Shown one piece after another: positions 1 through 64,000 of a DNA stretch of 64,000 nucleotides. Both the position numbers and the translations under genes were made by a program. The DNA is from Escherichia coli (GTDB taxonomy: Bacteria; Pseudomonadota; Gammaproteobacteria; Enterobacterales; Enterobacteriaceae). Numbering within the stretch: the stretch's first letter is position 1; every line of letters starts with the position of its first letter. The DNA is taken from assembly GCF_003334765.1 (NCBI RefSeq), contig NZ_QOWT01000015.1; one strand, written 5' to 3'. The notes beneath the pieces were generated by a model. The model was not told the origin of the DNA. It ran no database searches and worked only from the letters and a program-made list of their open reading frames with translations.

Positions 1-158
1 AGCAGGGGATTGACCGGATGGCCGGACGTCACTCCGCCGGGGCACACCGAACAGGCCACGCCGGTGGGGGCACCAATGCGCACCCCGGCTGAACCCTGAA
101 CAATGCTACCGCCATACTGCGTCATGTCGCCCTGACGCGCTGCCGGTTTTCCGCTCAT
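1..158 (-). CDS. rhsA: Rhs element core protein, N-terminal 52 codons only (gene continues beyond the window start)
   Basis: Minus-strand ATG at 156-158; translation MSGKPAARQGDMTQYGGSIVQGSAGVRIGAPTGVACSVCPGG is the conserved Rhs N-terminus; position next to yibF as in K-12. Confidence 0.7.
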   Translation of the reverse strand, partial: MSGKPAARQGDMTQYGGSIVQGSAGVRIGAPTGVACSVCPGGVTSGHPVNPL

Positions 159-385
159 TTCTCATCCTTGTTTTATCGGGTTATTTGTCTGCTGACAGGC
201 GAAACCCTACAGATTTATAAGAAAGCCTGAAGTGAGATATCCATCAGAGTGAAATAATTAGGAAAATATTTATATCACCATGATAAATATGTGATTTATT
301 TGGAAGTAACAAACCATCAACATTTTCTGCCCTTTTTCCCATCACCAGGCCATACTGATATTTTTCCTCGCACAAAGGACTCGGC

Positions 386-994
386 ATGAAACTCGTCGGT
401 AGCTACACCAGCCCGTTTGTACGCAAACTTTCTATTCTGTTGTTAGAAAAGGGCATAACTTTCGAATTTATTAATGAACTGCCCTATAACGCGGACAACG
501 GCGTGGCGCAATTTAACCCGTTAGGAAAAGTGCCGGTGCTGGTGACCGAAGAGGGCGAATGCTGGTTTGATTCGCCGATCATCGCTGAATATATTGAATT
601 AATGAATGTCGCTCCGGCGATGTTGCCGCGCGATCCGCTGGAGTCGTTGCGGGTGCGCAAAATTGAGGCACTGGCGGATGGCATTATGGATGCCGGGCTG
701 GTATCGGTGCGTGAACAGGCGCGTCCAGCGGCGCAGCAGTCTGAAGATGAATTGTTACGCCAGCGGGAGAAAATCAACCGCAGTCTGGATGTGCTGGAAG
801 GATATCTGGTCGATGGCACACTCAAAACCGATACGGTCAATCTGGCGACTATCGCCATTGCCTGTGCCGTCGGATATCTCAATTTCCGCCGCGTTGCGCC
901 AGGTTGGTGTGTCGACCGCCCACACTTAGTCAAACTGGTCGAAAACCTGTTTAGCCGCGAAAGTTTTGCTCGCACCGAACCGCCAAAGGCTTGA
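386..994 (+). CDS. yibF: Glutathione S-transferase-like protein YibF
   Basis: 202-aa ORF, GST fold-like N-terminus ([14 protein letters not shown]...); synteny upstream of selA. Confidence 0.9.
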
Positions 995-1091
995 TGCGCG
1001 ATATGTCCTCCTGACCCATCTCACGTTACAATCCGTGGTTATGTTAAACGCCCTTCTCCGTGTGAGAGGGCCTTGATCAGCCAGGTTTCCT

Positions 1092-2483
1092 ATGACAACC
1101 GAAACGCGTTCCCTCTATAGTCAACTTCCGGCTATTGATCGCTTATTGCGCGATAGCTCCTTCCTTTCTTTGCGTGATACTTATGGTCACACCCGCGTGG
1201 TGGAATTGTTGCGTCAGATGCTCGACGAAGCGCGAGAAGTGATTCGTGGCAGCCAGACGCTGCCTGCGTGGTGTGAAAACTGGGCGCAAGAAGTCGATGC
1301 CCGGTTGACGAAAGAAGCGCAGAGCGCGCTGCGTCCGGTGATCAACCTGACGGGAACCGTGCTGCATACCAACCTTGGGCGAGCTTTACAGGCGGAAGCC
1401 GCGGTGGAAGCCGTTGCGCAGGCTATGCGTTCGCCAGTGACCCTCGAGTATGATCTGGACGACGCCGGACGCGGACATCGCGATCGGGCGCTGGCGCAGC
1501 TGCTGTGCCGTATTACGGGGGCGGAAGATGCCTGTATCGTCAATAACAATGCGGCGGCGGTGTTATTGATGTTGGCGGCCACTGCCAGCGGAAAAGAGGT
1601 GGTGGTATCTCGCGGCGAACTGGTGGAGATTGGCGGCGCGTTTCGTATTCCCGATGTTATGCGTCAGGCAGGCTGCACCCTACACGAAGTAGGGACCACC
1701 AACCGCACGCACGCGAATGATTATCGTCAGGCGGTGAATGAAAATACCGCACTGTTGATGAAAGTACATACCAGTAACTACAGCATTCAGGGGTTCACCA
1801 AAGCGATAGATGAAGCGGAACTGGTGGCGCTCGGCAAAGAGCTGGATGTTCCCGTAGTGACTGATTTAGGCAGTGGCTCGCTGGTCGATCTTAGCCAGTA
1901 CGGTTTGCCGAAAGAGCCAATGCCGCAGGAGTTGATTGCGGCGGGCGTCAGTCTGGTGAGTTTCTCCGGCGACAAGTTGTTAGGCGGGCCGCAGGCAGGA
2001 ATTATTGTTGGTAAAAAAGAGATGATCGCCCGCCTGCAAAGCCACCCGCTGAAGCGTGCATTACGCGCGGATAAAATGACCCTCGCGGCGCTGGAAGCCA
2101 CGTTGCGTCTTTATTTACACCCTGAAGCTCTGAGTGAAAAATTACCGACCCTGCGCCTGCTTACCCGCAGCGCAGAGGTCATTCAAATCCAGGCACAACG
2201 TTTACAGGCCCCCCTTGCCGCACATTACGGCGCGGAGTTTGCGGTACAGGTTATGCCATGTCTTTCGCAGATTGGCAGTGGTTCGCTGCCGGTTGATCGC
2301 CTGCCGAGCGCGGCATTAACGTTTACACCCCATGATGGACGCGGTAGCCACCTTGAGTCATTAGCCGCCCGCTGGCGTGAATTGCCAGTGCCGGTGATTG
2401 GTCGTATTTATGACGGACGATTGTGGCTGGATTTACGCTGCCTTGAAGATGAGCAACGGTTTTTGGAGATGTTGTTGAAATGA
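1092..2483 (+). CDS. selA: L-seryl-tRNA(Sec) selenium transferase
   Basis: 463-aa ORF; stop overlaps selB start (ATGA at 2480-2483). Confidence 0.93.
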
Positions 2484-4324
2484 TTATTGCGACTGCCGGA
2501 CACGTTGACCACGGCAAAACAACCTTATTGCAGGCGATTACTGGCGTAAATGCTGACCGTCTGCCGGAAGAAAAAAAGCGCGGCATGACCATCGATCTCG
2601 GCTATGCCTACTGGCCGCAGCCGGATGGTCGCGTGCCTGGTTTTATCGACGTTCCCGGTCATGAAAAGTTTCTTTCCAACATGCTGGCGGGCGTTGGTGG
2701 TATCGATCACGCGCTGTTGGTGGTGGCGTGCGATGACGGCGTGATGGCACAGACCCGTGAGCATCTGGCGATTTTGCAGCTGACCGGTAACCCGATGCTG
2801 ACAGTGGCGCTGACCAAAGCCGATCGCGTGGACGAAGCGCGTGTTGATGAGGTTGAACGCCAGGTAAAGGAGGTTCTGCGGGAATACGGTTTTGCTGAGG
2901 CAAAACTGTTTATCACCGCAGCAACCGAAGGTCGGGGAATGGATGCCCTGCGCGAGCATCTGCTTCAGTTGCCGGAACGCGAGCACGCCAGCCAACATAG
3001 TTTCCGCCTCGCGATTGACCGCGCATTTACCGTAAAAGGTGCCGGGCTGGTCGTCACCGGTACGGCGTTAAGCGGGGAAGTGAAGGTAGGCGATTCACTC
3101 TGGCTGACTGGTGTAAATAAACCGATGCGTGTACGTGCGCTGCATGCGCAAAACCAGCCAACAGAAACCGCCAATGCCGGGCAGCGTATCGCGCTTAACA
3201 TCGCGGGTGATGCGGAAAAAGAGCAGATTAACCGTGGCGACTGGCTGCTTGCCGATGTGCCGCCAGAGCCGTTCACACGGGTGATTGTCGAGCTTCAAAC
3301 CCATACACCGCTGACCCAGTGGCAGCCGCTGCATATTCACCACGCCGCCAGCCACGTCACGGGACGCGTTTCACTGCTGGAAGATAACCTTGCTGAACTG
3401 GTCTTCGACACCCCGTTATGGCTGGCAGATAACGACCGCCTGGTATTGCGCGATATCTCTGCCCGCAACACGCTGGCCGGAGCGCGCGTCGTGATGCTTA
3501 ACCCGCCGCGTCGCGGTAAACGTAAGCCGGAATATCTGCAATGGCTGGCGTCTCTTGCACGGGCGCAGAGCGATGCCGATGCGTTATCTGTTCATCTGGA
3601 ACGCGGCGCGGTTAACCTTGCGGATTTCGCCTGGGCGCGCCAGCTCAACGGCGAAGGGATGCGCGAATTGCTGCAACAGCCTGGTTATATTCAGGCTGGT
3701 TATAGCTTGTTGAATGCGCCGGTTGCCGCCCGCTGGCAGCGGAAAATTCTCGACACATTAGCGACTTATCATGAGCAACATCGCGATGAACCTGGCCCTG
3801 GGCGCGAACGTCTGCGACGTATGGCGTTGCCAATGGAAGATGAAGCGCTGGTACTGTTGCTGATTGAAAAGATGCGCGAAAGCGGCGACATCCACAGCCA
3901 TCACGGCTGGCTGCATCTGCCAGATCACAAAGCGGGCTTCAGCGAAGAGCAGCAGGCCATCTGGCAAAAAGCAGAGCCACTGTTTGGTGACGAACCGTGG
4001 TGGGTGCGTGACCTGGCAAAAGAGACGGGAACCGACGAGCAGGCAATGCGCCTGACTCTACGCCAGGCGGCGCAGCAAGGAATAATTACCGCGATCGTTA
4101 AAGATCGTTATTACCGTAACGATCGGATTGTCGAGTTTGCCAATATGATCCGCGATCTCGATCAGGAGTGTGGTTCAACCTGCGCGGCGGATTTCCGCGA
4201 TCGCTTAGGCGTAGGCCGAAAGCTGGCAATTCAGATTCTGGAATATTTTGACCGCATTGGCTTTACGCGTCGTCGTGGAAATGATCATTTATTGCGCGAC
4301 GCATTATTATTTCCGGAAAAATAA
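2480..4324 (+). CDS. selB: Selenocysteine-specific translation elongation factor
   Basis: 614-aa ORF; N-terminal GTP-binding motif [11 protein letters not shown]; translationally coupled to selA. Confidence 0.93.
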
Positions 4325-4383
4325 GGAAATGATTAATTAAGTTTTAAAATAAATTAATACAAAATTCTTATGAATTTAAAAAA

Positions 4384-4419
4384 AGCACATTGTTTAATGA
4401 ATACAATGTGCTTTTTATT
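4384..4419 (+). terminator. Rho-independent terminator of selAB
   Basis: Inverted repeat agcacattg / caatgtgct followed by ttttatt, in an AT-rich spacer. Confidence 0.7.
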
Positions 4420-4513
4420 AGATTAATTTTGATAATCAATAATACTGATCATATTTTCGAATGAAAATCCTCAGTAAGCTGCCCGCCCTTTTTTACACTT
4501 TCAGGAGTGTGTT

Positions 4514-5665
4514 ATGGCAGCTTCAACGTTCTTTATTCCTTCTGTGAATGTCATCGGCGCTGATTCATTGACTGATGCAATGAATATGATGGCAGATTAT
4601 GGATTTACCCGTACCTTAATTGTCACTGACAATATGTTAACGAAATTAGGTATGGCGGGCGATGTGCAAAAAGCACTGGAAGAACGCAATATTTTTAGCG
4701 TTATTTATGATGGCACCCAACCTAACCCCACCACGGAAAACGTCGCCGCAGGTTTGAAATTACTTAAAGAGAATAATTGCGATAGCGTGATCTCCTTAGG
4801 CGGTGGTTCTCCACACGACTGCGCAAAAGGTATTGCGCTGGTGGCAGCCAATGGCGGCGATATTCGCGATTACGAAGGCGTTGACCGCTCTGCAAAACCG
4901 CAGCTGCCGATGATCGCCATCAATACCACGGCGGGTACGGCCTCTGAAATGACCCGTTTCTGCATCATCACTGACGAAGCGCGTCATATCAAAATGGCGA
5001 TTGTTGATAAACATGTCACTCCGCTGCTTTCTGTCAATGACTCCTCTCTGATGATTGGTATGCCGAAGTCACTGACCGCCGCAACGGGTATGGATGCCTT
5101 AACGCACGCTATCGAAGCATATGTTTCTATTGCCGCCACGCCGATCACTGACGCTTGTGCACTGAAAGCCGTGACCATGATTGCCGAAAACCTGCCGTTA
5201 GCCGTTGAAGATGGCAGTAATGCGAAAGCGCGTGAAGCAATGGCTTATGCCCAGTTCCTCGCCGGTATGGCGTTCAATAATGCTTCTCTGGGTTATGTTC
5301 ATGCGATGGCGCACCAGCTGGGCGGTTTCTACAACCTGCCACACGGTGTATGTAACGCCGTTTTGCTGCCGCACGTTCAGGTATTCAACAGCAAAGTCGC
5401 CGCTGCACGTCTGCGTGACTGTGCCGCTGCAATGGGCGTGAACGTGACAGGTAAAAACGACGCGGAAGGTGCTGAAGCCTGCATTAACGCCATCCGTGAA
5501 CTGGCGAAGAAAGTGGATATCCCGGCAGGCCTACGCGACCTGAACGTGAAAGAAGAAGATTTCGCGGTATTGGCGACTAATGCCCTGAAAGATGCCTGTG
5601 GCTTTACTAACCCGATCCAGGCAACTCACGAAGAAATTGTGGCGATTTATCGCGCAGCGATGTAA
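4514..5665 (+). CDS. yiaY: Iron-containing alcohol dehydrogenase
   Basis: 383-aa ORF with Fe-ADH signature region ([14 protein letters not shown]). Confidence 0.9.
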
Positions 5666-5829
5666 TCATCATTTCCACAACGGCTGGCAAATTGTCAGCC
5701 GCTTTTTCAACTATCTCTGTAACCCTTGCCCGTAAATTCGTGATAGCTGTCGTAAAGCTGTTACCGACTGGCGAAGATTTCGCCAGTCACGTCTACCCTT
5801 GTTATACCTCACACCGCAAGGAGACGATC

Positions 5830-7368
5830 ATGACCAATAATCCCCCTTCAGCACAGATTAAGCCCGGCGAGTATGGTTTCCCCCTCAAGTTAAAAGCCCG
5901 CTATGACAACTTTATTGGCGGCGAATGGGTAGCCCCTGCCGACGGCGAGTATTACCAGAATCTGACGCCGGTGACCGGGCAGCTGCTGTGCGAAGTGGCG
6001 TCTTCGGGCAAACGAGACATCGATCTGGCGCTGGATGCTGCGCACAAAGTGAAAGATAAATGGGCGCACACCTCGGTGCAGGATCGTGCGGCGATTCTGT
6101 TTAAGATTGCCGATCGAATGGAACAAAACCTCGAGCTGTTAGCGACAGCTGAAACCTGGGATAACGGCAAACCCATTCGCGAAACCAGTGCTGCGGATGT
6201 ACCGCTGGCGATTGACCATTTCCGCTATTTCGCCTCGTGTATTCGGGCGCAGGAAGGTGGGATCAGTGAAGTTGATAGCGAAACCGTGGCCTATCATTTC
6301 CATGAACCGTTAGGCGTGGTGGGGCAGATTATCCCGTGGAACTTCCCGCTGCTGATGGCGAGCTGGAAAATGGCTCCCGCGCTGGCGGCGGGCAACTGTG
6401 TGGTGCTGAAACCCGCACGTCTTACCCCGCTTTCTGTACTGCTGCTAATGGAAATTGTCGGTGATTTACTGCCGCCGGGCGTGGTGAACGTGGTCAATGG
6501 CGCAGGTGGGGTAATTGGCGAATATCTGGCGACCTCGAAACGCATCGCCAAAGTGGCGTTTACCGGCTCAACGGAAGTGGGCCAACAAATTATGCAATAC
6601 GCAACGCAAAACATTATTCCGGTGACGCTGGAGTTGGGCGGTAAGTAGCCAAATATCTTCTTTGCTGATGTGATGGATGAAGAAGATGCCTTTTTCGATA
6701 AAGCGCTGGAAGGCTTTGCACTGTTTGCCTTTAACCAGGGCGAAGTTTGCACCTGTCCGAGTCGTGCTTTAGTGCAGGAATCTATCTACGAACGCTTTAT
6801 GGAACGCGCCATCCGCCGTGTCGAAAGCATTCGTAGCGGTAACCCGCTCGACAGCGTGACGCAAATGGGCGCGCAGGTTTCTCACGGGCAACTGGAAACC
6901 ATCCTCAACTACATTGATATCGGTAAAAAAGAGGGCGCTGACGTGCTCACAGGCGGGCGGCGCAAGCTGCTGGAAGGTGAACTGAAAGACGGCTACTACC
7001 TCGAACCGACGATTCTGTTTGGTCAGAACAATATGCGGGTGTTCCAGGAGGAGATTTTTGGCCCGGTGCTGGCGGTGACCACCTTCAAAACGATGGAAGA
7101 AGCGCTGGAGCTGGCGAACGATACGCAATATGGCCTGGGCGCGGGCGTCTGGAGCCGCAACGGTAATCTGGCCTATAAGATGGGGCGCGGCATACAGGCT
7201 GGGCGCGTGTGGACCAACTGTTATCACGCTTACCCGGCACATGCGGCGTTTGGTGGCTACAAACAATCAGGTATCGGTCGCGAAACCCACAAGATGATGC
7301 TGGAGCATTACCAGCAAACCAAGTGCCTGCTGGTGAGCTACTCGGATAAACCGTTGGGGCTGTTCTGA
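5830..7368 (+). pseudogene. aldB: Aldehyde dehydrogenase B, interrupted by an in-frame TAG at 6646-6648
   Basis: A continuous 513-codon frame is split into ORFs 5692-6648 and 6670-7368 in the same frame; ALDH catalytic Glu motif LELGGK sits immediately before the stop and the Cys motif [12 protein letters not shown] follows it. Confidence 0.85.
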
Positions 7369-7399
7369 TATAAGAAGCTGGTCGCATTGGGTATTCATT

Positions 7400-7483
7400 G
7401 CCTGATGCGACGCTTACGCGTCTTATCATGCCTACGGGAACCTGACCGTAGGCCGGATAAGGCGTACACGCCGCATCCGGCAT
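7400..7483. repeat. REP/BIME element (two inverted REP units)
   Basis: gcctgatgcgacgcttacgcgtcttatcatgcctac ... gtaggccggataaggcgtacacgccgcatccggcat palindromic units. Confidence 0.8.
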
Positions 7484-7912
7484 AAACAAAGCGCACGTTG
7501 TTACAATTTACGTTTTAAACCTACGTGCGCAATAACCCAGACTACGCCAACAGAAGTACGTTTCTGGGGCGTGTTTTGTCAGGAGTTTAATCTCGCGTTT
7601 CGATGGTGAGCGGGCGAACCAGGCCGTAAATCACCATTGGTGATCCGAGGCCAATCAGCAATAAACGGTAGATAATTGAAGGTTTAATACGCTTAATCTG
7701 TACTGTGGATGTTTTACTGGAGTTATTCATTAGTTTGGCCAATAGTTCCACTATTTCAATATGATAAACCTCGTCCTGTTGAAAAACCAGACAGCACATT
7801 TAAGAAAGTATATAAAAAACAATATGTCGTTATATAAATAAGGAAATTGCACTGCATCATGGCATTTCATAATATGCGTTAATTGTTCTTTTTTATATTC
7901 TTTGAGGGAAAT

Positions 7913-8236
7913 ATGTTCCTGGACTATTTTGCACTGGGAGTGCTTATTTTTGTATTTCTGGTGATCTTCTATGGGATCATTATTTTACATGATATTCCCT
8001 ACCTGATTGCCAAAAAACGTAATCATCCTCATGCCGACGCCATTCATGTTGCTGGTTGGGTGAGTCTTTTTACGTTACATGTTATCTGGCCGTTTTTGTG
8101 GATTTGGGCCACGCTTTACCGCCCGGAGCGGGGATGGGGAATGCAAAGCCATGATTCATCCGTTATGCAACTGCAACAGCGCATTGCCGGGCTGGAGAAA
8201 CAGCTCGCCGACATCAAATCCTCTTCTGCCGAGTAA
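7913..8236 (+). CDS. yiaW: Small inner-membrane protein YiaW (DUF3302)
   Basis: 107-aa ORF with two hydrophobic segments; RBS gaggg upstream; 5 bp upstream of yiaV. Confidence 0.85.
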
Positions 8237-8241
8237 TACTT

Positions 8242-9378
8242 ATGGATTTACTGATTATTTTGACCTATGTGGCTTTTGCATGGGCAATGTTTAAGATCTT
8301 CAAAATTCCCGTAAATAAATGGACCATTCCCACAGCGGCCCTGGGTGGAATATTTATTGTCAGCGGTCTAATTCTGTTAATGAACTATAACCATCCGTAT
8401 ACCTTTAAAGCGCAAAAAGCGGTTATTTCTATTCCTGTTGTCCCACAGGTGACTGGTGTGGTGATTGAAGTGACGGATAAGAAAAATACGCTGATTAAAA
8501 AAGGTGAGGTGCTATTTCGACTGGACCCGACGCGTTATCAGGCGCGGGTGGATCGGCTGATGGCGGATATCGTTACCGCAGAACATAAACAGCGGGCGTT
8601 GGGCGCAGAGTTAGATGAGATGGCGGCGAATACTCAGCAGGCAAAGGCCACGCGGGATAAATTCGCTAAAGAGTATCAGCGTTACGCACGTGGCAGCCAG
8701 GCGAAAGTAAACCCGTTTTCAGAACGCGATATCGATGTGGCGCGGCAAAATTATCTGGCGCAGGAAGCCTCCGTGAAGTCATCGGCGGCGGAACAAAAAC
8801 AGATCCAGAGCCAGCTGGATAGCCTGGTGTTGGGTGAACATTCTCAAATCGCCAGCCTGAAAGCACAGCTCGCGGAAGCAAAATATAACCTTGAGCAGAC
8901 GATAGTGCGTGCGCCGAGCGATGGTTATGTGACCCAGGTACTGATTCGTCCGGGTACCTATGCCGCGTCGCTGCCGCTACGTCCGGTGATGGTGTTTATA
9001 CCCGATCAGAAACGACAAATCGTGGCGCAGTTCCGTCAGAACTCCTTGCTGCGACTGGCTCCTGGCGACGATGCGGAAGTGGTGTTTAATGCTCTGCCAG
9101 GTAAGGTATTCAGCGGTAAGCTGGCAGCCATTAGTCCAGCCGTTCCCGGCGGAGCTTATCAGTCGACCGGCACCTTACAGACGTTAAACACAGCGCCGGG
9201 TTCAGATGGCGTTATCGCGACCATTGAACTGGATGAGCACACTGATTTGAGCGCTTTACCAGACGGTATTTACGCCCAGGTGGCGGTTTACTCTGATCAT
9301 TTCAGCCATGTCTCGGTGATGCGCAAAGTGCTATTACGCATGACCAGCTGGGTGCATTACCTTTATCTCGATCATTAA
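8242..9378 (+). CDS. yiaV: HlyD-family membrane fusion protein YiaV
   Basis: 378-aa ORF with N-terminal TM segment and coiled-coil region. Confidence 0.88.
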
Positions 9379-10349
9379 TCTTCGCTTTCCGCCGCTTGTT
9401 CAGGCCGCAGTTGCTGCGACTGAGCAAGCTGGTGGCGAATTTCACGCAGCATTTCATCCAGCACATACTGGACCCGCCAGGGCTGGTATTCCCGTTTACG
9501 GAAGATAGCCACCAGATCCAGCCACCATTCATAGGGTTGCTGAAAGCAGGGCACCAGCGTGCCGTCTTGCAGGTCGCTCTGCACACTTTTGTCTGGCGCA
9601 AACACAATCCCCAGGTGATTTCGTGCCAGCTCCAGCGCAGATTGCGTGTTGTCGCAAACGTAATTTCCCTTCACGCGATAATCCCGCACCTCTTTACTCC
9701 CGGCGACGTTGAAGCGCCAGATATTCGCGTCGTCGATCATCATCGAGTCGATCAAAATACAGGAGTGATGTTCGAGTTCGTCAGGACGGCTAATGGGATG
9801 TTTCTCAAGATAGCGCTGGCTGGCATAAGCGGTTACGGCATATTGGGTAATAAAACTGGCAACCAGCGATTCATCTTTTGGTGGAGCGTAGCTGATTAAA
9901 ACATCACAATCATCAGGAAATTCGACGCCTTCATAAAAGGCATTACGCTCAAGATTGCAGGTTTTTAGCGATAAGGTGATATCACCGATATCTTTAATTT
10001 TATCGATTACATGTTTGGATAAATAGGTAATTATGCCGGTTGGGGCGTAGATGGTGACCCGACCACGTTTCTCATGCTTATAATCTGCAATAAAATTATT
10101 AAGTTGCTCGTTTCTGTCCAGCATGTCGTTGATGTACGGTAACAGCGCGGTGCCAAAAGGTGTGAGCATCAGCTGCCGGGTGGTTCGGTCAAAGACTTTT
10201 AAACCCACTTTTGATTCAAAATCAGCAAGATATTTGCTGACGTTGGCCTGTGCGATGCCAAGTACAGTCGCGGCATGGCTGATATTTTCACTGGCAGCGA
10301 TTACCGAGATAATTTTTAACTCCCGGTACTTAAGTTGTAATTTTGTCAT
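9375..10349 (-). CDS. yiaU: LysR-family transcriptional regulator
   Basis: 324-aa ORF; N-terminal LysR HTH ([18 protein letters not shown]); convergent with yiaV, 4-bp overlap. Confidence 0.9.
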
Positions 10350-10472
10350 CGCAACAGCCCAATTATATATAATTTTATATATTACTATATAAATATGAAT
10401 CTTGCACCGGAGAAATTGTAAGCATTATTATGCCGACTCTTTTTTATCTTATTTTAAAATGGAATACCGGAC

Positions 10473-11213
10473 ATGTTAATTAATCGCAATATTGTGGCGT
10501 TATTTGCGTTGCCTTTTATGGCAAGCGCAACTGCTTCTGAATTATCCATTGGTGCTGGTGCGGCTTATAATGAATCGCCTTATCGCGGTTATAATGAAAA
10601 TACGAAGGCAATTCCGCTGATTAGTTATGAAGGTGATACTTTTTATGTTCGTCAGACCACGTTAGGTTTTATTCTGTCGCAAAGTGAAAAAAATGAACTT
10701 AGCCTGACCGCATCCTGGATGCCGCTGGAATTTGACCCTACCGATAATGACGATTATGCCATGCAACAGCTTGATAAGCGTGATAGTACGGCTATGGCGG
10801 GGGTTGCCTGGTATCACCACGAGCGTTGGGGAACCGTGAAAGCCTCTGCAGCTGCGGACGTTCTGGATAACAGCAACGGCTGGGTGGGGGAGCTATCGGT
10901 ATTCCACAAAATGCAGATAGGTCGTCTGTCGCTGACACCTGCGCTGGGCGTTCTCTATTATGACGAGAATTTCAGTGACTATTACTATGGCATTTCAGAG
11001 AGTGAGTCCCGTCGTAGCGGTCTGGCAAGTTATTCCGCGCAGGATGCCTGGGTGCCCTATGTCAGCCTGACGGCAAAATACCCGATAGGAGAGCACGTCG
11101 TATTGATGGCGAGCGCAGGATACAGCGAGCTGCCGGAAGAGATTACCGACAGCCCGATGATTGATCGTAATGAGAGTTTTACCTTTGTCACCGGGGTGAG
11201 CTGGCGTTTTTAA
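10473..11213 (+). CDS. yiaT: MipA/OmpV-family outer membrane protein
   Basis: 246-aa ORF with signal peptide and C-terminal aromatic residue (beta-barrel terminus). Confidence 0.88.
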   Translation: MLINRNIVALFALPFMASATASELSIGAGAAYNESPYRGYNENTKAIPLISYEGDTFYVRQTTLGFILSQSEKNELSLTASWMPLEFDPTDNDDYAMQQLDKRDSTAMAGVAWYHHERWGTVKASAAADVLDNSNGWVGELSVFHKMQIGRLSLTPALGVLYYDENFSDYYYGISESESRRSGLASYSAQDAWVPYVSLTAKYPIGEHVVLMASAGYSELPEEITDSPMIDRNESFTFVTGVSWRF

Positions 11214-11559
11214 TTCACCGGTGGATGTCGGTGCGGCTGGTGCTCCGTCGTAATGCCACAAAGGTTGTTGCTCTGGATTGCTCTGTTCATACCGGGAACC
11301 TGGCGTCTGAATCAGGATCTTATGGCTGAACAATCCCTTGCCTTCAAATGTCGTAAATGGCGCATCGGCGGGCAGCAACAGGTTATGCAGTGACTCGACG
11401 TTGTCGGCCTGCTCCATGCAATACGGTTTAATGACGTTGGCTATTTCCGGCAGATTTTTCAGAAACATACTGGTTTAACGCCAGCAGCGTGGAAGCGGCG
11501 TTACAGCAAGGAACATATCAATTCGTAGTGCCGGGGCGATGAAGCCCCGGCGTGAGGGA

Positions 11560-12255
11560 TTACTGCCCGTAATAGGCATTGGCCCCATGCTTACGCAGGT
11601 AGTGCTTATCCAGCAGTTCGTTTTGCATCGCAGGGAGCTGCGGCGCAAGCTGGCGCGAGAATAGACCCATATAGGCGCATTCTTCGAGTACTACGGCGTT
11701 ATGCACGGCATCGGCGGCGTTTTTACCCCATGCGAACGGGCCGTGAGAATGCACCAGCACCGCCGGGATTTGTGCCGGACTCCTGCCACGTTCTTCGAAG
11801 GTTTCAATGATCACTTCGCCGGTCTGATATTCATATTCGCCGTTAATCTCCTCTGCGGTCATCTGTCGCGTGCAGGGGATGGCACCGTAAAAATAATCGG
11901 CGTGGGTGGTGCCCCAGGCGGGGAGATCCAGCCCGGCCTGTGACCAGATGGTGGCGTGGCGCGAGTGGGTATGCACAATACCGCCAATTTCGGCATAGCG
12001 ACGGTAGAGCGCCAGATGCGTTGGTGTATCGGAAGAGGGTTTTTTGCTGCCTTCCACCACCTTACCGCTGGCTATCTCAACCACCACCATATCGTCGGCG
12101 GTCATCACGTCGTACTCGACGCCGGAAGGTTTGATTACCATCCATTGCCGCGTTTCGTCTACCGCGCTGACATTGCCCCAGGTGAACGTCACCAGATGGT
12201 GAGCGGGAAGCGCCAGATTCGCCGCCAGCACGTCGGCTTTCAGTTGCTCTAACAT
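11560..12255 (-). CDS. sgbE: L-ribulose-5-phosphate 4-epimerase
   Basis: 231-aa ORF, class II aldolase/AraD-like; last gene of the yiaK-S operon. Confidence 0.92.
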
Positions 12256-13109
12256 ATAAATCCAGCCTCCTGCATACGCGCTTCAATCCAACGCCGCGCC
12301 TGAATAATCTCCAGCACCGGCTCTTTGGCTTTTTCGGTCCACATCTCAATCAGGAAAGAACCGCGATAGTTCAGTTTATGCAGCGTTTTGAAGATGCCAA
12401 CGAAATCGACGCAGCCTTCGCCAAACGGCACGTCGCGGAACTGTCCGGGACTTTGCCCGGTGACTGGCTGGGTGTCTTTCAGGTGGATCGCGGCGATACG
12501 GTCAATGCCCAGTTTCAGTTCGGCGGGAACATCATTGCCCCAGGCGCTGAGGTTGCCGACGTCCGGGTAGACGGTGAACCACGGTGAGGCGAGCATCTCG
12601 TCCCATTTTTTCCATTTGCTGATGGAGTTCATAAACGCGGTATCCATAATCTCCACCGCCAGCATTACTTGTGATGCCGCCGCCTGTTCGACTGCCCACG
12701 CCAGCCCTTCAGCAAAACGTTGCCGGGTGCCTTCGTCGTGGTCTTCGTAATAGACGTCATAACCTGCCAGCTGGATGGTGCGAATGCCGAGATCGCGCGC
12801 CAGGCGAATCGCTTTACTCATGATTTCCCGCGCCCGTTCGCGCACTGCCTCGTCACGGCTACCAAAGGGAAAGCGACGATGTGCGGACAGGCACATCGAC
12901 GGGATCCCAACACCTGTTTCGATCATCGCGGCAACCAGCGAAGTCCTTTGTGCGGCGCTCCAGTCAAGACGTGAGAGCCGTTCGTCGGTTTCATCCACCG
13001 ACATTTCGACAAAATCAAAACCGCAGCTTTTTGCCAGCACCAGCCGCTCCGGCCAGGAGAGATCTTTCGCCAGCGCTTTTTCATAAATCCCTAACGGATG
13101 ATTACGCAC
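12249..13109 (-). CDS. sgbU: L-xylulose-5-phosphate 3-epimerase (probable GTG start)
   Basis: 286 codons from GTG at 13107-13109; UlaE-like sequence ([11 protein letters not shown]...); overlaps sgbH end and sgbE start. Confidence 0.85.
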
Positions 13110-13764
13110 GCGCACCTCCCCAGATAGCGTCGATTTGCGCATGGAAATCGCCAGCCACTTGCGCCGGATTTGCCGCGCCTGCCAGTGCCCGCCCGGCAAT
13201 AAACGCTTTCACGCGGATATCTTTAAACAGCGGCAGGTCAGCAGGGGTAATCCCGCCAGTAATGGAAAGCTCAAGGCCGATATCTGAAAGCGCCTTCATG
13301 CGTGCCAGATCGGCTTCGCCCCACTGTTGCCCGCTGGCCTGTGCATCACGACCGCGATGATAAATGGCCTGCCGCACGCCAATACGATGCCAGTCGCGGG
13401 CGTCGTCCAGCGTCCAGTTACCGAACAGCTCTATCTGAATTTCACCCCCGCAGCGTTGTGCCATTGCGTGGCCTTTTTCTACCGTCGCGAGCGGCGCGGC
13501 GCAGATGATGGTCATCCAGTTAGCGCCTGCGCCAAACGCCTGTTGCGCGAGCGTTTCACCAGCGTCGGCGACCTTCCAGTCAGCAACGATGATTTTGTCC
13601 GGGCACTGTTCGCGCAAGGCTTTCACCGCGCCAAGCCCTTCGTTTAAACAGAGAATGGTGCCCGCTTCGACGATATCGACGCTGTCTTTTAACAGCGTCA
13701 CGTCGCGCTGCGCGGCTTCAAGTGATGAGTGGTCGAGGGCCAGTTGCAGAAGTGGTCGGCTCAT
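13102..13764 (-). CDS. sgbH: 3-keto-L-gulonate-6-phosphate decarboxylase
   Basis: 220-aa ORF; AAGGAG RBS upstream of ATG at 13762-13764. Confidence 0.92.
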
Positions 13765-15256
13765 AATGTGTGCTCCTTAATGCGGGCGTGAAAGCCCTGA
13801 AGTGCGGCAATGAGATGCTGATAACGTTGATATTTTTTTGGTAAAGCTGATGGGCGGTCATATCTGGCAGCAGGGTGCGCACCGGGTGTCGCAAGTCACG
13901 TTGGGCTTCGCTGAAGTTGTGATAAACCCCGGTGCCGACGCGGGCGGCAAGGGCCGCACCAAAGCAGCCGGTTTCTTCCACCTGCGGCAGCTCGATACGC
14001 AGACCGCTGACGTCCGCCAGCATTTGCATCCAGACATCGGAGTGCGCCGGGCCGCCAGTGACGCGTAGGGTGTGAACATCAGTAAAACGTTCGCGCATTC
14101 GGTTGAGGTGGGTCATATGGCTGAACACCACCCCTTCATAGATGGCCTGCAACAGGTGCGCGCGGGTGTGAATGGCCTGCATCCCGTAGAAACCACTGGT
14201 CATCTCGAGTCCGGCGTTGCTGCCGTACAGGAACGGCAGGAAAAAGAGATCGCCCCCAGCCTTCGGCAAGCTGGCAACGGCCTGATTGATCTCATCAAAC
14301 GAGATTTCTCCCCACTGTGCGGTAAACCATTCGAGGTTGCCGGAAGAGGTAGGGCTGGCTTCGTGAACGATAAATTCACCATCGTTAACGTAGCGACCAT
14401 AGACATACGGATGCGCTTCACCGTCACGTAAACCGCGGGTTATGCCGCTGGTCACCGCCCAGGTCCCCATCACCGCATTGAGGGTAAATTCGTCTTCGAT
14501 CCCGGCGCAGAGTGCGGTGGAAACCACATCAAACAGGCCGCCAACAACGGGCGTACCCGCTTTCAGACCGGTCAGGGCGGCTGTCTGAGCGGTGATCTCC
14601 CCGCAGATTTCGGCAGATCCGACAACAGGCGGCAGGGCGTGATTGATTTCAGCGATCCCCAGCCAGTCGGTGAGGCACGGGTCATATTCCCCAAGACTCA
14701 TGTTGTAGAGGTTGGACTCGGAAATATTGCTCTCTTCACAGCCTTTGACGCCAGTTAAACACCAGCGCAGGTAGTCGTGCGTCATCATCACGCAGCCAAT
14801 TTGCGCGTAGCGTTCTGGTTCGTGCTCTTTCAGCCAGCGTAACAGCGACACCGGATGCCCGGTCCACAAGGTTTGTCGGGTCAGCGGGTAGAGTTTTTCC
14901 GGGATGCCATCTTCCTGCCAGCGACGAACGATTTCCATCGCCCGGCGGTCCGAGGACAAAATAGCATTCCCGAGCGGTTTGTCGTTTTTATCCAGCAAAA
15001 ACAAGCCCTTTCCCTGTGCGGAGATGCCGATACCGACAATTTGTTCCCCGCTAACACCAGAATGAGTAAGCAGGGCGCGAATGACAGCCATGCAGCATTG
15101 CCACAGTTCTGCCATATCGCGCTCTGCCCAGCCTGGCTGCGGGCTTAATGCGCACAGCGGCAGGCGCTGCACGCCTGCCTCCCGGCCTTCGCGGTCATAC
15201 AGCCCGGCTTTCAGCCAGCTACCGCCACAATCTAACCCCAGCCAGTATTGCGTCAT
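13718..15256 (-). CDS. lyxK: L-xylulose kinase, apparently frameshifted at the C-terminus (canonical stop would be at 13761-13763)
   Basis: FGGY-kinase N-terminus (GLDCGGSWLK); ORF is 512 aa rather than 498; tail after LYQK is low-complexity read-through into sgbH; an alternative frame gives a clean ...[25 protein letters not shown] stop. Confidence 0.85.
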   Translation of the reverse strand: MTQYWLGLDCGGSWLKAGLYDREGREAGVQRLPLCALSPQPGWAERDMAELWQCCMAVIRALLTHSGVSGEQIVGIGISAQGKGLFLLDKNDKPLGNAILSSDRRAMEIVRRWQEDGIPEKLYPLTRQTLWTGHPVSLLRWLKEHEPERYAQIGCVMMTHDYLRWCLTGVKGCEESNISESNLYNMSLGEYDPCLTDWLGIAEINHALPPVVGSAEICGEITAQTAALTGLKAGTPVVGGLFDVVSTALCAGIEDEFTLNAVMGTWAVTSGITRGLRDGEAHPYVYGRYVNDGEFIVHEASPTSSGNLEWFTAQWGEISFDEINQAVASLPKAGGDLFFLPFLYGSNAGLEMTSGFYGMQAIHTRAHLLQAIYEGVVFSHMTHLNRMRERFTDVHTLRVTGGPAHSDVWMQMLADVSGLRIELPQVEETGCFGAALAARVGTGVYHNFSEAQRDLRHPVRTLLPDMTAHQLYQKNINVISISLPHFRAFTPALRSTHYEPTTSATGPRPLIT

Positions 15257-15259
15257 GGT

Positions 15260-16246
15260 TTATTGCACCTCATCCACGGCTTTCAGCAGATCAGCTCCCT
15301 GCGGCACATCTTTAACAAACATGTCGCGAACCTGATTCCCCAGTGCGTCGCTAAAGGCTTTGCGGTCGAGATCGGTGATGACTTCCACGCCCGCTTCTTT
15401 CATGCCGTCGATGATTTTTTGCTGATCTTCAGCAACCAGTTTGCGCTGATAGTTACCCGCTTCTTGTGCAGATGAAACTAGCGCCTGCTGGAACTCCGGA
15501 CTTAAGCCATCAAACTTCGCTTTGTTGATCACCACCAGAAGCGGGGAATAGGCGTGGTGCGTCAGAGAAAGGAACTTCTGCACTTCGAAAAATTTTGCTG
15601 ACCAGACGACGTTGATCGGGTGTTCCTGAGCGTCGATAGTGCGGGTTTCCAGCCCGGTATAGACTTCGGCAAACGGCATCGGGATCGGGTTAGCGCCAAA
15701 GACTTTGAATGCGGCGATATTCATCGGGCTATTGTTGGTGCGGATTTTCAGCCCTTTCAGGTCGGCGGGGGTTTTAACCGGTGCGCGCGAGTTGGTGACA
15801 TCGCGCCAGCCGTTTTCCCAGTAGGCCAGTACTTTCAGTCCTTTACCTTCAAGTGAGGCTTTCAGATCATCACCGACTTTGCCGTCGAGCGTTTTATGCG
15901 CGTGAGCGGTATCGCGGAACAGGAAAGGGACATCAAGCAAGTTCATCACTGGTGATAACCCGGCAAAGTTATTCGAGCCGGACATTTCCATATCGATGGT
16001 GCCGCCACGTACGCCGCTGATCATCGCCTGCGCGTTACCGAGAGTGCTGTCCGGGAACAGTTTTAATTTCAGCTCGCCTTTGGTTCTCTCCTGCAATAAA
16101 TCATTGAATTTTTTCGCCGCAATATGTTGCGAGTCGGTTTGTGATGTTTCATAACCGAAACGTAAAGATTGTGCCGCCAGAGAAGATGTGCTGAATGCAG
16201 CCAGGCCAGCAATGAATAATGCGTAGGTTACAGAGCGTAATTTCAT
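15260..16246 (-). CDS. yiaO: TRAP transporter periplasmic binding protein (2,3-diketo-L-gulonate)
   Basis: 328-aa ORF with signal peptide; DctP family. Confidence 0.9.
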   Translation of the reverse strand: MKLRSVTYALFIAGLAAFSTSSLAAQSLRFGYETSQTDSQHIAAKKFNDLLQERTKGELKLKLFPDSTLGNAQAMISGVRGGTIDMEMSGSNNFAGLSPVMNLLDVPFLFRDTAHAHKTLDGKVGDDLKASLEGKGLKVLAYWENGWRDVTNSRAPVKTPADLKGLKIRTNNSPMNIAAFKVFGANPIPMPFAEVYTGLETRTIDAQEHPINVVWSAKFFEVQKFLSLTHHAYSPLLVVINKAKFDGLSPEFQQALVSSAQEAGNYQRKLVAEDQQKIIDGMKEAGVEVITDLDRKAFSDALGNQVRDMFVKDVPQGADLLKAVDEVQ

Positions 16247-16258
16247 AATATTTTCCTT

Positions 16259-17536
16259 TTAATTAATCCATTTCAAAGGGAGGATGATGAGATCGGGAAT
16301 AAAAACAAATACGACTAATAATGAATATAAAACCAGGACGTAAGGGAAAACGCCTCTGACTGCATCATCGAATTTGAGTTTTGCCACCCCTGAAATAACG
16401 TTAAGTACATTACCGATAGGCGGTGTAATTAAGCCGATTGAGCAGTTAATGATAAACATGACACCGAAATAAATCGGATCGATTCCTGCCTCTTTAACTA
16501 AAGGCATTAATACCGGGGTAAGAATTAATACCGTCGGCGTTAAATCCATGACCATGCCGACAATCAGGATAGCCACCATAATGACGATAAACAGCAGACG
16601 CGGTGAATCGACCAACGGTTGCAGTAAATCAGAAACCATCATCGGCAGTTCAGCAATGGTAATCAGCCAGGCGGAAACTTGTGCCGAGGCCACCAGAAAC
16701 ATAACCACTGAGGTGGTTTTCGCCGCGCCAATGAGTACATGCCAAAGTGTGGCGAAGGTCATTTCACGGTAAATAACTGTGGCGACAAACAGCGCATAGA
16801 AAGCAGCAACGGCCCCGGCTTCGGTAGGGGTAAACAGACCGGAGCGAAACCCGCCAATAATGATGACTGGAAGAAACAGCGCCCAGATACCGGAGACAAA
16901 AGAGTGCCAGATTTCCTGCATCGTTGCTTTTTGCTGGCGGGGTAAATTAAGGCGACTGGCCTGCCACCACCAGGTAAGCATCAGTGTTGCGCCCATCATC
17001 ATGCCAGGGGCAATGCCCGCCATAAACAGCTTACTGATGGATAATCCGCTGGAAACGCCGAAGATAATAAACGGAATGGAAGGGGGAATAATTGGCGCGA
17101 TAATGCCGCCAGAGGCAATCAGCCCCGCCGCCCGGTTGACCGGATAGTTGGCGCTGCGCATCATCGGCACCAGTAGAGCGGCAACGGCGGCGGTATCCGC
17201 AACGGCAGAACCAGAAAGGCTCGCCATAATCATAGCTGCCAGCACGCCGACGTAGCCCAGCCCGCCTGGTTTATGCCCCACCAGTTTCATCGGCAGGTCA
17301 ACAATGCGTTTTGACAAGCCGCCCGCATTCATGATTTCACCCGCCAGCACAAAGAACGGAATCGCCAGCAGGGAGAAGCTATCGGCTCCGTTCACCAGCG
17401 TTTGTGCCATGATCTGGACATCAAACATGTCCAGCCAGAACATTAACGCCGCCCCGCACAACAACAGTGCCCAGGCAATAGGCAAACCGATAGCAATACC
17501 ACCCAACAGACAGCCCAGAAAAATCAGCACAGCCAT
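16259..17536 (-). CDS. yiaN: TRAP transporter large permease subunit
   Basis: 425-aa polytopic membrane ORF, DctM-like. Confidence 0.9.
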   Translation of the reverse strand: MAVLIFLGCLLGGIAIGLPIAWALLLCGAALMFWLDMFDVQIMAQTLVNGADSFSLLAIPFFVLAGEIMNAGGLSKRIVDLPMKLVGHKPGGLGYVGVLAAMIMASLSGSAVADTAAVAALLVPMMRSANYPVNRAAGLIASGGIIAPIIPPSIPFIIFGVSSGLSISKLFMAGIAPGMMMGATLMLTWWWQASRLNLPRQQKATMQEIWHSFVSGIWALFLPVIIIGGFRSGLFTPTEAGAVAAFYALFVATVIYREMTFATLWHVLIGAAKTTSVVMFLVASAQVSAWLITIAELPMMVSDLLQPLVDSPRLLFIVIMVAILIVGMVMDLTPTVLILTPVLMPLVKEAGIDPIYFGVMFIINCSIGLITPPIGNVLNVISGVAKLKFDDAVRGVFPYVLVLYSLLVVFVFIPDLIILPLKWIN

Positions 17537-17538
17537 GA

Positions 17539-18012
17539 TTAAGCTCCTTGCGGTGGCGACGTTAGAGAATTGCTACGCGTGATGAGTTGATATAAATGAC
17601 GCAGTTCAAAGAATGCGATAACGAGGCTGGTGGGCAGACAAGCGGCATACATCAGGCCGATGGGTAAACCGAGGATCGGTGAATAATCGCTCCAGTCCTG
17701 AATTGTTTTTAGCGTTGCGCCCCAGGCCAGTGCGCCACAAATAAATAAGATTAAGGAATGGGTAACCAGAGCGACTCGTCGCTGCCATGCGGGGGAGAGT
17801 TTCTCCACCAGAAAGGTGACCTGAACGTGGGCGTTATCCATAAAAGCTACAATCGCGCCAATAAACGTTAACCAGACAAATAAATAACGTGACAATTCAT
17901 CAACAGATAAAATGCTTGTCTGAAAACCATATCTTAAAATAATGTTTATAAATACAATACAGGAAAGTACGGCGAGATTAATCGCCAGTATTGCTTCGAG
18001 TATTTTTTTCAT
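17539..18012 (-). CDS. yiaM: TRAP transporter small permease subunit
   Basis: 157-aa membrane ORF, DctQ-like; 2 bp from yiaN. Confidence 0.9.
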
Positions 18013-18129
18013 AGCTATTCCTTGAGGCTATGTCTGTCATAATTCAAGTCGCATGTGCAGCAACCTGAATTATTAATATAGTTAGAGCAATAACATTACC
18101 CAGGCGTTCTGGCGTAGACGATTATTCGA

Positions 18130-18600
<471 letters not shown>

Positions 18601-18608
18601 TTATCTCC

Positions 18609-19607
18609 TCATAACGCCTGGATTTTGGCCCACACGCTGTCATCAACAGTGATGCCGTTACGGCGGTTTTCGGCCAGCAGGGTAGTAAATTCATGGCCGG
18701 GTAAGCGAATGGCCTGATTTTCGTCAGCACGCTCGGCACTAGTAACGTAATCCATGATGCGTTGCAGCTTGGCATCGCGGGTGGGACCGTCGATAAGCTT
18801 GTCCACTTCAATGGCAATAAAAATTTGTGAAATGCCATATTCGTCGCTGTTGTCCTGGGTGACTTCGGCAACGGATGCGCCGTCGGAAAGGAGAGTAGCG
18901 ATCATATCCAGCACAATCGACATGCCAGAACCTTTCCAGTAGCCCATCGGCAAAATGCGGCGATTCTTCTCGATAACGCCAGGTTCTTTGGTCAAATTGC
19001 CCTCATCATCAAAGCCACCATCGACCGGGAGCTGACGACCTGCCAGACGGTTAACTTCTAACATGCCGTAAGAGAACATCGACATCGACATATCGACCAT
19101 GGTGATCGGCGTGGAAGGAATGGCGACGATCAGCGGGTTAGTGCCGATGCGACACTCTTTTGCGCCCCACGGCGGCATTACGGCGATGGAGTTGGTCCAG
19201 CAAATGCCAATATAGCCTTTTTCCGCCGCCTGCCAGCCGTAGCTGCCGCCGCGCATCCAGTGGTTGGCATTACGTAGTGCCACCAGACCAATACCGTGAT
19301 CGGCAGCCAGTTCAATGGCGCGATCCATCATCTTTTTCGCTGTCAGGTTACCGATCGAACGCTGGGCGTCCCACTGTTCAATTGCGCCGAGGCTGGTTAT
19401 ACGTTTGGGTTGGGCATCAGGAATGATATCGCCGTTTTCCAGTTGTTGAATGAAACGAGGGAAACGATTAACGCCGTGAGAATAAACGCCGGATTCGGTG
19501 GTGCGGGCGAACATCTCTGCACAGGCGTCAGCCGTTTCGCTGTCAACGCCGCGTGAAATTAAGACCCGATTAAAGGCTGCTTTTAACTGCTCAAATGTCA
19601 CTTTCAT
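18609..19607 (-). CDS. yiaK: 2,3-diketo-L-gulonate reductase
   Basis: 332-aa ORF; first gene of the operon, divergent from yiaJ. Confidence 0.9.
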
Positions 19608-19807
19608 CCCAGGCTTCCTTGTTTTTTTGATCGCTTTTTTGGCTTAAAATTTCAATATGCGAAACTTGATTTCAAATATATCGATCACTTTTTAACAAAG
19701 CAATCTGATTGATGAATTTCAAAAGACATAAAAATCAATTGGTTATAAATTATCTGTCGAGATCGTGAACTACGGCACACTTTGCGCTACCATCAGGACG
19801 CGACAAA

Positions 19808-20656
19808 ATGGGGAAAGAAGTGATGGGAAAAAAAGAGAACGAGATGGCGCAGGAAAAAGAGCGTCCAGCCGGAAGCCAGAGTCTGTTTCGCGGGTTGATG
19901 CTGATTGAGATTTTGAGCAACTATCCAAACGGTTGTCCGTTGGCGCATCTTTCGGAGCTGGCTGGTTTAAATAAGAGTACCGTCCATCGCTTATTGCAGG
20001 GATTACAGTCCTGCGGCTATGTGACCACCGCGCCTGCCGCAGGGAGTTATCGCCTGACCACCAAATTTATTGCCGTCGGGCAGAAGGCGCTGTCTTCGCT
20101 GAATATCATTCATATCGCCGCTCCGCATCTTGAGGCACTGAACATCGCCACTGGTGAAACCATTAACTTCTCCAGCCGCGAAGACGATCACGCTATTTTG
20201 ATTTATAAGCTGGAACCCACAACCGGGATGCTGCGAACCCGTGCCTATATTGGCCAGCATATGCCGCTCTACTGTTCCGCAATGGGCAAGATCTACATGG
20301 CGTTTGGTCACCCGGACTACGTGAAGTCATACTGGGAAAGCCATCAGCATGAGATCCAGCCGTTAACCCGCAATACCATTACCGAGCTGCCCGCGATGTT
20401 CGACGAACTGGCGCACATTCGTGAAAGCGGAGCGGCGATGGACAGAGAAGAAAACGAACTCGGCGTCTCCTGTATTGCTGTTCCGGTGTTTGATATTCAT
20501 GGGCGGGTGCCGTACGCCGTGTCGATTTCGCTTTCGACATCACGTCTGAAACAGGTGGGAGAGAAAAATCTCCTGAAACCACTGCGTGAAACCGCGCAGG
20601 CTATTTCTAATGAACTGGGATTTACTGTCAGGGATGACCTGGGCGCGATCACATAA
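19808..20656 (+). CDS. yiaJ: IclR-family transcriptional repressor of the yiaK-S operon
   Basis: 282-aa ORF; N-terminal HTH and IclR effector domain; divergent from yiaK across a 200-bp AT-rich spacer. Confidence 0.9.
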   Translation: MGKEVMGKKENEMAQEKERPAGSQSLFRGLMLIEILSNYPNGCPLAHLSELAGLNKSTVHRLLQGLQSCGYVTTAPAAGSYRLTTKFIAVGQKALSSLNIIHIAAPHLEALNIATGETINFSSREDDHAILIYKLEPTTGMLRTRAYIGQHMPLYCSAMGKIYMAFGHPDYVKSYWESHQHEIQPLTRNTITELPAMFDELAHIRESGAAMDREENELGVSCIAVPVFDIHGRVPYAVSISLSTSRLKQVGEKNLLKPLRETAQAISNELGFTVRDDLGAIT

Positions 20657-20757
20657 CGCTTTGGACAAGTGCCAAAACTTTAACATTTCCTTCGTTGGAT
20701 CAAAGCAGTAGGGACGCGCTCTCTGGCACTCTGCTGTTTTAGTGCAAAGGAGTGATC

Positions 20758-21231
20758 ATGAACCGGTTTATTATTGCGGATGCGACGAAATGTATCGGTT
20801 GCCGTACCTGTGAAGTGGCTTGCGCAGTGTCGCATCATGAGAATCAGGATTGCGCTGCGTTGTCACCAGACGAGTTTATTTCCCGTATTCGTGTCATTAA
20901 AGACCACTGCTGGACCACGGCAGTAGCCTGTCATCAGTGTGAAGATGCACCGTGCGCGAATGTCTGCCCTGTTGACGCGATAAGCCGCGAACATGGGCAT
21001 ATTTTCGTTGAACAAACACGTTGCATTGGCTGTAAAAGCTGTATGCTGGCTTGCCCGTTTGGTGCGATGGAGGTCGTTTCTTCGCGCAAAAAGGCGAGGG
21101 CGATTAAGTGCGATCTGTGCTGGCATCGGGAGACGGGACCGGCCTGTGTTGAAGCCTGCCCGACAAAGGCGTTGCAGTGCATGGATGTCGAGAAAGTGCA
21201 GCGGCATCGGCTACGGCAGCAGCCTGTTTGA
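20758..21231 (+). CDS. ysaA: 4Fe-4S ferredoxin-type protein
   Basis: 157-aa ORF with several CxxCxxCxxxCP cluster motifs. Confidence 0.88.
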   Translation: MNRFIIADATKCIGCRTCEVACAVSHHENQDCAALSPDEFISRIRVIKDHCWTTAVACHQCEDAPCANVCPVDAISREHGHIFVEQTRCIGCKSCMLACPFGAMEVVSSRKKARAIKCDLCWHRETGPACVEACPTKALQCMDVEKVQRHRLRQQPV

Positions 21232-21278
21232 AACGTTTTCCGGCGTTTCTCAACGCCGGAACAGTGCGCTTTGTTTAT

Positions 21279-21376
21279 GCCAGATGCGGCGTAAACGCCT
21301 TATCCGGCCTACAAATTCTTCCAAATTCAATATATTGCAGAAATCATGTAGGCCTGATAAGCGTAGCGCATCAGGC
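21279..21376. repeat. REP/BIME element
   Basis: gccagatgcggcgtaaacgccttatccggcctac ... gtaggcctgataagcgtagcgcatcaggc in the ysaA/avtA convergent spacer. Confidence 0.8.
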
Positions 21377-21381
21377 AATTT

Positions 21382-22635
21382 TTAGTGACTTTCAGCCCAG
21401 GCTCTTTCTATCTCTTCCGCCAGAATCTTCACCCCCGCCTCAATTTTCTCCGGCTCTGGTACGTAGTTCATGCGCATACATTGATGCGTATGCGGCCACG
21501 GTTTATCCAGCCCTGGGAAGAAGTTGTGCCCCGGCACCATCAGCACGCCGCGTGCTTTCAGGCGCTGATAGAGCTGCTCGGTCGTAATGGGCAAATCCTT
21601 AAACCATAGCCAGAGGAAAATGGCTCCTTCCGGTTTATGAATCAGGCAGCGATTTTCCGGTAAATAGCGGCGAATGATGGCGATAGTTTCCTGAACACGC
21701 TGGTAGTAAAACGGTTTGATGACTGTTTCAGACAGGCGCAGCAGATCGTTACGCTTAATCATTTCACACATCATCGCCGGACCAATACCGCCAGGTGCCA
21801 GGCTGATAATGCCGTTCATATTGGTGATGGCGGTGATGATTTTTTCATTGGCGATGATAATGCCGCAGCGGGAGCCAGGTAGACCCAGCTTGGAAAGACT
21901 CATGCACAGCACGATATTCGGATTCCATAGCGGGCGCGCTTCACTGAAGATGATACCCGGGAACGGGACGCCATAAGCGTTATCAATCACCAGCGGAATG
22001 CCGTGTTGATTCGCCAGCGCGTCAAGCTTCAGCAACTCTTCGTCAGTAATCACATTGCCTGTTGGATTCGTCGGCCGGGAGACGCAAATCATCCCGGTTT
22101 CTTCGCCAATATGCAGATGCTCAAAATCGACGTGGTATTTAAACTGGCCTTCCGGCAGCAGTTCAATATTCGGACGCGCAGAGACAAACAGATCTTCTTC
22201 CAGTCCGGCGTCAGCATAGCCAATGTATTCCGGTGCAAGCGGGAACAGCACTTTTTTGACCCGACCATCGGCACGGCGTCCGGCAAACAGGTTAAATAAG
22301 TAGAAAAACGCGCTCTGGCTGCCGTTTGTTAGTGCAATATTCTGTGGTTCGATATCCCAACCCAACTTCTCGCGCAGCATTCCGGCAAGCAGTGTGAGTA
22401 GCTCCGTTTTCCCCTGTGGACCGTCGTAGTTACACAGTGCATCAGTCGCTTTGCCACTTTCCAGCATGTCGGTCAGTAGCGTCTGGAAGTAGTCCTGCAT
22501 TTCCGGGATCTGCGCCGGATTACCGCCGCCGAGCATAATCGCGCCAGGCGTGCGTAAACCGTCGTTCAGATCTTCCATCAACAGCGTAATGCCGGAGTGG
22601 CGGGTAAATTTGTCACCAAAAAGGGAGAATGTCAT
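21382..22635 (-). CDS. avtA: Valine-pyruvate aminotransferase
   Basis: 417-aa ORF from MTFSLFGDKF; PLP aminotransferase class I/II. Confidence 0.9.
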   Translation of the reverse strand: MTFSLFGDKFTRHSGITLLMEDLNDGLRTPGAIMLGGGNPAQIPEMQDYFQTLLTDMLESGKATDALCNYDGPQGKTELLTLLAGMLREKLGWDIEPQNIALTNGSQSAFFYLFNLFAGRRADGRVKKVLFPLAPEYIGYADAGLEEDLFVSARPNIELLPEGQFKYHVDFEHLHIGEETGMICVSRPTNPTGNVITDEELLKLDALANQHGIPLVIDNAYGVPFPGIIFSEARPLWNPNIVLCMSLSKLGLPGSRCGIIIANEKIITAITNMNGIISLAPGGIGPAMMCEMIKRNDLLRLSETVIKPFYYQRVQETIAIIRRYLPENRCLIHKPEGAIFLWLWFKDLPITTEQLYQRLKARGVLMVPGHNFFPGLDKPWPHTHQCMRMNYVPEPEKIEAGVKILAEEIERAWAESH

Positions 22636-22812
22636 AGCGGGATATCTGTCGAACTCTGTAGCAAGGAAGGTAACAATAACGCTACATTTGCTGGGGTGCA
22701 AATCGGTCTGTTGAAGAGTGAGCGGTGCTTTATCCTGCAACGCTGATTAGGGCTGACATTTTATCCTGGTTGGCGGCTTCCCGAGGTACTGACGAACGGG
22801 AAGCCGGAAAAG

Positions 22813-24843
22813 TTACTGTTGCCCTGCCCAGACGACCAGCACTTTATCGTCGCCATGCTCACGAACAAAGCCGTAGCCCTGCTTCAGCAAAAGTGTCGTT
22901 TGTTTGCCCGCGCCAATTGCGGGATGGCGGGCGCGGAACTGGCTGATTTTCTGCCAGTGCGCGACGCTGGCGGCAGATTTACCGCTAACATCCTGCCAGT
23001 TCATATCCGAACGTGTACCTTGCAGCGGATCAGAACCTGTAGGACCGAACGGACGCGAGGATTCATCACCATAAAAGATTTGTACCGCGCCTGGCGCTAA
23101 TAGTAATAACTCTGCTGCTTTGTCGCCCCCTTCACGGAACAGGCGGGTATCATGCGACGAGAGGTAGCTCAACACGTTGAAACCCTGCAATTTCTCCGCC
23201 ATTTGCTGCCAGGTCGTATCCATCTGCGCCAGACAGTCGACTGCTTTCGCCGCCTGCTCCTGATAATCGAAATTGATCATCGCATCGAAGCCGTGGCGAT
23301 AGTAGTCACTTTGCATCACGCCGTGGCCCCAGGCTTCACCGGTCATCCAGAAAGGTTTGTCATCTAATGCTTTGTCGGGGTTAGCTTTTTTCCATTCGCG
23401 AAGCGCGGCGCTGGCTTCGGTTTTCAGTTGCTGCCAGGCGGGCAACTCAACATGTTTGGCGGTATCGACCCGAAAACCATCAATCCCATAGTCGCGGACC
23501 CACTGACTTAACCAGTGGGTTAAGTAATCGCGCGGCGTATAGCCGTCAATGGCTTTGGCGTGGGTATCCATTTTGTTTTTATAGAACACCGGCAGACCAG
23601 AAGCGGTAGTTGATTCGGTTTTGATATCCGGCAAAAAGGCTAGCGACATAGTGAGATCGTCGAATCCAGGATTGTCGTAATCGCCGATATCCGTTCTGAT
23701 CCAGTTTTTTCCCCACCATTTATCCCAGCCTGTTTTGTCGCTGAAATTAATGTAATCGTTAAAGCTATGCCAGGTTTGCCCGGCGGCAGGTTTCCAGTCG
23801 CTCCAGCGTTCACCCAGCGATTTTTTCACTTCGTCACCAGAAAGATATAACGCGCCAAACTGATACTCCTGCATATCCGCCAGCGTGGCATAGCCGGTGT
23901 GGTTCATCACGACATCAAAGAGAATACGAATACCGCGCTGATGTGCGCTATCAACCAGCGTCCGTAGATCGGCTTCGTTGCCCATATTGGCATCAAGATT
24001 CGTCCAGTCCTGTGTGTAATAACCGTGGTAGGCATAATGCGGGAAATCGCCTTTTGTACCGCCGCCGACCCAGCCGTGAATTTGCTCAAATGGGGCGCTT
24101 ATCCATAAAGCATTAACGCCCAACTGCTGGAGGTAATCCAGTTTGTTGGTCAGGCCGCGTAAATCGCCGCCGTGAAAAGTGCCAATTTCCGCCATACCGT
24201 CTTTATGACGTCCGTAACTCTGGTCATTACTGGGATCGCCGTTTTCGAAACGATCTGTCAGCACAAAGTAAACCGTGGCGTTATGCCAGTCGAAAGGGGC
24301 GGATGTGTCAGTTTCTGCCCGTTCCAGCAGGAGTAAACCGTTGCTGGTGGCAGCGGGTTGTAACATTATTTGACCGTTCTTCACTATCGCAATTTGCTGG
24401 CTGTAATAATCCCGTACGGCGGCTCCTTCCGGGAAAGTGGCGCTGACATCCACTGTGAGCGGTAATCCATCCCATTTCGGGCATTCACGGACCAGGCTTG
24501 CTACCGGTTCGGCGGCGTTCTGGATGGAAATCATCAATGTTGGCGTACCGGAGCGGGTGTCTATTTGCAGCGTATATTCGCCGTCCCTGAACAATCGCCA
24601 TTGAGGCGGCGTGTTGCTACAAGGTTGCAGGGAAAGCATCTGATTGAGTTTTATCGCATCCGCAGGCTGCCAGCACTGTTGGTCAAAATTTAGCGTTAGT
24701 GGACGCGTACCTTTGGGCAACTGCGCGTGGCTGACAAATGTTCCTGTCCCCTGTTCGCTAAAGGCGGGAAACCCCGGAGAAGTCCAGCTGGCGGCAACGG
24801 CGAAGCCAGGAAGGAGTGTCAGAAAACAGGCGGCGAGTTTCAT
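22813..24843 (-). CDS. malS: Periplasmic alpha-amylase
   Basis: 676-aa ORF with signal peptide and GH13 catalytic regions (GFRVDTAKH, YLSSHD). Confidence 0.92.
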   Translation of the reverse strand: MKLAACFLTLLPGFAVAASWTSPGFPAFSEQGTGTFVSHAQLPKGTRPLTLNFDQQCWQPADAIKLNQMLSLQPCSNTPPQWRLFRDGEYTLQIDTRSGTPTLMISIQNAAEPVASLVRECPKWDGLPLTVDVSATFPEGAAVRDYYSQQIAIVKNGQIMLQPAATSNGLLLLERAETDTSAPFDWHNATVYFVLTDRFENGDPSNDQSYGRHKDGMAEIGTFHGGDLRGLTNKLDYLQQLGVNALWISAPFEQIHGWVGGGTKGDFPHYAYHGYYTQDWTNLDANMGNEADLRTLVDSAHQRGIRILFDVVMNHTGYATLADMQEYQFGALYLSGDEVKKSLGERWSDWKPAAGQTWHSFNDYINFSDKTGWDKWWGKNWIRTDIGDYDNPGFDDLTMSLAFLPDIKTESTTASGLPVFYKNKMDTHAKAIDGYTPRDYLTHWLSQWVRDYGIDGFRVDTAKHVELPAWQQLKTEASAALREWKKANPDKALDDKPFWMTGEAWGHGVMQSDYYRHGFDAMINFDYQEQAAKAVDCLAQMDTTWQQMAEKLQGFNVLSYLSSHDTRLFREGGDKAAELLLLAPGAVQIFYGDESSRPFGPTGSDPLQGTRSDMNWQDVSGKSAASVAHWQKISQFRARHPAIGAGKQTTLLLKQGYGFVREHGDDKVLVVWAGQQ

Positions 24844-24902
24844 GGCGGATGAGTCCTTATTGCTGCGATTTCAGACAGTTTGCCAGCGATAAGCCAAACA
24901 AA

Positions 24903-24934
24903 ACTCATCCCTGAGCGGTAAGTCCACAGGATGA
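24903..24934. promoter_or_regulatory. Putative MalT boxes upstream of malS
   Basis: GGATGA hexamers at 24905-24910 (minus strand) and 24929-24934 (plus strand); assignment by motif only. Confidence 0.3.
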
Positions 24935-25162
24935 GAAGCAAGGGTGAGCGATCTCGCGCAAAAAACGGCTGAATTTTGCGATAACCCCCACATTTTCTGC
25001 GATTTAGCGCCAATCTGAATCGTTAACACGTGACATAGTTTCAGATTTGGACTATTCCTTGGGGTGCTCTTGACAGCTATTTTTGATATGATTTGAGATT
25101 CAACTCTCAAATTTGTGAAAAATATAAGGTGTTGGAATGATTAAATCCGACCAGGAGACCTG

Positions 25163-25987
25163 ATGATTTTGACTCCCATACGACGATATGGGGCGATGAT
25201 TCTTATGTTACTCACTCTGGTGTTTTCGAGTGAGGTGTTAGCGAAGACGCACACAACAACAGCGAGTCAAAAGTCCCACTTAACTAAAGCTAGTAATAAA
25301 CAGGTAAGCAGTAAACAAGAGTATTCTCGCAATAGTGCAAAGAGTAGTTCACTTCCTGATTTGCGAAAATACCCTTCCGGAACACCAAGGAAAAAGGCGT
25401 TTCTCCGGACCGTAATGCCTTACATTACCAGCCAAAATGCGGCCATTACTGCGGAACGTAACTGGCTCATTTCAAAACAGTATCAGGGCCAATGGTCACC
25501 TGCTGAGCGTGCGCGTCTGAAAGACATCGCCAAACGCTACAAGGTGAAGTGGTCCGGTAATACGCGAAAAATCCCGTGGAATACCTTGCTTGAACGCGTA
25601 GACATTATCCCCACCAGTATGGTGGCGACGATGGCTGCAGCAGAAAGCGGTTGGGGAACGTCGAAGCTGGCGCGCAACAACAACAACCTGTTCGGCATGA
25701 AATGCATGAAAGGACGTTGTACCAATGCGCCAGGTAAAGTGAAAGGGTACTCACAGTTTAGTTCTGTCAAAGAATCGGTGAGCGCCTATGTCACTAACCT
25801 GAATACGCACCCGGCTTACTCTTCGTTCCGTAAATCGCGTGCGCAGCTGCGTAAAGCGGATCAGGAAGTGACTGCCACAGCGATGATTCACAAGCTGAAG
25901 GGCTACTCGACCAAAGGGAAGAGTTATAACAACTACCTGTTCGCAATGTACCAGGATAACCAACGGTTAATCGCGGCGCATATGTAA
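25163..25987 (+). CDS. bax: Bax protein (putative glucosaminidase-domain protein)
   Basis: 274-aa ORF with N-terminal signal/TM segment. Confidence 0.88.
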   Translation: MILTPIRRYGAMILMLLTLVFSSEVLAKTHTTTASQKSHLTKASNKQVSSKQEYSRNSAKSSSLPDLRKYPSGTPRKKAFLRTVMPYITSQNAAITAERNWLISKQYQGQWSPAERARLKDIAKRYKVKWSGNTRKIPWNTLLERVDIIPTSMVATMAAAESGWGTSKLARNNNNLFGMKCMKGRCTNAPGKVKGYSQFSSVKESVSAYVTNLNTHPAYSSFRKSRAQLRKADQEVTATAMIHKLKGYSTKGKSYNNYLFAMYQDNQRLIAAHM

Positions 25988-26001
25988 TTGCATTTCCTTG
26001 A

Positions 26002-26036
26002 GCCTTATCCGACTTGTCAGTCGGATAAGGCTTTTT
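26002..26036 (+). terminator. Rho-independent terminator of bax
   Basis: gccttatccgac / gtcggataaggc stem followed by ttttt. Confidence 0.7.
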
Positions 26037-26093
26037 ACTTTGTCTCAGGCAGTTGAGCTACGAGCCTGAAGCGTTGTTGGTGCGTTTTATCAT

Positions 26094-26138
<45 letters not shown>

Positions 26139-26182
26139 CCACGCAGCGTTACCTGATGTGACGCCGACAATTCTCATCATCG

Positions 26183-27361
26183 CTACAACATGACCTCGCT
26201 ATTTACATCGCGATACTCTTTTGGCGTCGTGTCATATGCTTTTTTAAAAACAGAGTAGAAATATTGCAGCGATGGATAACCGCACATTTGCGATATCTCA
26301 TTGATCGACAAGGTGGTTGAAATCAGCAGACTGCGCGCTTTCTCCAGCTTCTCGGCATGAATCATGGCATGGATGGTTTCACCCACCTCTTCTTTAAAAC
26401 GCTTCTCAAGATTGGAGCGCGAGATCCCGACCGCATCCAGTACCTGATCCACTTTAATCCCTTTACAGGCGTGATTACGAATGTAATGCATGGCCTGAAT
26501 AACGGCGGGATCGGTCAGCGAGCGATAATCTGTTGAGCGCCGTTCAATGACGCGAACTGGTGGGACCAAAATTCGCTGTAGCGGCATTTCTTCTTTATCT
26601 AATAATCGATGCAACAGTTTTGCCGCCTGATAGCCCATTTGCCGCGCGCCCTGAGCGACCGAAGAAAGGGCGACACGCGACAGATAGCGGGTCAGTTCTT
26701 CGTTATCGATGCCAATCACGCATAATTTTTCCGGTACGGGAATATGTAGATGTTCACATACTTGCAGAATATGCCGCGCTCGGGCGTCAGTAACGGCAAT
26801 AATCCCGGTTTGCGGTGGTAGCGTTTGTAGCCAGTCTGCCAGCCGATTTTGCGCGTGTTGCCAGTTCTCTGGCGCGGTTTCTAACCCCTGATAAACCACT
26901 CCGCGATACTTTTCTTCGGCGACAAGCTGACGAAATGCATATTCGCGCTCAGTGGCCCAACGTTTGCCGCTTGATTCCGGAAGACCATAAAAAGCAAAGC
27001 GGTTAACGCCTTTCTCTTTTAAATGCAAAAATGCGCTTTCAACCAGCGCATAGTTATCGGTGGCAATGTAATGAACGGGTGGGTAACTTTCTGCAAGGTG
27101 ATACGAGCCGCCAACCCCAACAATGGGGACGTCGACATCAGCCAGCGCTTGCTCGATCTGTTTGTCGTCGAAGTCGGCAATGACGCCATCTCCTAACCAG
27201 TCCTTGATTTTATCAATGCGGGCGCGGAAATCTTCTTCAATGAAAATATCCCATTCCGATTGTGACGCCTGTAAATATTCCCCTACGCCTTCTACTACCT
27301 GCCGGTCATAGGCTTTATTGGCATTGAACAGTAATGTGATGCGGTGACGTTTAGTAAACAT
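26183..27361 (-). CDS. xylR: Xylose operon activator, AraC family
   Basis: 392-aa ORF; periplasmic-binding-like N-domain plus C-terminal AraC HTH. Confidence 0.93.
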   Translation of the reverse strand: MFTKRHRITLLFNANKAYDRQVVEGVGEYLQASQSEWDIFIEEDFRARIDKIKDWLGDGVIADFDDKQIEQALADVDVPIVGVGGSYHLAESYPPVHYIATDNYALVESAFLHLKEKGVNRFAFYGLPESSGKRWATEREYAFRQLVAEEKYRGVVYQGLETAPENWQHAQNRLADWLQTLPPQTGIIAVTDARARHILQVCEHLHIPVPEKLCVIGIDNEELTRYLSRVALSSVAQGARQMGYQAAKLLHRLLDKEEMPLQRILVPPVRVIERRSTDYRSLTDPAVIQAMHYIRNHACKGIKVDQVLDAVGISRSNLEKRFKEEVGETIHAMIHAEKLEKARSLLISTTLSINEISQMCGYPSLQYFYSVFKKAYDTTPKEYRDVNSEVML

Positions 27362-27438
27362 GGTTCTTTTCCTGCTGAATCATGCAAAAACTCAAAACCG
27401 GTAATACGTAACCGGCTTTGAGAAAATTTTTATCAAAA

Positions 27439-28620
27439 TCAAGAACGGCGTTTGGTTGCGGAGTCCATCCATACTGCCAGCAACAGAATCGCACCTTTAA
27501 CGATATACTGCCAGAAGGTCGGTACATCCATCATACTCATGCCGTTATCCAGTGAAGCCATGATAAATGCCCCCATTACTGCTCCGGCAACGCTTCCCAC
27601 ACCGCCAGCCAGGCTGGTGCCGCCAATCACGCATGCTGCAATTGCGTCCAGTTCGGCGATATTTCCCGCAGAAGGTGAACCAGCGCCAAGTCGAGAACTA
27701 AGGATTAATCCGGCGATGGCTACCATTAATCCGTTAATCGCGAACACGGCAAGTTTGGTGCGTTCAACGTTAATCCCGGAGAGACGTGCTGCTTCCAGAT
27801 TGCCGCCGATGGCATAAATGCGTCGTCCAAATGCCGTCCGCGTTGCCATAAACATTCCGCCGAGTAACAGCAACGTCAGCAGCAGAACAGGAGTGGGAAC
27901 GCCACGGTAATCATTCAACAGCCAGATTGCGCCTAATACGATGATAGCGGTTAAAGCCTGGCGACCGACTACTGCGGTAGAGGCCGGAGACTGTAAACCC
28001 AAAGCCTGACGGCGCATTCTTCCGCGCCATTGCCAACCAACAAAAGCCATTAAGCCAAGCGCGCCAATGATGAAGCCGGTACTGGCGGGGAGATAGCTTT
28101 GCCCAATTTGTGACATCGCGGCGCTGGTGGGGGATACAGTCGTGCCGTTGGTGATGCCAATGAGTATGCCGCGAAATGCCAACATGCCCGCGAGGGTGAC
28201 AATAAATGAAGGGACTTTACGGTACGCGACCCACCATCCGTTCCAGGCACCGAGAAGCAGTCCCAGAACCAGCGTCACAATGATGGTAAGTGGCAAAGGC
28301 CAGCCTAACCAGACGTCACAAATCGCCGCGACGCCACCTAACAGCCCCATCATTGAGCCGACGGAAAGGTCGATTTCAGCAGAAATTATGACGAACACCA
28401 TTCCTACCGCGAGGATGCCGGTAATCGCGGTCTGGCGTAACAGGTTGGAGACGTTACGGGCGCTTAAGTAGGCACCATCGGTGGTCCAGGTAAAGAACAG
28501 CATGATTGCGATGATAGCTGCAATCATCACGAAGACCTGCAAATTCAGTGATTTCAGCCCGGAGAAGCCACCGGATGTCGGTACGGCCAATTTCACTTCA
28601 GACGGATTGCTTTTCGACAT
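27439..28620 (-). CDS. xylH: Xylose ABC transporter permease
   Basis: 393-aa polytopic membrane ORF. Confidence 0.93.
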
Positions 28621-30139
28621 GATGTTCGCTCCTCAATGCGGCTTCCATCACCTGCTCCTGAGTCAGGTTATGATTTATCAGGTTGGCTTTTAGTTTCCCT
28701 TCATGCATCACCAGTACACGATCGCTAAGGCCGAGCACTTCAGGTAATTCGGAAGAGATGACAATAACGGCAATACCCTGCTGGACGAGTTGGTTAATTA
28801 ATTTGTAGATCTCGTATTTCGCGCCAATATCGATACCCCTGGTGGGTTCATCAAGAATGAGAATGCGCGGGTTAAGTAACAGACAGCGAGCGAGGATCGC
28901 TTTTTGCTGATTGCCGCCGCTCAAACGTCCAATAGCAAGGTCGGGGGACGACGTTTTAACTTTGAGTTGCTGGATTGATTCCAGAATACATTTTTGCTCT
29001 GCCGCGTCATCAAGCTGGCTAATGCCACCGGTAAATTTATTGAGTGCGGCGAGGGTAATATTTTTACCAACCGCCATTACCGGAACGATGCCGTCGCGCT
29101 TTCTGTCTTCGGGGACCATCGCAATCCCCTGGGCGATGGCTTGCTGACAGTTACGAATATCTACCTGTTTGCCATCAATATAAATTTTTCCTTCCCATTG
29201 TCCGGGCCACACACCAAACAGGCACTGAATGGTCTCGGTACGTCCGGCACCAACGAGTCCGGCAATACCCAATATTTCGCCACGTTTCAGGGAAAACGAG
29301 ACATCATTAACTCGTTTAATATGACGATTAACCGGATGCCATGCCGTCAGATGTTCAATACGTAATATTTCATCTCCGGTGGTATGTGGTTCATTAGGGT
29401 AAAGCGCGGTTAACTCTCGCCCGACCATCATGGTGATAATATCGTCTTCACTCATTCCGGCAGCATCACGCGTACCAATGTGCTGTCCGTCGCGAATAAC
29501 GCAAATCGTATCGGAAATCGCTTTGACTTCGTTGAGTTTGTGCGAAATATAAATACAGGCGATACCGTGCTGTTGTAGATCGCGAATAATATCCAGTAAA
29601 ACCGACGTTTCCTGCTCAGTTAATGAGGCTGTCGGTTCATCGAGAATTAACAAGCGCACCTGTTTATTAAGTGCCTTGGCAATTTCAACCAGTTGTTGTT
29701 GCCCAAGCCCTAAATCGCCAACGCGGGTATCAGGTGAAATGGATAAACTGACCTGTGCGAGCAGCTTCTGACAGCGTAGCGTCATCAGGTCATAATCCAT
29801 AATGCCATTGTGGGTTATTTCGTTACCCAGGAAGATATTTTCCAGCACGGTCAATTCTTTCACCAGGGCCAATTCCTGATGAATGATGGCGATACCTTTG
29901 CGTTCGGTATCGCGGATGTGACTCGCCTGAATCTCTTCTCCCGCAAAAATAATTTCGCCTTCGTAGGAGCCATGGGGATAAATACCACACAGCACTTTCA
30001 TCAGCGTTGATTTACCAGACCCATTTTCCCCACAAAGTGAGACGATTTCGCCAGCATTCAACCGCAAGCAGACGTTATCAATCGCCTTCACACTGCCGAA
30101 GGTTTTGGTAATGTTCTTCATTTCAAGTAGATAAGGCAT
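28598..30139 (-). CDS. xylG: Xylose ABC transporter ATP-binding protein
   Basis: 513-aa ORF with two ABC domains (Walker [10 protein letters not shown]). Confidence 0.93.
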
Positions 30140-30216
30140 AACGACTCCACCTAAGCCAATTCATTCACGCGGCATGGAGAGAAATCACGCCCCCGCTCCG
30201 CGCTGGGGCGTAACGC

Positions 30217-31209
30217 TTACAGCTCGCTCTCTTTGTGGAATCCGTCTTTAATTACCGTATCTTTGATGTTGTTTTTATTCACATCGATCGGTGTCAGGAG
30301 GCGGGAGGGGACATCTTTCAGGCCATTATTCAGTGTGGTATCTGCTTTTGGTTCCTGACCATTGCCCAACTCAACGGCAATTTCTGCGGCAGTATTTGCC
30401 AACAACGTAATAGGTTTATACACCGTCATAGTTTGCGTACCGGCAGCAATACGTTTAATACCTGCGAGATCCGCATCCTGGCCGGAGATTGCTACTTTCC
30501 CTGATAAACCTTGCGCGCTTAATGCCTGAATTGCCCCACCTGCGGTGGCATCGTTTGAGGCAACTACAGCATCAATTTTGTTATTATTGGCGGTTAGCGC
30601 GTTTTCCATAATTTTCAATGCGTTTTCCGGTAACCAGCCATCAACCCATTGGTCACCAACGACTTTAATTTTTCCGGAATCAACGTAAGGTTTTAACACT
30701 TTCATTTGTCCGGCGCGGAACAGCTTGGCGTTGTTATCTACCGGCGAGCCGCCCATCAGGAAGTAATTACCTTGCGGAACAATATCGACCAGGGCTTTTG
30801 CCTGCAGTTCACCGACTTTTTCGTTATCGAAAGAAATATAAAAATCGATATCCGCATCGTTAATCATACGGTCGTAAGCTAATACTTTAATGCCTTCTTG
30901 TTTGGCTTCTTTTACAACGTTACTTAATACCTGACCGTTATACGGAATAATGACAAGAACATCGACACCCCGGTTTATCATGTTTTCAATCTGCGACATT
31001 TGTGTTTCTTCATTGCCATTTGCAGACTGTACAAATACTTTCGCGCCGAGAGATTCTGCCTTTTTCACAAAGATATCTCGATCTTTTTGCCAGCGTTCAA
31101 GACGGAGATCATCAATCGCCATACCTATTTTGACTTCTTTGGCGTGTGCAGCAACGTTGGTAAGCAGGAGTGAGGTGCAAAGGGTGAGTAGAATGTTCTT
31201 TATTTTCAT
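30217..31209 (-). CDS. xylF: D-xylose periplasmic binding protein
   Basis: 330-aa ORF from MKIKNILLT with signal peptide. Confidence 0.93.
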   Translation of the reverse strand: MKIKNILLTLCTSLLLTNVAAHAKEVKIGMAIDDLRLERWQKDRDIFVKKAESLGAKVFVQSANGNEETQMSQIENMINRGVDVLVIIPYNGQVLSNVVKEAKQEGIKVLAYDRMINDADIDFYISFDNEKVGELQAKALVDIVPQGNYFLMGGSPVDNNAKLFRAGQMKVLKPYVDSGKIKVVGDQWVDGWLPENALKIMENALTANNNKIDAVVASNDATAGGAIQALSAQGLSGKVAISGQDADLAGIKRIAAGTQTMTVYKPITLLANTAAEIAVELGNGQEPKADTTLNNGLKDVPSRLLTPIDVNKNNIKDTVIKDGFHKESEL

Positions 31210-31574
31210 GGTGTAGGGCCTTCTGTAGTTAGAGGACAGTTTTAATAAGTAACAATCACCGCGATAAACGTAACCAATTTTTAGCAACTAAACAGGGGAA
31301 AACAATTACAGATTTTTATCTTTCGATTACGATTTTTGGTTTATTTCTTGATTTATGACCGAGATCTTACTTTTGTTGCGCAATTGTACTTATTGCATTT
31401 TTCTCTTCGAGGAATTACCCAGTTTCATCATTCCATTTTATTTTGCGAGCGAGCGCACACTTGTGAATTATCTCAATAGCAGTGTGAAATAACATAATTG
31501 AGCAACTGAAAGGGAGTGCCCAATATTACGACATCATCCATCACCCGCGGCATTACCTGATTATGGAGTTCAAT
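31210..31574. promoter_or_regulatory. Divergent xylA/xylF promoter region (expected XylR and CRP sites)
   Basis: 365-bp AT-rich spacer between divergent xylF and xylA; role assigned from known xyl regulon architecture, individual sites not mapped. Confidence 0.6.
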
Positions 31575-32897
31575 ATGCAAGCCTATTTTGACCAGCTCGA
31601 TCGCGTTCGTTATGAAGGCTCAAAATCCTCAAACCCGTTAGCATTCCGTCACTACAATCCCGACGAACTGGTGTTGGGTAAGCGTATGGAAGAGCACTTG
31701 CGTTTTGCCGCCTGCTACTGGCACACCTTCTGCTGGAACGGGGCGGATATGTTTGGTGTGGGGGCGTTTAATCGTCCGTGGCAGCAGCCTGGTGAGGCAC
31801 TGGCGTTGGCGAAGCGTAAAGCAGATGTCGCATTTGAGTTTTTCCACAAGTTACATGTGCCATTTTATTGCTTCCACGATGTGGATGTTTCCCCTGAGGG
31901 CGCGTCGTTAAAAGAGTACATCAATAATTTTGCGCAAATGGTTGATGTCCTGGCAGGCAAGCAAGAAGAGAGCGGCGTGAAGCTGCTGTGGGGAACCGCC
32001 AACTGCTTTACAAACCCTCGCTACGGCGCGGGTGCGGCGACGAACCCAGATCCTGAAGTCTTCAGCTGGGCGGCAACGCAAGTTGTTACAGCGATGGAAG
32101 CAACCCATAAATTGGGCGGTGAAAACTATGTCCTGTGGGGCGGTCGTGAAGGTTACGAAACGCTGTTAAATACCGACTTGCGTCAGGAGCGTGAACAACT
32201 GGGCCGCTTTATGCAGATGGTGGTTGAGCATAAACATAAAATCGGTTTCCAGGGCACGTTGCTTATCGAACCGAAACCGCAAGAACCGACCAAACATCAA
32301 TATGATTACGATGCCGCGACGGTCTATGGCTTCCTGAAACAGTTTGGTCTGGAAAAAGAGATTAAACTGAACATTGAAGCTAACCACGCGACGCTGGCAG
32401 GTCACTCTTTCCATCATGAAATAGCCACCGCCATTGCGCTTGGCCTGTTCGGTTCTGTCGACGCCAACCGTGGCGATGCGCAACTGGGCTGGGACACCGA
32501 CCAGTTCCCGAACAGTGTGGAAGAGAATGCGCTGGTGATGTATGAAATTCTCAAAGCAGGCGGTTTCACCACCGGTGGTCTGAACTTCGATGCCAAAGTA
32601 CGTCGTCAAAGTACTGATAAATATGATCTGTTTTACGGTCATATCGGCGCGATGGATACGATGGCACTGGCGCTGAAAATTGCAGCGCGCATGATTGAAG
32701 ATGGCGAGCTGGATAAACGCATCGCGCAGCGTTATTCCGGCTGGAATAGCGAATTGGGCCAGCAAATCCTGAAAGGCCAAATGTCACTGGCAGATTTAGC
32801 CAAATATGCTCAGGAACATCATTTGTCTCCGGTGCATCAGAGTGGTCGCCAGGAACAACTGGAAAATCTGGTAAACCATTATCTGTTCGACAAATAA
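31575..32897 (+). CDS. xylA: Xylose isomerase
   Basis: 440-aa ORF from [15 protein letters not shown]. Confidence 0.95.
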
Positions 32898-32968
32898 CGG
32901 CTAACTGTGCAGTCCGTTGGCCCGGTTATCGGTAGCGATACCGGGCATTTTTTTAAGGAACGATCGAT

Positions 32969-34423
32969 ATGTATATCGGGATAGATCTTGGCACCTCGGG
33001 CGTAAAAGTTATTTTGCTCAACGAGCAGGGTGAGGTGGTTGCTGCGCAAACGGAAAAGCTGACCGTTTCGCGCCCGCATCCACTCTGGTCGGAACAAGAC
33101 CCGGAACAGTGGTGGCAGGCAACTGATCGCGCAATGAAAGCTCTGGGCGATCAGCATTCTCTGCAGGACGTTAAAGCATTGGGTATTGCCGGCCAGATGC
33201 ACGGAGCAACCTTGCTGGATGCTCAGCAACGGGTGTTACGCCCTGCCATTTTGTGGAACGACGGGCGCTGTGCGCAAGAGTGCACTTTGCTGGAAGCGCG
33301 AGTTCCGCAATCGCGGGTGATTACCGGCAACCTGATGATGCCCGGATTTACTGCGCCTAAATTGCTATGGGTTCAGCGGCATGAGCCGGAGATATTCCGT
33401 CAAATCGACAAAGTATTATTACCGAAAGATTACTTGCGTCTGCGTATGACGGGGGAGTTTGCCAGCGATATGTCTGACGCAGCTGGCACCATGTGGCTGG
33501 ATGTCGCAAAGCGTGACTGGAGTGACGTCATGCTGCAGGCTTGCGACTTATCTCGTGACCAGATGCCCGCATTATACGAAGGCAGCGAAATTACTGGTGC
33601 TTTGTTACCTGAAGTTGCGAAAGCGTGGGGTATGGCGACGGTGCCAGTTGTCGCAGGCGGTGGCGACAATGCAGCTGGTGCAGTTGGTGTGGGAATGGTT
33701 GATGCTAATCAGGCAATGTTATCGCTGGGGACGTCGGGGGTCTATTTTGCTGTCAGCGAAGGGTTCTTAAGCAAGCCAGAAAGCGCCGTACATAGCTTTT
33801 GCCATGCGCTACCGCAACGTTGGCATTTAATGTCTGTGATGCTGAGTGCAGCGTCGTGTCTGGATTGGGCCGCGAAATTAACCGGCCTGAGCAATGTCCC
33901 AGCTTTAATCGCTGCAGCTCAACAGGCTGATGAAAGTGCCGAGCCAGTTTGGTTTCTGCCTTATCTTTCCGGCGAGCGTACGCCACACAATAATCCCCAG
34001 GCGAAGGGGGTTTTCTTTGGTTTGACTCATCAACATGGCCCCAATGAACTGGCGCGAGCAGTGCTGGAAGGCGTGGGTTATGCGCTGGCAGATGGCATGG
34101 ATGTCGTGCATGCCTGCGGTATTAAACCGCAAAGTGTTACGTTGATTGGGGGCGGGGCGCGTAGTGAGTACTGGCGTCAGATGCTGGCGGATATCAGCGG
34201 TCAGCAGCTCGATTACCGTACGGGGGGGGATGTGGGGCCAGCACTGGGCGCAGCAAGGCTGGCGCAGATCGCGGCGAATCCAGAGAAATCGCTCATTGAA
34301 TTGTTGCCGCAACTACCGTTAGAACAGTCGCATCTACCAGATGCGCAGCGTTATGCCGCTTATCAGCCACGACGAGAAACGTTCCGTCGCCTCTATCAGC
34401 AACTTCTGCCATTAATGGCGTAA
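32969..34423 (+). CDS. xylB: Xylulokinase
   Basis: 484-aa ORF; FGGY kinase motif GIDLGTSGVK. Confidence 0.95.
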   Translation: MYIGIDLGTSGVKVILLNEQGEVVAAQTEKLTVSRPHPLWSEQDPEQWWQATDRAMKALGDQHSLQDVKALGIAGQMHGATLLDAQQRVLRPAILWNDGRCAQECTLLEARVPQSRVITGNLMMPGFTAPKLLWVQRHEPEIFRQIDKVLLPKDYLRLRMTGEFASDMSDAAGTMWLDVAKRDWSDVMLQACDLSRDQMPALYEGSEITGALLPEVAKAWGMATVPVVAGGGDNAAGAVGVGMVDANQAMLSLGTSGVYFAVSEGFLSKPESAVHSFCHALPQRWHLMSVMLSAASCLDWAAKLTGLSNVPALIAAAQQADESAEPVWFLPYLSGERTPHNNPQAKGVFFGLTHQHGPNELARAVLEGVGYALADGMDVVHACGIKPQSVTLIGGGARSEYWRQMLADISGQQLDYRTGGDVGPALGAARLAQIAANPEKSLIELLPQLPLEQSHLPDAQRYAAYQPRRETFRRLYQQLLPLMA

Positions 34424-34591
34424 ACGTTATCCCCTGCCTGACCGGGTGGGGGATAATTCACATCTATATATCTCAGTAATTAATTAATATTTAGTATGAA
34501 TTTATTCTGAAAATCATTTGTTAATGGCATTTTTCAGTTTTGTCTTTCGTTGGTTACTCGTAATGTATCGCTGGTAGATATGGAGATCGTT

Positions 34592-34933
34592 ATGAAAACC
34601 TCAAAGACTGTGGCAAAACTATTATTTGTTGTCGGGGCGCTGGTTTATCTGGTTGGGCTATGGATCTCATGCCCATTGTTAAGTGGAAAAGGCTATTTTC
34701 TTGGCGTGTTAATGACAGCAACTTTTGGCAACTATGCATATCTTCGCGCAGAAAAACTCGGGCAACTGGATGATTTTTTTACCCATATCTGCCAGTTAGT
34801 TGCGTTAATCACTATCGGTCTCTTGTTTATCGGTGTTTTAAACGCACCTATCAATACTTATGAAATGGTGATCTATCCCATCGCCTTTTTTGTCTGCTTG
34901 TTTGGTCAAATGCGTTTGTTTCGCTCGGCATGA
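34592..34933 (+). CDS. yiaB: Inner membrane protein YiaB
   Basis: 113-aa ORF from MKTSK; paralogous to the adjacent yiaA. Confidence 0.8.
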   Translation: MKTSKTVAKLLFVVGALVYLVGLWISCPLLSGKGYFLGVLMTATFGNYAYLRAEKLGQLDDFFTHICQLVALITIGLLFIGVLNAPINTYEMVIYPIAFFVCLFGQMRLFRSA

Positions 34934-34978
34934 GCAACATAAAGCTCTTACATATTCAGGAATGAAAGGAATACTGTG

Positions 34979-35416
34979 ATGGACAACAAAATATCAACCT
35001 ATTCACCGGCCTTTAGTATTGTGTCATGGATAGCTCTCGTTGGTGGTATCGTTACCTATCTGTTAGGGCTATGGAATGCAGAGATGCAGTTAAATGAAAA
35101 AGGATATTATTTTGCCGTACTGGTATTAGGACTGTTTTCTGCGGCGTCTTATCAAAAGACCGTTCGGGACAAGTATGAAGGCATACCGACCACTTCCATT
35201 TATTATATGACCTGCCTGACTGTCTTTATTATCTCTGTTGCATTACTGATGGTAGGTCTGTGGAATGCGACATTATTACTCAGCGAAAAAGGTTTTTATG
35301 GACTGGCTTTCTTCTTAAGCTTGTTTGGTGCAGTAGCGGTGCAGAAAAATATTCGTGATGCCGGAATAAACCCACCAAAAGAAACACAGGTTACCCAGGA
35401 AGAATACAGCGAATAA
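34979..35416 (+). CDS. yiaA: Inner membrane protein YiaA
   Basis: 145-aa ORF from [12 protein letters not shown]; four hydrophobic segments. Confidence 0.8.
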
Positions 35417-35457
35417 CTCACGTAAGCCCGGTCAGTCCAATGTGACCGGGCTTTTAC

Positions 35458-36453
35458 TTAACTCACTAATCTGTTTCTGTCGATTCGTTGTACCAGCATA
35501 GAAAGTAACAAACTCGCTGCCAACGTCGCGCAAAAGATCCAAATAATATCCAGTATTGGCCAATTTTTAAGCTCAATTCCCCGGGTGCGCAGCGCATGGA
35601 TAATCAAGGCGTGGAATCCGTATATACCCAATGAATGGCGGGAGATTAAGCCAAGTCCGCGAATGGTACGCGTATCCAGCGTGTTTTTAACCAGAGTCAA
35701 TAGCGCGATTGCGCAGATAAAAACCATCGGCCCACAGTAAAGATACCAGGTATCGGCAAAATTTCCGCGCCACTGCAATTCATATAATGTCCCGCGAGAG
35801 ATAATAAAAACCCCCGTCGCAAACAGCGCGGCGCTCACCCACGACAGTGCTTTATGCTGTGTGTCCATCATCCCTATAGCGCGGCCCAACATGCCATACA
35901 GAATGTAGTAAAAAGTATCGCCATTGATATATAAGTTAATTGGCAGCCATTCAAAACCGTCAATTTTCTGCGGCACTGTGTTTGGGTTAGCGATAATGCC
36001 AATCACCGCCATTAGCACCAGCAACATTTTTCCGCCGACGTTCTTCACCTGAATCAGCGGTGAAACCAGATAAATCACCGCAATCGCGAAGAAAAACCAC
36101 AAGTGGTAAAACACTGGCTTTTGCAGCAGGTTTTTCAGCGCTAACTCCATATTGATGGAGGTAAACAGCGCAATGTAGAGCAGTGCGATTGCGCTATAAA
36201 AAATCAGACATAAGCCGATACGCAAGAAATGGCGCGGCTGGGCGCTGCGTTCGCCAAAAAAGAGATAGCCGGAAATCATGAAAAATAGCGGCACGCTGAC
36301 ACGAGAGGCAGAATTCAGAACATTGGCGATATCCCATGTGACGGGGCTAACACTATGAGCATTGGTCACATACCAGGTAGTGGTGTGAATCATCACCACC
36401 ATTAAACACGCTATCCCTCGCAGGTTATCAATCCAGTAAATTTTGGGCTGCAT
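35458..36453 (-). CDS. wecH: O-acetyltransferase WecH (acyltransferase-3 family)
   Basis: 331-aa polytopic membrane ORF. Confidence 0.88.
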
Positions 36454-36627
36454 CTGTGTCTCTGTATCTGGTTAAAAAAAGTCTGACCGATAAATCATTT
36501 GGTTGGCGCACTGGAATAATCTGAGTTTTATCACTACAGCTTATAGAGGCTTAAGGAAATTCGTAAGATATCAGCCACTATACCGATATAAATAATAAGA
36601 CTCACCTGCAAACCAGACGGTAATTTA

Positions 36628-36927
36628 ATGATGATGAACGCTTTCTTTCCGGCAATGGCGCTTATGGTGCTAGTGGGTTGTTCTATACCGTCACCCGTGC
36701 AGAAAGCACAACGGGTAAAGGTTGATCCTCTGCGTTCGTTGAATATGGAAGCGTTATGCAAGGATCAGGCGGCAAAACGTTATAACACCGGCGAGCAAAA
36801 AATCGACGTCACCGCCTTCGAACAGTTCCAGGGAAGCTATGAAATGCGCGGTTATACCTTCCGTAAAGAGCAGTTTGTCTGTTCTTTTGACGCGGATGGC
36901 CATTTTTTGCATCTTTCCATGCGTTAA
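36628..36927 (+). CDS. ysaB: Lipoprotein YsaB
   Basis: 99-aa ORF with lipobox (LVGCS). Confidence 0.85.
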   Translation: MMMNAFFPAMALMVLVGCSIPSPVQKAQRVKVDPLRSLNMEALCKDQAAKRYNTGEQKIDVTAFEQFQGSYEMRGYTFRKEQFVCSFDADGHFLHLSMR

Positions 36928-37021
36928 GCCCTGCTTTTTCCCGTTTCGTACTGTATATCTTCCATCCAGCGGGTATACTGATCCCTTCCTTTAAATCCAC
37001 ACGTATCCAGCACGAAATAAT

Positions 37022-37933
37022 ATGCAAAAGTTTGATACCAGGACCTTCCAGGGCTTGATCCTGACCTTACAGGATTACTGGGCTCGCCAGGGCTGCACCA
37101 TTGTTCAACCATTGGACATGGAAGTCGGCGCGGGAACCTCTCACCCAATGACCTGTCTGCGCGCGCTGGGGCCAGAACCGATGGCGGCTGCTTATGTTCA
37201 GCCTTCTCGTCGCCCGACCGATGGTCGCTACGGCGAAAACCCCAACCGTTTACAGCACTACTATCAGTTCCAGGTGGTCATTAAGCCATCGCCGGACAAT
37301 ATTCAGGAGCTGTACCTCGGTTCTCTGAAAGAGCTGGGCATGGACCCGACTATTCACGACATCCGTTTCGTGGAAGATAACTGGGAAAACCCGACGCTGG
37401 GTGCCTGGGGACTGGGCTGGGAAGTGTGGCTGAACGGCATGGAAGTGACGCAGTTCACTTACTTCCAGCAGGTTGGTGGTCTGGAGTGTAAACCGGTTAC
37501 CGGCGAGATCACCTACGGTCTGGAACGTCTGGCCATGTACATTCAGGGCGTAGACAGCGTTTACGACCTGGTCTGGAGCGACGGCCCGCTGGGTAAAACC
37601 ACCTACGGCGACGTGTTCCATCAGAACGAAGTGGAGCAGTCCACTTACAACTTCGAATACGCGGATGTGGACTTCCTGTTCACCTGCTTCGAGCAGTACG
37701 AGAAAGAAGCGCAGCAGCTGCTGGCGCTGGAAAATCCGCTGCCGCTGCCAGCCTACGAGCGTATTCTGAAAGCCGCCCACAGCTTCAACCTGCTGGATGC
37801 GCGTAAAGCCATCTCCGTCACCGAGCGTCAGCGCTACATTCTGCGCATTCGCACCCTGACCAAAGCAGTGGCAGAAGCATACTACGCTTCCCGTGAAGCC
37901 CTCGGCTTCCCGATGTGCAACAAAGATAAGTAA
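37022..37933 (+). CDS. glyQ: Glycine-tRNA ligase alpha subunit
   Basis: 303-aa ORF; glyS starts 9 bp downstream. Confidence 0.95.
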
Positions 37934-37942
37934 GAGGCGGCT

Positions 37943-40012
37943 ATGTCTGAGAAAACTTTTCTGGTGGAAATCGGCACTGAAGAGCTGCCACCAAAAGCAC
38001 TGCGCAGCCTGGCTGAGTCCTTTGCTGCGAACTTTACTGCGGAGCTGGATAACGCTGGCCTCGCACACGGCACCGTTCAATGGTTTGCTGCTCCGCGTCG
38101 TCTGGCGCTGAAAGTAGCTAACCTGGCGGAAGCGCAACCGGATCGTGAAATCGAAAAACGCGGCCCGGCGATTGCCCAGGCGTTCGACGCTGAAGGCAAA
38201 CCGAGCAAAGCGGCAGAAGGTTGGGCGCGTGGTTGCGGTATTACCGTTGACCAGGCTGAGCGTCTGACTACCGATAAAGGCGAATGGCTGCTGTATCGCG
38301 CCCATGTGAAGGGCGAAAGCACCGAAGCACTGCTGCCGAATATGGTTGCGACTTCTCTGGCGAAACTGCCGATCCCGAAACTGATGCGTTGGGGCGCAAG
38401 CGACGTGCACTTCGTGCGTCCGGTGCACACCGTGACCCTGCTGCTGGGCGACAAAGTCATTCCGGCAACCATTCTGGGCATTCAGTCCGATCGCGTGATT
38501 CGCGGCCACCGCTTTATGGGCGAGCCGGAATTCACCATCGATAACGCCGATCAGTATCCGGAAATTCTGCGTGAGCGTGGGAAAGTCATCGCCGATTACG
38601 AAGAACGTAAGGCGAAGATTAAAGCCGATGCCGAAGAAGCAGCGCGTAAGATTGGCGGTAACGCTGACTTAAGCGAAAGCCTGCTGGAAGAAGTGGCTTC
38701 GCTGGTGGAGTGGCCGGTCGTTCTGACCGCAAAATTCGAAGAGAAATTCCTCGCGGTGCCGGCTGAAGCGCTGGTTTACACCATGAAAGGTGACCAGAAA
38801 TACTTCCCGGTGTATGCGAACGACGGCAAACTGCTGCCGAACTTTATCTTCGTTGCCAACATCGAATCGAAAGATCCGCAGCAGATTATCTCCGGTAACG
38901 AGAAAGTCGTTCGTCCGCGTCTGGCGGATGCCGAGTTCTTCTTCAACACCGACCGTAAAAAACGTCTTGAAGATAACCTGCCGCGCCTGCAAACCGTGTT
39001 GTTCCAGCAACAGTTGGGGACGCTGCGCGACAAAACTGACCGCATCCAGGCGCTGGCTGGCTGGATTGCTGAACAGATTGGCGCTGACGTTAACCACGCT
39101 ACCCGTGCGGGTCTGCTGTCTAAGTGCGACCTGATGACCAACATGGTCTTCGAGTTCACCGACACCCAGGGCGTTATGGGGATGCACTATGCGCGTCACG
39201 ATGGCGAAGCGGAAGATGTCGCGGTGGCGCTGAATGAGCAGTATCAGCCGCGTTTTGCTGGTGATGACCTGCCGTCCAACCCAGTAGCTTGTGCGCTGGC
39301 GATTGCTGACAAGATGGATACCCTGGCGGGTATCTTCGGTATCGGTCAGCATCCGAAAGGCGACAAAGACCCGTTTGCGCTGCGTCGTGCCGCGCTTGGC
39401 GTGCTGCGAATTATCGTTGAGAAGAACCTCAACCTTGATCTGCAAACGCTGACCGAAGAAGCGGTGCGTCTGTATGGCGATAAGCTGACTAATGCCAACG
39501 TAGTTGATGATGTTATCGACTTTATGCTCGGTCGCTTCCGCGCCTGGTATCAGGACGAAGGTTATACCGTTGACACCATCCAGGCGGTACTGGCGCGTCG
39601 TCCGACTCGTCCGGCTGATTTCGATGCCCGTATGAAAGCGGTATCGCATTTCCGTACCCTGGATGCAGCTGCTGCACTGGCGGCGGCGAACAAACGTGTA
39701 TCTAACATTCTGGCGAAATCTGACGAAGTGCTGAGCGACCGCGTGAATGCCTCTACCCTGAAAGAGCCGGAAGAAATTAAACTGGCGATGCAGGTTGTGG
39801 TGCTACGTGACAAGCTGGAGCCGTACTTTACGGAAGGTCGTTACCAGGATGCGCTGGTCGAACTGGCTGAGCTGCGTGAACCGGTTGATGCTTTCTTCGA
39901 TAAAGTGATGGTCATGGTTGATGACAAAGAATTGCGTATCAACCGTCTGACCATGCTGGAGAAACTGCGCGAACTGTTCCTGCGCGTTGCGGATATTTCG
40001 CTGTTGCAATAA
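37943..40012 (+). CDS. glyS: Glycine-tRNA ligase beta subunit
   Basis: 689-aa ORF. Confidence 0.95.
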
Positions 40013-40030
40013 TAACGCCGTTATTAAATA

Positions 40031-40055
40031 GCCTGCCATCTGGCAGGCTTTTTTT
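40031..40055 (+). terminator. Rho-independent terminator of glyQS
   Basis: gcctgcc atct ggcaggc followed by ttttttt. Confidence 0.85.
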
Positions 40056-40288
40056 ATCGCTAAATAATACAGCAACCTTTAATAATCTTCTGCTGAATAA
40101 AGATTATCTCATATATTAATTTTATGAGATTTTTTTAGGATTATATCAAGGAGAAGAAACAAACTTATTAAGCTAGAATAGCCACGGGTGCTTGAGACTG
40201 TTTGTCTCAGGTATTCACCGAAAGGCAGACAGAGAAAAGCCCCACCTGACTATAAATCAAAGTTGGAAATCAACACAGGAGGCTGGGA

Positions 40289-40441
40289 ATGCCGCAGAAA
40301 TATAGATTACTTTCTTTAATAGTGATTTGTTTCACGCTTTTATTTTTCACCTGGATGATAAGAGATTCACTGTGTGAATTGCATATTAAACAGGAGAGTT
40401 ATGAGCTGGCGGCGTTTTTAGCCTGCAAATTGAAAGAGTAA
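40289..40441 (+). CDS. hokA: Hok-family type I toxin (50 aa)
   Basis: Below the ORF-track cutoff; AGGAGG RBS at 40276-40281; translation MPQKYRLLSLIVICFTLLFFTWMIRDSLCELHIKQESYELAAFLACKLKE is a Hok/Gef peptide with one TM helix. Confidence 0.85.
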   Translation: MPQKYRLLSLIVICFTLLFFTWMIRDSLCELHIKQESYELAAFLACKLKE

Positions 40442-40572
40442 GAGTCTTCGGCGGGAAATTATTCCCGCCTTACTTACGGCGTTGCGCATTCTCATTGCAC
40501 CCAAATTTATTCTTCACAAAAATAATAATAGATTTTATTACGCGATCGATTATTTATTTCCTGAAAACAAAT

Positions 40573-40601
40573 AAAAAAATCCCCGCCAAATGGCAGGGAT
40601 C
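40573..40601 (-). terminator. Rho-independent terminator of cspA
   Basis: On the minus strand: ccctgcc attt ggcgggg followed by attttttt, just 3' of the cspA stop. Confidence 0.65.
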
Positions 40602-40627
40602 TTAGATTCTGTGCTTTTAAGCAGAGA

Positions 40628-40840
40628 TTACAGGCTGGTTACGTTACCAGCTGCCGGGCCTTTAGCGCCGCTTTCGATGGTGAAGGACACTTTCTGACCT
40701 TCGTCCAGAGATTTGTAACCATCGTTCTGGATAGCAGAGAAGTGTACGAACACATCTTTAGAGCCATCGTCAGGAGTGATGAAGCCGAAGCCTTTGTCAG
40801 CGTTGAACCATTTTACGATACCAGTCATTTTACCGGACAT
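40628..40840 (-). CDS. cspA: Major cold-shock protein CspA
   Basis: 70-aa [24 protein letters not shown]... with RNP motifs. Confidence 0.97.
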
Positions 40841-41060
40841 AGTGTATTACCTTTAATAATTAAGTGTGCCTTTCGGCGATATGGCGTGCTTTACAGATTT
40901 TGAAGCGTTAAAGGAATGTGCACTACGAGGGGTATCAACGATAACTCTTGAAGGGACTTGCCTTACTACACTGCTTTAATGGTCTGTACGTCAAACCGTT
41001 GATGTGCATTAAGCCACGCATTGGCGGGTGATGCAACAATTATTTTTCATATTTATGATT
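40841..41060 (-). promoter_or_regulatory. cspA long 5' UTR and promoter with UP element
   Basis: On the minus strand: -35 TTGCAT (41031-41036), 17-bp spacer, -10 CTTAAT (41008-41013), AT-rich UP element upstream; leaves a ~160-nt leader. Confidence 0.75.
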
Positions 41061-41120
41061 AATCGGTTGGAAAACGGTCCTGTCATCAGGACCGTAAACA
41101 GCAATAAAGTGGATAAAAGT

Positions 41121-41411
41121 CTATTCCATCAACTGCTTACTTAATGCCGGGTTGGCTTGAATCAAACGCATCAATTTTAGTTCGGCACTTGAAGGCTTCA
41201 CGCGTCTGGATTCCCATTCCTTTACCATGGCGACTGATACGCCCAAAACCCGGGCGAAATCATCGATTTTTAATCCTGTCCCTTTTCGTAACTGCTCAAT
41301 TTCGGTACAGGACGTTGTTCTGTGCGTCAGGGTAATTTTCTGCGTTTCATCTTTAAAAACAATCTGTTCCAGGCTGCTCAACAGCTCATGCATTGGATCT
41401 TTATATTCCAT
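41121..41411 (-). CDS. yiaG: XRE-type HTH protein YiaG
   Basis: 96-aa ORF with HTH (IDDFARVLGVSVAMVKEWE). Confidence 0.88.
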   Translation of the reverse strand: MEYKDPMHELLSSLEQIVFKDETQKITLTHRTTSCTEIEQLRKGTGLKIDDFARVLGVSVAMVKEWESRRVKPSSAELKLMRLIQANPALSKQLME

Positions 41412-41844
41412 TGAAAACTCCTCAAATCACACTGCGGGATCGTGAATTGCATCGAAGCTCATTAAGAATAGTCGGGAAAAGCAGACACAGCGGGGTGAAG
41501 TCAGGGCATGCTCTGGCTATGATTCGATTCAGCCTGTCATTTAGCGTGACTTATAGCCACCTAACGATCTGATAAATGCCGATATATCTCTTACCACTCC
41601 TGTTTTGTAAAGATTTCGAAAATCTAACCTTCTGCGAAGGCGTAAATCTCTGGCTACAAAAAAGGCAACGGCACTATCATTTTTTAACAATGAAACAACA
41701 AATTAACCTTGTTTCATTTTCTCCATGATTTTACCAGGAAGATTACGTAGAAAGGGTATCCTGCAAGCCTGTCCTGGACTATCCTTGTCACGTCAGACAC
41801 GCGTGTGTCGTTGTGCGCTTTTTTTGGGTGAAAGGAGTAAGAAA

Positions 41845-42555
41845 ATGGCGACAGGAAAGTCCTGCTCTCGCTGGTTTGCGCCTCTTGCGGCGTTATTAAT
41901 GGTAGTTAGCCTGAGTGGGTGTTTTGATAAAGAAGGCGATCAGCGTAAAGCGTTTATCGACTTCCTGCAGAATACAGTGATGCGTAGCGGTGAACGTCTA
42001 CCAACCCTGACTGCCGATCAGAAAAAACAGTTTGGTCCTTTTGTCTCTGATTACGCGATTCTGTATGGTTATTCTCAGCAGGTGAATCAGGCGATGGATT
42101 CCGGTCTGCGCCCGGTTGTAGACAGCGTTAACGCAATTCGCGTACCGCAGGATTACGTTACGCAAAGCGGTCCGCTGCGTGAAATGAACGGTTCGCTGGG
42201 TGTGCTGGCGCAACAACTGCAAAATGCGAAGTTGCAGGCCGATGCTGCGCACTCTGCGCTAAAACAGAGCGATGATTTGAAACCGGTCTTTGATCAGGCA
42301 TTCACCAAAGTGGTAACGACGCCAGCTGATGCATTGCAACCGTTGATTCCGGCGGCACAAACTTTCACGCAACAACTGGTGATGGTTGGAGACTACATTG
42401 CTCAGCAAGGTACTCAGGTGAGCTTTGTCGCAAATGGCATCCAGTTCCCGACTTCACAGCAGGCAAGTGAATATAACAAACTGATTGCGCCATTACCGGC
42501 ACAGCATCAGGCGTTTAATCAGGCCTGGACTACAGCAGTTACTGCAACCCAATAA
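41845..42555 (+). CDS. yiaF: Lipoprotein YiaF (DUF3053)
   Basis: 236-aa ORF from MATGKSCSRWF; lipobox LSGC. Confidence 0.85.
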   Translation: MATGKSCSRWFAPLAALLMVVSLSGCFDKEGDQRKAFIDFLQNTVMRSGERLPTLTADQKKQFGPFVSDYAILYGYSQQVNQAMDSGLRPVVDSVNAIRVPQDYVTQSGPLREMNGSLGVLAQQLQNAKLQADAAHSALKQSDDLKPVFDQAFTKVVTTPADALQPLIPAAQTFTQQLVMVGDYIAQQGTQVSFVANGIQFPTSQQASEYNKLIAPLPAQHQAFNQAWTTAVTATQ

Positions 42556-42604
42556 AGAGTAAAAGCCCGAGCGATTATCGGGCTTTACTCTACGCAGTCG
42601 CGGC

Positions 42605-43579
42605 TTAGTCCGCGACGTGCGGATTCACACAGTTCTTCTCAACCTTTCCTTGTAACGCATCAATCAAATTATCCACGGCACAGGCGGCCATGCCATAACG
42701 CGTCTCATGGGTGGCAGATCCAATATGCGGTACTGCGACGACGTTGGCCATTGAGAGCAACGGCGAATCTACGGACAGTGGCTCTTGTTCGAAGACATCC
42801 AGCCCGGCAGCGTGAATTTCGCCTTTCTGCAATGCTGCGATCAGTGCATTTTCGTCAACCACCGGGCCACGTCCGGCATTAATGAAAATGGCGGAGGATT
42901 TCATTTTGGCGAATTGTTCTGCGCCAAACAGATGATGCGTCTCATCAGTTAACGGCAGGATCAGGCAAACGAAATCTGACTCTTGTAACAGAGTATCCAA
43001 ATCGCAGTAGCGGGCGTTGAAGCGTTCTTCTGCTTCTTTATGGTGGCGGCGCGCGTTATAGAGGATGGGCATGTTGAAGCCAAAGTGCGCACGTTGTGCC
43101 AGCGCCATGCCGATCCGTCCCATCCCGACAATGCCCAGTGTTTTATGGTGAACGTCAGTGCCGTACCAGTCCGGGCCTATGCTCGCGGTCCATTCGCCTG
43201 CTTTTACCCGTTCTGCTACCTCCACAACCCGACGAGCGGTAGACAACACCAGCGCCATCAGCGTATCGGCGACGGTTTCTGTTAATACGGTTGGCGTGTG
43301 CATCAGCAGAATTTTTCGGGCGGTAAGCGCATCGACATCAAAATTGTCATAGCCGACGGAGATCGTTGATGTGGCACGCAGTTTCGGCATTTTTTCCAGC
43401 AATGCGGCATTTACATTCTCGTTTGAACCCAGTAAACCTTCAGCTTCGGCAAAAATTGCTGCATTTTGTTCGACGGTTTGTGGGCTGAGGTTTGCCACCT
43501 GGTGAACGGTGAAATGCTCTTGCAGGCGTTGCAGTAAATCATCAGGTAAGGCTTTGTAGAGGATAACGGACGGCTTCAT
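42605..43579 (-). CDS. ghrB: Glyoxylate/hydroxypyruvate reductase B
   Basis: 324-aa ORF from MKPSVILYK; NAD-binding GxGxxG (GIVGMGRIG). Confidence 0.92.
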
Positions 43580-43682
43580 GCTTCTCTCCATTCACTGATA
43601 AGGCGATCACCTTAGCCTGAAATATGATGAAGGAAAACTGAAGAATGCCAGGTGATTTCTGCATCACCTGGCATGAAAGGGA

Positions 43683-44342
43683 TTACAGCGGGCTTAAGGT
43701 AATTTCTACACGGCGGTTTTGCGCCTTACCTTCTGCGGTGCTGTTGCTGGCGATTGGGTTAGCCGGGCCAAGGCCCTGAGTACGGATGCGGCTGGCGTCC
43801 ACGCCCTGGGTGATCAACGCGCTGGCAACGGAATCCGCACGTTGCTGGGAGAGACGCATGTTCAGGTCGTGACCACCCGTGCTGTCGGTATAACCAATCA
43901 CGTTAACCGCCGTTTTCGGATACTCTTTCAGTACCATTGCCACGCCGGTCAGGGTGTTAGCGCCCGCCGGTTTCAGGGTCGCGCTGCTGCTGTCGAAGGT
44001 CACATTGTTCGGCATATTGAGGATAATGTTATCCCCGCTGCGGGTTACGCTAACACCAGTGCCGCGCATTTTGTCGCGCAGCTTCGCTTCCTGCACATCC
44101 ATGTAATAACCAACGCCGCCGCCCAGAGCTGCGCCTGCTGCTGCGCCAATCAGCGCGCCTTTACCGCGATCTTTCTTCGAAGAAGAGAGCGCACCAATAC
44201 CCGCGCCCACGAGAGAGCCCAGACCTGCGCCGATAGCAGATTTACCTGCTTCGCGTTCGCCGGTGTAAGGGTTAGTTGTGCAGCCAGATACCGCCAGAGC
44301 GCCACTCACTACGGCGGCAATAAGATAAACACGTTTCTTCAT
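43683..44342 (-). CDS. yiaD: OmpA-domain lipoprotein YiaD
   Basis: 219-aa ORF; lipobox LAVSGC; C-terminal OmpA-like domain. Confidence 0.9.
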   Translation of the reverse strand: MKKRVYLIAAVVSGALAVSGCTTNPYTGEREAGKSAIGAGLGSLVGAGIGALSSSKKDRGKGALIGAAAGAALGGGVGYYMDVQEAKLRDKMRGTGVSVTRSGDNIILNMPNNVTFDSSSATLKPAGANTLTGVAMVLKEYPKTAVNVIGYTDSTGGHDLNMRLSQQRADSVASALITQGVDASRIRTQGLGPANPIASNSTAEGKAQNRRVEITLSPL

Positions 44343-44494
44343 TGTTAATCCTTAATAACCTTTTTATTCTTTGCCACGGGTTCCGTGGCGGGAGATTATG
44401 CCGCGTGAACATGAAGATTATTCCTGGGAATACTCGGAAATTTGTAAGTAATATTTAACTGCTCAATACATCTAACCTTTCAGGAGTCTTCGGT

Positions 44495-46828
44495 TTGGCC
44501 AACTCATCCTCACGATATTCCGTTCTGACTGCCGCCCATTGGGGGCCCATGCTGGTTGAAACCGACGGCGAAACCGTGTTTAGCTCGCGTGGCGCGTTAG
44601 CCACAGGAATGGAAAACTCCTTGCAGAGCGCGGTTCGCGACCAGGTTCACAGCAATACGCGGGTACGATTTCCAATGGTGCGAAAAGGCTTTCTTGCGTC
44701 ACCGGAAAACCCGCAAGGCATTCGTGGGCAGGATGAATTTGTTCGCGTGAGTTGGGATGAGGCGCTGGATCTTATTCACCAACAACATAAACGCATTCGT
44801 GAGGCTTATGGTCCGGCATCGATTTTTGCTGGTTCCTACGGCTGGCGTTCAAACGGCGTGCTGCATAAGGCCTCGACATTATTACAACGCTATATGGCGC
44901 TGGCAGGCGGTTATACCGGGCATCTGGGGGATTATTCGACCGGCGCGGCACAGGCGATCATGCCGTATGTCGTGGGTGGTAGTGAAGTTTATCAACAGCA
45001 GACCAGTTGGCCGCTGGTGCTGGAACATAGCGATGTCGTGGTGCTGTGGAGTGCTAACCCACTCAATACGCTGAAAATTGCGTGGAATGCATCCGATGAG
45101 CAGGGGCTTTCTTACTTTTCTGCACTGCGTGACAGCGGGAAAAAGCTGATCTGCATTGATCCAATGCGATCGGAAACCGTCGATTTCTTTGGCGATAAAA
45201 TGGAGTGGGTGGCACCGCACATGGGCACCGATGTTGCGCTGATGCTGGGGATCGCCCATACGCTGGTGGAAAATGGTTGGCACGACGAAGCGTTTCTGGC
45301 GCGTTGCACCACAGGTTATGCCGTCTTCGCCTCTTATTTGCTGGGCGAGAGTGACGGAATAGCGAAAACCGCCGAATGGGCAGCAGAGATTTGTGGTGTT
45401 GGCGCAGCGAAAATCCGCGAGCTGGCGGCTATTTTCCACCAAAATACCACCATGCTGATGGCAGGCTGGGGAATGCAGCGCCAACAGTTTGGTGAGCAAA
45501 AACACTGGATGATCGTCACGCTGGCAGCAATGTTGGGGCAAATCGGCACACCCGGCGGCGGTTTTGGTCTTTCTTACCATTTTGCCAATGGTGGTAACCC
45601 CACGCGGCGTTCTGCGGTGCTCTCTTCCATGCAGGGCAGCTTGCCGGGTGGCTGCGATGCGGTGGATAAAATCCCTGTTGCCCGCATTGTTGAAGCACTG
45701 GAAAACCCTGGTGGCGCATATCAACACAACGGTATGAACCGACATTTCCCGGATATTCGTTTTATCTGGTGGGCGGGCGGTGCCAACTTTACTCATCATC
45801 AGGATACCAATCGCCTGATCCGTGCCTGGCAAAAACCGGAGCTGGTGGTGATCTCTGAATGCTTCTGGACGGCGGCGGCAAAACACGCGGATATCGTTCT
45901 GCCTGCGACTACCTCTTTTGAGCGTAATGATCTCACCATGACCGGTGATTACAGTAATCAGCATCTGGTGCCGATGAAGCAAGTGGTGCCGCCACGCTAT
46001 GAAGCGCGTAATGATTTTGATGTTTTTGCCGAGTTAAGTGAACGCTGGGAGAAGGGCGGTTATGCACGTTTTACGGAAGGAAAAAGTGAGCTGCAATGGC
46101 TGGAAACGTTTTATAACGTTGCCCGACAGCGCGGGGCAAGCCAGCAGGTTGAATTGCCGCCATTTGCTGAGTTCTGGCAAGCCAACCAGTTAATTGAGAT
46201 GCCGGAAAACCCGGACAGCGAGCGGTTTATTCGCTTCGCTGATTTTTGCCGCGATCCGCTGGCGCATCCGTTAAAAACCGCCAGCGGCAAGATTGAAATC
46301 TTCTCACAGCGTATTGCCGATTACGGTTACCCGGATTGCCCTGGGCATCCAATGTGGCTGGAGCCGGACGAATGGCAGGGCAATGCCGAACCAGAACAGT
46401 TGCAGGTACTTTCTGCCCATCCGGCGCACCGCCTGCACAGCCAGCTGAATTACAGTTCTCTGCGCGAATTGTACGCGGTGGCAAATCGTGAGCCTGTCAC
46501 CATTCATCCTGACGATGCCCAGGAGCGCGGCATACAAGATGGCGATACTGTTCGGTTGTGGAACGCACGCGGGCAAATTCTTGCCGGAGCGGTCATTAGC
46601 GAGGGAATTAAACCTGGCGTGATTTGCATTCACGAAGGGGCATGGCCGGATCTGGATTTAACCGCTGACGGTATTTGTAAAAACGGCGCAGTGAACGTGC
46701 TGACCAAAGATCTCCCCAGCTCGCGGCTGGGGAATGGCTGTGCGGGTAATACGGCGCTGGCATGGCTGGAAAAATACAACGGTCCGGAACTGACACTTAC
46801 AGCGTTTGAACCACCGGCCAGCTCATAA
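44495..46828 (+). CDS. bisC: Biotin sulfoxide reductase (molybdopterin oxidoreductase)
   Basis: 777-aa ORF. Confidence 0.92.
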
Positions 46829-47237
46829 TCCATGTGGGTAGTTGGGTTTCATCCTGCCATGCGCAATCGACAATGTGAAAACCCTGTGCCTGGTAAAAAT
46901 TTATCGCCGGTTGATTTTTTTGATAAACCTCCAGCATCAGGTGGGGATGGCGCTGCTGCACATACTGCATCAGCGCCTTACCAATACCGCGCCTGACGGC
47001 CTTCGGTGCGACAAACATCGCTGCCAGAAATCGGCCTTCCATAATGCTGACAAAACCGAGAAGCTTACCGTCTTCTTCCCAGACCCAGTTTTGCGCGTTG
47101 GCAAGATAGGCATCCCGCACCAGCGGAATGCAGTCACGCCAGTAATTCGCTTTTATAAAGGGATGCCCCCAGGTTGTACTTTCCAGCCACAGTTCGAGGA
47201 TCGCGGGGAGTTCTGAACGTTGCGCTTCCCGAATCAT
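46797..47237 (-). CDS. yiaC: GNAT-family N-acetyltransferase YiaC
   Basis: 146-aa ORF; convergent overlap with bisC, 4-bp overlap with tag. Confidence 0.88.
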
Positions 47238-47797
47238 GGTTTATTTCCCGGATAGCAACAGCAGCCAACCACATGATCATTCACCAGCCCACATGCCTGC
47301 ATAAAGGAGTAACAGATTGTGGTGCCGACAAACTTAAAACCACGTTTTTTCAGTGCCTTAGATAGGGCGTCGGAGGCGGACGTAGATGTGGGAATTTCGC
47401 TCAACGTTGTGGCTTGTGTCACCTGTGGCTGATGATTTACAAACGACCAGACAAAGTCGACAAACGGTTCGCCGTTCTGTTCCATTTGCAGGTACGCCCG
47501 CGCATTACCAATAATTGCCTGAATTTTCCCTCGATGGCGGATAATCCCGGCGTCCTGTACCAGTCTTTCGACATCCTCTTCCTGCATTGCTGCGACCTTC
47601 ACCGGATCGAACTGATGAAAGCAGGCGCGATAGTTTTCGCGTTTTTTGAGGACGGTGATCCACGATAATCCAGCCTGCTGCCCTTCAAGGCAGATCATTT
47701 CGAACAGTTTTTTACTGTCAGTTTCAGGCACGCCCCACTCATTATCATGGTAGGCAATATAAAGCGGGTCCTGACTCACCCAGCCGCAACGTTCCAT
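47234..47797 (-). CDS. tag: 3-methyladenine DNA glycosylase I
   Basis: 187-aa ORF from MERCGWVSQDPLYIAYHDNEWG; C-terminal Cys cluster. Confidence 0.92.
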   Translation of the reverse strand: MERCGWVSQDPLYIAYHDNEWGVPETDSKKLFEMICLEGQQAGLSWITVLKKRENYRACFHQFDPVKVAAMQEEDVERLVQDAGIIRHRGKIQAIIGNARAYLQMEQNGEPFVDFVWSFVNHQPQVTQATTLSEIPTSTSASDALSKALKKRGFKFVGTTICYSFMQACGLVNDHVVGCCCYPGNKP

Positions 47798-47954
47798 ACT
47801 TTCCCTCGCTATGTACCCGATCGTAAAAATTTCAGCCGCTTTTCTTGACGCATCGGTGAAAAAGTCAATATTTAATACAGGGCTACTATGCCCGATATCC
47901 TTCATACAATGACAATAATATTGCCGAATTCGGCTCTTCCCTGGAGTCGTGTTA

Positions 47955-48653
47955 ATGATCATAAAAAAAAGCGGTGGTCGCTGGCAGCTAAGCCTGCTGG
48001 CGAGCGTGGTAATCAGTGCCTTTTTTCTCAACACAGCTTACGCCTGGCAACAAGAATATATCGTTGATACGCAACCCGGACTTTCCACAGAGCGTTACAC
48101 CTGGGATAGTGATCATCAACCTGATTACAACGATATTTTGTCGCAACGTATTCAAAGTAGCCAAAGGGCGCTGGGACTGGAAGTCAATCTGGCGGAAGAA
48201 ACCCCTGTGGATGTGACCAGCAGTATGAGTATGGGCTGGAATTTTCCTTTATATGAACAGGTTACAACCGGCCCGGTCGCGGCATTACATTACGATGGCA
48301 CAACCACCTCGATGTATAACGAGTTTGGCGACAGTACTACCACGCTGACCGATCCGTTATGGCATGCCAGCGTGAGTACCTTAGGCTGGCGTGTTGACTC
48401 CCGGCTTGGCGATCTCCGACCCTGGGCGCAAATCAGCTATAACCAGCAATTTGGCGAGAATATCTGGAAGGCGCAATCAGGCCTGAGCCGGATGACGGCG
48501 ACAAACCAGAACGGCAACTGGCTGGATGTCACCGTAGGCGCTGATATGTTGCTCAATCAAAATATTGCCGCCTATGCCGCGCTAACTCAGGCAGAAAATA
48601 CCACTAATAATAGCGACTATCTGTATACGATGGGGGTTAGCGCCAGATTTTAA
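47955..48653 (+). CDS. yhjY: Uncharacterized protein YhjY (autotransporter beta-domain-like)
   Basis: 232-aa ORF with signal peptide and C-terminal ...SARF. Confidence 0.8.
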   Translation: MIIKKSGGRWQLSLLASVVISAFFLNTAYAWQQEYIVDTQPGLSTERYTWDSDHQPDYNDILSQRIQSSQRALGLEVNLAEETPVDVTSSMSMGWNFPLYEQVTTGPVAALHYDGTTTSMYNEFGDSTTTLTDPLWHASVSTLGWRVDSRLGDLRPWAQISYNQQFGENIWKAQSGLSRMTATNQNGNWLDVTVGADMLLNQNIAAYAALTQAENTTNNSDYLYTMGVSARF

Positions 48654-48881
48654 CGTAACAGTCACAATTGAAACCATTAAATAACAATAGTTGTGGCGAT
48701 AGTGGGTGCTAACTTACCAAATAATAAATTTGGTGAATAATTGTCGCGTCATTCATTCCTGAACTAAGGCATTTCATTCCGTTCTGATGGCATTTCATGC
48801 CGTTTTTCCCCAGGCATAAAGTGCACTTCGTTATGGTTGTCGGCAGAGATTTTTCCTTTTTATTACTGCAGGAATACTGCC

Positions 48882-50090
48882 ATGACACCTTCAAATTATC
48901 AGCGTACCCGCTGGCTGACACTCATCGGTACTATCATTACCCAGTTTGCGCTGGGGTCGGTTTATACCTGGAGCCTGTTTAATGGCGCGCTTTCCGCCAA
49001 GCTGGATGCGCCGGTAAGCCAGGTCGCTTTCTCTTTCGGCTTGTTAAGTCTGGGGCTGGCAATTTCGTCTTCTGTTGCGGGCAAATTACAGGAACGTTTT
49101 GGCGTTAAACGCGTCACCATGGCTTCCGGCATTTTGCTGGGATTAGGCTTCTTCCTGACAGCGCATTCTGACAACCTGATGATGCTGTGGTTAAGCGCCG
49201 GTGTGCTGGTGGGACTGGCAGATGGCGCGGGTTATCTGCTGACGCTCTCTAACTGTGTGAAGTGGTTCCCGGAGCGTAAAGGTCTGATCTCCGCGTTCGC
49301 TATCGGTTCTTATGGTCTGGGTAGCCTGGGTTTCAAATTTATCGACACGCAGCTGCTGGAAACGGTCGGTCTGGAAAAAACCTTTGTGATTTGGGGAGCG
49401 ATTGCGCTGTTGATGATTGTTTTCGGCGCAACGTTAATGAAAGACGCACCAAAACAGGAAGTGAAAACCAGCAATGGTGTGGTGGAGAAAGATTACACGC
49501 TGGCAGAGTCGATGCGTAAACCGCAGTACTGGATGTTAGCGGTAATGTTCCTGACCGCCTGCATGAGCGGCCTGTACGTGATTGGGGTAGCGAAAGATAT
49601 CGCCCAAAGTCTGGCACACCTTGATGTGGTTTCCGCAGCCAATGCAGTCACTGTTATTTCCATCGCCAACCTTTCAGGTCGTCTGGTGCTGGGTATTCTG
49701 TCTGACAAAATCGCCCGTATCCGTGTTATTACCATTGGTCAGGTGATATCGCTGGTGGGTATGGCGGCCCTGCTGTTTGCACCATTGAATGCAGTGACGT
49801 TCTTTGCAGCGATTGCCTGCGTGGCATTTAACTTTGGCGGCACTATTACCGTCTTTCCGTCACTGGTCAGTGAGTTCTTTGGCCTCAATAACCTGGCGAA
49901 AAACTACGGTGTGATTTATCTCGGTTTCGGTATCGGTAGCATTTGTGGTTCGATTATCGCCTCACTGTTTGGCGGCTTCTATGTGACCTTCTACGTGATT
50001 TTCGCCCTGCTGATTCTGTCATTGGCGCTTTCTACGACGATTCGTCAGCCAGAGCAGAAAATGTTGCGTGAGGCGCATGGCTCCCTTTAA
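48882..50090 (+). CDS. yhjX: MFS transporter YhjX (oxalate/formate antiporter family)
   Basis: 402-aa 12-TM ORF from MTPSNYQRTRWL. Confidence 0.88.
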   Translation: MTPSNYQRTRWLTLIGTIITQFALGSVYTWSLFNGALSAKLDAPVSQVAFSFGLLSLGLAISSSVAGKLQERFGVKRVTMASGILLGLGFFLTAHSDNLMMLWLSAGVLVGLADGAGYLLTLSNCVKWFPERKGLISAFAIGSYGLGSLGFKFIDTQLLETVGLEKTFVIWGAIALLMIVFGATLMKDAPKQEVKTSNGVVEKDYTLAESMRKPQYWMLAVMFLTACMSGLYVIGVAKDIAQSLAHLDVVSAANAVTVISIANLSGRLVLGILSDKIARIRVITIGQVISLVGMAALLFAPLNAVTFFAAIACVAFNFGGTITVFPSLVSEFFGLNNLAKNYGVIYLGFGIGSICGSIIASLFGGFYVTFYVIFALLILSLALSTTIRQPEQKMLREAHGSL

Positions 50091-50413
50091 TGCTCAGCCG
50101 CGAGCTACTGGGCTTCAGCTTCCGTGTGCATCAAACGCATCAACGAAATGTATAAACAATGACTCGTAAAATTTGGGCCAATTAACTGGCCCTTTTTACT
50201 GCTTTTTGTAACGCTAAAGTCTCTTTTCAAACTTGCATTTTTGTAAATTTGTGCTTCATGCACACTCTTTCCCCACACTTTTTCCCTTTGCTGTGGTCTA
50301 CTTATTCGCGCGTGTAGATTTTACTTATCTGACTACCTCCGCACTTTTTCCCTGCCGGGCCTGAAAAGCCACTAAGCAGGGTGTTATCACCTGTTTGTCC
50401 AGGGTTTGTTTGC

Positions 50414-52105
50414 ATGAGATACATCAAATCGATTACACAGCAGAAGCTGAGCTTTTTGCTTGCAATCTATATTGGCCTTTTTATGAATGGCGCGGTTTTT
50501 TACCGCCGCTTCGGCAGCTATGCGCACGATTTTACCGTCTGGAAAGGCATTTCTGCTGTTGTTGAACTGGCCGCCACCGTACTGGTGACCTTCTTTTTAC
50601 TACGTCTTCTTTCGCTGTTTGGCCGCCGCAGCTGGCGTATTCTGGCATCGCTGGTGGTGCTCTTTTCCGCAGGTGCCAGCTATTACATGACCTTCCTTAA
50701 TGTGGTCATTGGTTATGGCATCATCGCTTCCGTCATGACCACCGATATCGACCTGTCAAAAGAAGTTGTTGGTCTGAACTTTATTCTCTGGTTAATCGCC
50801 GTTAGTGCATTGCCTCTTATCCTTATCTGGAATAACCGCTGTCGCTACACCTTGCTCCGACAACTGCGAACCCCAGGGCAGCGTATTCGCAGCCTGGCGG
50901 TCGTCGTACTGGCGGGTATTATGGTTTGGGCACCGATTCGTTTGCTGGATATCCAGCAGAAGAAAGTGGAGAGGGCGACCGGCGTTGATTTGCCGAGTTA
51001 TGGCGGTGTCGTAGCGAACTCTTATCTGCCATCAAACTGGCTTTCTGCGTTGGGGCTGTATGCCTGGGCGCGGGTCGATGAATCTTCCGATAATAATTCA
51101 TTGCTTAATCCGGCGAAGAAATTCACTTATCAGGCACCGCAAAACGTTGATGACACTTATGTCGTGTTTATCATCGGTGAAACCACGCGTTGGGACCATA
51201 TGGGTATTTTCGGCTATGAGCGTAATACCACGCCGAAACTGGCCCAGGAGAAAAATCTGGCGGCGTTCCGTGGTTACTCCTGTGATACCGCAACCAAACT
51301 CTCACTGCGTTGCATGTTTGTACGTCAGGGGGGCGCGGAAGATAATCCGCAGCGCACATTAAAAGAACAGAACATTTTCGCGGTTCTGAAGCAGTTAGGA
51401 TTCAGTTCTGACCTCTACGCTATGCAGAGCGAAATGTGGTTCTACAGCAACACGATGGCGGACAACATTGCTTATCGTGAGCAGATTGGTGCGGAGCCAC
51501 GTAATCGTGGCAAGCCGGTAGATGATATGTTGCTGGTAGACGAAATGCAGCAATCGCTAGGGCGCAACCCGGATGGTAAGCATCTGATCATTCTGCATAC
51601 CAAAGGTTCGCATTTTAACTACACCCAGCGTTATCCGCGTAGCTTCGCGCAGTGGAAGCCGGAATGTATTGGTGTTGATAGCGGCTGTACCAAAGCGCAG
51701 ATGATCAACTCCTATGACAACTCGGTGACCTATGTGGATCACTTTATCTCCAGCGTGATTGATCAGGTTCGCGATAAGAAAGCGATTGTGTTCTACGCAG
51801 CTGACCACGGTGAGTCAATTAATGAACGCGAGCACCTGCACGGCACGCCGCGTGAACTGGCACCGCCGGAGCAGTTCCGCGTACCGATGATGGTCTGGAT
51901 GTCAGATAAATATCTGGAAAATCCGGCCAATGCGCAGGCGTTTGCGCAGCTGAAAAAAGAAGCCGACATGAAAGTGCCACGCCGTCACGTAGAGCTGTAC
52001 GATACCATCATGGGTTGTCTTGGCTATACTTCACCGGATGGTGGAATTAACGAAAACAACAACTGGTGTCACATCCCGCAGGCAAAAGAGGCAGCGGCTA
52101 ACTAA
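50414..52105 (+). CDS. eptB: Kdo2-lipid A phosphoethanolamine transferase
   Basis: 563-aa ORF from [11 protein letters not shown]; N-terminal TM domain plus sulfatase-like domain. Confidence 0.9.
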
Positions 52106-52155
52106 GCGGCCTGCTGACTTTCTCGCCGATCAAAAGGCATTTTGCTATTAAGGGA

Positions 52156-52184
52156 TTGACGAGGGCGTATCTGCGCAGTAAGAT
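52156..52184 (+). promoter_or_regulatory. proK sigma-70 promoter
   Basis: -35 TTGACG (52156-52161), 17-bp spacer, -10 TAAGAT (52179-52184), GC-rich discriminator; ~12 nt upstream of the mature tRNA. Confidence 0.75.
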
Positions 52185-52196
52185 GCGCCCCGCATT

Positions 52197-52362
<166 letters not shown>

Positions 52363-52422
52363 GCGAAGCGAGAGAACGTTGCGCCAGCAACGGCCCGCAG
52401 GGCGAGCCACGAAGTGGCGAGT

Positions 52423-52530
52423 AATCCTCTATCACCGACCAAATTCGAAAAGCCTGCTCAACGAGCAGGCTTTTTTGCATCTGCAGCTCATGAGGATGAG
52501 AACCTCCGGGGGCAGGGAGGTTCGACTCGA
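52423..52530 (+). repeat. Direct repeat copy 2 (tRNA-Pro 3' fragment plus terminator copy)
   Basis: Perfect 108-bp match to 52255-52362; the six-frame ORF 52156-52680 shows the same 37-residue peptide twice. Confidence 0.9.
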
Positions 52531-52531
52531 C

Positions 52532-52617
52532 GTAGGCCTGATAAGACGCGTCAGCGTCGCATCAGGCAAATGTGCCGGCCATTGTCGGATGCGGCGCGAC
52601 CGCCTTATTCGACCTAC
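52532..52617. repeat. REP/BIME element
   Basis: gtaggcctgataagacgcgtcagcgtcgcatcaggc ... gccggccattgtcggatgcggcgcgaccgccttattcgacctac. Confidence 0.75.
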
Positions 52618-53139
52618 ACGACACACATTTCCCTGCCAAATTTGCGCCCCATATCTCACTATCCATTAACGGATTTGTGACAGAAACCATTGTCTTTTTT
52701 TATATTTGCTTAAATCTTTTTTTGCGTTACTTATGGCTGGCCCTGGCATTTTCCGCTGTGCGTTTTAGCGTTCATGGTATTAATCGCTCAGATATCCACC
52801 TTTTCCTCAGATTTTTTTCATTAAATGCATAAAACTTAATCACCAAATGTTGCTAAATATTAAGCTGATTGTTCTGGTCATGTTGGAGTAGCACAAATTT
52901 CTCTGCTGCAAATAGCTGTTTGAAGTTTTTTTAATCTTTGTTTGTGGATTCTCACCGTTGGTGTAAATCCCGGTTGGCTGTATTGACGTTTTCACATTCT
53001 GTTGACAGATTGTAGGTCACGAGGGGCATTTTATGGAGGATCCGCACTGTTACACTGATGTTAATTAGTACGGCATCCCCACCTCATAACGTTGACCCGA
53101 CCGGGCAAAAAACAAAAAAGGTCAGGCAGCGACAACCCA

Positions 53140-53183
53140 CTGCAAAGGGTTAAAACAACAAACATCACAATTGGAGCAGAATA
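53140..53183 (+). promoter_or_regulatory. dppA 5' UTR with CA-rich element (probable GcvB sRNA target) and RBS
   Basis: taaaacaacaaacatcacaattggagcagaata immediately upstream of the ATG at 53184; CA-rich GcvB sites are known for dppA. Confidence 0.5.
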
Positions 53184-54791
53184 ATGCGTATTTCCTTGAA
53201 AAAGTCAGGGATGCTGAAGCTTGGTCTCAGCCTGGTGGCTATGACCGTCGCAGCAAGTGTTCAGGCTAAAACTCTGGTTTATTGCTCAGAAGGATCTCCG
53301 GAAGGGTTTAACCCGCAGCTGTTTACCTCCGGCACCACCTATGACGCCTCTTCCGTCCCGCTTTATAACCGTCTGGTTGAATTTAAAATCGGCACCACCG
53401 AAGTGATCCCGGGCCTCGCTGAAAAGTGGGAAGTCAGCGAAGACGGTAAAACCTATACCTTCCATCTGCGTAAAGGTGTGAAGTGGCACGACAATAAAGA
53501 ATTCAAACCGACGCGTGAACTGAACGCCGATGATGTGGTGTTCTCGTTCGATCGTCAGAAAAACGCGCAAAACCCGTACCATAAAGTTTCTGGCGGCAGC
53601 TACGAATACTTCGAAGGCATGGGCTTGCCAGAGCTGATCAGTGAAGTGAAAAAGGTGGACGACAACACCGTTCAGTTTGTGCTGACTCGCCCGGAAGCGC
53701 CGTTCCTCGCTGACCTGGCAATGGACTTCGCCTCTATTCTGTCAAAAGAATATGCTGATGCGATGATGAAAGCCGGTACACCGGAAAAACTGGACCTCAA
53801 CCCAATCGGAACCGGTCCGTTCCAGTTACAGCAGTATCAAAAAGATTCCCGTATCCGCTACAAAGCGTTTGATGGCTACTGGGGCACCAAACCGCAGATC
53901 GATACGCTGGTTTTCTCTATTACCCCTGACGCTTCCGTGCGTTACGCGAAATTGCAGAAGAATGAATGCCAGGTGATGCCGTACCCGAACCCGGCAGATA
54001 TCGCTCGCATGAAGCAGGATAAATCCATCAATCTGATGGAAATGCCGGGGCTGAACGTCGGTTATCTCTCGTATAACGTGCAGAAAAAACCACTCGATGA
54101 CGTGAAAGTTCGCCAGGCTCTGACCTACGCGGTGAACAAAGACGCGATCATCAAAGCGGTTTATCAGGGCGCGGGCGTATCAGCGAAAAACCTGATCCCG
54201 CCAACCATGTGGGGCTATAACGACGACGTTCAGGACTACACCTACGATCCTGAAAAAGCGAAAGCCTTGCTGAAAGAAGCGGGTCTGGAAAAAGGTTTCT
54301 CCATCGACCTGTGGGCGATGCCGGTACAACGTCCGTATAACCCGAACGCTCGCCGCATGGCGGAGATGATTCAGGCAGACTGGGCGAAAGTCGGCGTGCA
54401 GGCCAAAATTGTCACCTACGAATGGGGTGAGTACCTCAAGCGTGCGAAAGATGGCGAGCACCAGACGGTAATGATGGGCTGGACTGGCGATAACGGGGAT
54501 CCGGATAACTTCTTCGCCACCCTGTTCAGCTGCGCCGCCTCTGAACAAGGCTCCAACTACTCAAAATGGTGCTACAAACCGTTTGAAGATCTGATTCAAC
54601 CGGCGCGTGCTACCGACGACCACAATAAACGCGTTGAACTGTACAAACAAGCGCAGGTGGTGATGCACGATCAGGCTCCGGCACTGATCATCGCTCACTC
54701 CACCGTGTTTGAACCGGTACGTAAAGAAGTTAAAGGCTATGTGGTTGATCCATTAGGCAAACATCACTTCGAAAACGTCTCTATCGAATAA
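53184..54791 (+). CDS. dppA: Dipeptide ABC transporter periplasmic binding protein
   Basis: 535-aa ORF with signal peptide; SBP family 5. Confidence 0.95.
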   Translation: MRISLKKSGMLKLGLSLVAMTVAASVQAKTLVYCSEGSPEGFNPQLFTSGTTYDASSVPLYNRLVEFKIGTTEVIPGLAEKWEVSEDGKTYTFHLRKGVKWHDNKEFKPTRELNADDVVFSFDRQKNAQNPYHKVSGGSYEYFEGMGLPELISEVKKVDDNTVQFVLTRPEAPFLADLAMDFASILSKEYADAMMKAGTPEKLDLNPIGTGPFQLQQYQKDSRIRYKAFDGYWGTKPQIDTLVFSITPDASVRYAKLQKNECQVMPYPNPADIARMKQDKSINLMEMPGLNVGYLSYNVQKKPLDDVKVRQALTYAVNKDAIIKAVYQGAGVSAKNLIPPTMWGYNDDVQDYTYDPEKAKALLKEAGLEKGFSIDLWAMPVQRPYNPNARRMAEMIQADWAKVGVQAKIVTYEWGEYLKRAKDGEHQTVMMGWTGDNGDPDNFFATLFSCAASEQGSNYSKWCYKPFEDLIQPARATDDHNKRVELYKQAQVVMHDQAPALIIAHSTVFEPVRKEVKGYVVDPLGKHHFENVSIE

Positions 54792-54828
54792 TTAAAAGCC
54801 ATACAAGACTGATGGCAAAGGCAAAAAT

Positions 54829-54928
54829 GCCTGATGCGCTCCGCTTATCAGGCCTACGAAAATTCTGCAATGTATTGAATTTGCACGATTTTGTAGGCCG
54901 GATAAGGCGTTAACGCCGCATCCGGCAT
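54829..54928. repeat. REP/BIME element
   Basis: gcctgatgcgctccgcttatcaggcctac ... gtaggccggataaggcgttaacgccgcatccggcat between dppA and dppB. Confidence 0.8.
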
Positions 54929-55098
54929 AAACAAAGCGCACTTTGTCAACAATCTGTATACCCGGTGGCGCTGTGCCTCTGCGTGCAGCGCCATCCGGCA
55001 GCAATACTTCATTCCCTGTCCGATAAGGGCGGGAATTGATTTGTGAGCAATACAGACACGCAGTTCCAGGCTGCGGGTCACTATAGAGAATCCGGGTT

Positions 55099-56118
55099 AT
55101 GTTGCAGTTTATTCTCCGACGTTTGGGACTCGTCATCCCCACGTTTATCGGTATTACCCTTCTCACATTTGCCTTTGTCCACATGATCCCGGGCGATCCG
55201 GTGATGATCATGGCGGGCGAACGTGGGATCTCCCCAGAGCGTCACGCGCAGCTGCTGGCTGAACTCGGCTTAGATAAACCGATGTGGCAGCAGTATCTCC
55301 ATTACATTTGGGGCGTTATGCATGGCGATCTAGGCATTTCAATGAAAAGCCGCATCCCGGTTTGGGAAGAGTTCGTGCCGCGCTTCCAGGCCACGCTGGA
55401 ACTTGGCGTCTGCGCGATGATTTTTGCTACGGCAGTCGGTATTCCGGTCGGCGTGCTGGCTGCGGTTAAACGCGGTTCCATTTTCGATCACACAGCGGTT
55501 GGCCTGGCGCTGACAGGTTATTCAATGCCTATCTTCTGGTGGGGCATGATGCTGATCATGCTGGTTTCGGTGCACTGGAACCTGACGCCCGTCTCCGGTC
55601 GCGTGAGCGATATGGTGTTCCTCGATGACTCCAATCCGTTAACCGGTTTTATGCTAATCGACACCGCCATCTGGGGTGAAGACGGCAACTTTATCGATGC
55701 CGTCGCCCATATGATCTTGCCTGCCATTGTGCTGGGTACTATTCCGCTGGCGGTCATTGTGCGTATGACACGCTCCTCGATGCTGGAAGTGCTGGGCGAG
55801 GATTACATCCGCACCGCGCGCGCCAAAGGGCTAACCCGCATGCGGGTGATTATCGTCCATGCGCTGCGTAACGCGATGCTGCCGGTGGTGACCGTTATCG
55901 GCCTGCAGGTGGGAACATTGCTGGCGGGGGCGATTCTGACCGAAACCATCTTCTCGTGGCCCGGTCTGGGACGCTGGTTGATTGACGCACTGCAACGCCG
56001 CGACTATCCGGTAGTGCAGGGCGGCGTATTGCTGGTGGCGACGATGATTATCCTCGTCAACTTGCTGGTCGATCTGCTGTACGGCGTGGTGAACCCGCGT
56101 ATTCGTCATAAGAAGTAA
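55099..56118 (+). CDS. dppB: Dipeptide ABC transporter permease
   Basis: 339-aa membrane ORF. Confidence 0.95.
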   Translation: MLQFILRRLGLVIPTFIGITLLTFAFVHMIPGDPVMIMAGERGISPERHAQLLAELGLDKPMWQQYLHYIWGVMHGDLGISMKSRIPVWEEFVPRFQATLELGVCAMIFATAVGIPVGVLAAVKRGSIFDHTAVGLALTGYSMPIFWWGMMLIMLVSVHWNLTPVSGRVSDMVFLDDSNPLTGFMLIDTAIWGEDGNFIDAVAHMILPAIVLGTIPLAVIVRMTRSSMLEVLGEDYIRTARAKGLTRMRVIIVHALRNAMLPVVTVIGLQVGTLLAGAILTETIFSWPGLGRWLIDALQRRDYPVVQGGVLLVATMIILVNLLVDLLYGVVNPRIRHKK

Positions 56119-56127
56119 GGGGACATC

Positions 56128-57030
56128 ATGTCACAGGTTACTGAAAATAAAGTGATTAGCGCACCGGTGCCGATGACCCCGTTACAGGAGTTCTGGCACT
56201 ATTTTAAACGCAACAAAGGCGCGGTCGTCGGGCTGGTTTACGTCGTCATCGTGCTGTTCATCGCGATCTTTGCCAACTGGATTGCACCCTATAACCCGGC
56301 GGAACAGTTCCGCGATGCACTGCTCGCCCCGCCAGCCTGGCAGGAAGGCGGCAGCATGGCGCACTTGCTGGGCACCGATGACGTAGGCCGTGATGTGCTG
56401 TCGCGCCTGATGTACGGTGCGCGCCTGTCGCTGCTGGTTGGCTGTCTGGTAGTTGTGTTATCGCTGATTATGGGCGTTATTCTCGGCCTGATCGCCGGTT
56501 ACTTTGGCGGCCTGGTCGATAACATCATTATGCGCGTGGTCGATATCATGCTGGCGCTGCCAAGTCTGCTGCTGGCGCTGGTGCTGGTGGCAATTTTCGG
56601 CCCGTCGATTGGTAACGCCGCGCTGGCACTGACCTTCGTTGCCTTGCCGCACTATGTGCGCTTAACCCGCGCCGCCGTGCTGGTGGAAGTTAACCGCGAT
56701 TACGTCACCGCGTCTCGCGTGGCGGGTGCCGGGGCGATGCGTCAGATGTTTATTAACATCTTCCCGAACTGCCTTGCGCCGCTGATTGTTCAGGCGTCGC
56801 TCGGTTTCTCTAACGCCATTCTCGATATGGCTGCTCTTGGTTTCCTCGGCATGGGGGCACAGCCGCCAACGCCTGAGTGGGGCACCATGCTCTCCGACGT
56901 GTTGCAGTTCGCGCAAAGCGCCTGGTGGGTCGTGACCTTCCCGGGTCTGGCGATCCTGCTGACGGTGCTGGCATTTAACCTGATGGGTGACGGTCTGCGT
57001 GACGCGCTCGATCCCAAACTGAAGCAGTAA
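56128..57030 (+). CDS. dppC: Dipeptide ABC transporter permease
   Basis: 300-aa membrane ORF. Confidence 0.95.
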
Positions 57031-57040
57031 GAGGTTCGAG

Positions 57041-58024
57041 ATGGCGTTATTAAATGTAGATAAATTATCGGTGCATTTCGGCGACGAAAGCGCGCCGTTC
57101 CGCGCCGTAGACCGCATCAGCTACAGCGTAAAACAGGGCGAAGTGGTCGGGATTGTGGGTGAGTCCGGCTCCGGTAAGTCGGTCAGTTCACTGGCGATTA
57201 TGGGGCTGATTGATTATCCGGGCCGCGTAATGGCAGAAAAACTGGAGTTTAACGGCCAGGATTTGCAGCGTATCTCAGAAAAAGAGCGCCGCAACCTGGT
57301 GGGTGCCGAAGTGGCGATGATCTTCCAGGACCCGATGACCAGCCTTAACCCGTGCTACACCGTGGGTTTCCAGATTATGGAAGCGATTAAGGTGCATCAG
57401 GGCGGCAACAAAAGTACCCGCCGTCAGCGAGCGATTGACCTGCTGAATCAGGTCGGTATTCCCGATCCGGCATCGCGTCTGGATGTTTACCCGCATCAGC
57501 TTTCCGGCGGCATGAGCCAGCGCGTGATGATCGCCATGGCGATTGCCTGTCGGCCAAAACTGCTGATTGCCGATGAACCGACCACCGCGCTGGACGTGAC
57601 CATTCAGGCGCAAATCATCGAACTACTGCTGGAGCTACAGCAGAAAGAGAACATGGCGCTGGTGTTAATTACCCATGACCTGGCGCTGGTGGCGGAAGCG
57701 GCACATAAAATCATCGTGATGTATGCAGGCCAGGTGGTGGAAACCGGTGATGCGCACGCCATCTTCCATGCGCCGCGTCACCCGTATACTCAGGCATTGC
57801 TGCGTGCGCTGCCAGAATTTGCTCAGGACAAAGAACGTCTGGCGTCGTTGCCAGGTGTCGTTCCCGGCAAGTACGACCGCCCGAACGGCTGCCTGCTTAA
57901 CCCGCGCTGCCCCTATGCCACTGACAGATGTCGCGCTGAAGAACCGGCGCTGAATATGCTCGCTGACGGGCGTCAGTCCAAATGCCATTACCCACTTGAT
58001 GATGCCGGGAGGCCGACACTATGA
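57041..58024 (+). CDS. dppD: Dipeptide ABC transporter ATP-binding protein
   Basis: 327-aa ORF; Walker A GESGSGKS. Confidence 0.95.
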
Positions 58025-59025
58025 GTACGCAAGAGGCCACCCTGCAACAACCGCTGTTGCAGGCTATCGACCTGAAAAAACATTATCCGGTGAAGAAAGG
58101 CATGTTCGCGCCGGAACGTCTGGTTAAAGCGCTGGATGGCGTTTCGTTTAACCTTGAACGTGGCAAAACGCTGGCAGTAGTGGGCGAATCTGGCTGCGGT
58201 AAATCGACCCTCGGTCGGTTGCTGACGATGATTGAAATGCCCACCGGTGGCGAGCTGTATTACCAGGGGCAGGATCTGCTTAAGCACGATCCGCAGGCGC
58301 AGAAGCTGCGTCGGCAGAAAATCCAGATCGTCTTCCAGAACCCTTACGGTTCGCTGAATCCGCGTAAAAAAGTCGGGCAAATTCTTGAAGAGCCGCTGCT
58401 GATCAACACCAGCTTAAGCAAAGAACAGCGTCGGGAAAAAGCCCTGTCGATGATGGCGAAAGTCGGCCTGAAAACCGAGCACTATGACCGCTATCCGCAT
58501 ATGTTCTCCGGCGGTCAGCGTCAGCGTATCGCCATCGCCCGTGGTCTGATGCTCGACCCGGATGTGGTGATTGCCGATGAACCGGTTTCCGCGCTGGATG
58601 TTTCAGTGCGCGCGCAGGTGCTGAATCTGATGATGGATTTGCAGCAGGAGTTGGGGCTGTCTTATGTCTTTATCTCCCACGACCTGTCGGTGGTGGAGCA
58701 CATTGCTGATGAAGTGATGGTGATGTACCTGGGCCGCTGCGTGGAGAAGGGAACGAAAGACCAAATCTTCAATAACCCGCGCCATCCGTACACTCAGGCG
58801 CTACTTTCCGCGACGCCGCGCCTGAACCCGGACGATCGCCGCGAGCGCATCAAGCTCAGCGGTGAACTACCAAGCCCACTGAATCCACCGCCGGGTTGCG
58901 CCTTCAACGCCCGCTGTCGTCGGCGCTTCGGCCCCTGCACCCAGTTGCAGCCGCAGCTAAAAGACTACGGCGGTCAACTGGTAGCTTGTTTTGCTGTTGA
59001 TCAGGATGAAAATCCGCAGCGTTAA
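58021..59025 (+). CDS. dppF: Dipeptide ABC transporter ATP-binding protein
   Basis: 334-aa ORF; Walker [10 protein letters not shown]; ATGA overlap with dppD. Confidence 0.95.
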
Positions 59026-59054
59026 CTCACAAAACCGGGGCCATGCGCTCCGGT

Positions 59055-60326
59055 TTACTCAATCAGCTTCAACAGTGGCGACAAGCATAGCAAAATGCCG
59101 TACAGCAGAATCAGCCAGGCTTTAAATCCGCGAAGTTTTTCCAGTTGTGCGACTTTATAGATCAGGAAAAACGGAATGAGGCACGACACAATACCATATA
59201 ACGGGCTTCCCAACTGAAAGAACACCAGCACCGATACACGAAACGAAACCCAAATCGTCAACGTAATGACGATAAAAGCGCAGATCGCTAGAGTCAGCAC
59301 GCGTGAGTTAATTTTCTTGGTATCAATAATTCGGCTTAACAGATTGAGAATAATGCCTTTAATGGCCTCGTGGAAACCGAGATAAATGCCAAAGAATGCG
59401 GTCAGTACGGCAAAGATATTAAGCACCGTAGAGGTGATATGAATGATATGCCCAGGGATCACCTGCGCGGCCAGCGCCAGTGCTGAGATATTTTGTTCAA
59501 AGGCAGAAACGGCTTCTTCGTGGCTAATTGAGAAGGTAAACGAAAAGGCAAAAAACAGGATCACCGCGATGAGCGTGATATAACTAATTCGGTGGGTACG
59601 CAGCGCGAGCCGGGTTGCCAGTACTTTATCCGCTTCCCGTTTACGATAGGCAATATTCATTGGGTTAAGTACCTGAATAAATACTGCAGAAAAGAAGCAA
59701 AATGGAATGGTAAGCAAGACATCGCGGAAAAAGACGGAGGCTTGCGGGAAGGCGGTTATATTGGCGAAATTCCAGTGCGGGATCATCGCAAAACCGAACA
59801 CGACAATAATCCCTACTTTGACCACCACCATTGGCCCGGAAATCTTAAACAGTAATCGTTCACCACCAGACGCAATCGCCACCAGTACGGCGAAAATAGC
59901 GACTTTATAAAGTAGAGATTGTGAAAGATCGGCATCGGTTAAACCGAAGGTTTTCAGGTACGAGGCGCTGTCGAAAACCACGGAGAGAGAGTAGATAAAA
60001 ATCCCGTGGATAATCATCAAAAAGTAGATAACCCCGAGGAAAATTCCCCAGTTCTTCCCCAGGTAATGACTGATAATATCGGTGTAGTCATTACAGGAAT
60101 CGCTTTCAGAAAGGGTTTTTAAATAAATGTCCTGCACTACCCAGGTGGCAGGATAAGCAATGATCGCTGCGGTAATAAATACCCAAATTCCCTTCAAGCC
60201 AATTTGTACTGGCATCAGCACGGTTCCGGCACCAATCGCCATGCCTATGCATAATAAAACCCAGCCGAAGTCGTAGCGTGTAAACGGCAATTTCTGATTG
60301 TGTTTCGATAGTGTGTTGTGCTGCAT
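59055..60326 (-). CDS. yhjV: Putative amino-acid transporter YhjV (serine/threonine permease-like)
   Basis: 423-aa polytopic membrane ORF from [11 protein letters not shown]; convergent with dppF. Confidence 0.85.
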
Positions 60327-60399
60327 AAAGTCCTGTCCAGAAAGAAGTCGGCCTCGCAAAAATGAATAAACCCAGTTTCTCTTGCGCAACAGGTGGAGA

Positions 60400-60920
60400 A
60401 GTCGAATACGCAGTATGTAAAAAATGAGGCAACAGATTCACTGGGGAGGTCGCGAGGAGGCGCAATTCTACAAAATTGCGCATTTCACTACCAGTCTGGA
60501 GTCAGCCCGGATATGAACTGCAACTATTGCAAATAAAGAAATTAAGCTGGAAGGCATCGCGCAATGAGGAAGATTGCCGGGTGCTGACAGTAAAAAGCAA
60601 TCGTAGAATCAGCGGCAAGCCGGAAAGGTTCCGGTGAGGCGCAATGTTGCGGGGGCTTTATCCCTGGTGGCATTGGTTGCTGGAGAGAGAAAACCCCCGC
60701 ACGTTGCAGGTATGCACCTGACAACACCACGGGGGCTAATCTTGACTCTAGACCACTCAAGAATAGCCGCGAAACGTTGTCATTACAACACAGGCGGCTA
60801 TATGACGTTCGCAGAGCTGGGCATGGCCTTCTGGCATGATTTAGCGGCTCCGGTCATTGCTGGCATTCTTGCCAGTATGATCGTGAACTGGCTGAACAAG
60901 CGGAAGTAACGTGTCATGCG
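60400..60920. repeat. Long direct repeat LDR-D locus (ldrD mRNA leader and antisense rdlD region); boundaries approximate
   Basis: Region carrying the ldrD peptide gene; extent inferred from the known ~0.5-kb LDR unit, not mapped from sequence. Confidence 0.4.
60802..60909 (+). CDS. ldrD: Type I toxin LdrD (35 aa)
   Basis: Translation MTFAELGMAFWHDLAAPVIAGILASMIVNWLNKRK; the 91-aa ORF 60634-60909 is an artefactual N-terminal extension. Confidence 0.85.
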   Translation: MTFAELGMAFWHDLAAPVIAGILASMIVNWLNKRK

Positions 60921-60995
60921 GGCGTCAGGCTGCCGTAATGGCAATTTGCGCCCGGACCAGGCCGCAGGGGGGAAACTCTGCGGCCTTTTTCGTTC

Positions 60996-62675
60996 TTACT
61001 GCGGGTAAGGCACCCAGTCGCCGCCGTTCAGGCGAACGTACGGTTTATCCTGGTATTGAATAACTACTGCATTTGAGTTCTCGGAGACCGGTGCTGTTTG
61101 TGGCAACCCACTGGTGAGTTTTTTCCAGTCAACATTGTCTTCGGTGAAAATCTTGCCATCGAGAACGCGAACCACCAGATCGGAGATAGCCAGGAAGCTG
61201 CTCGGTTGTTCGATGACAATCGGTGCCCCCTGATGCGGTGCCTTCATGCCGAAGAATTTCACCCCAACGGGGACGTCGGTGATAGACGGGCTAGGGATAT
61301 CACGTAGGCCAGATACCTGCATTCTGTCGCCCTTCAGCGCGCCGCCGTGTTCCGGCACCACGACCACCATCACTTTACGACCCGATTTCTCAAGTTCAGT
61401 AAAGAAGGCGTCCAGTTCATCAAAGAATTTCTGCGCCCGCGCTTTGTAATCCGCTGTTTTGCTGACCCCCGGATAATGGTTGCCGTCATGCAGTGGAAGC
61501 GTGTTGTAGAACGTGGCACTACGGCTGTTTTTATCTTTTTCGGTAACGTCCAGCCAGCGGTTAAGCACAGCGGTATCGTCATAAACCGGCGAACCATCAA
61601 AGCCCAGCAAAATAACCGGCAGATTTGTTTGATCCATCAATTCGCTCTGCATGCCGCCATTTTCGCGAACTTCTTTCAAAAAACCGCCGAACTGGCCGTT
61701 ATGTCCCATCATCAGGTGCTGGGTAAAGCCCAGTTTCGAAAGGTTATCAAACAGATAGCAGTCGTTATTTGCCGGTTGATACAGATTAGTGTGCGAAGTC
61801 TGCCCGCAGCTGGCGCGCAGTAAACGGATCGCCGCCGGGCCACTGTAGGAGGTGGCGGAGTTAAAGTTCTTGAACTCAATATCGAAATGCGACCACAGTG
61901 GATGCGACATCAACCCGGCGGCTTCTATATCCGACCAGGAAAGCGAACAGATGTTAATCACCAGTAGTTCAAATGGCTGAGCATCAGCGGGCAGCGAAGA
62001 CGGGAAGGTCGATTTACGTTTCGCCTCCGCGTTATAGAAATTATTCAGCCAGGCGTTAAGGTTCGCCGTTGTTGGCGGTGCAGTTTGTGCGGGCATATCA
62101 CCCACTACCGGTGCGCCACCCGTCGCCGCAACGGTTGCCGCTGCGTTACCACCCGTCGTTGTTACAGTGGTCGTCGGTTGTCCGGCTGGCCACAAGGAGA
62201 AACTTGGTCCCGCCAGGGTAAGTACGTTCAGCCATAGCAGTATGGCAACCACAAAAACGGTAATGCGAATCCATTGTGACAGGAATAACCAGGCCACTAA
62301 TAAAACAAAAATGGCCCCAATCATCTGCCAGTTAATAAAGCGTGTGACAAGGTCGATTAAATAATCGGTACTGAACCCCGCCACCTGCGAACCCTGGCTC
62401 ATTATGCTTTCCGGGCCAGGCAACCAGGTGTCATGCCAGAACAAAGCAAAGCCGATCGGCAGGGCAATCCAGTGGCGCAAGCGATGCAGGCTGTAGCGCG
62501 GAAGGGGCATCAGCAGAAACGCGGCAAACACCAAATTGAGGAGCGGATGGAAGTTAAGATATCCCGCCCACAACAGGCCGAACTTAACCAGAAAATAGAA
62601 GTTCCAGCCGGAAAGGCCGCGCCAGTATTGCCAGAGGGAAGAAGGCATGGCGGTATTTTGCGTAAATTGAGTCAT
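60996..62675 (-). CDS. bcsG: Cellulose biosynthesis protein BcsG
   Basis: 559-aa ORF; N-terminal TM segments plus periplasmic alkaline-phosphatase-like domain. Confidence 0.92.
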
Positions 62676-62863
62676 TTTTTGGTTGCCCTGGCTTTTTCCG
62701 TGCGGCGTAACGTCCCGGCCGGTTTAACATAACGAGGTTTAGCAAAGAACAAACGTAAGGTGTCGCGAATGCGTCGCAAAGAGTGCCGCGCCAGATAGCC
62801 CAGCGGGAAAAATATCAGTGCGCAAACGACAATAATTTCAATGATATCGCTGATGGTCATCAT
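62672..62863 (-). CDS. bcsF: Cellulose biosynthesis protein BcsF
   Basis: 63-aa single-[24 protein letters not shown]...; 4-bp overlaps with bcsG and bcsE. Confidence 0.9.
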
Positions 62864-64000
62864 GATGAGCGCTCCACAGCATCATCTAACAGTCGCATGG
62901 GTTCTGGTATTCGTCGCCAGTGGCGACCATCGTGCTCGGCATTGATGACCGGTTTAGAACTTTGCGTTAAAGGCAGCGGCATGCCCCATTGTTCTGGGGC
63001 AAGCAAGCGCATCTGCACCAGCTCGGCACTGATTTGATCATCTTCAAACCAGACCATACGGTTTGAGAAAATGTCGCCAGTAGGCAATGGGAAAATATGA
63101 TTCAACGCGGTATCCAGATCGTTAATCCGACAGAATGAGAGAAACAGCACCAGCCGATTACCGCCAATGGTCATGATATCGCCGGTACGGTTAGGGCGAC
63201 ACAGCGTCAGGGCTTGTTCAACGCGGATACCCGGTACCGGACGTAGGGCAACCAGAACGCCTTTACCGTGGGCAGGTAATAGAGGGTTATTCATCATGTT
63301 GTTGACGGCATTACAGAACACATCCCACTTCTGGAAACCACGCAGTTTGAGCGGCTGGGTCATTGACAGCAAGGTAGTGATATCTTCCGGCACATAGCGA
63401 CTAAACTTCTGCCCTTGCACGCTTTCGATCATCGTCAGACAACGGGAGAGTGGCGCATTCCACGGAATAACCATATTTGCACCGCAGGCCAATAACAAAC
63501 GTTCATCGGTGGCGCGCAGGCTAGCGGTATTTTCCCGCACGAGGATTTTCATCGCACTACCGCGCTGGCGACGCAGGGTATGAATGCTGCGGGCCAGTGG
63601 CTCGATTTGCGCATTTTGCTGTAAAGAAAAGACCACCGTCGCCGCCTGAGCGGTACGGGCTTCATTGAACAGGACTTCGTTATTGTTGAACAGTTGCCAG
63701 TGTTCCGATAGCGGCGGCGCACCTTCCAGTACAGCAACATTACTCAGAATGCGTTTTTCGTCGCTGCGTGGTTGGATCTCCGCCTCTTCGCTTTGAACTA
63801 ATGTCCAGATACCATTTTGTTGCTGAACGCTAAGCTGCTGACGGGCGCTGACCCCTTTTTCGTTGCACCAGAAGGCAATATCCAGCAAATGTTGGTCACC
63901 CTGAAAACGCAAACTGGCAAGACCAAAAAGTGAACGGTATTCCTCAAGCAACAATGAAAATTGTTTATCGTTATTATTTCCGGGATTAATTACCAAAAGC
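62860..64000 (-). CDS. bcsE: Cellulose biosynthesis protein BcsE, C-terminal part (5' end beyond the window)
   Basis: Frame open to the window edge; the start shown at 63996 in the ORF track is a TTG Leu codon in the upstream-extending frame; C-terminal sequence ...[10 protein letters not shown]. Confidence 0.88.

Follow-up and report, generated by a model that had tools for sequence, protein, structure and literature searches.

The first 158 nt of the window (the whole stretch of Escherichia coli DNA that was analysed, 64,000 nt in length) are, with very little doubt, the 5' end of an Rhs gene at the classical rhsA locus, transcribed leftward and off the start of the window. The feature is an already known one. 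It is the textbook E. coli rhsA locus, described since 1984–1990, and nothing about it is novel. Of the roughly 1380–1410 codons of the gene, 52 are visible here. Its coding part and its translation start are as follows.

1..158, minus strand: 5' end of the rhsA-locus Rhs core gene (codons 1–52 plus two bases of codon 53)
156..169, minus strand: translation start, read from the sequence (AAGGA Shine-Dalgarno at 169–165, 6-nt spacer, ATG at 158–156)

The Rhs reading frame at the window start

Direct translation of positions 1–158 on the minus strand gave MSGKPAARQGDMTQYGGSIVQGSAGVRIGAPTGVACSVCPGGVTSGHPVNPL, with no stop codon. The initiating ATG at 158–156 is the complement of the CAT at 156–158, and from there the frame runs leftward to the window edge, where the two bases of codon 53 are included. 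A preliminary description of this DNA had taken the minus-strand frame ending at 156–158 to encode the conserved Rhs N-terminus, and the profile search bore this out. Residues 1–52, beginning with the MSGKPAARQGD that opens the N-terminal core, matched positions 1–52 of the 1261-position NCBIfam model RHS_core (NF041261) with an E-value of 8.2e-28. The score was 96.8 bits, set against a curated whole-protein cutoff of 2000, because just 52 residues fall inside the window. When K-12 RhsA was searched against the 64 kb by tblastn, 52/52 residues were identical (E = 2e-27), and no second Rhs-like match was found anywhere in the 64-kb window.

Identity of the locus

The DNA of window positions 1–1100 was 100% identical to that of K-12 MG1655 and of many other E. 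coli, in which the annotation reads rhsA, yibF, selA. In K-12, the 4134-nt rhsA gene diverges from yibF-selA-selB-yiaY-aldB, and the same order and orientation were seen in the window. The locus was identified as rhsA because of this synteny with yibF-selA-selB. The nearest complete genome was that of strain CPF6, with 2 mismatches over 25 kb by megablast and 5 SNPs over 63 kb. The neighbouring gene is listed below.

386..994, plus strand: yibF, glutathione S-transferase (202-aa ORF; WP_000779792.1 in K-12, CPF6 and others)

Jackson et al. 2009 (PMC2935791) number this site, which lies at about 3.76 Mb with yibF and yibH on either side, as rhs locus 10 of E. coli. The classical Rhs layout consists of a G+C-rich core of ~1200 residues and an A+T-rich variable extension (PMC2935791), and the composition of the window fits this: the G+C content was 0.65–0.70 across the Rhs coding part (1–150) and 0.28–0.31 around 200–350, in the leader.

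The K-12 locus, between yibF and yibH, comprises rhsA, yibA, an orphan tip, yibG, a second orphan tip and an Imm57 pseudogene. The window resembles it in the complete identity of positions 1–1100, in the divergent orientation relative to yibF-selA-selB and in the first 52 residues of the protein. It differs from K-12 by SNPs at 5696, 6647 and 13096 (within the first 13.8 kb), by a frameshift in lyxK and by an amber codon in aldB. A further difference may or may not occur here, namely the loss of the Ntox34 tip and yibA, both of which are gone from the nearest genomes.

The leader and the boundary of the variable island

The region between the Rhs start codon and yibF was divided into two parts.

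159..348, no strand assigned: AT-rich leader of the Rhs element, within the strain-variable island and absent from empty-site genomes
349..385, plus strand: conserved 5' leader of yibF, which bounds the variable island on the right (37 bp identical to an empty-site genome)

The empty-site genome was that of UPEC69, in which yibH is followed by 70 bp and then by yibF. Upstream of yibF, the only sequence that it has in common with the window is the last 37 bp before the ATG, and the strain-variable island therefore covers window positions 1–348. This shows the island boundary to lie at about position 348; of the island sequence inside the window, 158 nt are coding and about 190 nt belong to the AT-rich leader.

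A simple consensus scan of positions 159–385 found no sigma-70-like promoter, the sole matches being inside yibF, and no Rfam family matched within 1–385. A 47-aa minus-strand ORF at 244–387 was treated as spurious because of its place within the AT-rich leader, its overlap with the start of yibF and the lack, in both K-12 and CPF6, of any CDS annotated between the Rhs gene and yibF.

Two further observations were made on this interval. Because conservation upstream of the yibF ATG extends over just 37 bp, the yibF promoter must differ between the two states of the site, with the island leader supplying it at occupied sites and readthrough from yibH, 70 bp away, at empty ones. Separately, the 10-mer TTATATCACC is common to the spacer of the empty UPEC69 site and the leader in the window (at about 272–281).

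Strain variability of the locus

The Rhs 5' end was found at 13,462 places in 5426 complete genomes, with a median of 3 per genome, and adjoined yibF in only 3745 of the 5426. At least 80% of the K-12 yibF–yibH interval was present in only 2425/5426. With several copies per genome and both occupied and empty sites, the element is at once a multi-copy repeat and a strain-variable island, and the earlier statement that Rhs loci are recombination-prone and variable between strains is supported.

Locus classes were read from an evenly spaced sample (40 rows) of the ranking of genomes by their coverage of the K-12 yibF–yibH interval. The sample contained K-12-like loci, fused loci (O157:H7 included), truncated cores, IS-disrupted loci, loci with other tips accompanied by NTF2-fold immunity genes, and empty sites (9/40). 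The element was wholly absent from about 20–30% of genomes. Even genomes near-identical to the window in the flank showed at least three different arrangements beyond it. The preliminary description had also expected the unseen upstream region to be where strains differ most. For the arrangements of the relatives this was correct; the word 'upstream' applies in window coordinates, and in terms of the gene the region lies downstream of the start codon.

Lineage markers and other features of the window

At aldB codon 273 (6646–6648, plus strand), the window has TAG where K-12 and CPF6 have TCG (Ser), so that aldB is split into ORFs of 272 and ~231 aa. Of the 5170 complete E. coli genomes matching this stretch, none carried the amber allele. 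An exact-protein lookup of the truncated AldB found it in 18 public contigs (GCA_965137835.1 and Logan SRR1122539 among them) that were 100% identical to the window where they overlapped it. Since 18 contigs carry the allele, it was taken as a real lineage marker and not as an error. All of them stop short of the Rhs gene, one starting at window position 161, right at the start codon, and the rest at 4392. Short-read assembly would be expected to break a contig at a place such as 161, where a repeat begins. As no complete genome was identical to the window and the contigs of the lineage stop before Rhs, the unseen side of the locus was inferred from relatives.

Two other differences bear on the lineage. 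In lyxK (minus strand, ~13832–13839), the window has a run of seven T, as opposed to eight in K-12; in this it agrees with CPF6, whose lyxK is flagged as frameshifted by RefSeq. CPF6 carries an insertion of IS150 (~1.45 kb) at the position corresponding to window ~40264, next to hokA, and the window is without it. In the same hokA/sok region, near the site of the CPF6 insertion, an Rfam sok match was found at 40186–40291. The following features reached Rfam gathering thresholds.

21313–21355, plus strand, and 54850–54892, minus strand: ES036, two copies
40573–41000, minus strand: cspA thermoregulator
52197–52270, plus strand: tRNA (tRNA-Pro in the CPF6 annotation)
52308–52441, plus strand: RtT
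52535–52614, minus strand: naRNA4
60688–60753, minus strand: rdlD antitoxin, adjoining ldrD

The Rfam RNA matches across the window were all expected for such a region of E. coli.

Intact relatives: K-12 and fused forms

In K-12, rhsA encodes a protein of 1377 aa that scored 2647 bits against RHS_core and ends in an Ntox34 tip (E = 3.6e-43). Between it and yibH lie, in this order, yibA, an orphan core fragment that carries a second tip, yibG (Sel1-repeat), a further orphan fragment and an Imm57 gene with a frameshift. Among the six nearest genomes examined, four (CPF6, BS74R-D, Z1323CEC0017 and Z1323HEC0011) encode instead a 1409-aa Rhs protein with yibG directly after it; the CPF6 protein scored 2650 bits (cutoff 2000). 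The full-length relatives carry YD repeats, DUF6531 at 46–123, Rhs_assc_core at 1170–1247 and an RHS domain, and their genes have yibA or yibG directly after them, together with orphan core fragments and the Imm57 pseudogene. The 1409-aa protein is identical to K-12 RhsA up to residue ~1240 and then bears the tip that is an orphan in K-12. The two forms diverge from residue 1240, at ...NPV(T/I)N(T/V)DP(L/Q)GL, and no Pfam family matched the tip of the fused form.

What separates the K-12 layout from the fused one is a deletion between two copies of a 453-bp sequence, 95% identical to each other, one at the end of the core and the other in the orphan core fragment. The fused arrangement arises by recombination across this repeat, which parallels Salmonella: experiments on Salmonella Typhimurium LT2 showed that the main Rhs gene and the orphan recombine by way of a repeat of 522 bp and 95% identity (Koskiniemi et al. 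2014, PMC3967940). In both cases a repeat is shared by core and orphan, and recombination puts the orphan toxin on the core. The species and the locus differ, however, and in LT2 the event followed duplication in evolving cultures, whereas natural isolates of E. coli appear to be polymorphic for a fixed deletion through which the earlier tip and yibA have been lost. For EHEC EDL933, both the K-12-like and the fused version of rhsA are treated in the literature (PMC7216683). The fused loci (EDL933_4854 followed by a Sel1-like gene, CPF6 and others) share their 5' end and flank with the window. The fused form, with the 1409-aa core joined to the earlier orphan tip and followed by yibG as in CPF6, is the most likely form of an intact gene in this strain.

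As a separate observation, yibG of CPF6, the presumed immunity gene after the fused Rhs gene, is flagged as frameshifted while the toxin gene is intact, which may reflect either a sequencing error or a real loss; yibG is intact in BS74R-D and in both Z1323 genomes.

Internally deleted cores and the integrity of the gene

The remaining two of the six closest genomes, CP8-3_Sichuan and LR-64-2, carry the 158 nt of the window unchanged and then, after L66, in-frame core deletions of 2052 and 2727 nt, respectively. The deletions start about 40 nt beyond the window edge. The claim that the Rhs gene extends past the window start therefore holds as far as the frame is open to the edge, and has to be qualified by the two genomes in six that are deleted after codon 66.

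Further deleted alleles were found with probes built from the CP8-3_Sichuan and LR-64-2 junctions. CFSAN061772, a 100% match to window 1–1100, has lost 2565 nt in frame, leaving a 522-aa ORF that is annotated as intact, and ABW_A32 has lost 1946 + 163 nt of the rhsA core. Three of the four mapped deleted alleles are thus in frame. CP8-3_Sichuan and LR-64-2 have their exact left breakpoint in common (immediately after GCCCTG, following L66) and differ at their right ends. CFSAN061772 and ABW_A32 share a left breakpoint near codon 100–103, and CP8-3_Sichuan and ABW_A32 share their exact right breakpoint, before ACCGGTGAG. All four left breakpoints fall at rhsA CDS nt ~198–309, 40–150 nt past window position 1. 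As two of the alleles were found with probes made from the junctions of the first two, this sharing of breakpoints may in part be an ascertainment bias.

The frequency of the junctions was estimated with 40-nt probes that seed only across the junction, 90-nt probes being confounded by the joining of nearby pieces. The exact junctions were rare, occurring in 1 and 4 of the 5426 genomes. At least 112 genomes have, at rhsA or rhsC, the N-terminal fragment and a late-core fragment no more than about 545 nt apart. It is very improbable, in our estimate, that the recurrence of such deletions marks hot spots, or selection for a shell-less 'mini-Rhs' composed of the PAAR-like N-terminus, the late core and the toxin.

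These alleles nevertheless define the main alternative for the strain under study, in which the 158 nt would be the retained 5' end of an rhsA gene decayed by internal deletion or frameshift, with no functional shell-enclosed toxin. Two of the six nearest genomes begin with the same 158 nt and are deleted, the CFSAN061772 and ABW_A32 alleles add deletions that start near codon 100–103, and the close pairing of N-terminal and late-core fragments in at least 112 genomes points the same way. On the other side, the exact junctions occur in just 4 and 1 of 5426 genomes, CPF6, which is the nearest, and three other close relatives have the intact 1409-aa gene, and the K-12 gene is intact too. Decay is accordingly considered somewhat unlikely, and rhsA is probably full-length in this strain.

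A PAAR-like N-terminal fragment and the start of the shell

The 52 visible residues were divided as follows.

18..158, minus strand: putative PAAR-like N-terminal fragment, codons 1–47, equivalent to Tse5-NT (M1–K47) in the Tse5 alignment
72..155, minus strand: single PAAR repeat, codons 2–29 (GKPAARQGD...GGSIVQGSAGVRIG), from the alignment to solved PAAR proteins
3..17, minus strand: codons 48–52 (PVNPL), start of DUF6531 and of the N-terminal shell plug, from Pfam DUF6531 and the Tse5 alignment

In all four solved PAAR proteins to which residues 2–29 aligned, the match fell at one and the same place, the last repeat: 9rce_c (71–98 of 99, E = 0.003), 4jiv_D (67–93 of 93, E = 0.027), 4jiw_D and 8gra_J. 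The match to Pfam PAAR_motif (PF05488) covered model positions 51–69 of 70 with an independent E-value of 0.0084, below the family threshold, and that to NCBIfam T6SS_PAAR_dom (NF033420) covered positions 68–94 of 94 with an E-value of 0.0031 and 17.6 bits, against a cutoff of 124. A complete PAAR domain (~90 residues, three repeats) was rejected, as one sub-threshold repeat matched and only the end of the models was covered. The protein begins at M1, so there are no earlier repeats, and the visible part has one PAAR-like repeat but no PAAR domain. The N-terminal fragment is best called PAAR-like, as Tse5-NT is.

In a structure-database comparison, Tse5 (8cp6) was the best solved relative of full-length RhsA (E = 7e-128); the other solved relatives were 7q97, 8qja, Tse15 and Tre23, all of them T6SS Rhs effectors. 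The first residue of the Tse5 shell chain 8cp6_B (P48, PVNPMLG...) aligned to P48 of RhsA (E = 5e-16), in an alignment that took in shell residues 1–95, and DUF6531 spans residues 46–123 of K-12 RhsA (E = 2.2e-17). When residues 1–145 were used to look for homologues, most of the matches were partial, near-identical fragments from E. coli, Shigella, Salmonella and Citrobacter, and nothing was added to this.

Tse5-NT, a 47-residue fragment released by self-cleavage between K47 and P48, is PAAR-like and is needed for secretion (PMC10684867). RhsA and P. aeruginosa Tse5 (PA2684) have in common the 47-residue PAAR-like N-terminus and a shell that starts with PVNP(M/L)LG at residue 48. They differ at residue 47, which is K in Tse5 and H in RhsA, and in the toxin tip, which is pore-forming in Tse5. 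By homology, codons 1–47 would be the whole N-terminal fragment and codons 48–52 the start of the N-terminal plug of the shell. From the alignment with Tse5, we infer that RhsA is self-cleaved between H47 and P48, and that the 47-residue fragment probably binds VgrG; both the processing and the VgrG dependence of the E. coli protein are thus predicted from its homologue.

Proposed function and delivery

Rhs proteins are polymorphic contact-dependent toxins, and the evidence supports the standard model for them. A short N-terminal piece couples such a protein to a delivery machine; where the protein is of the present class, this is VgrG, the spike of a type VI secretion system (T6SS). Some 1200 residues of YD repeats build a closed shell round the variable C-terminal toxin, which is freed by an internal aspartyl protease at PxxxxDPxGL, and the product of a downstream immunity gene shields the producer. 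The constant 5' module, which lies in the window, would supply the translation start and the delivery handle. The variable 3' module and the immunity genes, outside the window, would be exchanged by homologous recombination with orphan fragments.

Judged from its homologues, RhsA would be delivered by a T6SS, and the strain would be expected to have a T6SS able to fire it. No vgrG, hcp, tss or other T6SS gene is annotated at the K-12 locus or in the CPF6 region that matches almost the whole window, and genetic linkage to vgrG, eag or T6SS genes, as used to recognise T6SS effectors, was not found at the locus. K-12 is not known to carry a T6SS, and delivery may therefore not operate in such strains.

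The lack of any T6SS gene near the locus leaves some room for a second alternative, in which the locus is intact but acts mainly inside the producer, as a toxin–antitoxin-like module or as a component of the cell envelope or of capsule export, and not as a T6SS weapon. One study reports Salmonella RHS elements as type II TA-like modules (PMC7043789), and a crosslink of RhsA to the KpsD capsule-export complex is mentioned, in summary, in PMC2935791. However, every close solved relative is a T6SS effector, the N-terminal PAAR-like repeat is placed as in Tse5-NT, a fragment needed for secretion, and a tip, an immunity gene and orphans together make up the modular layout of a competition system. 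Such a role inside the producer is considered very improbable, and a delivered polymorphic toxin remains the preferred reading. That the frame is a chance ORF in GC-rich DNA and not Rhs, for which the shortness of the fragment is the sole point in favour, can be dismissed given its identity to RhsA over all 52 residues (E = 2e-27), its match to RHS_core (E = 8e-28) and a synteny kept in thousands of genomes.

Significance

The finding has little importance beyond annotation, and its practical value is that of a flag: the edge of the window sits in a multi-copy, recombination-prone repeat. Claims on the tip, the immunity genes or the integrity of the gene in this strain need the adjacent 5–10 kb, ideally from long reads. 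If the 'mini-Rhs' reading of the recurrent deletions were true, the 5' end seen in the window would be the constant module of that process.

Follow-up and report, generated by a model that had tools for sequence, protein, structure and literature searches.

The aldB locus

The window analyzed here, a 64,000-nucleotide stretch of Escherichia coli DNA, covers the selAB-yiaY-aldB-yia-xyl-glyQS-dpp-bcs region of the chromosome. Its aldB frame is broken by an amber codon, and the features relevant to this lesion, all on the plus strand, are the following:

4514–5665, plus strand: yiaY (Fe-dependent alcohol dehydrogenase), the intact neighbor upstream of aldB
5830–7368, plus strand: interrupted aldB (aldehyde dehydrogenase B) frame, a predicted pseudogene or null allele, placed by translation and with 1 mismatch in 1539 nt against K-12
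5830–6648, plus strand: N-terminal ORF, codons 1–272 plus TAG, with the cofactor-binding part and ELGGK; predicted truncated product
6631–6645, plus strand: ELGGK motif, residues 268–272, placed by motif position
6646–6648, plus strand: in-frame amber codon TAG, Ser273*, with the causal SNP C>A at 6647
6649–7368, plus strand: C-terminal remnant, codons 274–512 plus TGA, probably untranslated or at best weakly re-initiated
6739–6756, plus strand: GEVCTC active-site motif, residues 304–309, with Cys307 at 6748–6750, placed by motif position

Translation of 5830–7368 yields 272 sense codons, a TAG, 239 sense codons, and the natural TGA, for a total of 513 codons, and the ORF list splits this frame into one ORF ending at 6648 and another spanning 6670–7368. 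A sequence-only reading of the window had described precisely such a frame, open throughout its 513 codons except for the TAG at 6646–6648, and the translation agrees. The same reading proposed that a serine codon had become a stop through one base change. Alignment to K-12 MG1655 bears this out: aldB differs at one position in 1539 nt, namely 6647, where the window has A instead of C, turning codon 273 from TCG (Ser) into TAG. Because a single base separates the two genes, the Ser-to-amber change is directly shown. It had also been stated that aldehyde dehydrogenases (ALDHs) conserve a serine after LELGGK, which holds for the two solved structures closest to AldB, 9fm9 and 9koi; both keep LELGGKSPNIF and read LELGGKSPNIFF at the break site. 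Finally, both halves of the gene had been judged intact, with the Cys active-site motif downstream of the stop. GEVCTC is indeed found at residues 304–309, and, codon 273 aside, the window aldB is identical to the intact alleles of K-12 and many other genomes. The 31-mer that spans the mutation site in its TAG version is GGCGGTAAGTAGCCAAATATC.

The gene is orthologous to K-12 aldB, as seen from synteny and near-identity. Both aldB fragments match PF00171 among precomputed Pfam hits, and the restored full-length AldB hits ALDH structures at E-values between 3e-249 and about 1e-100.

Carriers of the amber codon

The TAG is rare. An 81-mer centered on it was compared with the 5,171 complete E. 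coli genomes in which the region is present and matches none of them exactly, and a scan of JGI metagenomes with a degenerate TAG pattern returned 0 matches. Carriers were found through an exact-protein look-up, in public assemblies, of the 272-aa product and the 231-aa C-terminal ORF. Contigs of GCA_965137835.1 are 100% identical to the window over 12–13 kb, TAG included, as are a contig of SRR1122539 over 7.3 kb and a contig of ERR14335420 over 3.0 kb. The TAG is also present in JNRS01000019.1 and JNRT01000025.1, in three metagenome assemblies (ERZ28623675, ERZ28615333, and ERZ27245172), and in the Logan assemblies ERR10900580 and SRR11277197. GenBank records of the 231-aa ORF bear the source name “Escherichia coli 3-020-07_S4_C2”. 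The colonies S4_C2 and S4_C3, represented by JNRS and JNRT, come from a single Tanzanian infant's six-month stool sample and are both typed as ST5617, O131:H8, phylogroup B1 (Table S1 in Richter et al. 2018, PMC6222053). Contigs L006–L012 and L041–L046 were considered as extra carriers and rejected, as they end at codon 272–273 before its second base or have a base other than A there; with the contig edge at this codon, they are artefacts of the exact-protein look-up and hold no information on the TAG.

The earlier reading left two options, a real null allele or a sequencing error, and the carriers decide in favor of the former. If the TAG were an error of sequencing or assembly, the true codon would be TCG and aldB would be intact, a view to which the single base change and its absence from every complete RefSeq E. 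coli genome lend some color. However, the same TAG appears in many datasets, independently sequenced and assembled by different submitters in different years, including two separately sequenced colonies and several metagenomes, and a systematic error would not produce a clone-specific distribution. On the strength of the independent assemblies that share the TAG, we rejected this explanation and consider it very improbable. An engineered or laboratory amber allele was similarly ruled out by the nature of the carriers, which are infant-stool isolates and metagenomes. The TAG occurs in all members of each carrier lineage and is missing from relatives with identical local sequence; because it is constant within clones and absent from locally identical relatives, it is an inherited mutation rather than an artefact. 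Thus, the aldB amber allele is real and heritable, and it is present in wild gut strains.

Age of the lesion and nearest relatives

The complete genomes nearest to the window are those of strains H3 (Mexico) and EH09-18-41 (Laos), and the window lineage is nearly identical to K-12 in this region. Position 6647 is C in MG1655, H3, EH09-18-41, and MARGA_3, and A in the window; the in-frame stop is therefore derived relative to the intact orthologues of the closest relatives. Only two positions in the 64 kb, 6647 and 16985, set the window apart from all its relatives. The latter is a C>T change in yiaN (minus strand, codon 184) that converts ACG to ACA and is synonymous (Thr184). It is shared with GCA_965137835.1 and found in 0 of 3,746 matching complete genomes. 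Co-import of 16985T was considered and ruled out: as no other genome carries this base, it arose de novo, and it offers a useful second marker for the window clone.

With two private SNPs in 64 kb and no secondary lesions in aldB, which otherwise equals intact alleles, the lesion is young, in keeping with the recent origin first suggested from the sequence. A young lesion also means that the intact frame downstream of the stop needs no special explanation.

A second background and the origin of the homoplasy

The same TAG is found on a second haplotype that is ~1% divergent, with about 174 SNPs in 13 kb relative to the window. This second background is the ST5617 O131:H8 clone, which is also present in several metagenomes. 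Its carriers have genes for a GH127 protein, an MFS transporter, and an AraC regulator between yiaT and sgbE, which the window and K-12 lack. Within aldB, the two haplotypes differ at R86R, V228E, R335R, C464C, and A472A, flanking the TAG on both sides, and on each background the gene otherwise corresponds to intact alleles of many complete genomes. An identical SNP on backgrounds ~1% apart is unusual for a random neutral lesion and leaves room for selection, a mutational hotspot, or gene conversion.

The nearest flanking markers lie at 6512 and 6834, so the shared TAG reflects either a C>A change that happened twice, independently, or a conversion tract shorter than 322 bp. A stretch of this size without markers does not exceed the spacing of SNPs nearby, and sequence alone therefore cannot choose between recurrence and conversion; for the same reason, a long identical tract was dropped as a candidate signature of recombination, the 322-bp interval being ordinary and uninformative. 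We favor independent C>A recurrence, which we estimate, to an order of magnitude, to be several-fold likelier than transfer, because the collections span very many lineages of E. coli, few genomes could donate the TAG, and any imported tract would have to be free of markers.

That the TAG arose once and moved between backgrounds by a short gene-conversion tract is, in our judgment, rather unlikely, and it would bear on the origin of the homoplasy only, not on the null phenotype. The identical base change on two haplotypes speaks for such a transfer. So does a 600–740-bp patch in yiaY at which SRR11277197 differs from the other TAG contigs of the second background, from which it follows that short recombination imports occur here, on the relevant timescale. 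However, the tract must fit wholly between 6512 and 6834, donors are very rare (0 of 5,171 complete genomes), and the other private SNP, 16985T, arose de novo rather than by import.

Recurrence at a hotspot could in principle be templated. With the wild-type C, the site forms a small GGCG...CGCC palindrome, which the mutation disrupts. A search for k-mers of at least 8 bases containing the mutant base found no direct or inverted copy within 2 kb, and templated mutagenesis from a quasi-palindrome or repeat was rejected as the hotspot mechanism on this ground. The same amber change occurs in two unrelated lineages, each in several hosts, and IS1 and Mu-like insertions break aldB elsewhere (described in the last section). 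Rather than neutral decay, this pattern could reflect parallel selection, with inactivation of aldB being of advantage in the human or animal gut, or a true site-specific mutational hotspot. We regard such a reading as improbable.

Predicted product and loss of function

The TAG at codon 273 falls between ELGGK (268–272) and the nucleophile Cys307. Here, we take Glu268 of ELGGK to be the ALDH general base (PROSITE PS00687) and Cys307 to be the ALDH nucleophile (PROSITE PS00070). Both motifs are encoded in aldB, but the TAG keeps them off one polypeptide. Ribosomes would terminate via RF1 after Lys272, releasing a 272-aa product that should retain the cofactor-binding region and the general-base Glu268 and would lack Cys307, the remainder of the catalytic domain, and the C-terminal oligomerization strands. 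This product is predicted to be inactive because the stop precedes the nucleophile. We infer that it has no aldehyde dehydrogenase activity and that the strain is an aldB null. From its sequence, aldB is an ALDH by descent, the product of which is not expected to be a functional member of the family.

AldB is a stationary-phase enzyme. It is not essential, and other aldehyde dehydrogenases serve as backup, so its loss would be tolerated; the amber allele is presumably neutral or near-neutral. In the O157 strain Sakai, aldB is induced as cells enter stationary phase.

Loss of function could be averted if the amber codon were read through, either by a suppressor tRNA encoded elsewhere (supD-like, inserting Ser, or supE-like) or by a near-cognate tRNA in the UAG-C context, giving useful amounts of full-length AldB. 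Several points count for readthrough: the UAG-C context is regarded as comparatively weak for termination, natural amber suppressors have been reported from environmental coliforms, the frame beyond the stop is undamaged and free of secondary lesions, and the allele persists in clones from several hosts. Against this, an intact downstream frame is equally expected from the recency of the lesion, given only two private SNPs in 64 kb, and wild-type E. coli usually shows a basal readthrough far below 1%. We found no suppressor tRNA within the 64-kb window, where the sole tRNA is tRNA-Pro(CGG), which also weighs against readthrough. Lastly, no other lineage conserves a TAG at codon 273, as a programmed recoding site would require. 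Useful readthrough is accordingly quite doubtful.

Programmed recoding, whether by readthrough, Sec, or Pyl, is excluded because the stop is not conserved: the TAG is confined to two clones, and codon 273 is a sense codon in all other E. coli genomes. Within the window, we likewise found no dedicated machinery for decoding UAG; the neighboring selA and selB serve UGA/SECIS decoding, not UAG.

The two pieces might also act together as a split enzyme, with fragment 1–272 and a re-initiated fragment 282–512 assembling into an active complex. The break lies near the boundary of the cofactor-binding and catalytic parts, and possible restarts follow the TAG at GTG 6670 and ATG 6673 (Met282), the latter 25 nt past the stop. 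However, no Shine–Dalgarno sequence is evident before 6670 or 6673, nine conserved residues (SPNIFFADV) would be lost, and no lineage conserves such an organization. To our knowledge, there is also no precedent for a split ALDH. We give the split enzyme almost no weight.

Taken together, the aldB lesion is very probably genuine, heritable, and recent: in a natural E. coli lineage, the Ser273 codon has mutated to an amber stop, and the resulting allele is a predicted null.

Other features of the window and related contigs

Several further features of the window and of related contigs are listed here as separate observations. In lyxK (L-xylulokinase; minus strand, ORF 13718–15256), a run of 7 T at 13833–13839 replaces the 8 T of K-12. 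The shorter run shifts the reading frame in the last part of the gene; the product is 512 aa long instead of the 498 aa of K-12, and its altered C-terminus overlaps sgbH. H3 and EH09-18-41 share this T7 run, and PGAP labels the gene ‘frameshifted’ there; the window 81-mer over the run is found exactly in 61 of 3,730 complete genomes. At 40262–40264, just upstream of hokA (40289–40441), the IS150 of K-12 MG1655 is absent and hokA/sokA is uninterrupted, so the hok toxin–antitoxin locus may be in its intact, pre-insertion state in the window. This IS150 is also missing in H3 and is present in EH09-18-41.

Two identical 108-bp direct repeats, 168 bp apart, lie at 52255–52362 and 52423–52530. The first overlaps the 3′ end of proK, the tRNA-Pro(CGG) gene at 52197–52273. 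The repeats correspond to the RtT sRNA region annotated by PGAP in K-12, where they also occur.

The gap between yiaT and sgbE, at about 11240–11425, holds only remnants in the window, as in K-12; in relatives, two partial genes are annotated here, one of the AraC family and one hypothetical. In ST5617-type strains and in MARGA_3, the same gap contains about 5 kb of intact genes (GH127 glycoside hydrolase, MFS transporter, and AraC regulator), from which it follows that the window shares the K-12-type deletion. A different arrangement is seen in five more divergent, Escherichia-like metagenome contigs (L031, L032, L042, L044, and L045), which are 95–96% identical to the window aldB and have a Fic-domain gene directly upstream of their own aldB. 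In L031 and L032, sgbE directly follows aldB and the yiaW-yiaT block is missing. Some of these five divergent scaffolds contain N gaps.

Significance and annotation

The aldB amber allele is an ordinary one: it arose recently and naturally, in a dispensable gene, and is predicted to abolish function. It is already in public assemblies, annotated there as two ALDH fragments. Gene callers report a 272-aa PF00171 protein (GenBank CAM3617035.1) and a 231-aa C-terminal ORF starting at 6673 (P0001; KDZ41968.1, KDZ47736.1, and CAM3617058.1). In the strain of the window, aldB should be annotated as a pseudogene and not as two ‘aldehyde dehydrogenase family’ genes, as is done in the public records KDZ41968.1, CAM3617035.1, and CAM3617058.1. 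The SNP at 6647 can, in addition, serve to mark two commensal clones that are in circulation.

The homoplasy is the sole point of wider interest; there is a modest chance that it reflects selection favoring the loss of aldB. If loss-of-function alleles of aldB were enriched species-wide, aldehyde detoxification by AldB would look costly or useless in the gut.

Comparison with known systems

Our literature search on the accessions, on aldB pseudogenes or nonsense alleles, and on aldB loss returned nothing relevant. Other disruptions of aldB are found among the assemblies retrieved. IS1 insertions lie at the equivalent of about 6664–6672 in GCA_037172925.1 (L016/L029) and GCA_014219555.1 (L023), and the end of a Mom-encoding, Mu-like prophage lies at the equivalent of about 6628 in ERR8652026 (L019/L034). 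These are independent inactivations, insertional in nature, whereas the window carries a point mutation. The clustering of the IS1 and prophage breaks within about 25 bp of the TAG is probably a search artefact, because the look-up was keyed on the same 231-aa C-terminal ORF, which also makes their frequency uninformative.

Among the classical natural amber polymorphisms of E. coli is rpoS(Am), in which codon 33 is affected in some K-12 stocks. Like aldB(Am), it is a single-base UAG in an otherwise intact, non-essential gene, segregates among close strains, and is potentially suppressible. The rpoS alleles have a documented selective rationale in the GASP and SPANC trade-offs, whereas we know of no phenotype or selective benefit of aldB loss.

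Among solved structures, the aldehyde dehydrogenase 9fm9 and the NAD+-dependent aldehyde dehydrogenase ExaC (9koi) align over nearly the full length of AldB, with E-values of 3e-249 and 1.7e-232, respectively. Unlike the window product, they are intact enzymes, from other organisms, and were used only to place the break relative to the motifs.

The closest known system is K-12 AldB itself (b3588, WP_000183980.1), an NADP-dependent, RpoS-regulated acetaldehyde dehydrogenase encoded at the same locus with the same synteny, selAB-yiaY-aldB-yiaWV. The genes are identical at 1538 of 1539 nt and the proteins are the same outside codon 273, where K-12 has TCG and the TAG of the window truncates the frame before Cys307.

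Follow-up and report, generated by a model that had tools for sequence, protein, structure and literature searches.

The closest described counterparts of the lesions analysed here are of several kinds, and the comparison is instructive for each. In Salmonella enterica the AT 8+mer loci, which are homopolymer frameshift pseudogenes attributed to slipped-strand mispairing, include lyxK (PMC8538453). The lyxK lesion in our window (the whole 64-kb stretch of Escherichia coli DNA that was analysed) resembles these loci in that a 1-bp length change in a coding A8 run leads to an annotated pseudogene of a gene that is also listed there, but it differs from them in that the window allele is fixed within a clade, whereas in Salmonella the entry for lyxK concerns a substitution in S. 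Gallinarum instead of this deletion. The aldB lesion is in turn comparable to the pseudogenes that PGAP labels as internal stop in commensal E. coli, such as ybcI and envY in strain CPF6, where one nonsense substitution interrupts a non-essential full-length gene; unlike these, the aldB stop occurs in no complete RefSeq genome.

Two other known systems share features with lyxK without accounting for it. As in phase-variable contingency loci, homopolymer length within the lyxK open reading frame sets the frame and reversion from A7 to A8 would be mechanistically easy, but the tract is short and no switching is seen: the best-matching near-identical genomes listed all carry A7 and the other sampled haplotypes are all of A8 length. 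As in programmed -1 frameshifting of the dnaX type (A_AAA_AAG), lyxK has an A-rich slippery stretch on which a -1 slip restores the frame, but its two-frame layout is not conserved, derives from a recent deletion and is not expected to be accompanied by a stimulatory element; the exact A8 single-frame allele is present in 1,349 genomes, and divergent haplotypes have the A8 length too. The literature yielded nothing specific on a lyxK frameshift or an aldB pseudogene in E. coli.

Two lesions in an otherwise K-12-like window

The first-pass annotation had reported a nonsense codon in aldB and a frameshift in lyxK among genes of otherwise K-12 length, and both lesions are seen by translation and by comparison with K-12 (Table 1). 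What it stated about the remaining open reading frames is also true of the window's other 56 K-12 genes: 56 of the 58 K-12 coding sequences checked keep the K-12 length, the only departures being aldB (272 vs 512 aa) and lyxK (512 vs 498 aa). Identical length was recorded for 55 of the 58 compared with K-12, mostly with zero amino-acid changes, and sgbU is 286 aa long with one substitution relative to K-12. Comparison of the window with K-12 MG1655 over the 64 kb yields 14 SNPs and a single indel, that of lyxK, and comparison with CPF6, the nearest complete relative, yields 5 SNPs and no indels, while only one of 24 long homopolymers is altered with respect to K-12 (23 are unchanged). The window also has a private synonymous SNP, 16985T.

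Allele counts were obtained from 81-, 82- and 101-nt queries, read via identity bands. Megablast with allele queries of 33-34 nt gave 'No match' for the TAG allele of aldB as well as for the two lyxK alleles, an uninformative outcome given that the lyxK alleles are certainly present.

Table 1. Features of the two disrupted genes, with positions in the window
Feature	Position	Strand	Description and basis
aldB (aldehyde dehydrogenase B)	5830..7368	+	K-12-length 1539 nt, interrupted by a stop; translation, RefSeq annotation of matching records
Premature amber codon TAG, codon 273 of 512	6646..6648	+	Translation and comparison with NZ_CP051001 and K-12
Residual ORF, 231 aa (M282-F512)	6673..7368	+	Reported by gene callers as a separate C-terminal AldB fragment
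lyxK (L-xylulose/3-keto-L-gulonate kinase), frameshifted 512-aa ORF	13718..15256	-	Translation; PGAP 'frameshifted' on identical sequence
A7 homopolymer (A8 in K-12)	13833..13839	-	Site of 1-bp deletion, codons 473-475 (CAA AAA AAA); sole indel vs K-12 in 64 kb
Original 3' end of lyxK, now out of frame	13761..13832	-	Contains native TGA overlapping the sgbH ATG (ATGA)
sgbH (annotated ulaD-like decarboxylase), intact	13102..13764	-	Overlapped by the extended lyxK ORF

The lyxK frameshift

The lyxK gene of the window is exactly one base apart from that of K-12 (CAAAAAAAAT in K-12, CAAAAAAAT in the window). The product is identical to that of K-12 over residues 1-474 and out of frame over residues 475-512, the last 24 residues being replaced by 38 unrelated ones, and the open reading frame now ends 47 nt inside sgbH, with which it overlaps by 4 nt in K-12. 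This is a frameshift pseudogene in the sense of PGAP, a 1-bp indel having shifted the frame relative to the full-length orthologues, and the span that PGAP assigns to the pseudogene is equivalent to 13761-15256. Both domains of the FGGY carbohydrate kinase family are recognized in the protein (FGGY_N, PF00370, residues 4-250, E = 6e-96; FGGY_C, PF02782, residues 259-440, E = 9e-21), and it has homologues in the PDB. The position of the shift beyond the Pfam domains, together with a fully intact rest of the operon, fits a recent lesion and retained function alike.

An exact 81-mer of the A7 allele was found in 61 complete genomes and an exact 82-mer of the A8 allele in 1,349, while the lyxK segment was unmatched in 1,696 of 5,426 complete genomes. 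All the divergent haplotypes sampled have the A8 length and A7 is therefore the derived state. Its carriers were isolated from chicken, pig, human, crow and seawater and include old NCTC strains, the identical lyxK is flagged as frameshifted by PGAP in NZ_CP051001 and NZ_CP075737, and the 512-aa product is found on at least 1000 contigs. Judged by this distribution, the A7 allele is an inherited and derived clade marker, an older polymorphism than the aldB stop.

The most probable course of events is that replication slippage dropped one A of the A8 run in the ancestor of a K-12-like E. coli sub-clade. With 38 unrelated residues in place of its last 24, the kinase would lose a conserved C-terminal helix, and we infer that LyxK activity is weakened or abolished by the frameshift. 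Translation of lyxK would now stop 47 nt into sgbH instead of at the native ATGA overlap, and translational coupling to sgbH may also be disturbed. If LyxK is lost, the YiaK-S route that converts 2,3-diketo-L-gulonate or L-xylulose into D-xylulose-5-P would be blocked.

It is conceivable, though we consider it unlikely, that the A7 allele is not dead, either because the 512-aa protein works or because occasional -1 slippage of the ribosome or the RNA polymerase restores a near-native C-terminus. The shift falls beyond both Pfam domains, the native downstream frame remains open, and the sequence indicates that a -1 slip of tRNA-Lys on A AAA A (codons CAA AAA AAT) would give Q-K-K-Y as in K-12. 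However, the alignment with homologues of solved structure extends across the replaced segment, through residues 482-495, and identifies that segment as a conserved C-terminal helix of FGGY kinases; all other sampled haplotypes have A8 and a single frame, which argues against selection for a recoding signal, and a run of seven A is short for efficient slippage. The persistence of the allele and its spread over hosts and continents, as well as the intact state of the eight other genes of the operon, would also be in favour of a working product, but the A7 carriers diverge by just ~1e-4 per site and intact neighbours may simply mean that the lesion is young. A weakened or abolished kinase is our preferred reading of the lyxK frameshift.

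The amber codon of aldB and its recurrence

In aldB a C to A change at position 6647 turns TCG, the serine codon in the same frame of NZ_CP051001 and K-12, into TAG. This base is the sole difference between the window gene and the aldB genes of K-12 and CPF6, and apart from the stop the encoded product matches K-12 AldB with 100% identity. The translation contains the domain and both the glutamate (ELGGKSP) and the cysteine (GEVC) motifs of the Aldedh family, and the precomputed Pfam matches (PF00171) cover both AldB fragments. The amber codon lies within the glutamate active-site motif, upstream of the cysteine motif, GEVC(307), and this in-frame stop removing a downstream catalytic motif makes aldB a nonsense (internal-stop) pseudogene. 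We propose that a recent C to A transversion in one clone gave rise to the amber codon at Ser273. Because the resulting product of 272 residues would keep Glu268 but lack the catalytic Cys307 along with the entire C-terminal half, the TAG allele is, as predicted from its translation, a null allele. The 231-aa C-terminal product is called in every place where aldB is broken upstream of that open reading frame. About 0.5 kb downstream of aldB lies yiaW, a separately annotated neighbour; a terminator scan gave no consensus terminator directly after aldB and no terminator-like site between the two genes, a result that is silent on polarity.

The 101-mer query around the amber codon matched aldB in 5,354 complete RefSeq genomes, all of which present TCG (Ser) at codon 273 and none of which has the amber codon; the sources of the TAG are draft, read-set and metagenome assemblies only. 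Three contigs match the window with 100% identity over long distances, the TAG included: 12,977 nt in GCA_965137835.1, spanning both lesions and 16985T, 7,268 nt in SRR1122539 and 3,034 nt in ERR14335420. A look-up of exact protein matches to the 272-aa AldB fragment gave 10 places, of which seven (L008-L014) are just contig ends; they were rejected as TAG carriers, the contigs ending at codon 272 with base 6647 uncovered. The clustering of these ends at codon 272 was likewise rejected as a breakpoint, being a selection effect of the look-up itself.

The same TAG is present in a second lineage (L017, L018, L019 and L021) that diverges from the window by about 1% and in which the flanking aldB markers at nt 683, 1005, 1392 and 1416 are unlike those of the window. 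The distribution as a whole indicates that the aldB stop is inherited, recent and confined to one clone apart from this second-lineage occurrence. Recurrence of the amber codon on a second haplotype is not predicted by purely neutral single-origin decay.

Independent origin of the Ser273 TCG to TAG change in the two backgrounds could be due to loss of aldB being favoured by selection, as a niche advantage, or to codon 273 being a hotspot of G:C to T:A mutation. The identical codon on two haplotypes ~1% apart with different flanking markers would be explained in this way, the chance of coincidence per independent event is 1 of 169 possible nonsense SNVs, and elsewhere aldB is also disrupted by IS1 and other insertions. 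Against this, some coincidence is to be expected in the very large collection searched, a conversion patch of less than 322 bp could also have carried the TAG between haplotypes, its absence from the 5,354 complete genomes gives no sign of a sweep, and inspection of the sequence around 6647 reveals no repeat or quasi-palindrome favouring C to A. A template-switch hotspot at 6647 was considered and rejected, because the GGCG...CGCC stem is weakened, not improved, by the mutation; no mechanism was found. Taking these arguments together, repeated origin through selection or mutational bias seems to us improbable, and we regard the recurrence as a modest lead on parallel loss of the gene.

Origin of the two lesions and their significance

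Very probably, both lesions are genuine and vertically inherited changes in dispensable catabolic genes, their origins are independent and differ in time and in mechanism, their closeness is a coincidence and the window is reliable. The first-pass annotation had left the choice between real lesions under relaxed selection and a local drop in sequence quality, and it is the former that is clearly favoured. A 1-bp homopolymer change such as that of lyxK is a classic type of error and the aldB stop is missing from all 5,354 matching complete RefSeq genomes, but an origin of one or both lesions in sequencing or assembly error is very improbable. The identical A7 run occurs in 61 independent complete genomes, the aldB TAG recurs in data from other sequencing efforts that show 100% identity to the window (GCA_965137835.1, SRR1122539 and ERR14335420), so that neither variant is limited to a single assembly, and the TAG of the second lineage is accompanied by that lineage's own SNPs. 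The window is moreover free of indel noise, with no additional indel across the 64 kb relative to either of two references (0 vs CPF6, and vs K-12 only that of lyxK). The window sequence is thus apparently reliable, with base-call support that derives from independent assemblies, some of them perhaps the same strain resequenced.

The first-pass annotation had also treated the lesions as a joint property of this strain and their closeness as informative, and neither idea survives the comparison with other genomes. The lyxK allele is shared by a clade and older, whereas the aldB stop is recent and clonal. In CPF6, a sister genome, PGAP flags 10 pseudogene features in the 266 kb sampled (~1 per 27 kb), and its internal-stop pair, ybcI and envY, lies 8.3 kb apart; four of its pseudogenes in 266 kb are point lesions, which leads to an expectation of about one per 64 kb and to a Poisson probability of two or more of ~0.25. 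The 7-kb spacing of the aldB and lyxK lesions is within chance, and because pseudogene density in CPF6 is similar their closeness carries no information. A functional link, in which two steps of one metabolic network were lost by co-adaptation, is scarcely credible and was rejected on the differing distributions: both are carbon-metabolism genes 7 kb apart, but 61 complete genomes combine A7 with an intact aldB, lesion ages differ, pseudogenes are comparably dense elsewhere in CPF6, and stationary-phase aldehyde oxidation and ketogulonate/pentulose phosphorylation are unrelated pathways.

Both genes can be considered dispensable because the whole yibG-yiaH block, aldB and lyxK included, is missing from the genome-reduced strain DGF-298 (PMC10652928), and lyxK also because of the large fraction of complete genomes in which its segment is unmatched. 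Relaxed selection on both genes, each with one lesion and no further decay, is plausible. These results are chiefly of use in quality control. The window is trustworthy, and its annotation should record aldB as a real nonsense pseudogene and lyxK as a real frameshift allele rather than have them 'corrected'. The two lesions represent ordinary gene decay, and neither the lyxK marker nor the recurrence of the aldB stop alters current understanding. For the biology of the species, the A7 deletion in lyxK is a handy marker for a K-12-like E. coli sub-clade, and the YiaK-S pathway for ketogulonate and L-xylulose may be blocked in the clade that carries it.

Disruption of aldB and lyxK and its predicted consequences

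A nonsense mutation in aldB and a frameshift in lyxK had been reported in the first-pass annotation, and both readings held on comparison with K-12. Translation of the frame at 5830-7368 (+ strand) yielded the K-12 AldB protein with one in-frame stop at codon 273, which encodes Ser in the same frame of NZ_CP051001 (O157:H16 strain 98-3133), the sole base difference being C to A at window position 6647 (TCG to TAG). The stop falls inside the motif L-E268-L-G-G-K-S273-P and 34 codons ahead of the motif G-E-V-C307, which we take to be the glutamate and cysteine active-site signatures of aldehyde dehydrogenases, and Pfam Aldedh matches both AldB fragments. Because the stop precedes C307, the predicted 272-residue product would be devoid of the nucleophile and of the enzyme's C-terminal half, and, as the catalytic Cys is missing, the allele is probably null. 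AldB is a stationary-phase aldehyde dehydrogenase; about 0.5 kb downstream of aldB lies its neighbour yiaW, annotated as a distinct gene, and a terminator scan gave no consensus site immediately after aldB.

The yiaKLMNO-lyxK-sgbHUE operon, whose kinase is LyxK, is repressed by YiaJ/PlaR (PMC6958661); in Salmonella, lyxK is one of the AT 8-mer loci listed as mutable (PMC8538453). A single base separates the window's gene from that of K-12 (A8 to A7), and slippage of the A8 tract during replication probably accounts for the loss. Residues 1-474 remain native, the 24 terminal native residues give way to 38 unrelated ones, and the resulting 512-aa ORF stops 47 nt into sgbH; in K-12 the lyxK TGA and the sgbH ATG overlap as ATGA, and the change may alter coupling to sgbH. 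Pfam places FGGY_N at 4-250 and FGGY_C at 259-440, so that the frameshift lies past both domains. Alignments to FGGY kinases of solved structure (3ifr and LsrK 5ya0) extend across residues 482-495, and since a conserved P-D-x5-Y-x3-Y pattern falls there, the replaced segment appears to be part of the conserved fold; replacement of the terminal helix would probably damage the kinase. That the 512-aa protein, with both domains upstream of the frameshift, is partly active, or that low-level rescue occurs via -1 slippage on A AAA AAT, seems unlikely. SgbH, SgbU and SgbE have Ula paralogues and the kinase is not known to have one, and a dead LyxK would therefore block the route of the operon.

Positions of the lesions and of related loci (L-numbers denote matched contigs or loci)
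Feature	Position	Strand	Remark
Span of aldB and lyxK	window 5830-15256		from aldB start (+) to lyxK start (-)
Residual AldB ORF, 231 aa	window 6673-7368	+	second fragment per gene callers
lyxK A7 run	window 13833-13839	-	codons 473-475 (CAA AAA AAA); A8 in K-12
aldB, second lineage, L017	9158-10696		stop corresponds to window 6646-6648
aldB, second lineage, L018	9158-10696		same stop
aldB, second lineage, L019	7827-9365		same stop
aldB, second lineage, L021	5644-7182		same stop
aldB disrupted otherwise, L020	5802-8117
aldB disrupted otherwise, L025	2190-2930
aldB disrupted otherwise, L026	9941-10696
aldB disrupted otherwise, L022
aldB disrupted otherwise, L023
ybcI of CPF6 (L031)	NZ_CP075737.1 4303112-4303633		PGAP 'internal stop'
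envY of CPF6 (L031)	NZ_CP075737.1 4311941-4312702		PGAP 'internal stop'

Sequence background and occurrence of the alleles in other data

The alternative raised earlier, a local drop in sequence quality, is disfavoured by the clean background, the widespread lyxK A7 allele, the presence of the aldB stop in independent data and the SNPs linked to its lineages. The window is an E. coli chromosome segment running from yibF to bcsE, nearly identical with K-12 MG1655, from which it differs by 14 SNPs and a single indel, that of the lyxK run; from CPF6 (NZ_CP075737), its closest complete genome, it differs by 5 SNPs and no indels. Lengths of 58 K-12 CDSs were compared (sgbU being checked separately) and differed in aldB and lyxK only, bearing out the claim that all other genes have K-12 length. 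Among the homopolymers counted (A/T of at least 7, G/C of at least 6), 23 of 24 have K-12 length.

Several further features of the segment were recorded. The A7 run at 4378-4384 (selB-yiaY intergenic) is the same in K-12 and CPF6 and is A8 in NZ_CP051001; this difference, natural or assembly-level, sits in the comparator genome. An IS150 copy of MG1655 and CPF6 is missing from the window at about 40262-40264 (glyS/hokA interval), where the alignment blocks share 3 bp, as expected of an empty target site. BLAST cross-matches revealed two identical 108-bp direct repeats downstream of proK (52255-52362 and 52423-52530), coinciding with the RtT sRNA annotation of K-12 and CPF6. A short stretch between yiaT and sgbE (11235-11424) shows 89% similarity to a portion of a GH127 glycosidase/MFS transporter/AraC regulator cluster; at this remnant PGAP marks two partial pseudogenes.

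Among complete RefSeq genomes, 61 contain the exact 81-mer with A7 and 1,349 the exact 82-mer with A8; of 5,426 complete genomes, 1,696 have no match to the lyxK segment. All divergent haplotypes sampled have the A8 length, which makes A7 the derived state. The A7 allele is carried by isolates from poultry, pigs, humans, a crow and seawater and by old NCTC strains; at least 1000 contigs encode the exact 512-aa product, and the allele is already known, PGAP labelling lyxK in these carriers as 'frameshifted'.

None of the 5,354 complete genomes that match the 101 nt around the site has the aldB TAG; their best matches each show one mismatch. The TAG is present in contigs of GCA_965137835.1 (12,977 nt, 100% identical to the window), SRR1122539 (7,268 nt, 100% identical) and ERR14335420 (3,034 nt, 100% identical), and the allele is already in the databases as two CDSs resulting from the split (CAM3617035.1/CAM3617058.1). 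The GCA_965137835.1 contig also carries lyxK A7 and 16985T, a synonymous change at yiaN codon 184 (ACG to ACA) that is private to the window's clone relative to K-12, CPF6 and NZ_CP051001 and is hence usable as a clone marker. Seven contigs (L008-L014) were rejected as carriers: they end at codon 272 (window up to 6645-6647), and their 272-aa matches are a selection artefact of the exact-sequence look-up.

Recurrence of the amber codon and other disruptions of aldB

Exact look-up of the 231-aa C-terminal fragment identified the same Ser273 TAG in a second lineage, comprising GCA_000704805.1 and GCA_000704825.1 (named E. coli 3-020-07_S4_C2) and two metagenome assemblies, ERZ28623675 and ERZ28615333, and already deposited as split CDSs KDZ41967.1/KDZ41968.1. 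This lineage diverges from the window by about 1% across yibF-yiaT and keeps the GH127/MFS/AraC cluster, complete in L017 and in MARGA_3, the deletion being common to K-12 and the window. MARGA_3, its nearest complete relative, has TCG at codon 273. Because the markers flanking the stop (aldB nt 683 and 1005) have the MARGA_3 state and not the window's, the stop would have arisen either twice or once with transfer in a conversion patch of less than 322 bp. With 169 possible nonsense SNVs in aldB, an independent event coincides with a probability of about 0.6%, which is only mildly surprising because the collection is large. The stop co-occurs with the second lineage's own markers, and such association with lineage-specific SNPs is what an inherited variant shows and a random error does not.

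The same look-up recovered aldB genes broken by an IS1 insertion (nt 835-843), by a junction with genes of a Mu-like prophage (Mom/Com), by foreign DNA, and by rearrangement next to a Fic-domain gene, the identical 231-aa ORF remaining in all of them. Hence it is not rare for aldB to be lost sporadically.

Chance, order and nature of the lesions

PGAP annotates 10 pseudogene features, about one per 27 kb, in the 266 kb of CPF6 examined (the syntenic region and four 50-kb samples taken arbitrarily), including ybcI and envY, 8.3 kb apart, a natural analogue of the aldB/lyxK pattern. Counting point-lesion pseudogenes only (4 in 266 kb), about one is expected per 64-kb window (Poisson P(≥2) ~0.25), and two lesions within 9 kb are not unusual. 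Codon 273 is intact in 61/61 A7 complete genomes; the lyxK deletion is therefore the older, and the aldB stop came later in one clone. Phase variation of the lyxK tract and programmed frameshifting were both rejected, the defining switching of tract length being missing for the former and its defining conservation for the latter.

The two base changes, their genome distribution and the ORF geometry were established directly. The four comparisons against a quality drop argue strongly, if indirectly, that both lesions are real and not local sequence error; in practice, the sequence of the window can be trusted. The genome-reduced strain DGF-298 lacks the entire yibG-yiaH block (PMC10652928), and both aldB and lyxK are dispensable. 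The lesions, one a frameshift in a homopolymer and the other a nonsense substitution, are textbook forms of bacterial pseudogene, and the finding overall is real but ordinary.

Follow-up and report, generated by a model that had tools for sequence, protein, structure and literature searches.

Is the lyxK gene in this stretch of Escherichia coli DNA a kinase gene with an altered end, a decaying gene, or an intact gene that only appears broken through a sequencing error? In K-12, LyxK is the L-xylulose/3-keto-L-gulonate kinase of the yiaKLMNO-lyxK-sgbHUE operon (UniProt P37677), which is repressed by YiaJ (PMC6958661). In the window (the whole stretch of 64,000 nucleotides that was analysed), the orthologue of P37677 is found in its expected place between yiaO and sgbH. 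The nine remaining genes of the cluster are all present, intact, and in the K-12 order. The features of the locus are as follows.

lyxK, frameshifted allele: 13718..15256, minus strand; an open reading frame of 512 codons, from the ORF list, blastn against K-12 lyxK, and PGAP labels on identical sequence.
Homopolymer A7 on the coding strand (T7 on the plus strand): 13833..13839, minus strand; the site of a 1-nt deletion, from the sequence, alignments, and population counts.
Out-of-frame tail: 13721..13834, minus strand; 38 codons by translation, then the TGA stop at 13720-13718.
Leftover native C-terminal coding sequence: 13761..13832, minus strand; 23 residues plus TGA, nucleotide-identical to K-12.
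sgbH: 13102..13764, minus strand; intact and 100% the same as K-12 sgbH, with its first 47 nt overlapped by the extended lyxK frame.
Shine-Dalgarno sequence of sgbH: 13773..13778, minus strand; AAGGAG, seen in the sequence 8 nt upstream of the ATG.
sgbU: 12249-13109, minus strand; downstream epimerase gene, intact against the K-12 coding sequences.
sgbE: 11560-12255, minus strand; downstream epimerase gene, intact against the K-12 coding sequences.
yiaK, yiaL, yiaM, yiaN, and yiaO: 15260..19607, minus strand; the upstream genes for a reductase, YiaL, and a TRAP transporter, intact, with proteins identical to those of K-12.
yiaJ/plaR: 19808..20656, plus strand; divergent gene for an IclR-type regulator, intact and the same as in K-12.

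The window lyxK differs from K-12 lyxK by a single base. The blastn alignment has 0 mismatches and 1 gap across 1497 nt. In the window the coding strand has c-aaaaaaa-t, its seven A's lying at 13839..13833, while K-12 MG1655 has A8 at this run and is otherwise the same over the surrounding 200 nt. Codons 1-474 of LyxK are the same as in K-12 (b3580, yiaP), and codons 475-512 are out of frame. As a result of the lesion, the 498-aa kinase is lengthened to 512 aa, of which the last 38 are an out-of-frame tail, and translation stops at 13720-13718 instead of at the native TGA at 13763-13761. In K-12 the native TGA forms an ATGA overlap with the sgbH start codon, which is at 13764-13762 in the window; here lyxK instead ends 47 nt inside sgbH. 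Thus, relative to intact orthologues, an indel whose length is not a multiple of three alters both the frame and the stop, as in a frameshift pseudogene. What remains of the native 3' end can be read only if the mRNA gains an A or the frame shifts by -1.

These results bear on a first-pass annotation that was made from the letters of the sequence. It had proposed that a base missing from a homopolymer gives LyxK a different C-terminus and abolishes the lyxK-sgbH ATGA overlap, and both proposals hold: in the alignment with K-12 lyxK, the missing A is the only gap. The 498-aa C-terminus that it rebuilt matches the end of K-12 LyxK exactly, including the last 28 residues. Its tail of about 36 residues is indeed out of frame, but is 38 residues long (codons 475-512, 13834..13721), and its 44-bp extension into sgbH is correct when the stop codon is left out and becomes 47 nt when it is included. 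The single-base deletion is demonstrated by comparison with orthologues; chance is not an apt test for a run of 7 nt.

Homopolymers are where indel errors classically fall, and the first-pass annotation had left undecided whether the gene is really altered or the base was lost in sequencing or assembly, the true gene being an intact A8 allele. When the run with its 40-nt flanks is searched exactly in 5,426 complete RefSeq E. coli genomes, the A7 87-mer is found in 61 genomes, the A8 form in 1,349, and the A9 form in 1. The 61 genomes come from many laboratories, hosts, and continents. At least 1,000 public contigs encode the exact 512-aa protein, for which both NCBI and UniRef give the name L-xylulokinase. 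Eight A7 genomes were inspected (FORC 064, ML35, PCN061, O157:H16 98-3133, MIN9, 50EVAW, CPF6, and H3), and in all eight PGAP labels lyxK as frameshifted. In the fetched A7 RefSeq genomes these pseudogenes are 100% identical to the window over 501 nt around the run, with no difference at the site, and the same 1496-nt feature is annotated in eight of eight.

The closest relatives of the window point in the same direction. Its four nearest genomes are all A7, and compared with its closest relatives the window has private SNPs only at 6647 and 16985. Two of these nearest genomes, CPF6 and H3, were fetched and carry the window's derived SNP at 18837. The sub-lineage with this SNP is uniformly A7, and the A7 genomes nearest to the window are not interrupted in the ranking by any A8 genome. 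Nevertheless, near-identical haplotypes with A8 do exist and encode the intact protein WP_000196054.1; across 23 kb, those of CP8-3_Sichuan, VG48B2, and LR-33 are 3 SNPs away from the window, roughly the distance of most A7 haplotypes, which would be compatible with an error. Also in its favor, the sole A9 record (ES2) looks error-prone, with a second 1-nt length difference nearby. Against an error, A9 is that single record while A7 recurs across complete genomes, and A7 is absent from the best 30 records, mostly K-12 laboratory strains, for a query combining the K-12 haplotype with A7. Given its presence in complete genomes, on the public contigs, and throughout a sub-lineage, A7 is most likely a real allele rather than an assembly artefact, and an error in the window is very unlikely. 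Of the two options in the first-pass annotation, the evidence thus favors the altered or decaying gene. That annotation had also treated other A7 genomes with a 512-aa product as counter-evidence to its proposal. Such genomes exist, but they speak against a sequencing error only; the frameshift itself is unaffected, since PGAP labels those copies as frameshifted pseudogenes.

At the run other E. coli alleles read CAACAAAAA, and A8 is the derived state. Alleles that are not of the K-12 type have AACAAAAA at the site of 13833..13839, and in the alignment the diverged E. coli alleles sampled (n=4) read CAACAAAAATAC. In the K-12-type allele a C-to-A change, from CAA CAA AAA to CAA AAA AAA (Gln475Lys), merged A2 and A5 into a run of A8. 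Replication slippage would then have deleted one A, converting A8 to A7. The A7 form is found on at least three local haplotypes that are also known with A8, so that the four-gamete test fails: the common haplotype, the haplotype with 18336-A (MIN9 and 50EVAW compared with MRE162 and 19-5), and the HS/H2-type mosaic (PCN061 compared with H2). No shared derived SNP unites all A7 genomes in the 23-kb local haplotype, which is star-like. Therefore, either slippage has recurred or A7 has been spread by short recombination patches.

What does the frameshift do to the enzyme? Pfam recognizes FGGY_N at residues 4-250 (E = 6e-96) and FGGY_C at residues 259-440 (E = 8e-21) of K-12 LyxK, and in the window both domains are untouched by the lesion. 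The rewritten part lies beyond them. AlphaFold2, run on the intact protein with 131 sequences (mean pLDDT 96), models residues 466-497 as one helix. From the FGGY-kinase fold in general, this terminal helix is expected to pack against the body of the enzyme. The 512-aa product keeps the first nine residues of the helix (466-474), while 23 of its 32 residues are rewritten and 14 residues are added. A model of the 512-aa product itself, from a 12-sequence alignment, has a mean pLDDT of 38; it is meaningless and was set aside. The lost segment is nearly invariant in the aligned orthologues of Citrobacter, Salmonella, and Klebsiella. In 123 homologues of at most 47% identity, K/R475 is kept in 81%, Y/F476 in 96%, and Y/F479 in 94%, and L486 and W490 are also kept. 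Within the family the replaced segment belongs to the better conserved parts, a pattern that extends from E. coli to homologues of 30% identity. Solved FGGY kinases align to about residue 495, and the matches of the curated NCBIfam kinase profiles, which extend to residues 483-486 of the intact protein, end at 474-477 in the window product. Since the sequence is out of frame from residue 475 onward, the helix pattern of the complete fold (K/R-Y/F-x-x-Y/F ... L ... W) is missing from the window product.

Because the conserved C-terminal helix is largely rewritten, kinase activity is likely lost or severely reduced. If the kinase is inactive or badly destabilized, catabolism of 2,3-diketo-L-gulonate and of L-lyxose/L-xylulose would be blocked at the kinase step. 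Some residual activity is conceivable, as FGGY_N and FGGY_C are untouched. It might go further, the 512-aa protein being a working kinase whose new C-terminus is tolerated or selected, so that A7 would be a variant and not a pseudogene. The two intact catalytic domains and the remaining helix residues 466-474 would allow this, and the A7 allele has spread over hosts and continents with no further disabling lyxK mutations found in the A7 copies, which thus give no positive signature of relaxed selection yet. However, such spread without extra lesions would also be expected if the operon is rarely used and the loss is neutral and young. Moreover, the replaced segment is well conserved and confidently modelled as a helix, and the new tail is merely the +1 frame of the native sequence and the sgbH start, with no comparable extension among the other aligned LyxK proteins. 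A working 512-aa kinase is therefore very unlikely.

A different way to rescue the gene is to bypass the frameshift. Full-length LyxK might still leak through at a low level, by an extra A added in transcription or by -1 slippage on A-AAA-AAU. This site is a weak slippery heptamer. Slippage by -1 can suppress single-base deletions at a few per cent, about 4% in one reporter (PMC10861913). The longer an A/T run in E. coli, up to 9 nt, the more insertions arise in transcription, with an exponential increase (PMC5574713). The strongest form of this idea is that the A8/A7 tract is a reversible phase-variation switch, or that A7 is expressed by programmed transcriptional or ribosomal slippage, and the failure of the four-gamete test by three or more A7 haplotypes with A8 counterparts might seem to favor a switch. 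Yet short-patch recombination accounts for that failure equally well, and the listed assemblies of K-12 laboratory strains show no switching. The run is also short: in many of the genomes analysed in PMC1088944, slippery runs are visibly selected against from about 9 nt. In programmed frameshifting the arrangement is conserved across orthologues; here it is not, the other E. coli alleles sampled and those of Citrobacter, Salmonella, and Klebsiella being in a single frame. Nor is there a downstream RNA structure to stimulate slippage: around the run and the sgbH start no significant structure is found, a 141-nt segment folding no better than shuffled sequences (z = +1.0). A true switch or programmed slippage is accordingly extremely improbable. 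Hardly more probable is a looser version, in which A7 is not dead in K-12-type E. coli but yields a low level of authentic LyxK by slippage and, with A8/A7 flips of at least three independent origins, acts as a slow reversible switch. If it were true, the kinase step of yiaK-S would be under slow, reversible genetic control.

The same lack of RNA structure concerns sgbH. A strong polar effect on sgbH was considered and dropped, as no RNA structure ties sgbH to upstream translation. Because it has its own strong, unstructured ribosome-binding site, sgbH would probably lose only the share of its translation that comes from termination-reinitiation, and the effect of the lost overlap is probably mild. 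The A9 allele would not fuse LyxK to SgbH, since its frame is closed by a TAA that lies five codons upstream of the sgbH start.

The lyxK run resembles several known systems in part. In Haemophilus, Neisseria, and Campylobacter, contingency genes are toggled by homopolymer indels that change the reading frame. As in those genes, the A7 and A8 states of lyxK coexist in the species on related haplotypes. Unlike them, the tract is only 7-8 nt long, frequent switching within clones is not seen (in the K-12 assemblies listed), and while contingency genes act at the surface or in modification, lyxK encodes a cytoplasmic catabolic enzyme and has its tract near the 3' end of the gene. Baranov et al. 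(2005, PMC1088944) describe frameshifted genes that are rescued when transcription slips at runs of poly(A). The lyxK frameshift likewise sits exactly in an A run, and one A added to the mRNA would restore the wild-type message. The runs in those genes are of 9, sometimes 8, while that of lyxK is of 7. Another example is found in Salmonella, where pseudogenes form at A/T homopolymers of at least 8 nt, the 'AT 8+mer' loci (PMC8538453). Like these loci, lyxK is a metabolic gene that was mutated at an internal A/T run of 8. The lyxK pseudogene of S. Gallinarum listed in the table of that study is different from E. coli A7, its lesion being a 1-bp substitution in another species.

Taken with its likely loss of activity, the window lyxK is very probably a naturally occurring, vertically inherited frameshift allele. 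The locus is dispensable, since it is missing from 573 of the 5,426 genomes and ETEC4075 has an annotated lyxK frameshift of independent origin. The literature searched on lyxK frameshifts and pseudogenes yielded no published description of the E. coli A7 allele or of kinase activity of the 512-aa protein. As a variant common to dozens of public genomes and annotated there as a pseudogene, lyxK A7 is an already known, ordinary pseudogene allele that reflects the decay of a dispensable sugar-use gene and involves no new mechanism. Gene callers nevertheless give a full-length 512-aa 'L-xylulokinase' for it. In annotation and metabolic modelling, A7 strains should be scored as without, or nearly without, L-xylulose/3-keto-L-gulonate kinase. 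lyxK is also a small example of how one substitution (Gln475Lys) may create an 8-nt homopolymer that later becomes the site at which the gene breaks.

The lyxK gene of the window lacks one base of an A run near its 3' end. The features concerned, taken from the ORF list except for the run and the Shine-Dalgarno sequence, are:

13718..15256, minus strand: lyxK ORF, 512 codons
13839..13833, minus strand: run of seven A's on the coding strand (A7), seen in the sequence
13778-13773, minus strand: AAGGAG Shine-Dalgarno sequence of sgbH, 8 nt 5' of its ATG
13764-13762, minus strand: ATG of sgbH, which ends at 13102
13720-13718, minus strand: stop codon of the frameshifted lyxK, 47 nt within sgbH

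The coding strand reads ...CAG CTT TAC CAA AAA AAT ATC... at this site. K-12 MG1655 lyxK (b3580; 1497 nt, 498 aa) aligns identically around the run save for one base, having eight A's (A8), and blastn over the whole gene finds a single gap and no mismatch. From codon 475 onward the window's lyxK is read in the +1 frame. The 1-nt homopolymer frameshift proposed in the first-pass annotation is borne out by this comparison. The 498-aa C-terminus rebuilt there equals the K-12 LyxK ending exactly, and K-12 has the TGA overlapping the sgbH ATG that was said to be native and broken in the window. The out-of-frame tail is also real, with 38 unrelated residues rather than about 36, as is the extension into sgbH, which is 47 nt with the stop codon included rather than 44.

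The feature is real, was spotted and interpreted correctly, and is ordinary. The segment is the E. coli selA-aldB-yiaT-sgbE-sgbU-sgbH-lyxK-yiaONMLK-yiaJ-avtA-malS region, which many complete E. coli chromosomes match at ~100% identity over 25 kb, and the locus is K-12 lyxK with an allele that RefSeq labels a frameshifted pseudogene. The allele is already known in databases, and no discussion of it was found in the literature searched. The same mechanism, in which replication slips on an A/T run of 8, has been catalogued for the Salmonella 'AT 8+mer' loci, and the table of these loci includes lyxK among the S. Gallinarum pseudogenes (PMC8538453). A programmed frameshift was rejected because the arrangement is not conserved across the orthologues sampled, and the data gave no positive evidence for phase variation.

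That A7 is an error of sequencing or assembly in the window's own record is very improbable, and the first-pass reading of a real allele is preferred. Dozens of complete RefSeq genomes of unrelated origin match a 501-nt query at the site with 100% identity. Probes were given 40-nt flanks, so that one difference of any kind puts identity below 99%; of the complete RefSeq E. coli genomes, 61 contain the exact A7 87-mer, 1,349 the exact A8 88-mer and one a synthetic A9 89-mer. In a public protein collection, at least 1,000 contigs carry exactly this 512-aa protein, which NCBI and UniRef call L-xylulokinase. The alignment with other E. coli suggested earlier turned up such 512-aa A7 alleles; PGAP annotates lyxK as a 1496-nt 'frameshifted' pseudogene in FORC 064, ML35, PCN061, O157:H16 98-3133, MIN9, 50EVAW, CPF6 and H3, and A8 on near-identical haplotypes encodes the intact WP_000196054.1. 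A chimeric query joining the K-12-specific haplotype to A7 had no exact match, and its best 30 records, mostly K-12 laboratory strains, all had one extra base, so that A7 is no routine artefact of assembly here. The sole A9 record, ES2 (NZ_CM184352), spans 7502 nt in a 7.5-kb comparison where 7503 are expected, so that a second 1-nt deletion must exist nearby; this suggests homopolymer errors of assembly rather than a genuine A9 allele.

Over 12.5 kb, the closest complete genomes to the window are H3 (Mexico), EH09-18-41, BS74R-D and CPF6 (Thailand), whose hosts were humans and a pig; all four have the A7 length. CPF6 and H3, the two fetched, share a derived base at 18837 with the window and differ from it at 6647 and 16985 alone. 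At these two sites the window's base is found in neither CPF6 nor H3, nor in any other genome aligned there. Judged by score, the 18837 SNP is also in EH09-18-41 and BS74R-D, and in the 12.5-kb comparison no A8 genome fell in the score interval expected for an A8 copy with this marker. The deletion is therefore older than the sub-lineage and was inherited.

Four representatives of diverged lyxK alleles (L011-L014; 92-95.5% identity over the 87-88-nt probe) have TAC CAA CAA AAA TAC (Y-Q-Q-K-Y), a run of A2-C-A5, with CAACAAAAA in 4/4 opposite window 13833-13840. Every sampled record of the diverged classes is 88 nt long. By this comparison, the K-12-type A8 arose by a C-to-A change (Gln475Lys) joining two short runs. 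The substitution itself seems harmless, since enterobacterial orthologues have Q, K, R or H at residue 475, and the K-12 residue agrees with the family consensus, K or R standing here in 81% of distant FGGY homologues. Its side effect was the homopolymer, which afterwards came to be one base short. The K-12-type allele is present in ~1,410 genomes, the only ones in which a frameshift at this site is possible, and 61 of these (4.3%) have it.

Over 23.4 kb, A7 haplotypes form a star-like radiation from one common haplotype, and A8 strains from China, Switzerland and Ecuador have that haplotype without alteration; no derived SNP but the deletion itself unites all A7 genomes. The SNP at 18336 accompanies A7 in MIN9 and 50EVAW and A8 in MRE162 and 19-5, and its alternative base likewise occurs with both run lengths. 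PCN061 (A7) and H2 (A8) have strongly diverged flanks in common, from 1.9 kb and 4.3 kb off the run. The next 24 closest records to PCN061, HS included, all have one extra base, the A8 length, and among the records listed only PCN061 has A7 on this HS/H2-type background. Since A7 stands on three backgrounds also known with A8, the four-gamete test fails, and either slippage happened anew three times or more, or the allele moved by short recombination patches. An assembly error in the PCN061 record is possible, because its yiaN (8565-9842 of that locus, L004) has an internal stop and its yiaY (20436-21597) is frameshifted by a 10-nt insertion at window-equivalent 4714; these lesions reflect either wider decay in the strain or a lower-quality assembly. 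The 61:1 ratio of A7 to A9 and the fixation of A7 in the window's sub-lineage show that most A7 copies were inherited by descent.

In Pfam, FGGY_N spans 4-250 and FGGY_C 259-440, so the frameshift leaves the catalytic domains untouched. AlphaFold2 models intact LyxK (131 sequences; mean pLDDT 96, pTM 0.93) with a long terminal helix at 466-497 (pLDDT 98 at 461-480, 93 at 481-490). The model superposes full-length on solved FGGY kinases (TM 0.8-0.9), with sequence alignments to these extending to about residue 495. The C-terminal segment, YQxKYxxYQxLIxALQGxHARIKEH, is near-invariant in Citrobacter, Salmonella, Klebsiella and Pseudocitrobacter orthologues. Among 123 homologues of at most 47% identity (alignment occupancy at least 85% up to position 490), K/R475 is found in 81%, Y/F476 in 96%, Y/F479 in 94% and W490 in 66%, and L486 is kept. 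Matches to curated NCBIfam kinase profiles end at 483-486 in the intact protein and already at 474-477 in the window product. As 23 of the 32 residues of this conserved helix are rewritten, the 512-aa LyxK is predicted to have lost activity or to be severely destabilised. The literature search found no paper addressing its activity.

The native frame would be regained if one A were added to the mRNA or if tRNA-Lys slipped by -1 on A-AAA-AAU; the product would be wild-type or K475N LyxK. In E. coli, single-base insertions made during transcription fall mainly in A/T runs and become exponentially more frequent as the run lengthens, up to 9 nt (PMC5574713). In many bacterial genomes, a large proportion of those analysed, counterselection of slippery runs is evident at ~9 nt (PMC1088944), and single-base deletion mutants can be suppressed at a level of a few per cent (~4% in one reporter) via -1 slippage (PMC10861913). 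With seven bases and no stimulatory structure, rescue is probably slight.

The ATGA termination-reinitiation overlap with sgbH is gone in A7, and ribosomes in the extended lyxK frame would pass the sgbH start and terminate 47 nt past it. Only a modest change in SgbH synthesis is expected, because sgbH has its own consensus AAGGAG at optimal spacing and the RNA around its start is no more stably folded than shuffled sequence (z = +1.0). Two proteins from public assemblies outside the window, P0017 and P0019, are 718-aa LyxK-SgbH fusions. The fusion in P0017, the one aligned, would follow if 1 nt were inserted within the final few codons of a diverged (B1-like) lyxK; the P0017 cluster has 373 member sequences, Logan assemblies throughout. 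Such fusion is a second route to loss of the overlap.

Several other elements lie in the window. The K-12 pseudogene remnants ysaD and ysaC (an AraC-family and a hypothetical fragment; 11235-11528, between yiaT and sgbE) are in every related genome inspected. The 43-nt sRNA motif ES036 (CssrF) reaches the Rfam gathering score twice, at 21313-21355 (+) and 54850-54892 (-); one copy, between ysaA and avtA, adjoins the yia operon. Rfam/ARAGORN matches to the sok antitoxin and cspA thermoregulator (40186-41000), tRNA-Pro(CGG) followed by RtT RNA and naRNA4 (52197-52614) and the rdlD antitoxin (60688-60753) are typical of this chromosomal region.

The operon, repressed by YiaJ/PlaR, serves 2,3-diketo-L-gulonate/ascorbate-derived catabolism and that of L-lyxose/L-xylulose, with LyxK as the kinase step (PMC6958661). 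By comparison with K-12, yiaJ/plaR, yiaK, L, M, N, O, sgbH, sgbU and sgbE are intact in the window, their proteins identical except for one substitution in SgbU. This part of the operon is absent from 573 of the 5,426 complete genomes. ETEC4075 (NZ_CP122652; 316-1720 of its locus, L014) has a 'frameshifted' lyxK on a different diverged allele, the feature ~92 nt shorter, so that lyxK has decayed there independently, and in Shigella sonnei lineages the cluster has been lost entirely by deletion (PMC12795559). Together, these losses indicate that the operon is dispensable in nature.

Follow-up and report, generated by a model that had tools for sequence, protein, structure and literature searches.

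Organization of the ldrD/rdlD locus

The window, by which we mean the whole stretch of 64,000 nt of Escherichia coli DNA that was analyzed, carries a single ldrD/rdlD copy, located between yhjV and bcsG. The genes and signals of the locus are listed below in window coordinates.

59055-60326, minus strand: yhjV, flanking gene
60604-60609, plus strand: ldrD promoter, -10-like box TAGAAT, 7 nt upstream of the start site at 60616
60616-60993, plus strand: ldrD mRNA, about 378 nt (start from dRNA-seq, 3' end inferred from the terminator)
60690-60753, minus strand: rdlD antitoxin RNA, 64 nt as annotated
60760-60788, minus strand: putative rdlD promoter, read by eye, with -35 TTGTAA (60788-60783), a 17-bp spacer and -10 TATTCT (60765-60760)
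60793-60797, plus strand: Shine-Dalgarno-like GGCGG of ldrD, seen by eye 5-9 nt ahead of the ATG
60802-60909, plus strand: ldrD coding sequence, ATG to TAA, 35 aa and stop
60959-60993, plus strand: ldrD intrinsic terminator, stem 60959-60986 (11 bp, 8 G-C pairs) followed by a T-run
60996-62675, minus strand: bcsG, flanking gene

The yhjV-bcsG intergenic region (60390-60995, 606 bp) was 100% identical at the DNA level to MG1655 and to many other strains. Compared with LDR-D of K-12 (b4453/b4454), there was no difference in the DNA, the flanking genes, the peptide or the antisense RNA, and the order of the K-12 neighbourhood is dppF, yhjV, ldrD, bcsG, bcsF. When the region was used as a query, all 5426 complete E. 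coli genomes gave a match, at least 80% of the query was held in 5394 of them, and the median number of related places per genome was 4. A PADLOC search gave no match. Taken as a whole, the locus is very probably the chromosomal ldrD/rdlD type I toxin-antitoxin module of E. coli K-12 (LDR-D repeat), which is the best explanation of these data. The preliminary description had named the same module between yhjV and bcsG from the sequence alone, and the identity to MG1655, the Pfam and Rfam matches and PDB 5LBJ all agree with it. The module is already known and ordinary, and its RdlD placement is now exact. The K-12 ldrD/rdlD pair was reportedly described by Kawano et al. in 2002 and is said to have been in the K-12 annotation since then.

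The LdrD peptide and its annotation

The peptide encoded by 60802-60909 is MTFAELGMAFWHDLAAPVIAGILASMIVNWLNKRK. It was identical in 35/35 residues to the NMR structure PDB 5LBJ ("Small toxic polypeptide LdrD"), and the Pfam family PF13940 (Ldr_toxin) covered it over the full model (1-35/35, E=1.2e-25, 89.7 bits), on residues 57-91 of a 91-aa open reading frame (ORF). Pfam, PDB 5LBJ and RefSeq agree on the coding sequence, so that the intact 35-aa gene read earlier from the sequence was confirmed. For the identical sequence, overproduction was reported to be toxic, and the peptide was described as a membrane-associated helix (PMC8309996, PMC8406316).

LdrD resembles the Fst/Ldr superfamily, whose signature was given in PMC7472228, in its transmembrane helix with PxxxG (PVIAG in LdrD) and in the conserved Trp before a charged C-terminus (WLNKRK in LdrD). 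A search of NCBIfam found no Ldr-specific match, and the Fst model NF033608 scored 13.8 bits, below its cut-off of 26. The link to Fst is therefore at the superfamily level only. The RNA arrangement differs as well: in Fst/RNAII (par of pAD1) the antitoxin converges on the 3' end and the two RNAs share a terminator, unlike in ldrD/rdlD.

In the ldrD frame, the list of ORFs gave only the 91-aa GTG ORF at 60634-60909, because the list reports the longest start after a stop. The preliminary description had called this ORF misleading; Ldr is its last 35 residues only. It had also warned that automated annotation would miscall or miss ldrD, which was true in part. Extended forms of 91, 80, 78, 65 and 55 aa were found on 410, 58, 1, 19 and 316 contigs, respectively (about 800 contigs), often as "hypothetical protein"; on the other side, RefSeq/PGAP named ldrD correctly in the best 20 listed matches. 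Public records contain the exact 35-aa LdrD for at least 995 contigs. An ENA gene call of 836 aa (P0052), located on an 8-kb contig, fell into one cluster (90% identity) with the extended LdrD of 55 aa and is probably a chimeric or run-through call. In practical terms, public records often miscall the ldrD start, and at least one PGAP record lacks the antisense RNA: the rdlD feature was absent from one PGAP record of K-12 and present in the curated NC_000913.3.

RdlD, transcription start sites and the sense/antisense duplex

The antisense RNA had been expected on the opposite strand in the ldrD leader, with a covariance-model search proposed as a check. The search was run, and Rfam RF01813 (rdlD) matched at 60688-60753 on the minus strand over the whole model (1-66/66) with 87 bits, above the gathering score of 50 (E=1.3e-18). 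The ncRNA annotated at 3700136-3700199 of NC_000913.3 maps to the 64 nt at 60690-60753, which confirmed the expected position. Over its full length, RdlD is complementary to the leader of the mRNA, at a distance of 49-112 nt upstream of the ldrD ATG; its span overlaps neither the Shine-Dalgarno (SD) sequence nor the coding sequence. The predicted fold of RdlD is a long hairpin followed by UUUUCU (-29.5 kcal/mol, z = -3.98), with about 11-16 nt at the 5' end left as a single-stranded tail.

Transcript mapping, another of the proposed checks, was provided by published dRNA-seq start sites of both RNAs. Among the entries of Table S2 in PMC4681348, FWD_(I)-3698159 corresponds to window position 60753, the 5' end of RdlD, and RVS_(II)-3698296 corresponds to 60616, the 5' end of the ldrD mRNA. 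These positions were converted from U00096.2 coordinates with an offset of 1977 between genome versions, anchored on the ldrD/rdlD coordinates of NC_000913.3. Both sites are flagged YES in that table, and the flag apparently stands for "recorded in RegulonDB", judging from the main text. The promoters were read by eye against these published start sites. The -10 box of rdlD ends 7 nt before its start site. A consensus promoter scan of the region (threshold 9/12) returned no promoter; the putative one of rdlD is absent from the scan list because its hexamers reach 8/12. For ldrD, the consensus scan was likewise empty and no convincing -35 box was found.

A published duplex between the two RNAs was also placed on the window:

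60713-60746, no strand assigned: RNase III-derived sense/antisense duplex, p19-captured dsRNA cluster S-307 (3,698,166-3,698,199; PMC7373196)

This placement, which assumes U00096.2 coordinates, corresponds to RdlD nt 8-41 and lies within the sense/antisense overlap. In the same study, the ldrD/RdlD RNAs were described as a duplex cut by RNase III with a dsRNA peak in vivo, and a "short" ldrD RNA species was seen in the rnc mutant (PMC7373196).

Comparison with other Ldr loci

The preliminary description had suggested a comparison with the ldrA-C copies, and in this comparison LDR-A, -B and -C of K-12, which are tandem repeats between kdsA and chaA, aligned with LDR-D. The architecture was the same, with strong conservation from about 60600 to 60995; between the -10 box and the terminator, the alignment columns were 85% identical on average. 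The leader, the stems of the RdlD hairpin, the SD sequence and a block of the 3'-UTR were nearly invariant. What differed was the 5' tail of RdlD, together with the mRNA loop that it matches, and the peptide, with 20/35 residues shared by LdrD and LdrA. In addition, one extra base before the SD sequence (ACAACACAGG vs ACAACAAGG) brings the leader TTG frame into the ldrD frame in LDR-D.

To extend the comparison, a genome collection and metagenome contigs were scanned, and together they yielded 59 distinct full units. The scan of genome contigs with a 15-nt RdlD core was unspecific, with about 9 real Ldr loci among the 120 matches listed and most of the rest chance matches; a longer gapped pattern on metagenome contigs gave 47 real loci. 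The same dppF/yhjV-bcsG site was found in Escherichia sp. E1V33, Citrobacter sedlakii and Pseudocitrobacter faecalis. In Escherichia sp. E1V33 (L096:3692-4570, NZ_RHJI01000013.1), the yhjV-bcsG site held two tandem ldrD-type units, with peptides beginning MTLAELSMAFWH and MTLAELGMAFWH. An E. coli-type ldrD (beginning MPFAELGMAFWH) was also found in an assembly labelled "Bacillus sp. EB106-08-02-XG196" (L106, NZ_JABWSY010000055.1), on a contig of 503 bp with a coverage of 0.66, and it is almost certainly contaminating Escherichia DNA.

Across the 59 units, the positions T-A-G-x-A-T of the ldrD -10 box were at least 90% conserved, and in the putative rdlD promoter the TTG of the -35 box and A2 and T6 of the -10 box were conserved. 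The SD sequence GGCGG was kept in most units, with GATGG in a small subgroup. The RdlD hairpin was paired at 89.1% on the RdlD strand vs 80.1% on the mRNA strand, and it contains two invariant G.U pairs that would be A.C mismatches on the other strand. The terminal hairpin and U-tract of RdlD are thus present, with a strand-specific pairing.

A different peptide in the same RNA scaffold

On the metagenome contig Ga0256408_1000015 (L126:2330-3700), three tandem units lie between dppF-like and bcsG-like genes. The Ldr/Rdl RNA scaffold is complete in these units, and beside each of them Rfam rdlD scored 52-60 bits, at or above the gathering score; the peptide that they encode is a different hydrophobic one of 30 aa, MTLNEALLLAVVTSIVGPIVVALVRHFFKF. 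This peptide had no Pfam or PADLOC match. Unannotated homologues, 80% identical, were found on plasmids of Klebsiella aerogenes (NZ_CP142847.1 32064-32153, L171:2501-2590) and Lelliottia (NZ_CP141607.1 21301-21390), and a 49-aa version starting at the leader TTG is recorded as "hypothetical protein" in Klebsiella sp. It looks as if the toxin had been swapped in these units while the antitoxin/leader scaffold was conserved. On the K. aerogenes plasmid, pYD-K10_1, a strong Rfam isrC match of 146.7 bits (L171:1476-1598, minus strand) lies inside the annotated coding sequence of an IS3-family transposase, and this same IS element cuts short the leader of the 30-aa-peptide unit next to it.

Predicted structure of the ldrD mRNA

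The ldrD mRNA was predicted to be highly folded (-182.3 kcal/mol, z = -7.26). Three elements of this fold are used below.

60619-60635, plus strand: predicted 5'-terminal hairpin (helix 1), 92.6% paired in the 59 loci, 3 pairs changed on both sides
60732-60770, plus strand: predicted leader hairpin (helix 6; 60732-60745 with 60757-60770), 96.3% paired in the 59 loci, 4 pairs changed on both sides
60917-60952, plus strand: conserved 3'-UTR block, predicted partner of the initiation region 60776-60813 and of 60638-60644

To evaluate the structure, it was mapped to the alignment of the 59 units. With the predicted partners, 87.4% of the cells were paired, compared with about 41% (37-45%) when the partners were slid by 1-3 columns; the tested structure is the minimum-energy fold of the window's own sequence, which favours it over the slid controls. 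Pairs changed on both sides numbered 37 vs 23.7 in shuffles, and 0/500 shuffles reached the observed value, in a set of units that are related to one another and not independent. The consensus of RNAalifold from the 59 units differed from, and was poorer than, that from 12 units, and the named structure was tested instead.

The best-supported helices were the 5'-terminal hairpin, the leader hairpin, three helices between the initiation region and the 3'-UTR, and the terminator (helix 12, 96.6% paired with compensatory changes across the 59 loci). The three long-range helices (helices 7, 8 and 9; 60776-60813 with 60917-60945), whose 5' side begins shortly before the SD sequence and includes the AUG, were paired in 96.5, 90.1 and 81.6% across these loci, respectively, also with compensatory changes. 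The covariation supports a long-range pairing that would sequester the translation-initiation region of ldrD, in a structure that was derived from the window's own sequence. The predicted pairing of 60638-60644 with 60946-60952 (helix 2) is invariant in the 59 loci, so that covariation is uninformative about it and the pairing lies beyond this kind of evidence. In the leader hairpin, a conserved TTG lies in the 5' arm. The loop (60746-60756) is variable, with differences between LDR-A, -B, -C and -D, and its sequence is complementary to that of the RdlD 5' tail.

Reading frames in the leader

Upstream of the ldrD ATG, two features bear on translation of the leader.

60731-60735 and 60742-60744, plus strand: SD-like GGGGG and conserved leader TTG, inside the RdlD target, with the TTG exactly opposite the RdlD 5' tail
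60634-60801, plus strand: in-frame upstream extension that gives the 91-aa ORF, outside the Ldr family domain

The leader TTG was present in 57/59 units, a count to be read with the fact that ACGGGGGC formed part of the search pattern by which the units were gathered. In all 57 units that have it, the TTG frame reached or passed the ldr ATG, at a TTG-ATG distance of -57 to -63. The two units without the TTG are on metagenome contigs (L170:695-1092 and L167:1389-1786) and have GGGGGCAATCCTATCTC there; the ldr frame is broken in the former (beginning MTLTEVLYYCLARSG) and intact in the latter. When each unique leader was counted once, the TTG frame was open to the ldr ATG in 39/39 and the other two frames in 1/39 and 32/39. 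Such an open frame is compatible with a coupling ORF, and would speak for one only weakly because one alternative frame is so often open too. The variability by codon position was 0.38/0.58/0.71 in the leader, which is not coding-like, vs 0.58/0.30/0.79 in the ldr coding sequence.

The TTG of the window lies at -60, in frame with ldrD. The TTG frame was in frame with ldr in 27 of the 39 unique leaders, and this is the commonest arrangement of Ldr loci, LDR-D included. In LDR-A, -B and -C of K-12, the TTG frame ends at a TGA that overlaps the ldr ATG. Judged by the sequence comparison, the 91-aa ORF is in part this open leader frame, whereas no ORF is conserved over its portion upstream of -60; in other species, the ldrD frame opens only from -141, -117 or -72. 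As a gene, the 91-aa ORF was rejected, since Pfam covers only its last 35 residues and the GTG at 60634 is not conserved. A 25-aa ATG ORF at 60644-60721 was also rejected as a gene, its start or frame being lost in several homologues. In LDR-C of K-12 (L003:2151-2546) and in Kluyvera (L084), a one-base deletion in the G-run of the leader (TGC-GGGGC) breaks this ORF and makes the predicted stem one pair shorter.

Comparison with hok/sok

The organization of the locus recalls hok/sok/mok of R1. In both, the toxin is small, acts at the membrane and is encoded by an mRNA that is stable and extensively folded, and the antisense RNA, which is short and unstable, is directed against the leader and not against the ribosome-binding site of the toxin. 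For both, a leader reading frame and a fold-back of the mRNA onto itself with participation of its 3' end have been proposed. The two toxins belong to unrelated families, however. In ldrD, unlike in hok, the predicted 3' partner pairs directly with the SD sequence and AUG of the toxin, and the leader frame of LDR-D is in frame with the toxin, whereas that of hok/sok/mok overlaps the toxin out of frame. Membership in hok/sok was rejected, since the score of RF01794 (sok), 24.2 bits (E=0.006), is below its gathering score of 59. This weak match, at 60651-60804 on the plus strand, lies on the strand of the ldrD leader and ends at the ldrD ATG, and it agrees with the T1TAdb paper, which notes that RNA features place some Ldr/Rdl loci in the Hok/Sok class.

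A proposed mechanism of repression by RdlD

RdlD blocks the translation of ldrD (PMC4147584, PMC8309996, PMC8406316), and a 2021 review described how it represses translation as unknown (PMC8309996). According to a hypothesis of Gerdes and Wagner cited in reviews, a leader ORF named "ldrX" would be translationally coupled to ldrD and would be blocked by RdlD (PMC4147584, PMC8167048). The conserved leader and the predicted structure suggest one form that such a control might take. The full-length ldrD mRNA would be translationally closed, with its SD sequence and AUG paired with the conserved 3'-UTR block, and ribosomes that initiate at the leader TTG (60742), after the GGGGG run, would open ldrD translation. 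The TTG start would sit in a hairpin whose loop and 5' arm form the binding site of the single-stranded 5' tail of RdlD. Because this proposed target includes the 5' arm, the binding of RdlD would mask the leader start, and it would also make a substrate for RNase III. Since the TTG is in frame with ldrD, RdlD would then control either a 55-aa N-extended LdrD or a ribosome run that unlocks the start sequestered by the 3'-UTR, and there would be no separate "ldrX" peptide. We consider this last reading, of a control through the in-frame TTG with no "ldrX", rather improbable and put it forward tentatively. In favour of a leader start at the TTG, gene callers independently chose it on 316 contigs (the 55-aa form). 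Against such a start, one of the two units without the TTG has an intact ldr.

In a rival explanation, RdlD acts mainly by exposing the ldrD mRNA to RNase III, which would cleave it and lead to its decay; the leader would then not be translated, and its open frame would be incidental. We regard this as doubtful, yet as a possibility to be taken seriously. The p19-captured 21-nt duplex within the overlap and the slight rise in the half-lives of ldrD and rdlD in the rnc mutant (PMC7373196) agree with it, and type I antitoxins generally remove the active transcript through RNase III (PMC11997105); the lack of a coding-like substitution pattern in the leader and the other frame open in 32/39 leaders also speak for it. 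Nevertheless, the changes of stability in the rnc mutant were described as slight (PMC7373196), and reviews place Ldr/Rdl under inhibition of protein synthesis. Decay also leaves unexplained why a conserved TTG and its upstream G-run lie exactly in the target of the RdlD tail.

The in-frame leader could also mean that the real product is longer (91, 65 or 55 aa, with the start at GTG 60634, ATG 60712 or TTG 60742) and that the 35-aa call cuts the gene short. No stop interrupts the frame from 60634 on, the TTG at -60 is in frame in 27/39 unique leaders, and the extended forms are found in public annotation on about 800 contigs. This explanation is nonetheless very unlikely: the Pfam match is limited to the last 35 residues, conservation of the GTG at 60634 and of the ATG at 60712 is limited to the D-type loci of Escherichia, in LDR-A, -B and -C of K-12 and in other units the frame that the TTG opens is not that of ldr, the 20-residue extension is not conserved as a protein, and the 35-aa peptide is the form that was shown to be toxic and solved by NMR. 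Still less credit is due to the 25-aa ORF (60644-60721) as a regulatory leader peptide. Although it starts with ATG, reaches into the 3' part of the RdlD target and, in K-12, is conserved in LDR-A, -B and -D, its ATG is replaced by ACG, GTG or GCG in several homologues and a 1-nt deletion breaks its frame in LDR-C of K-12 and in Kluyvera. Moreover, with 81 nt between its end and the ldrD ATG, direct coupling to ldrD is not possible, and the conservation of its sequence is explained by the invariant stems (helices 3-4).

The comparative structure and the leader-frame results are modest additions to a well-known module. Masking of the in-frame leader TTG by RdlD, if true, would settle how this RNA represses a start codon that it does not touch. 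The comparative data turn this open mechanistic question into specific mutations, in the leader TTG and G-run and in the pairing between the initiation region and the 3'-UTR.
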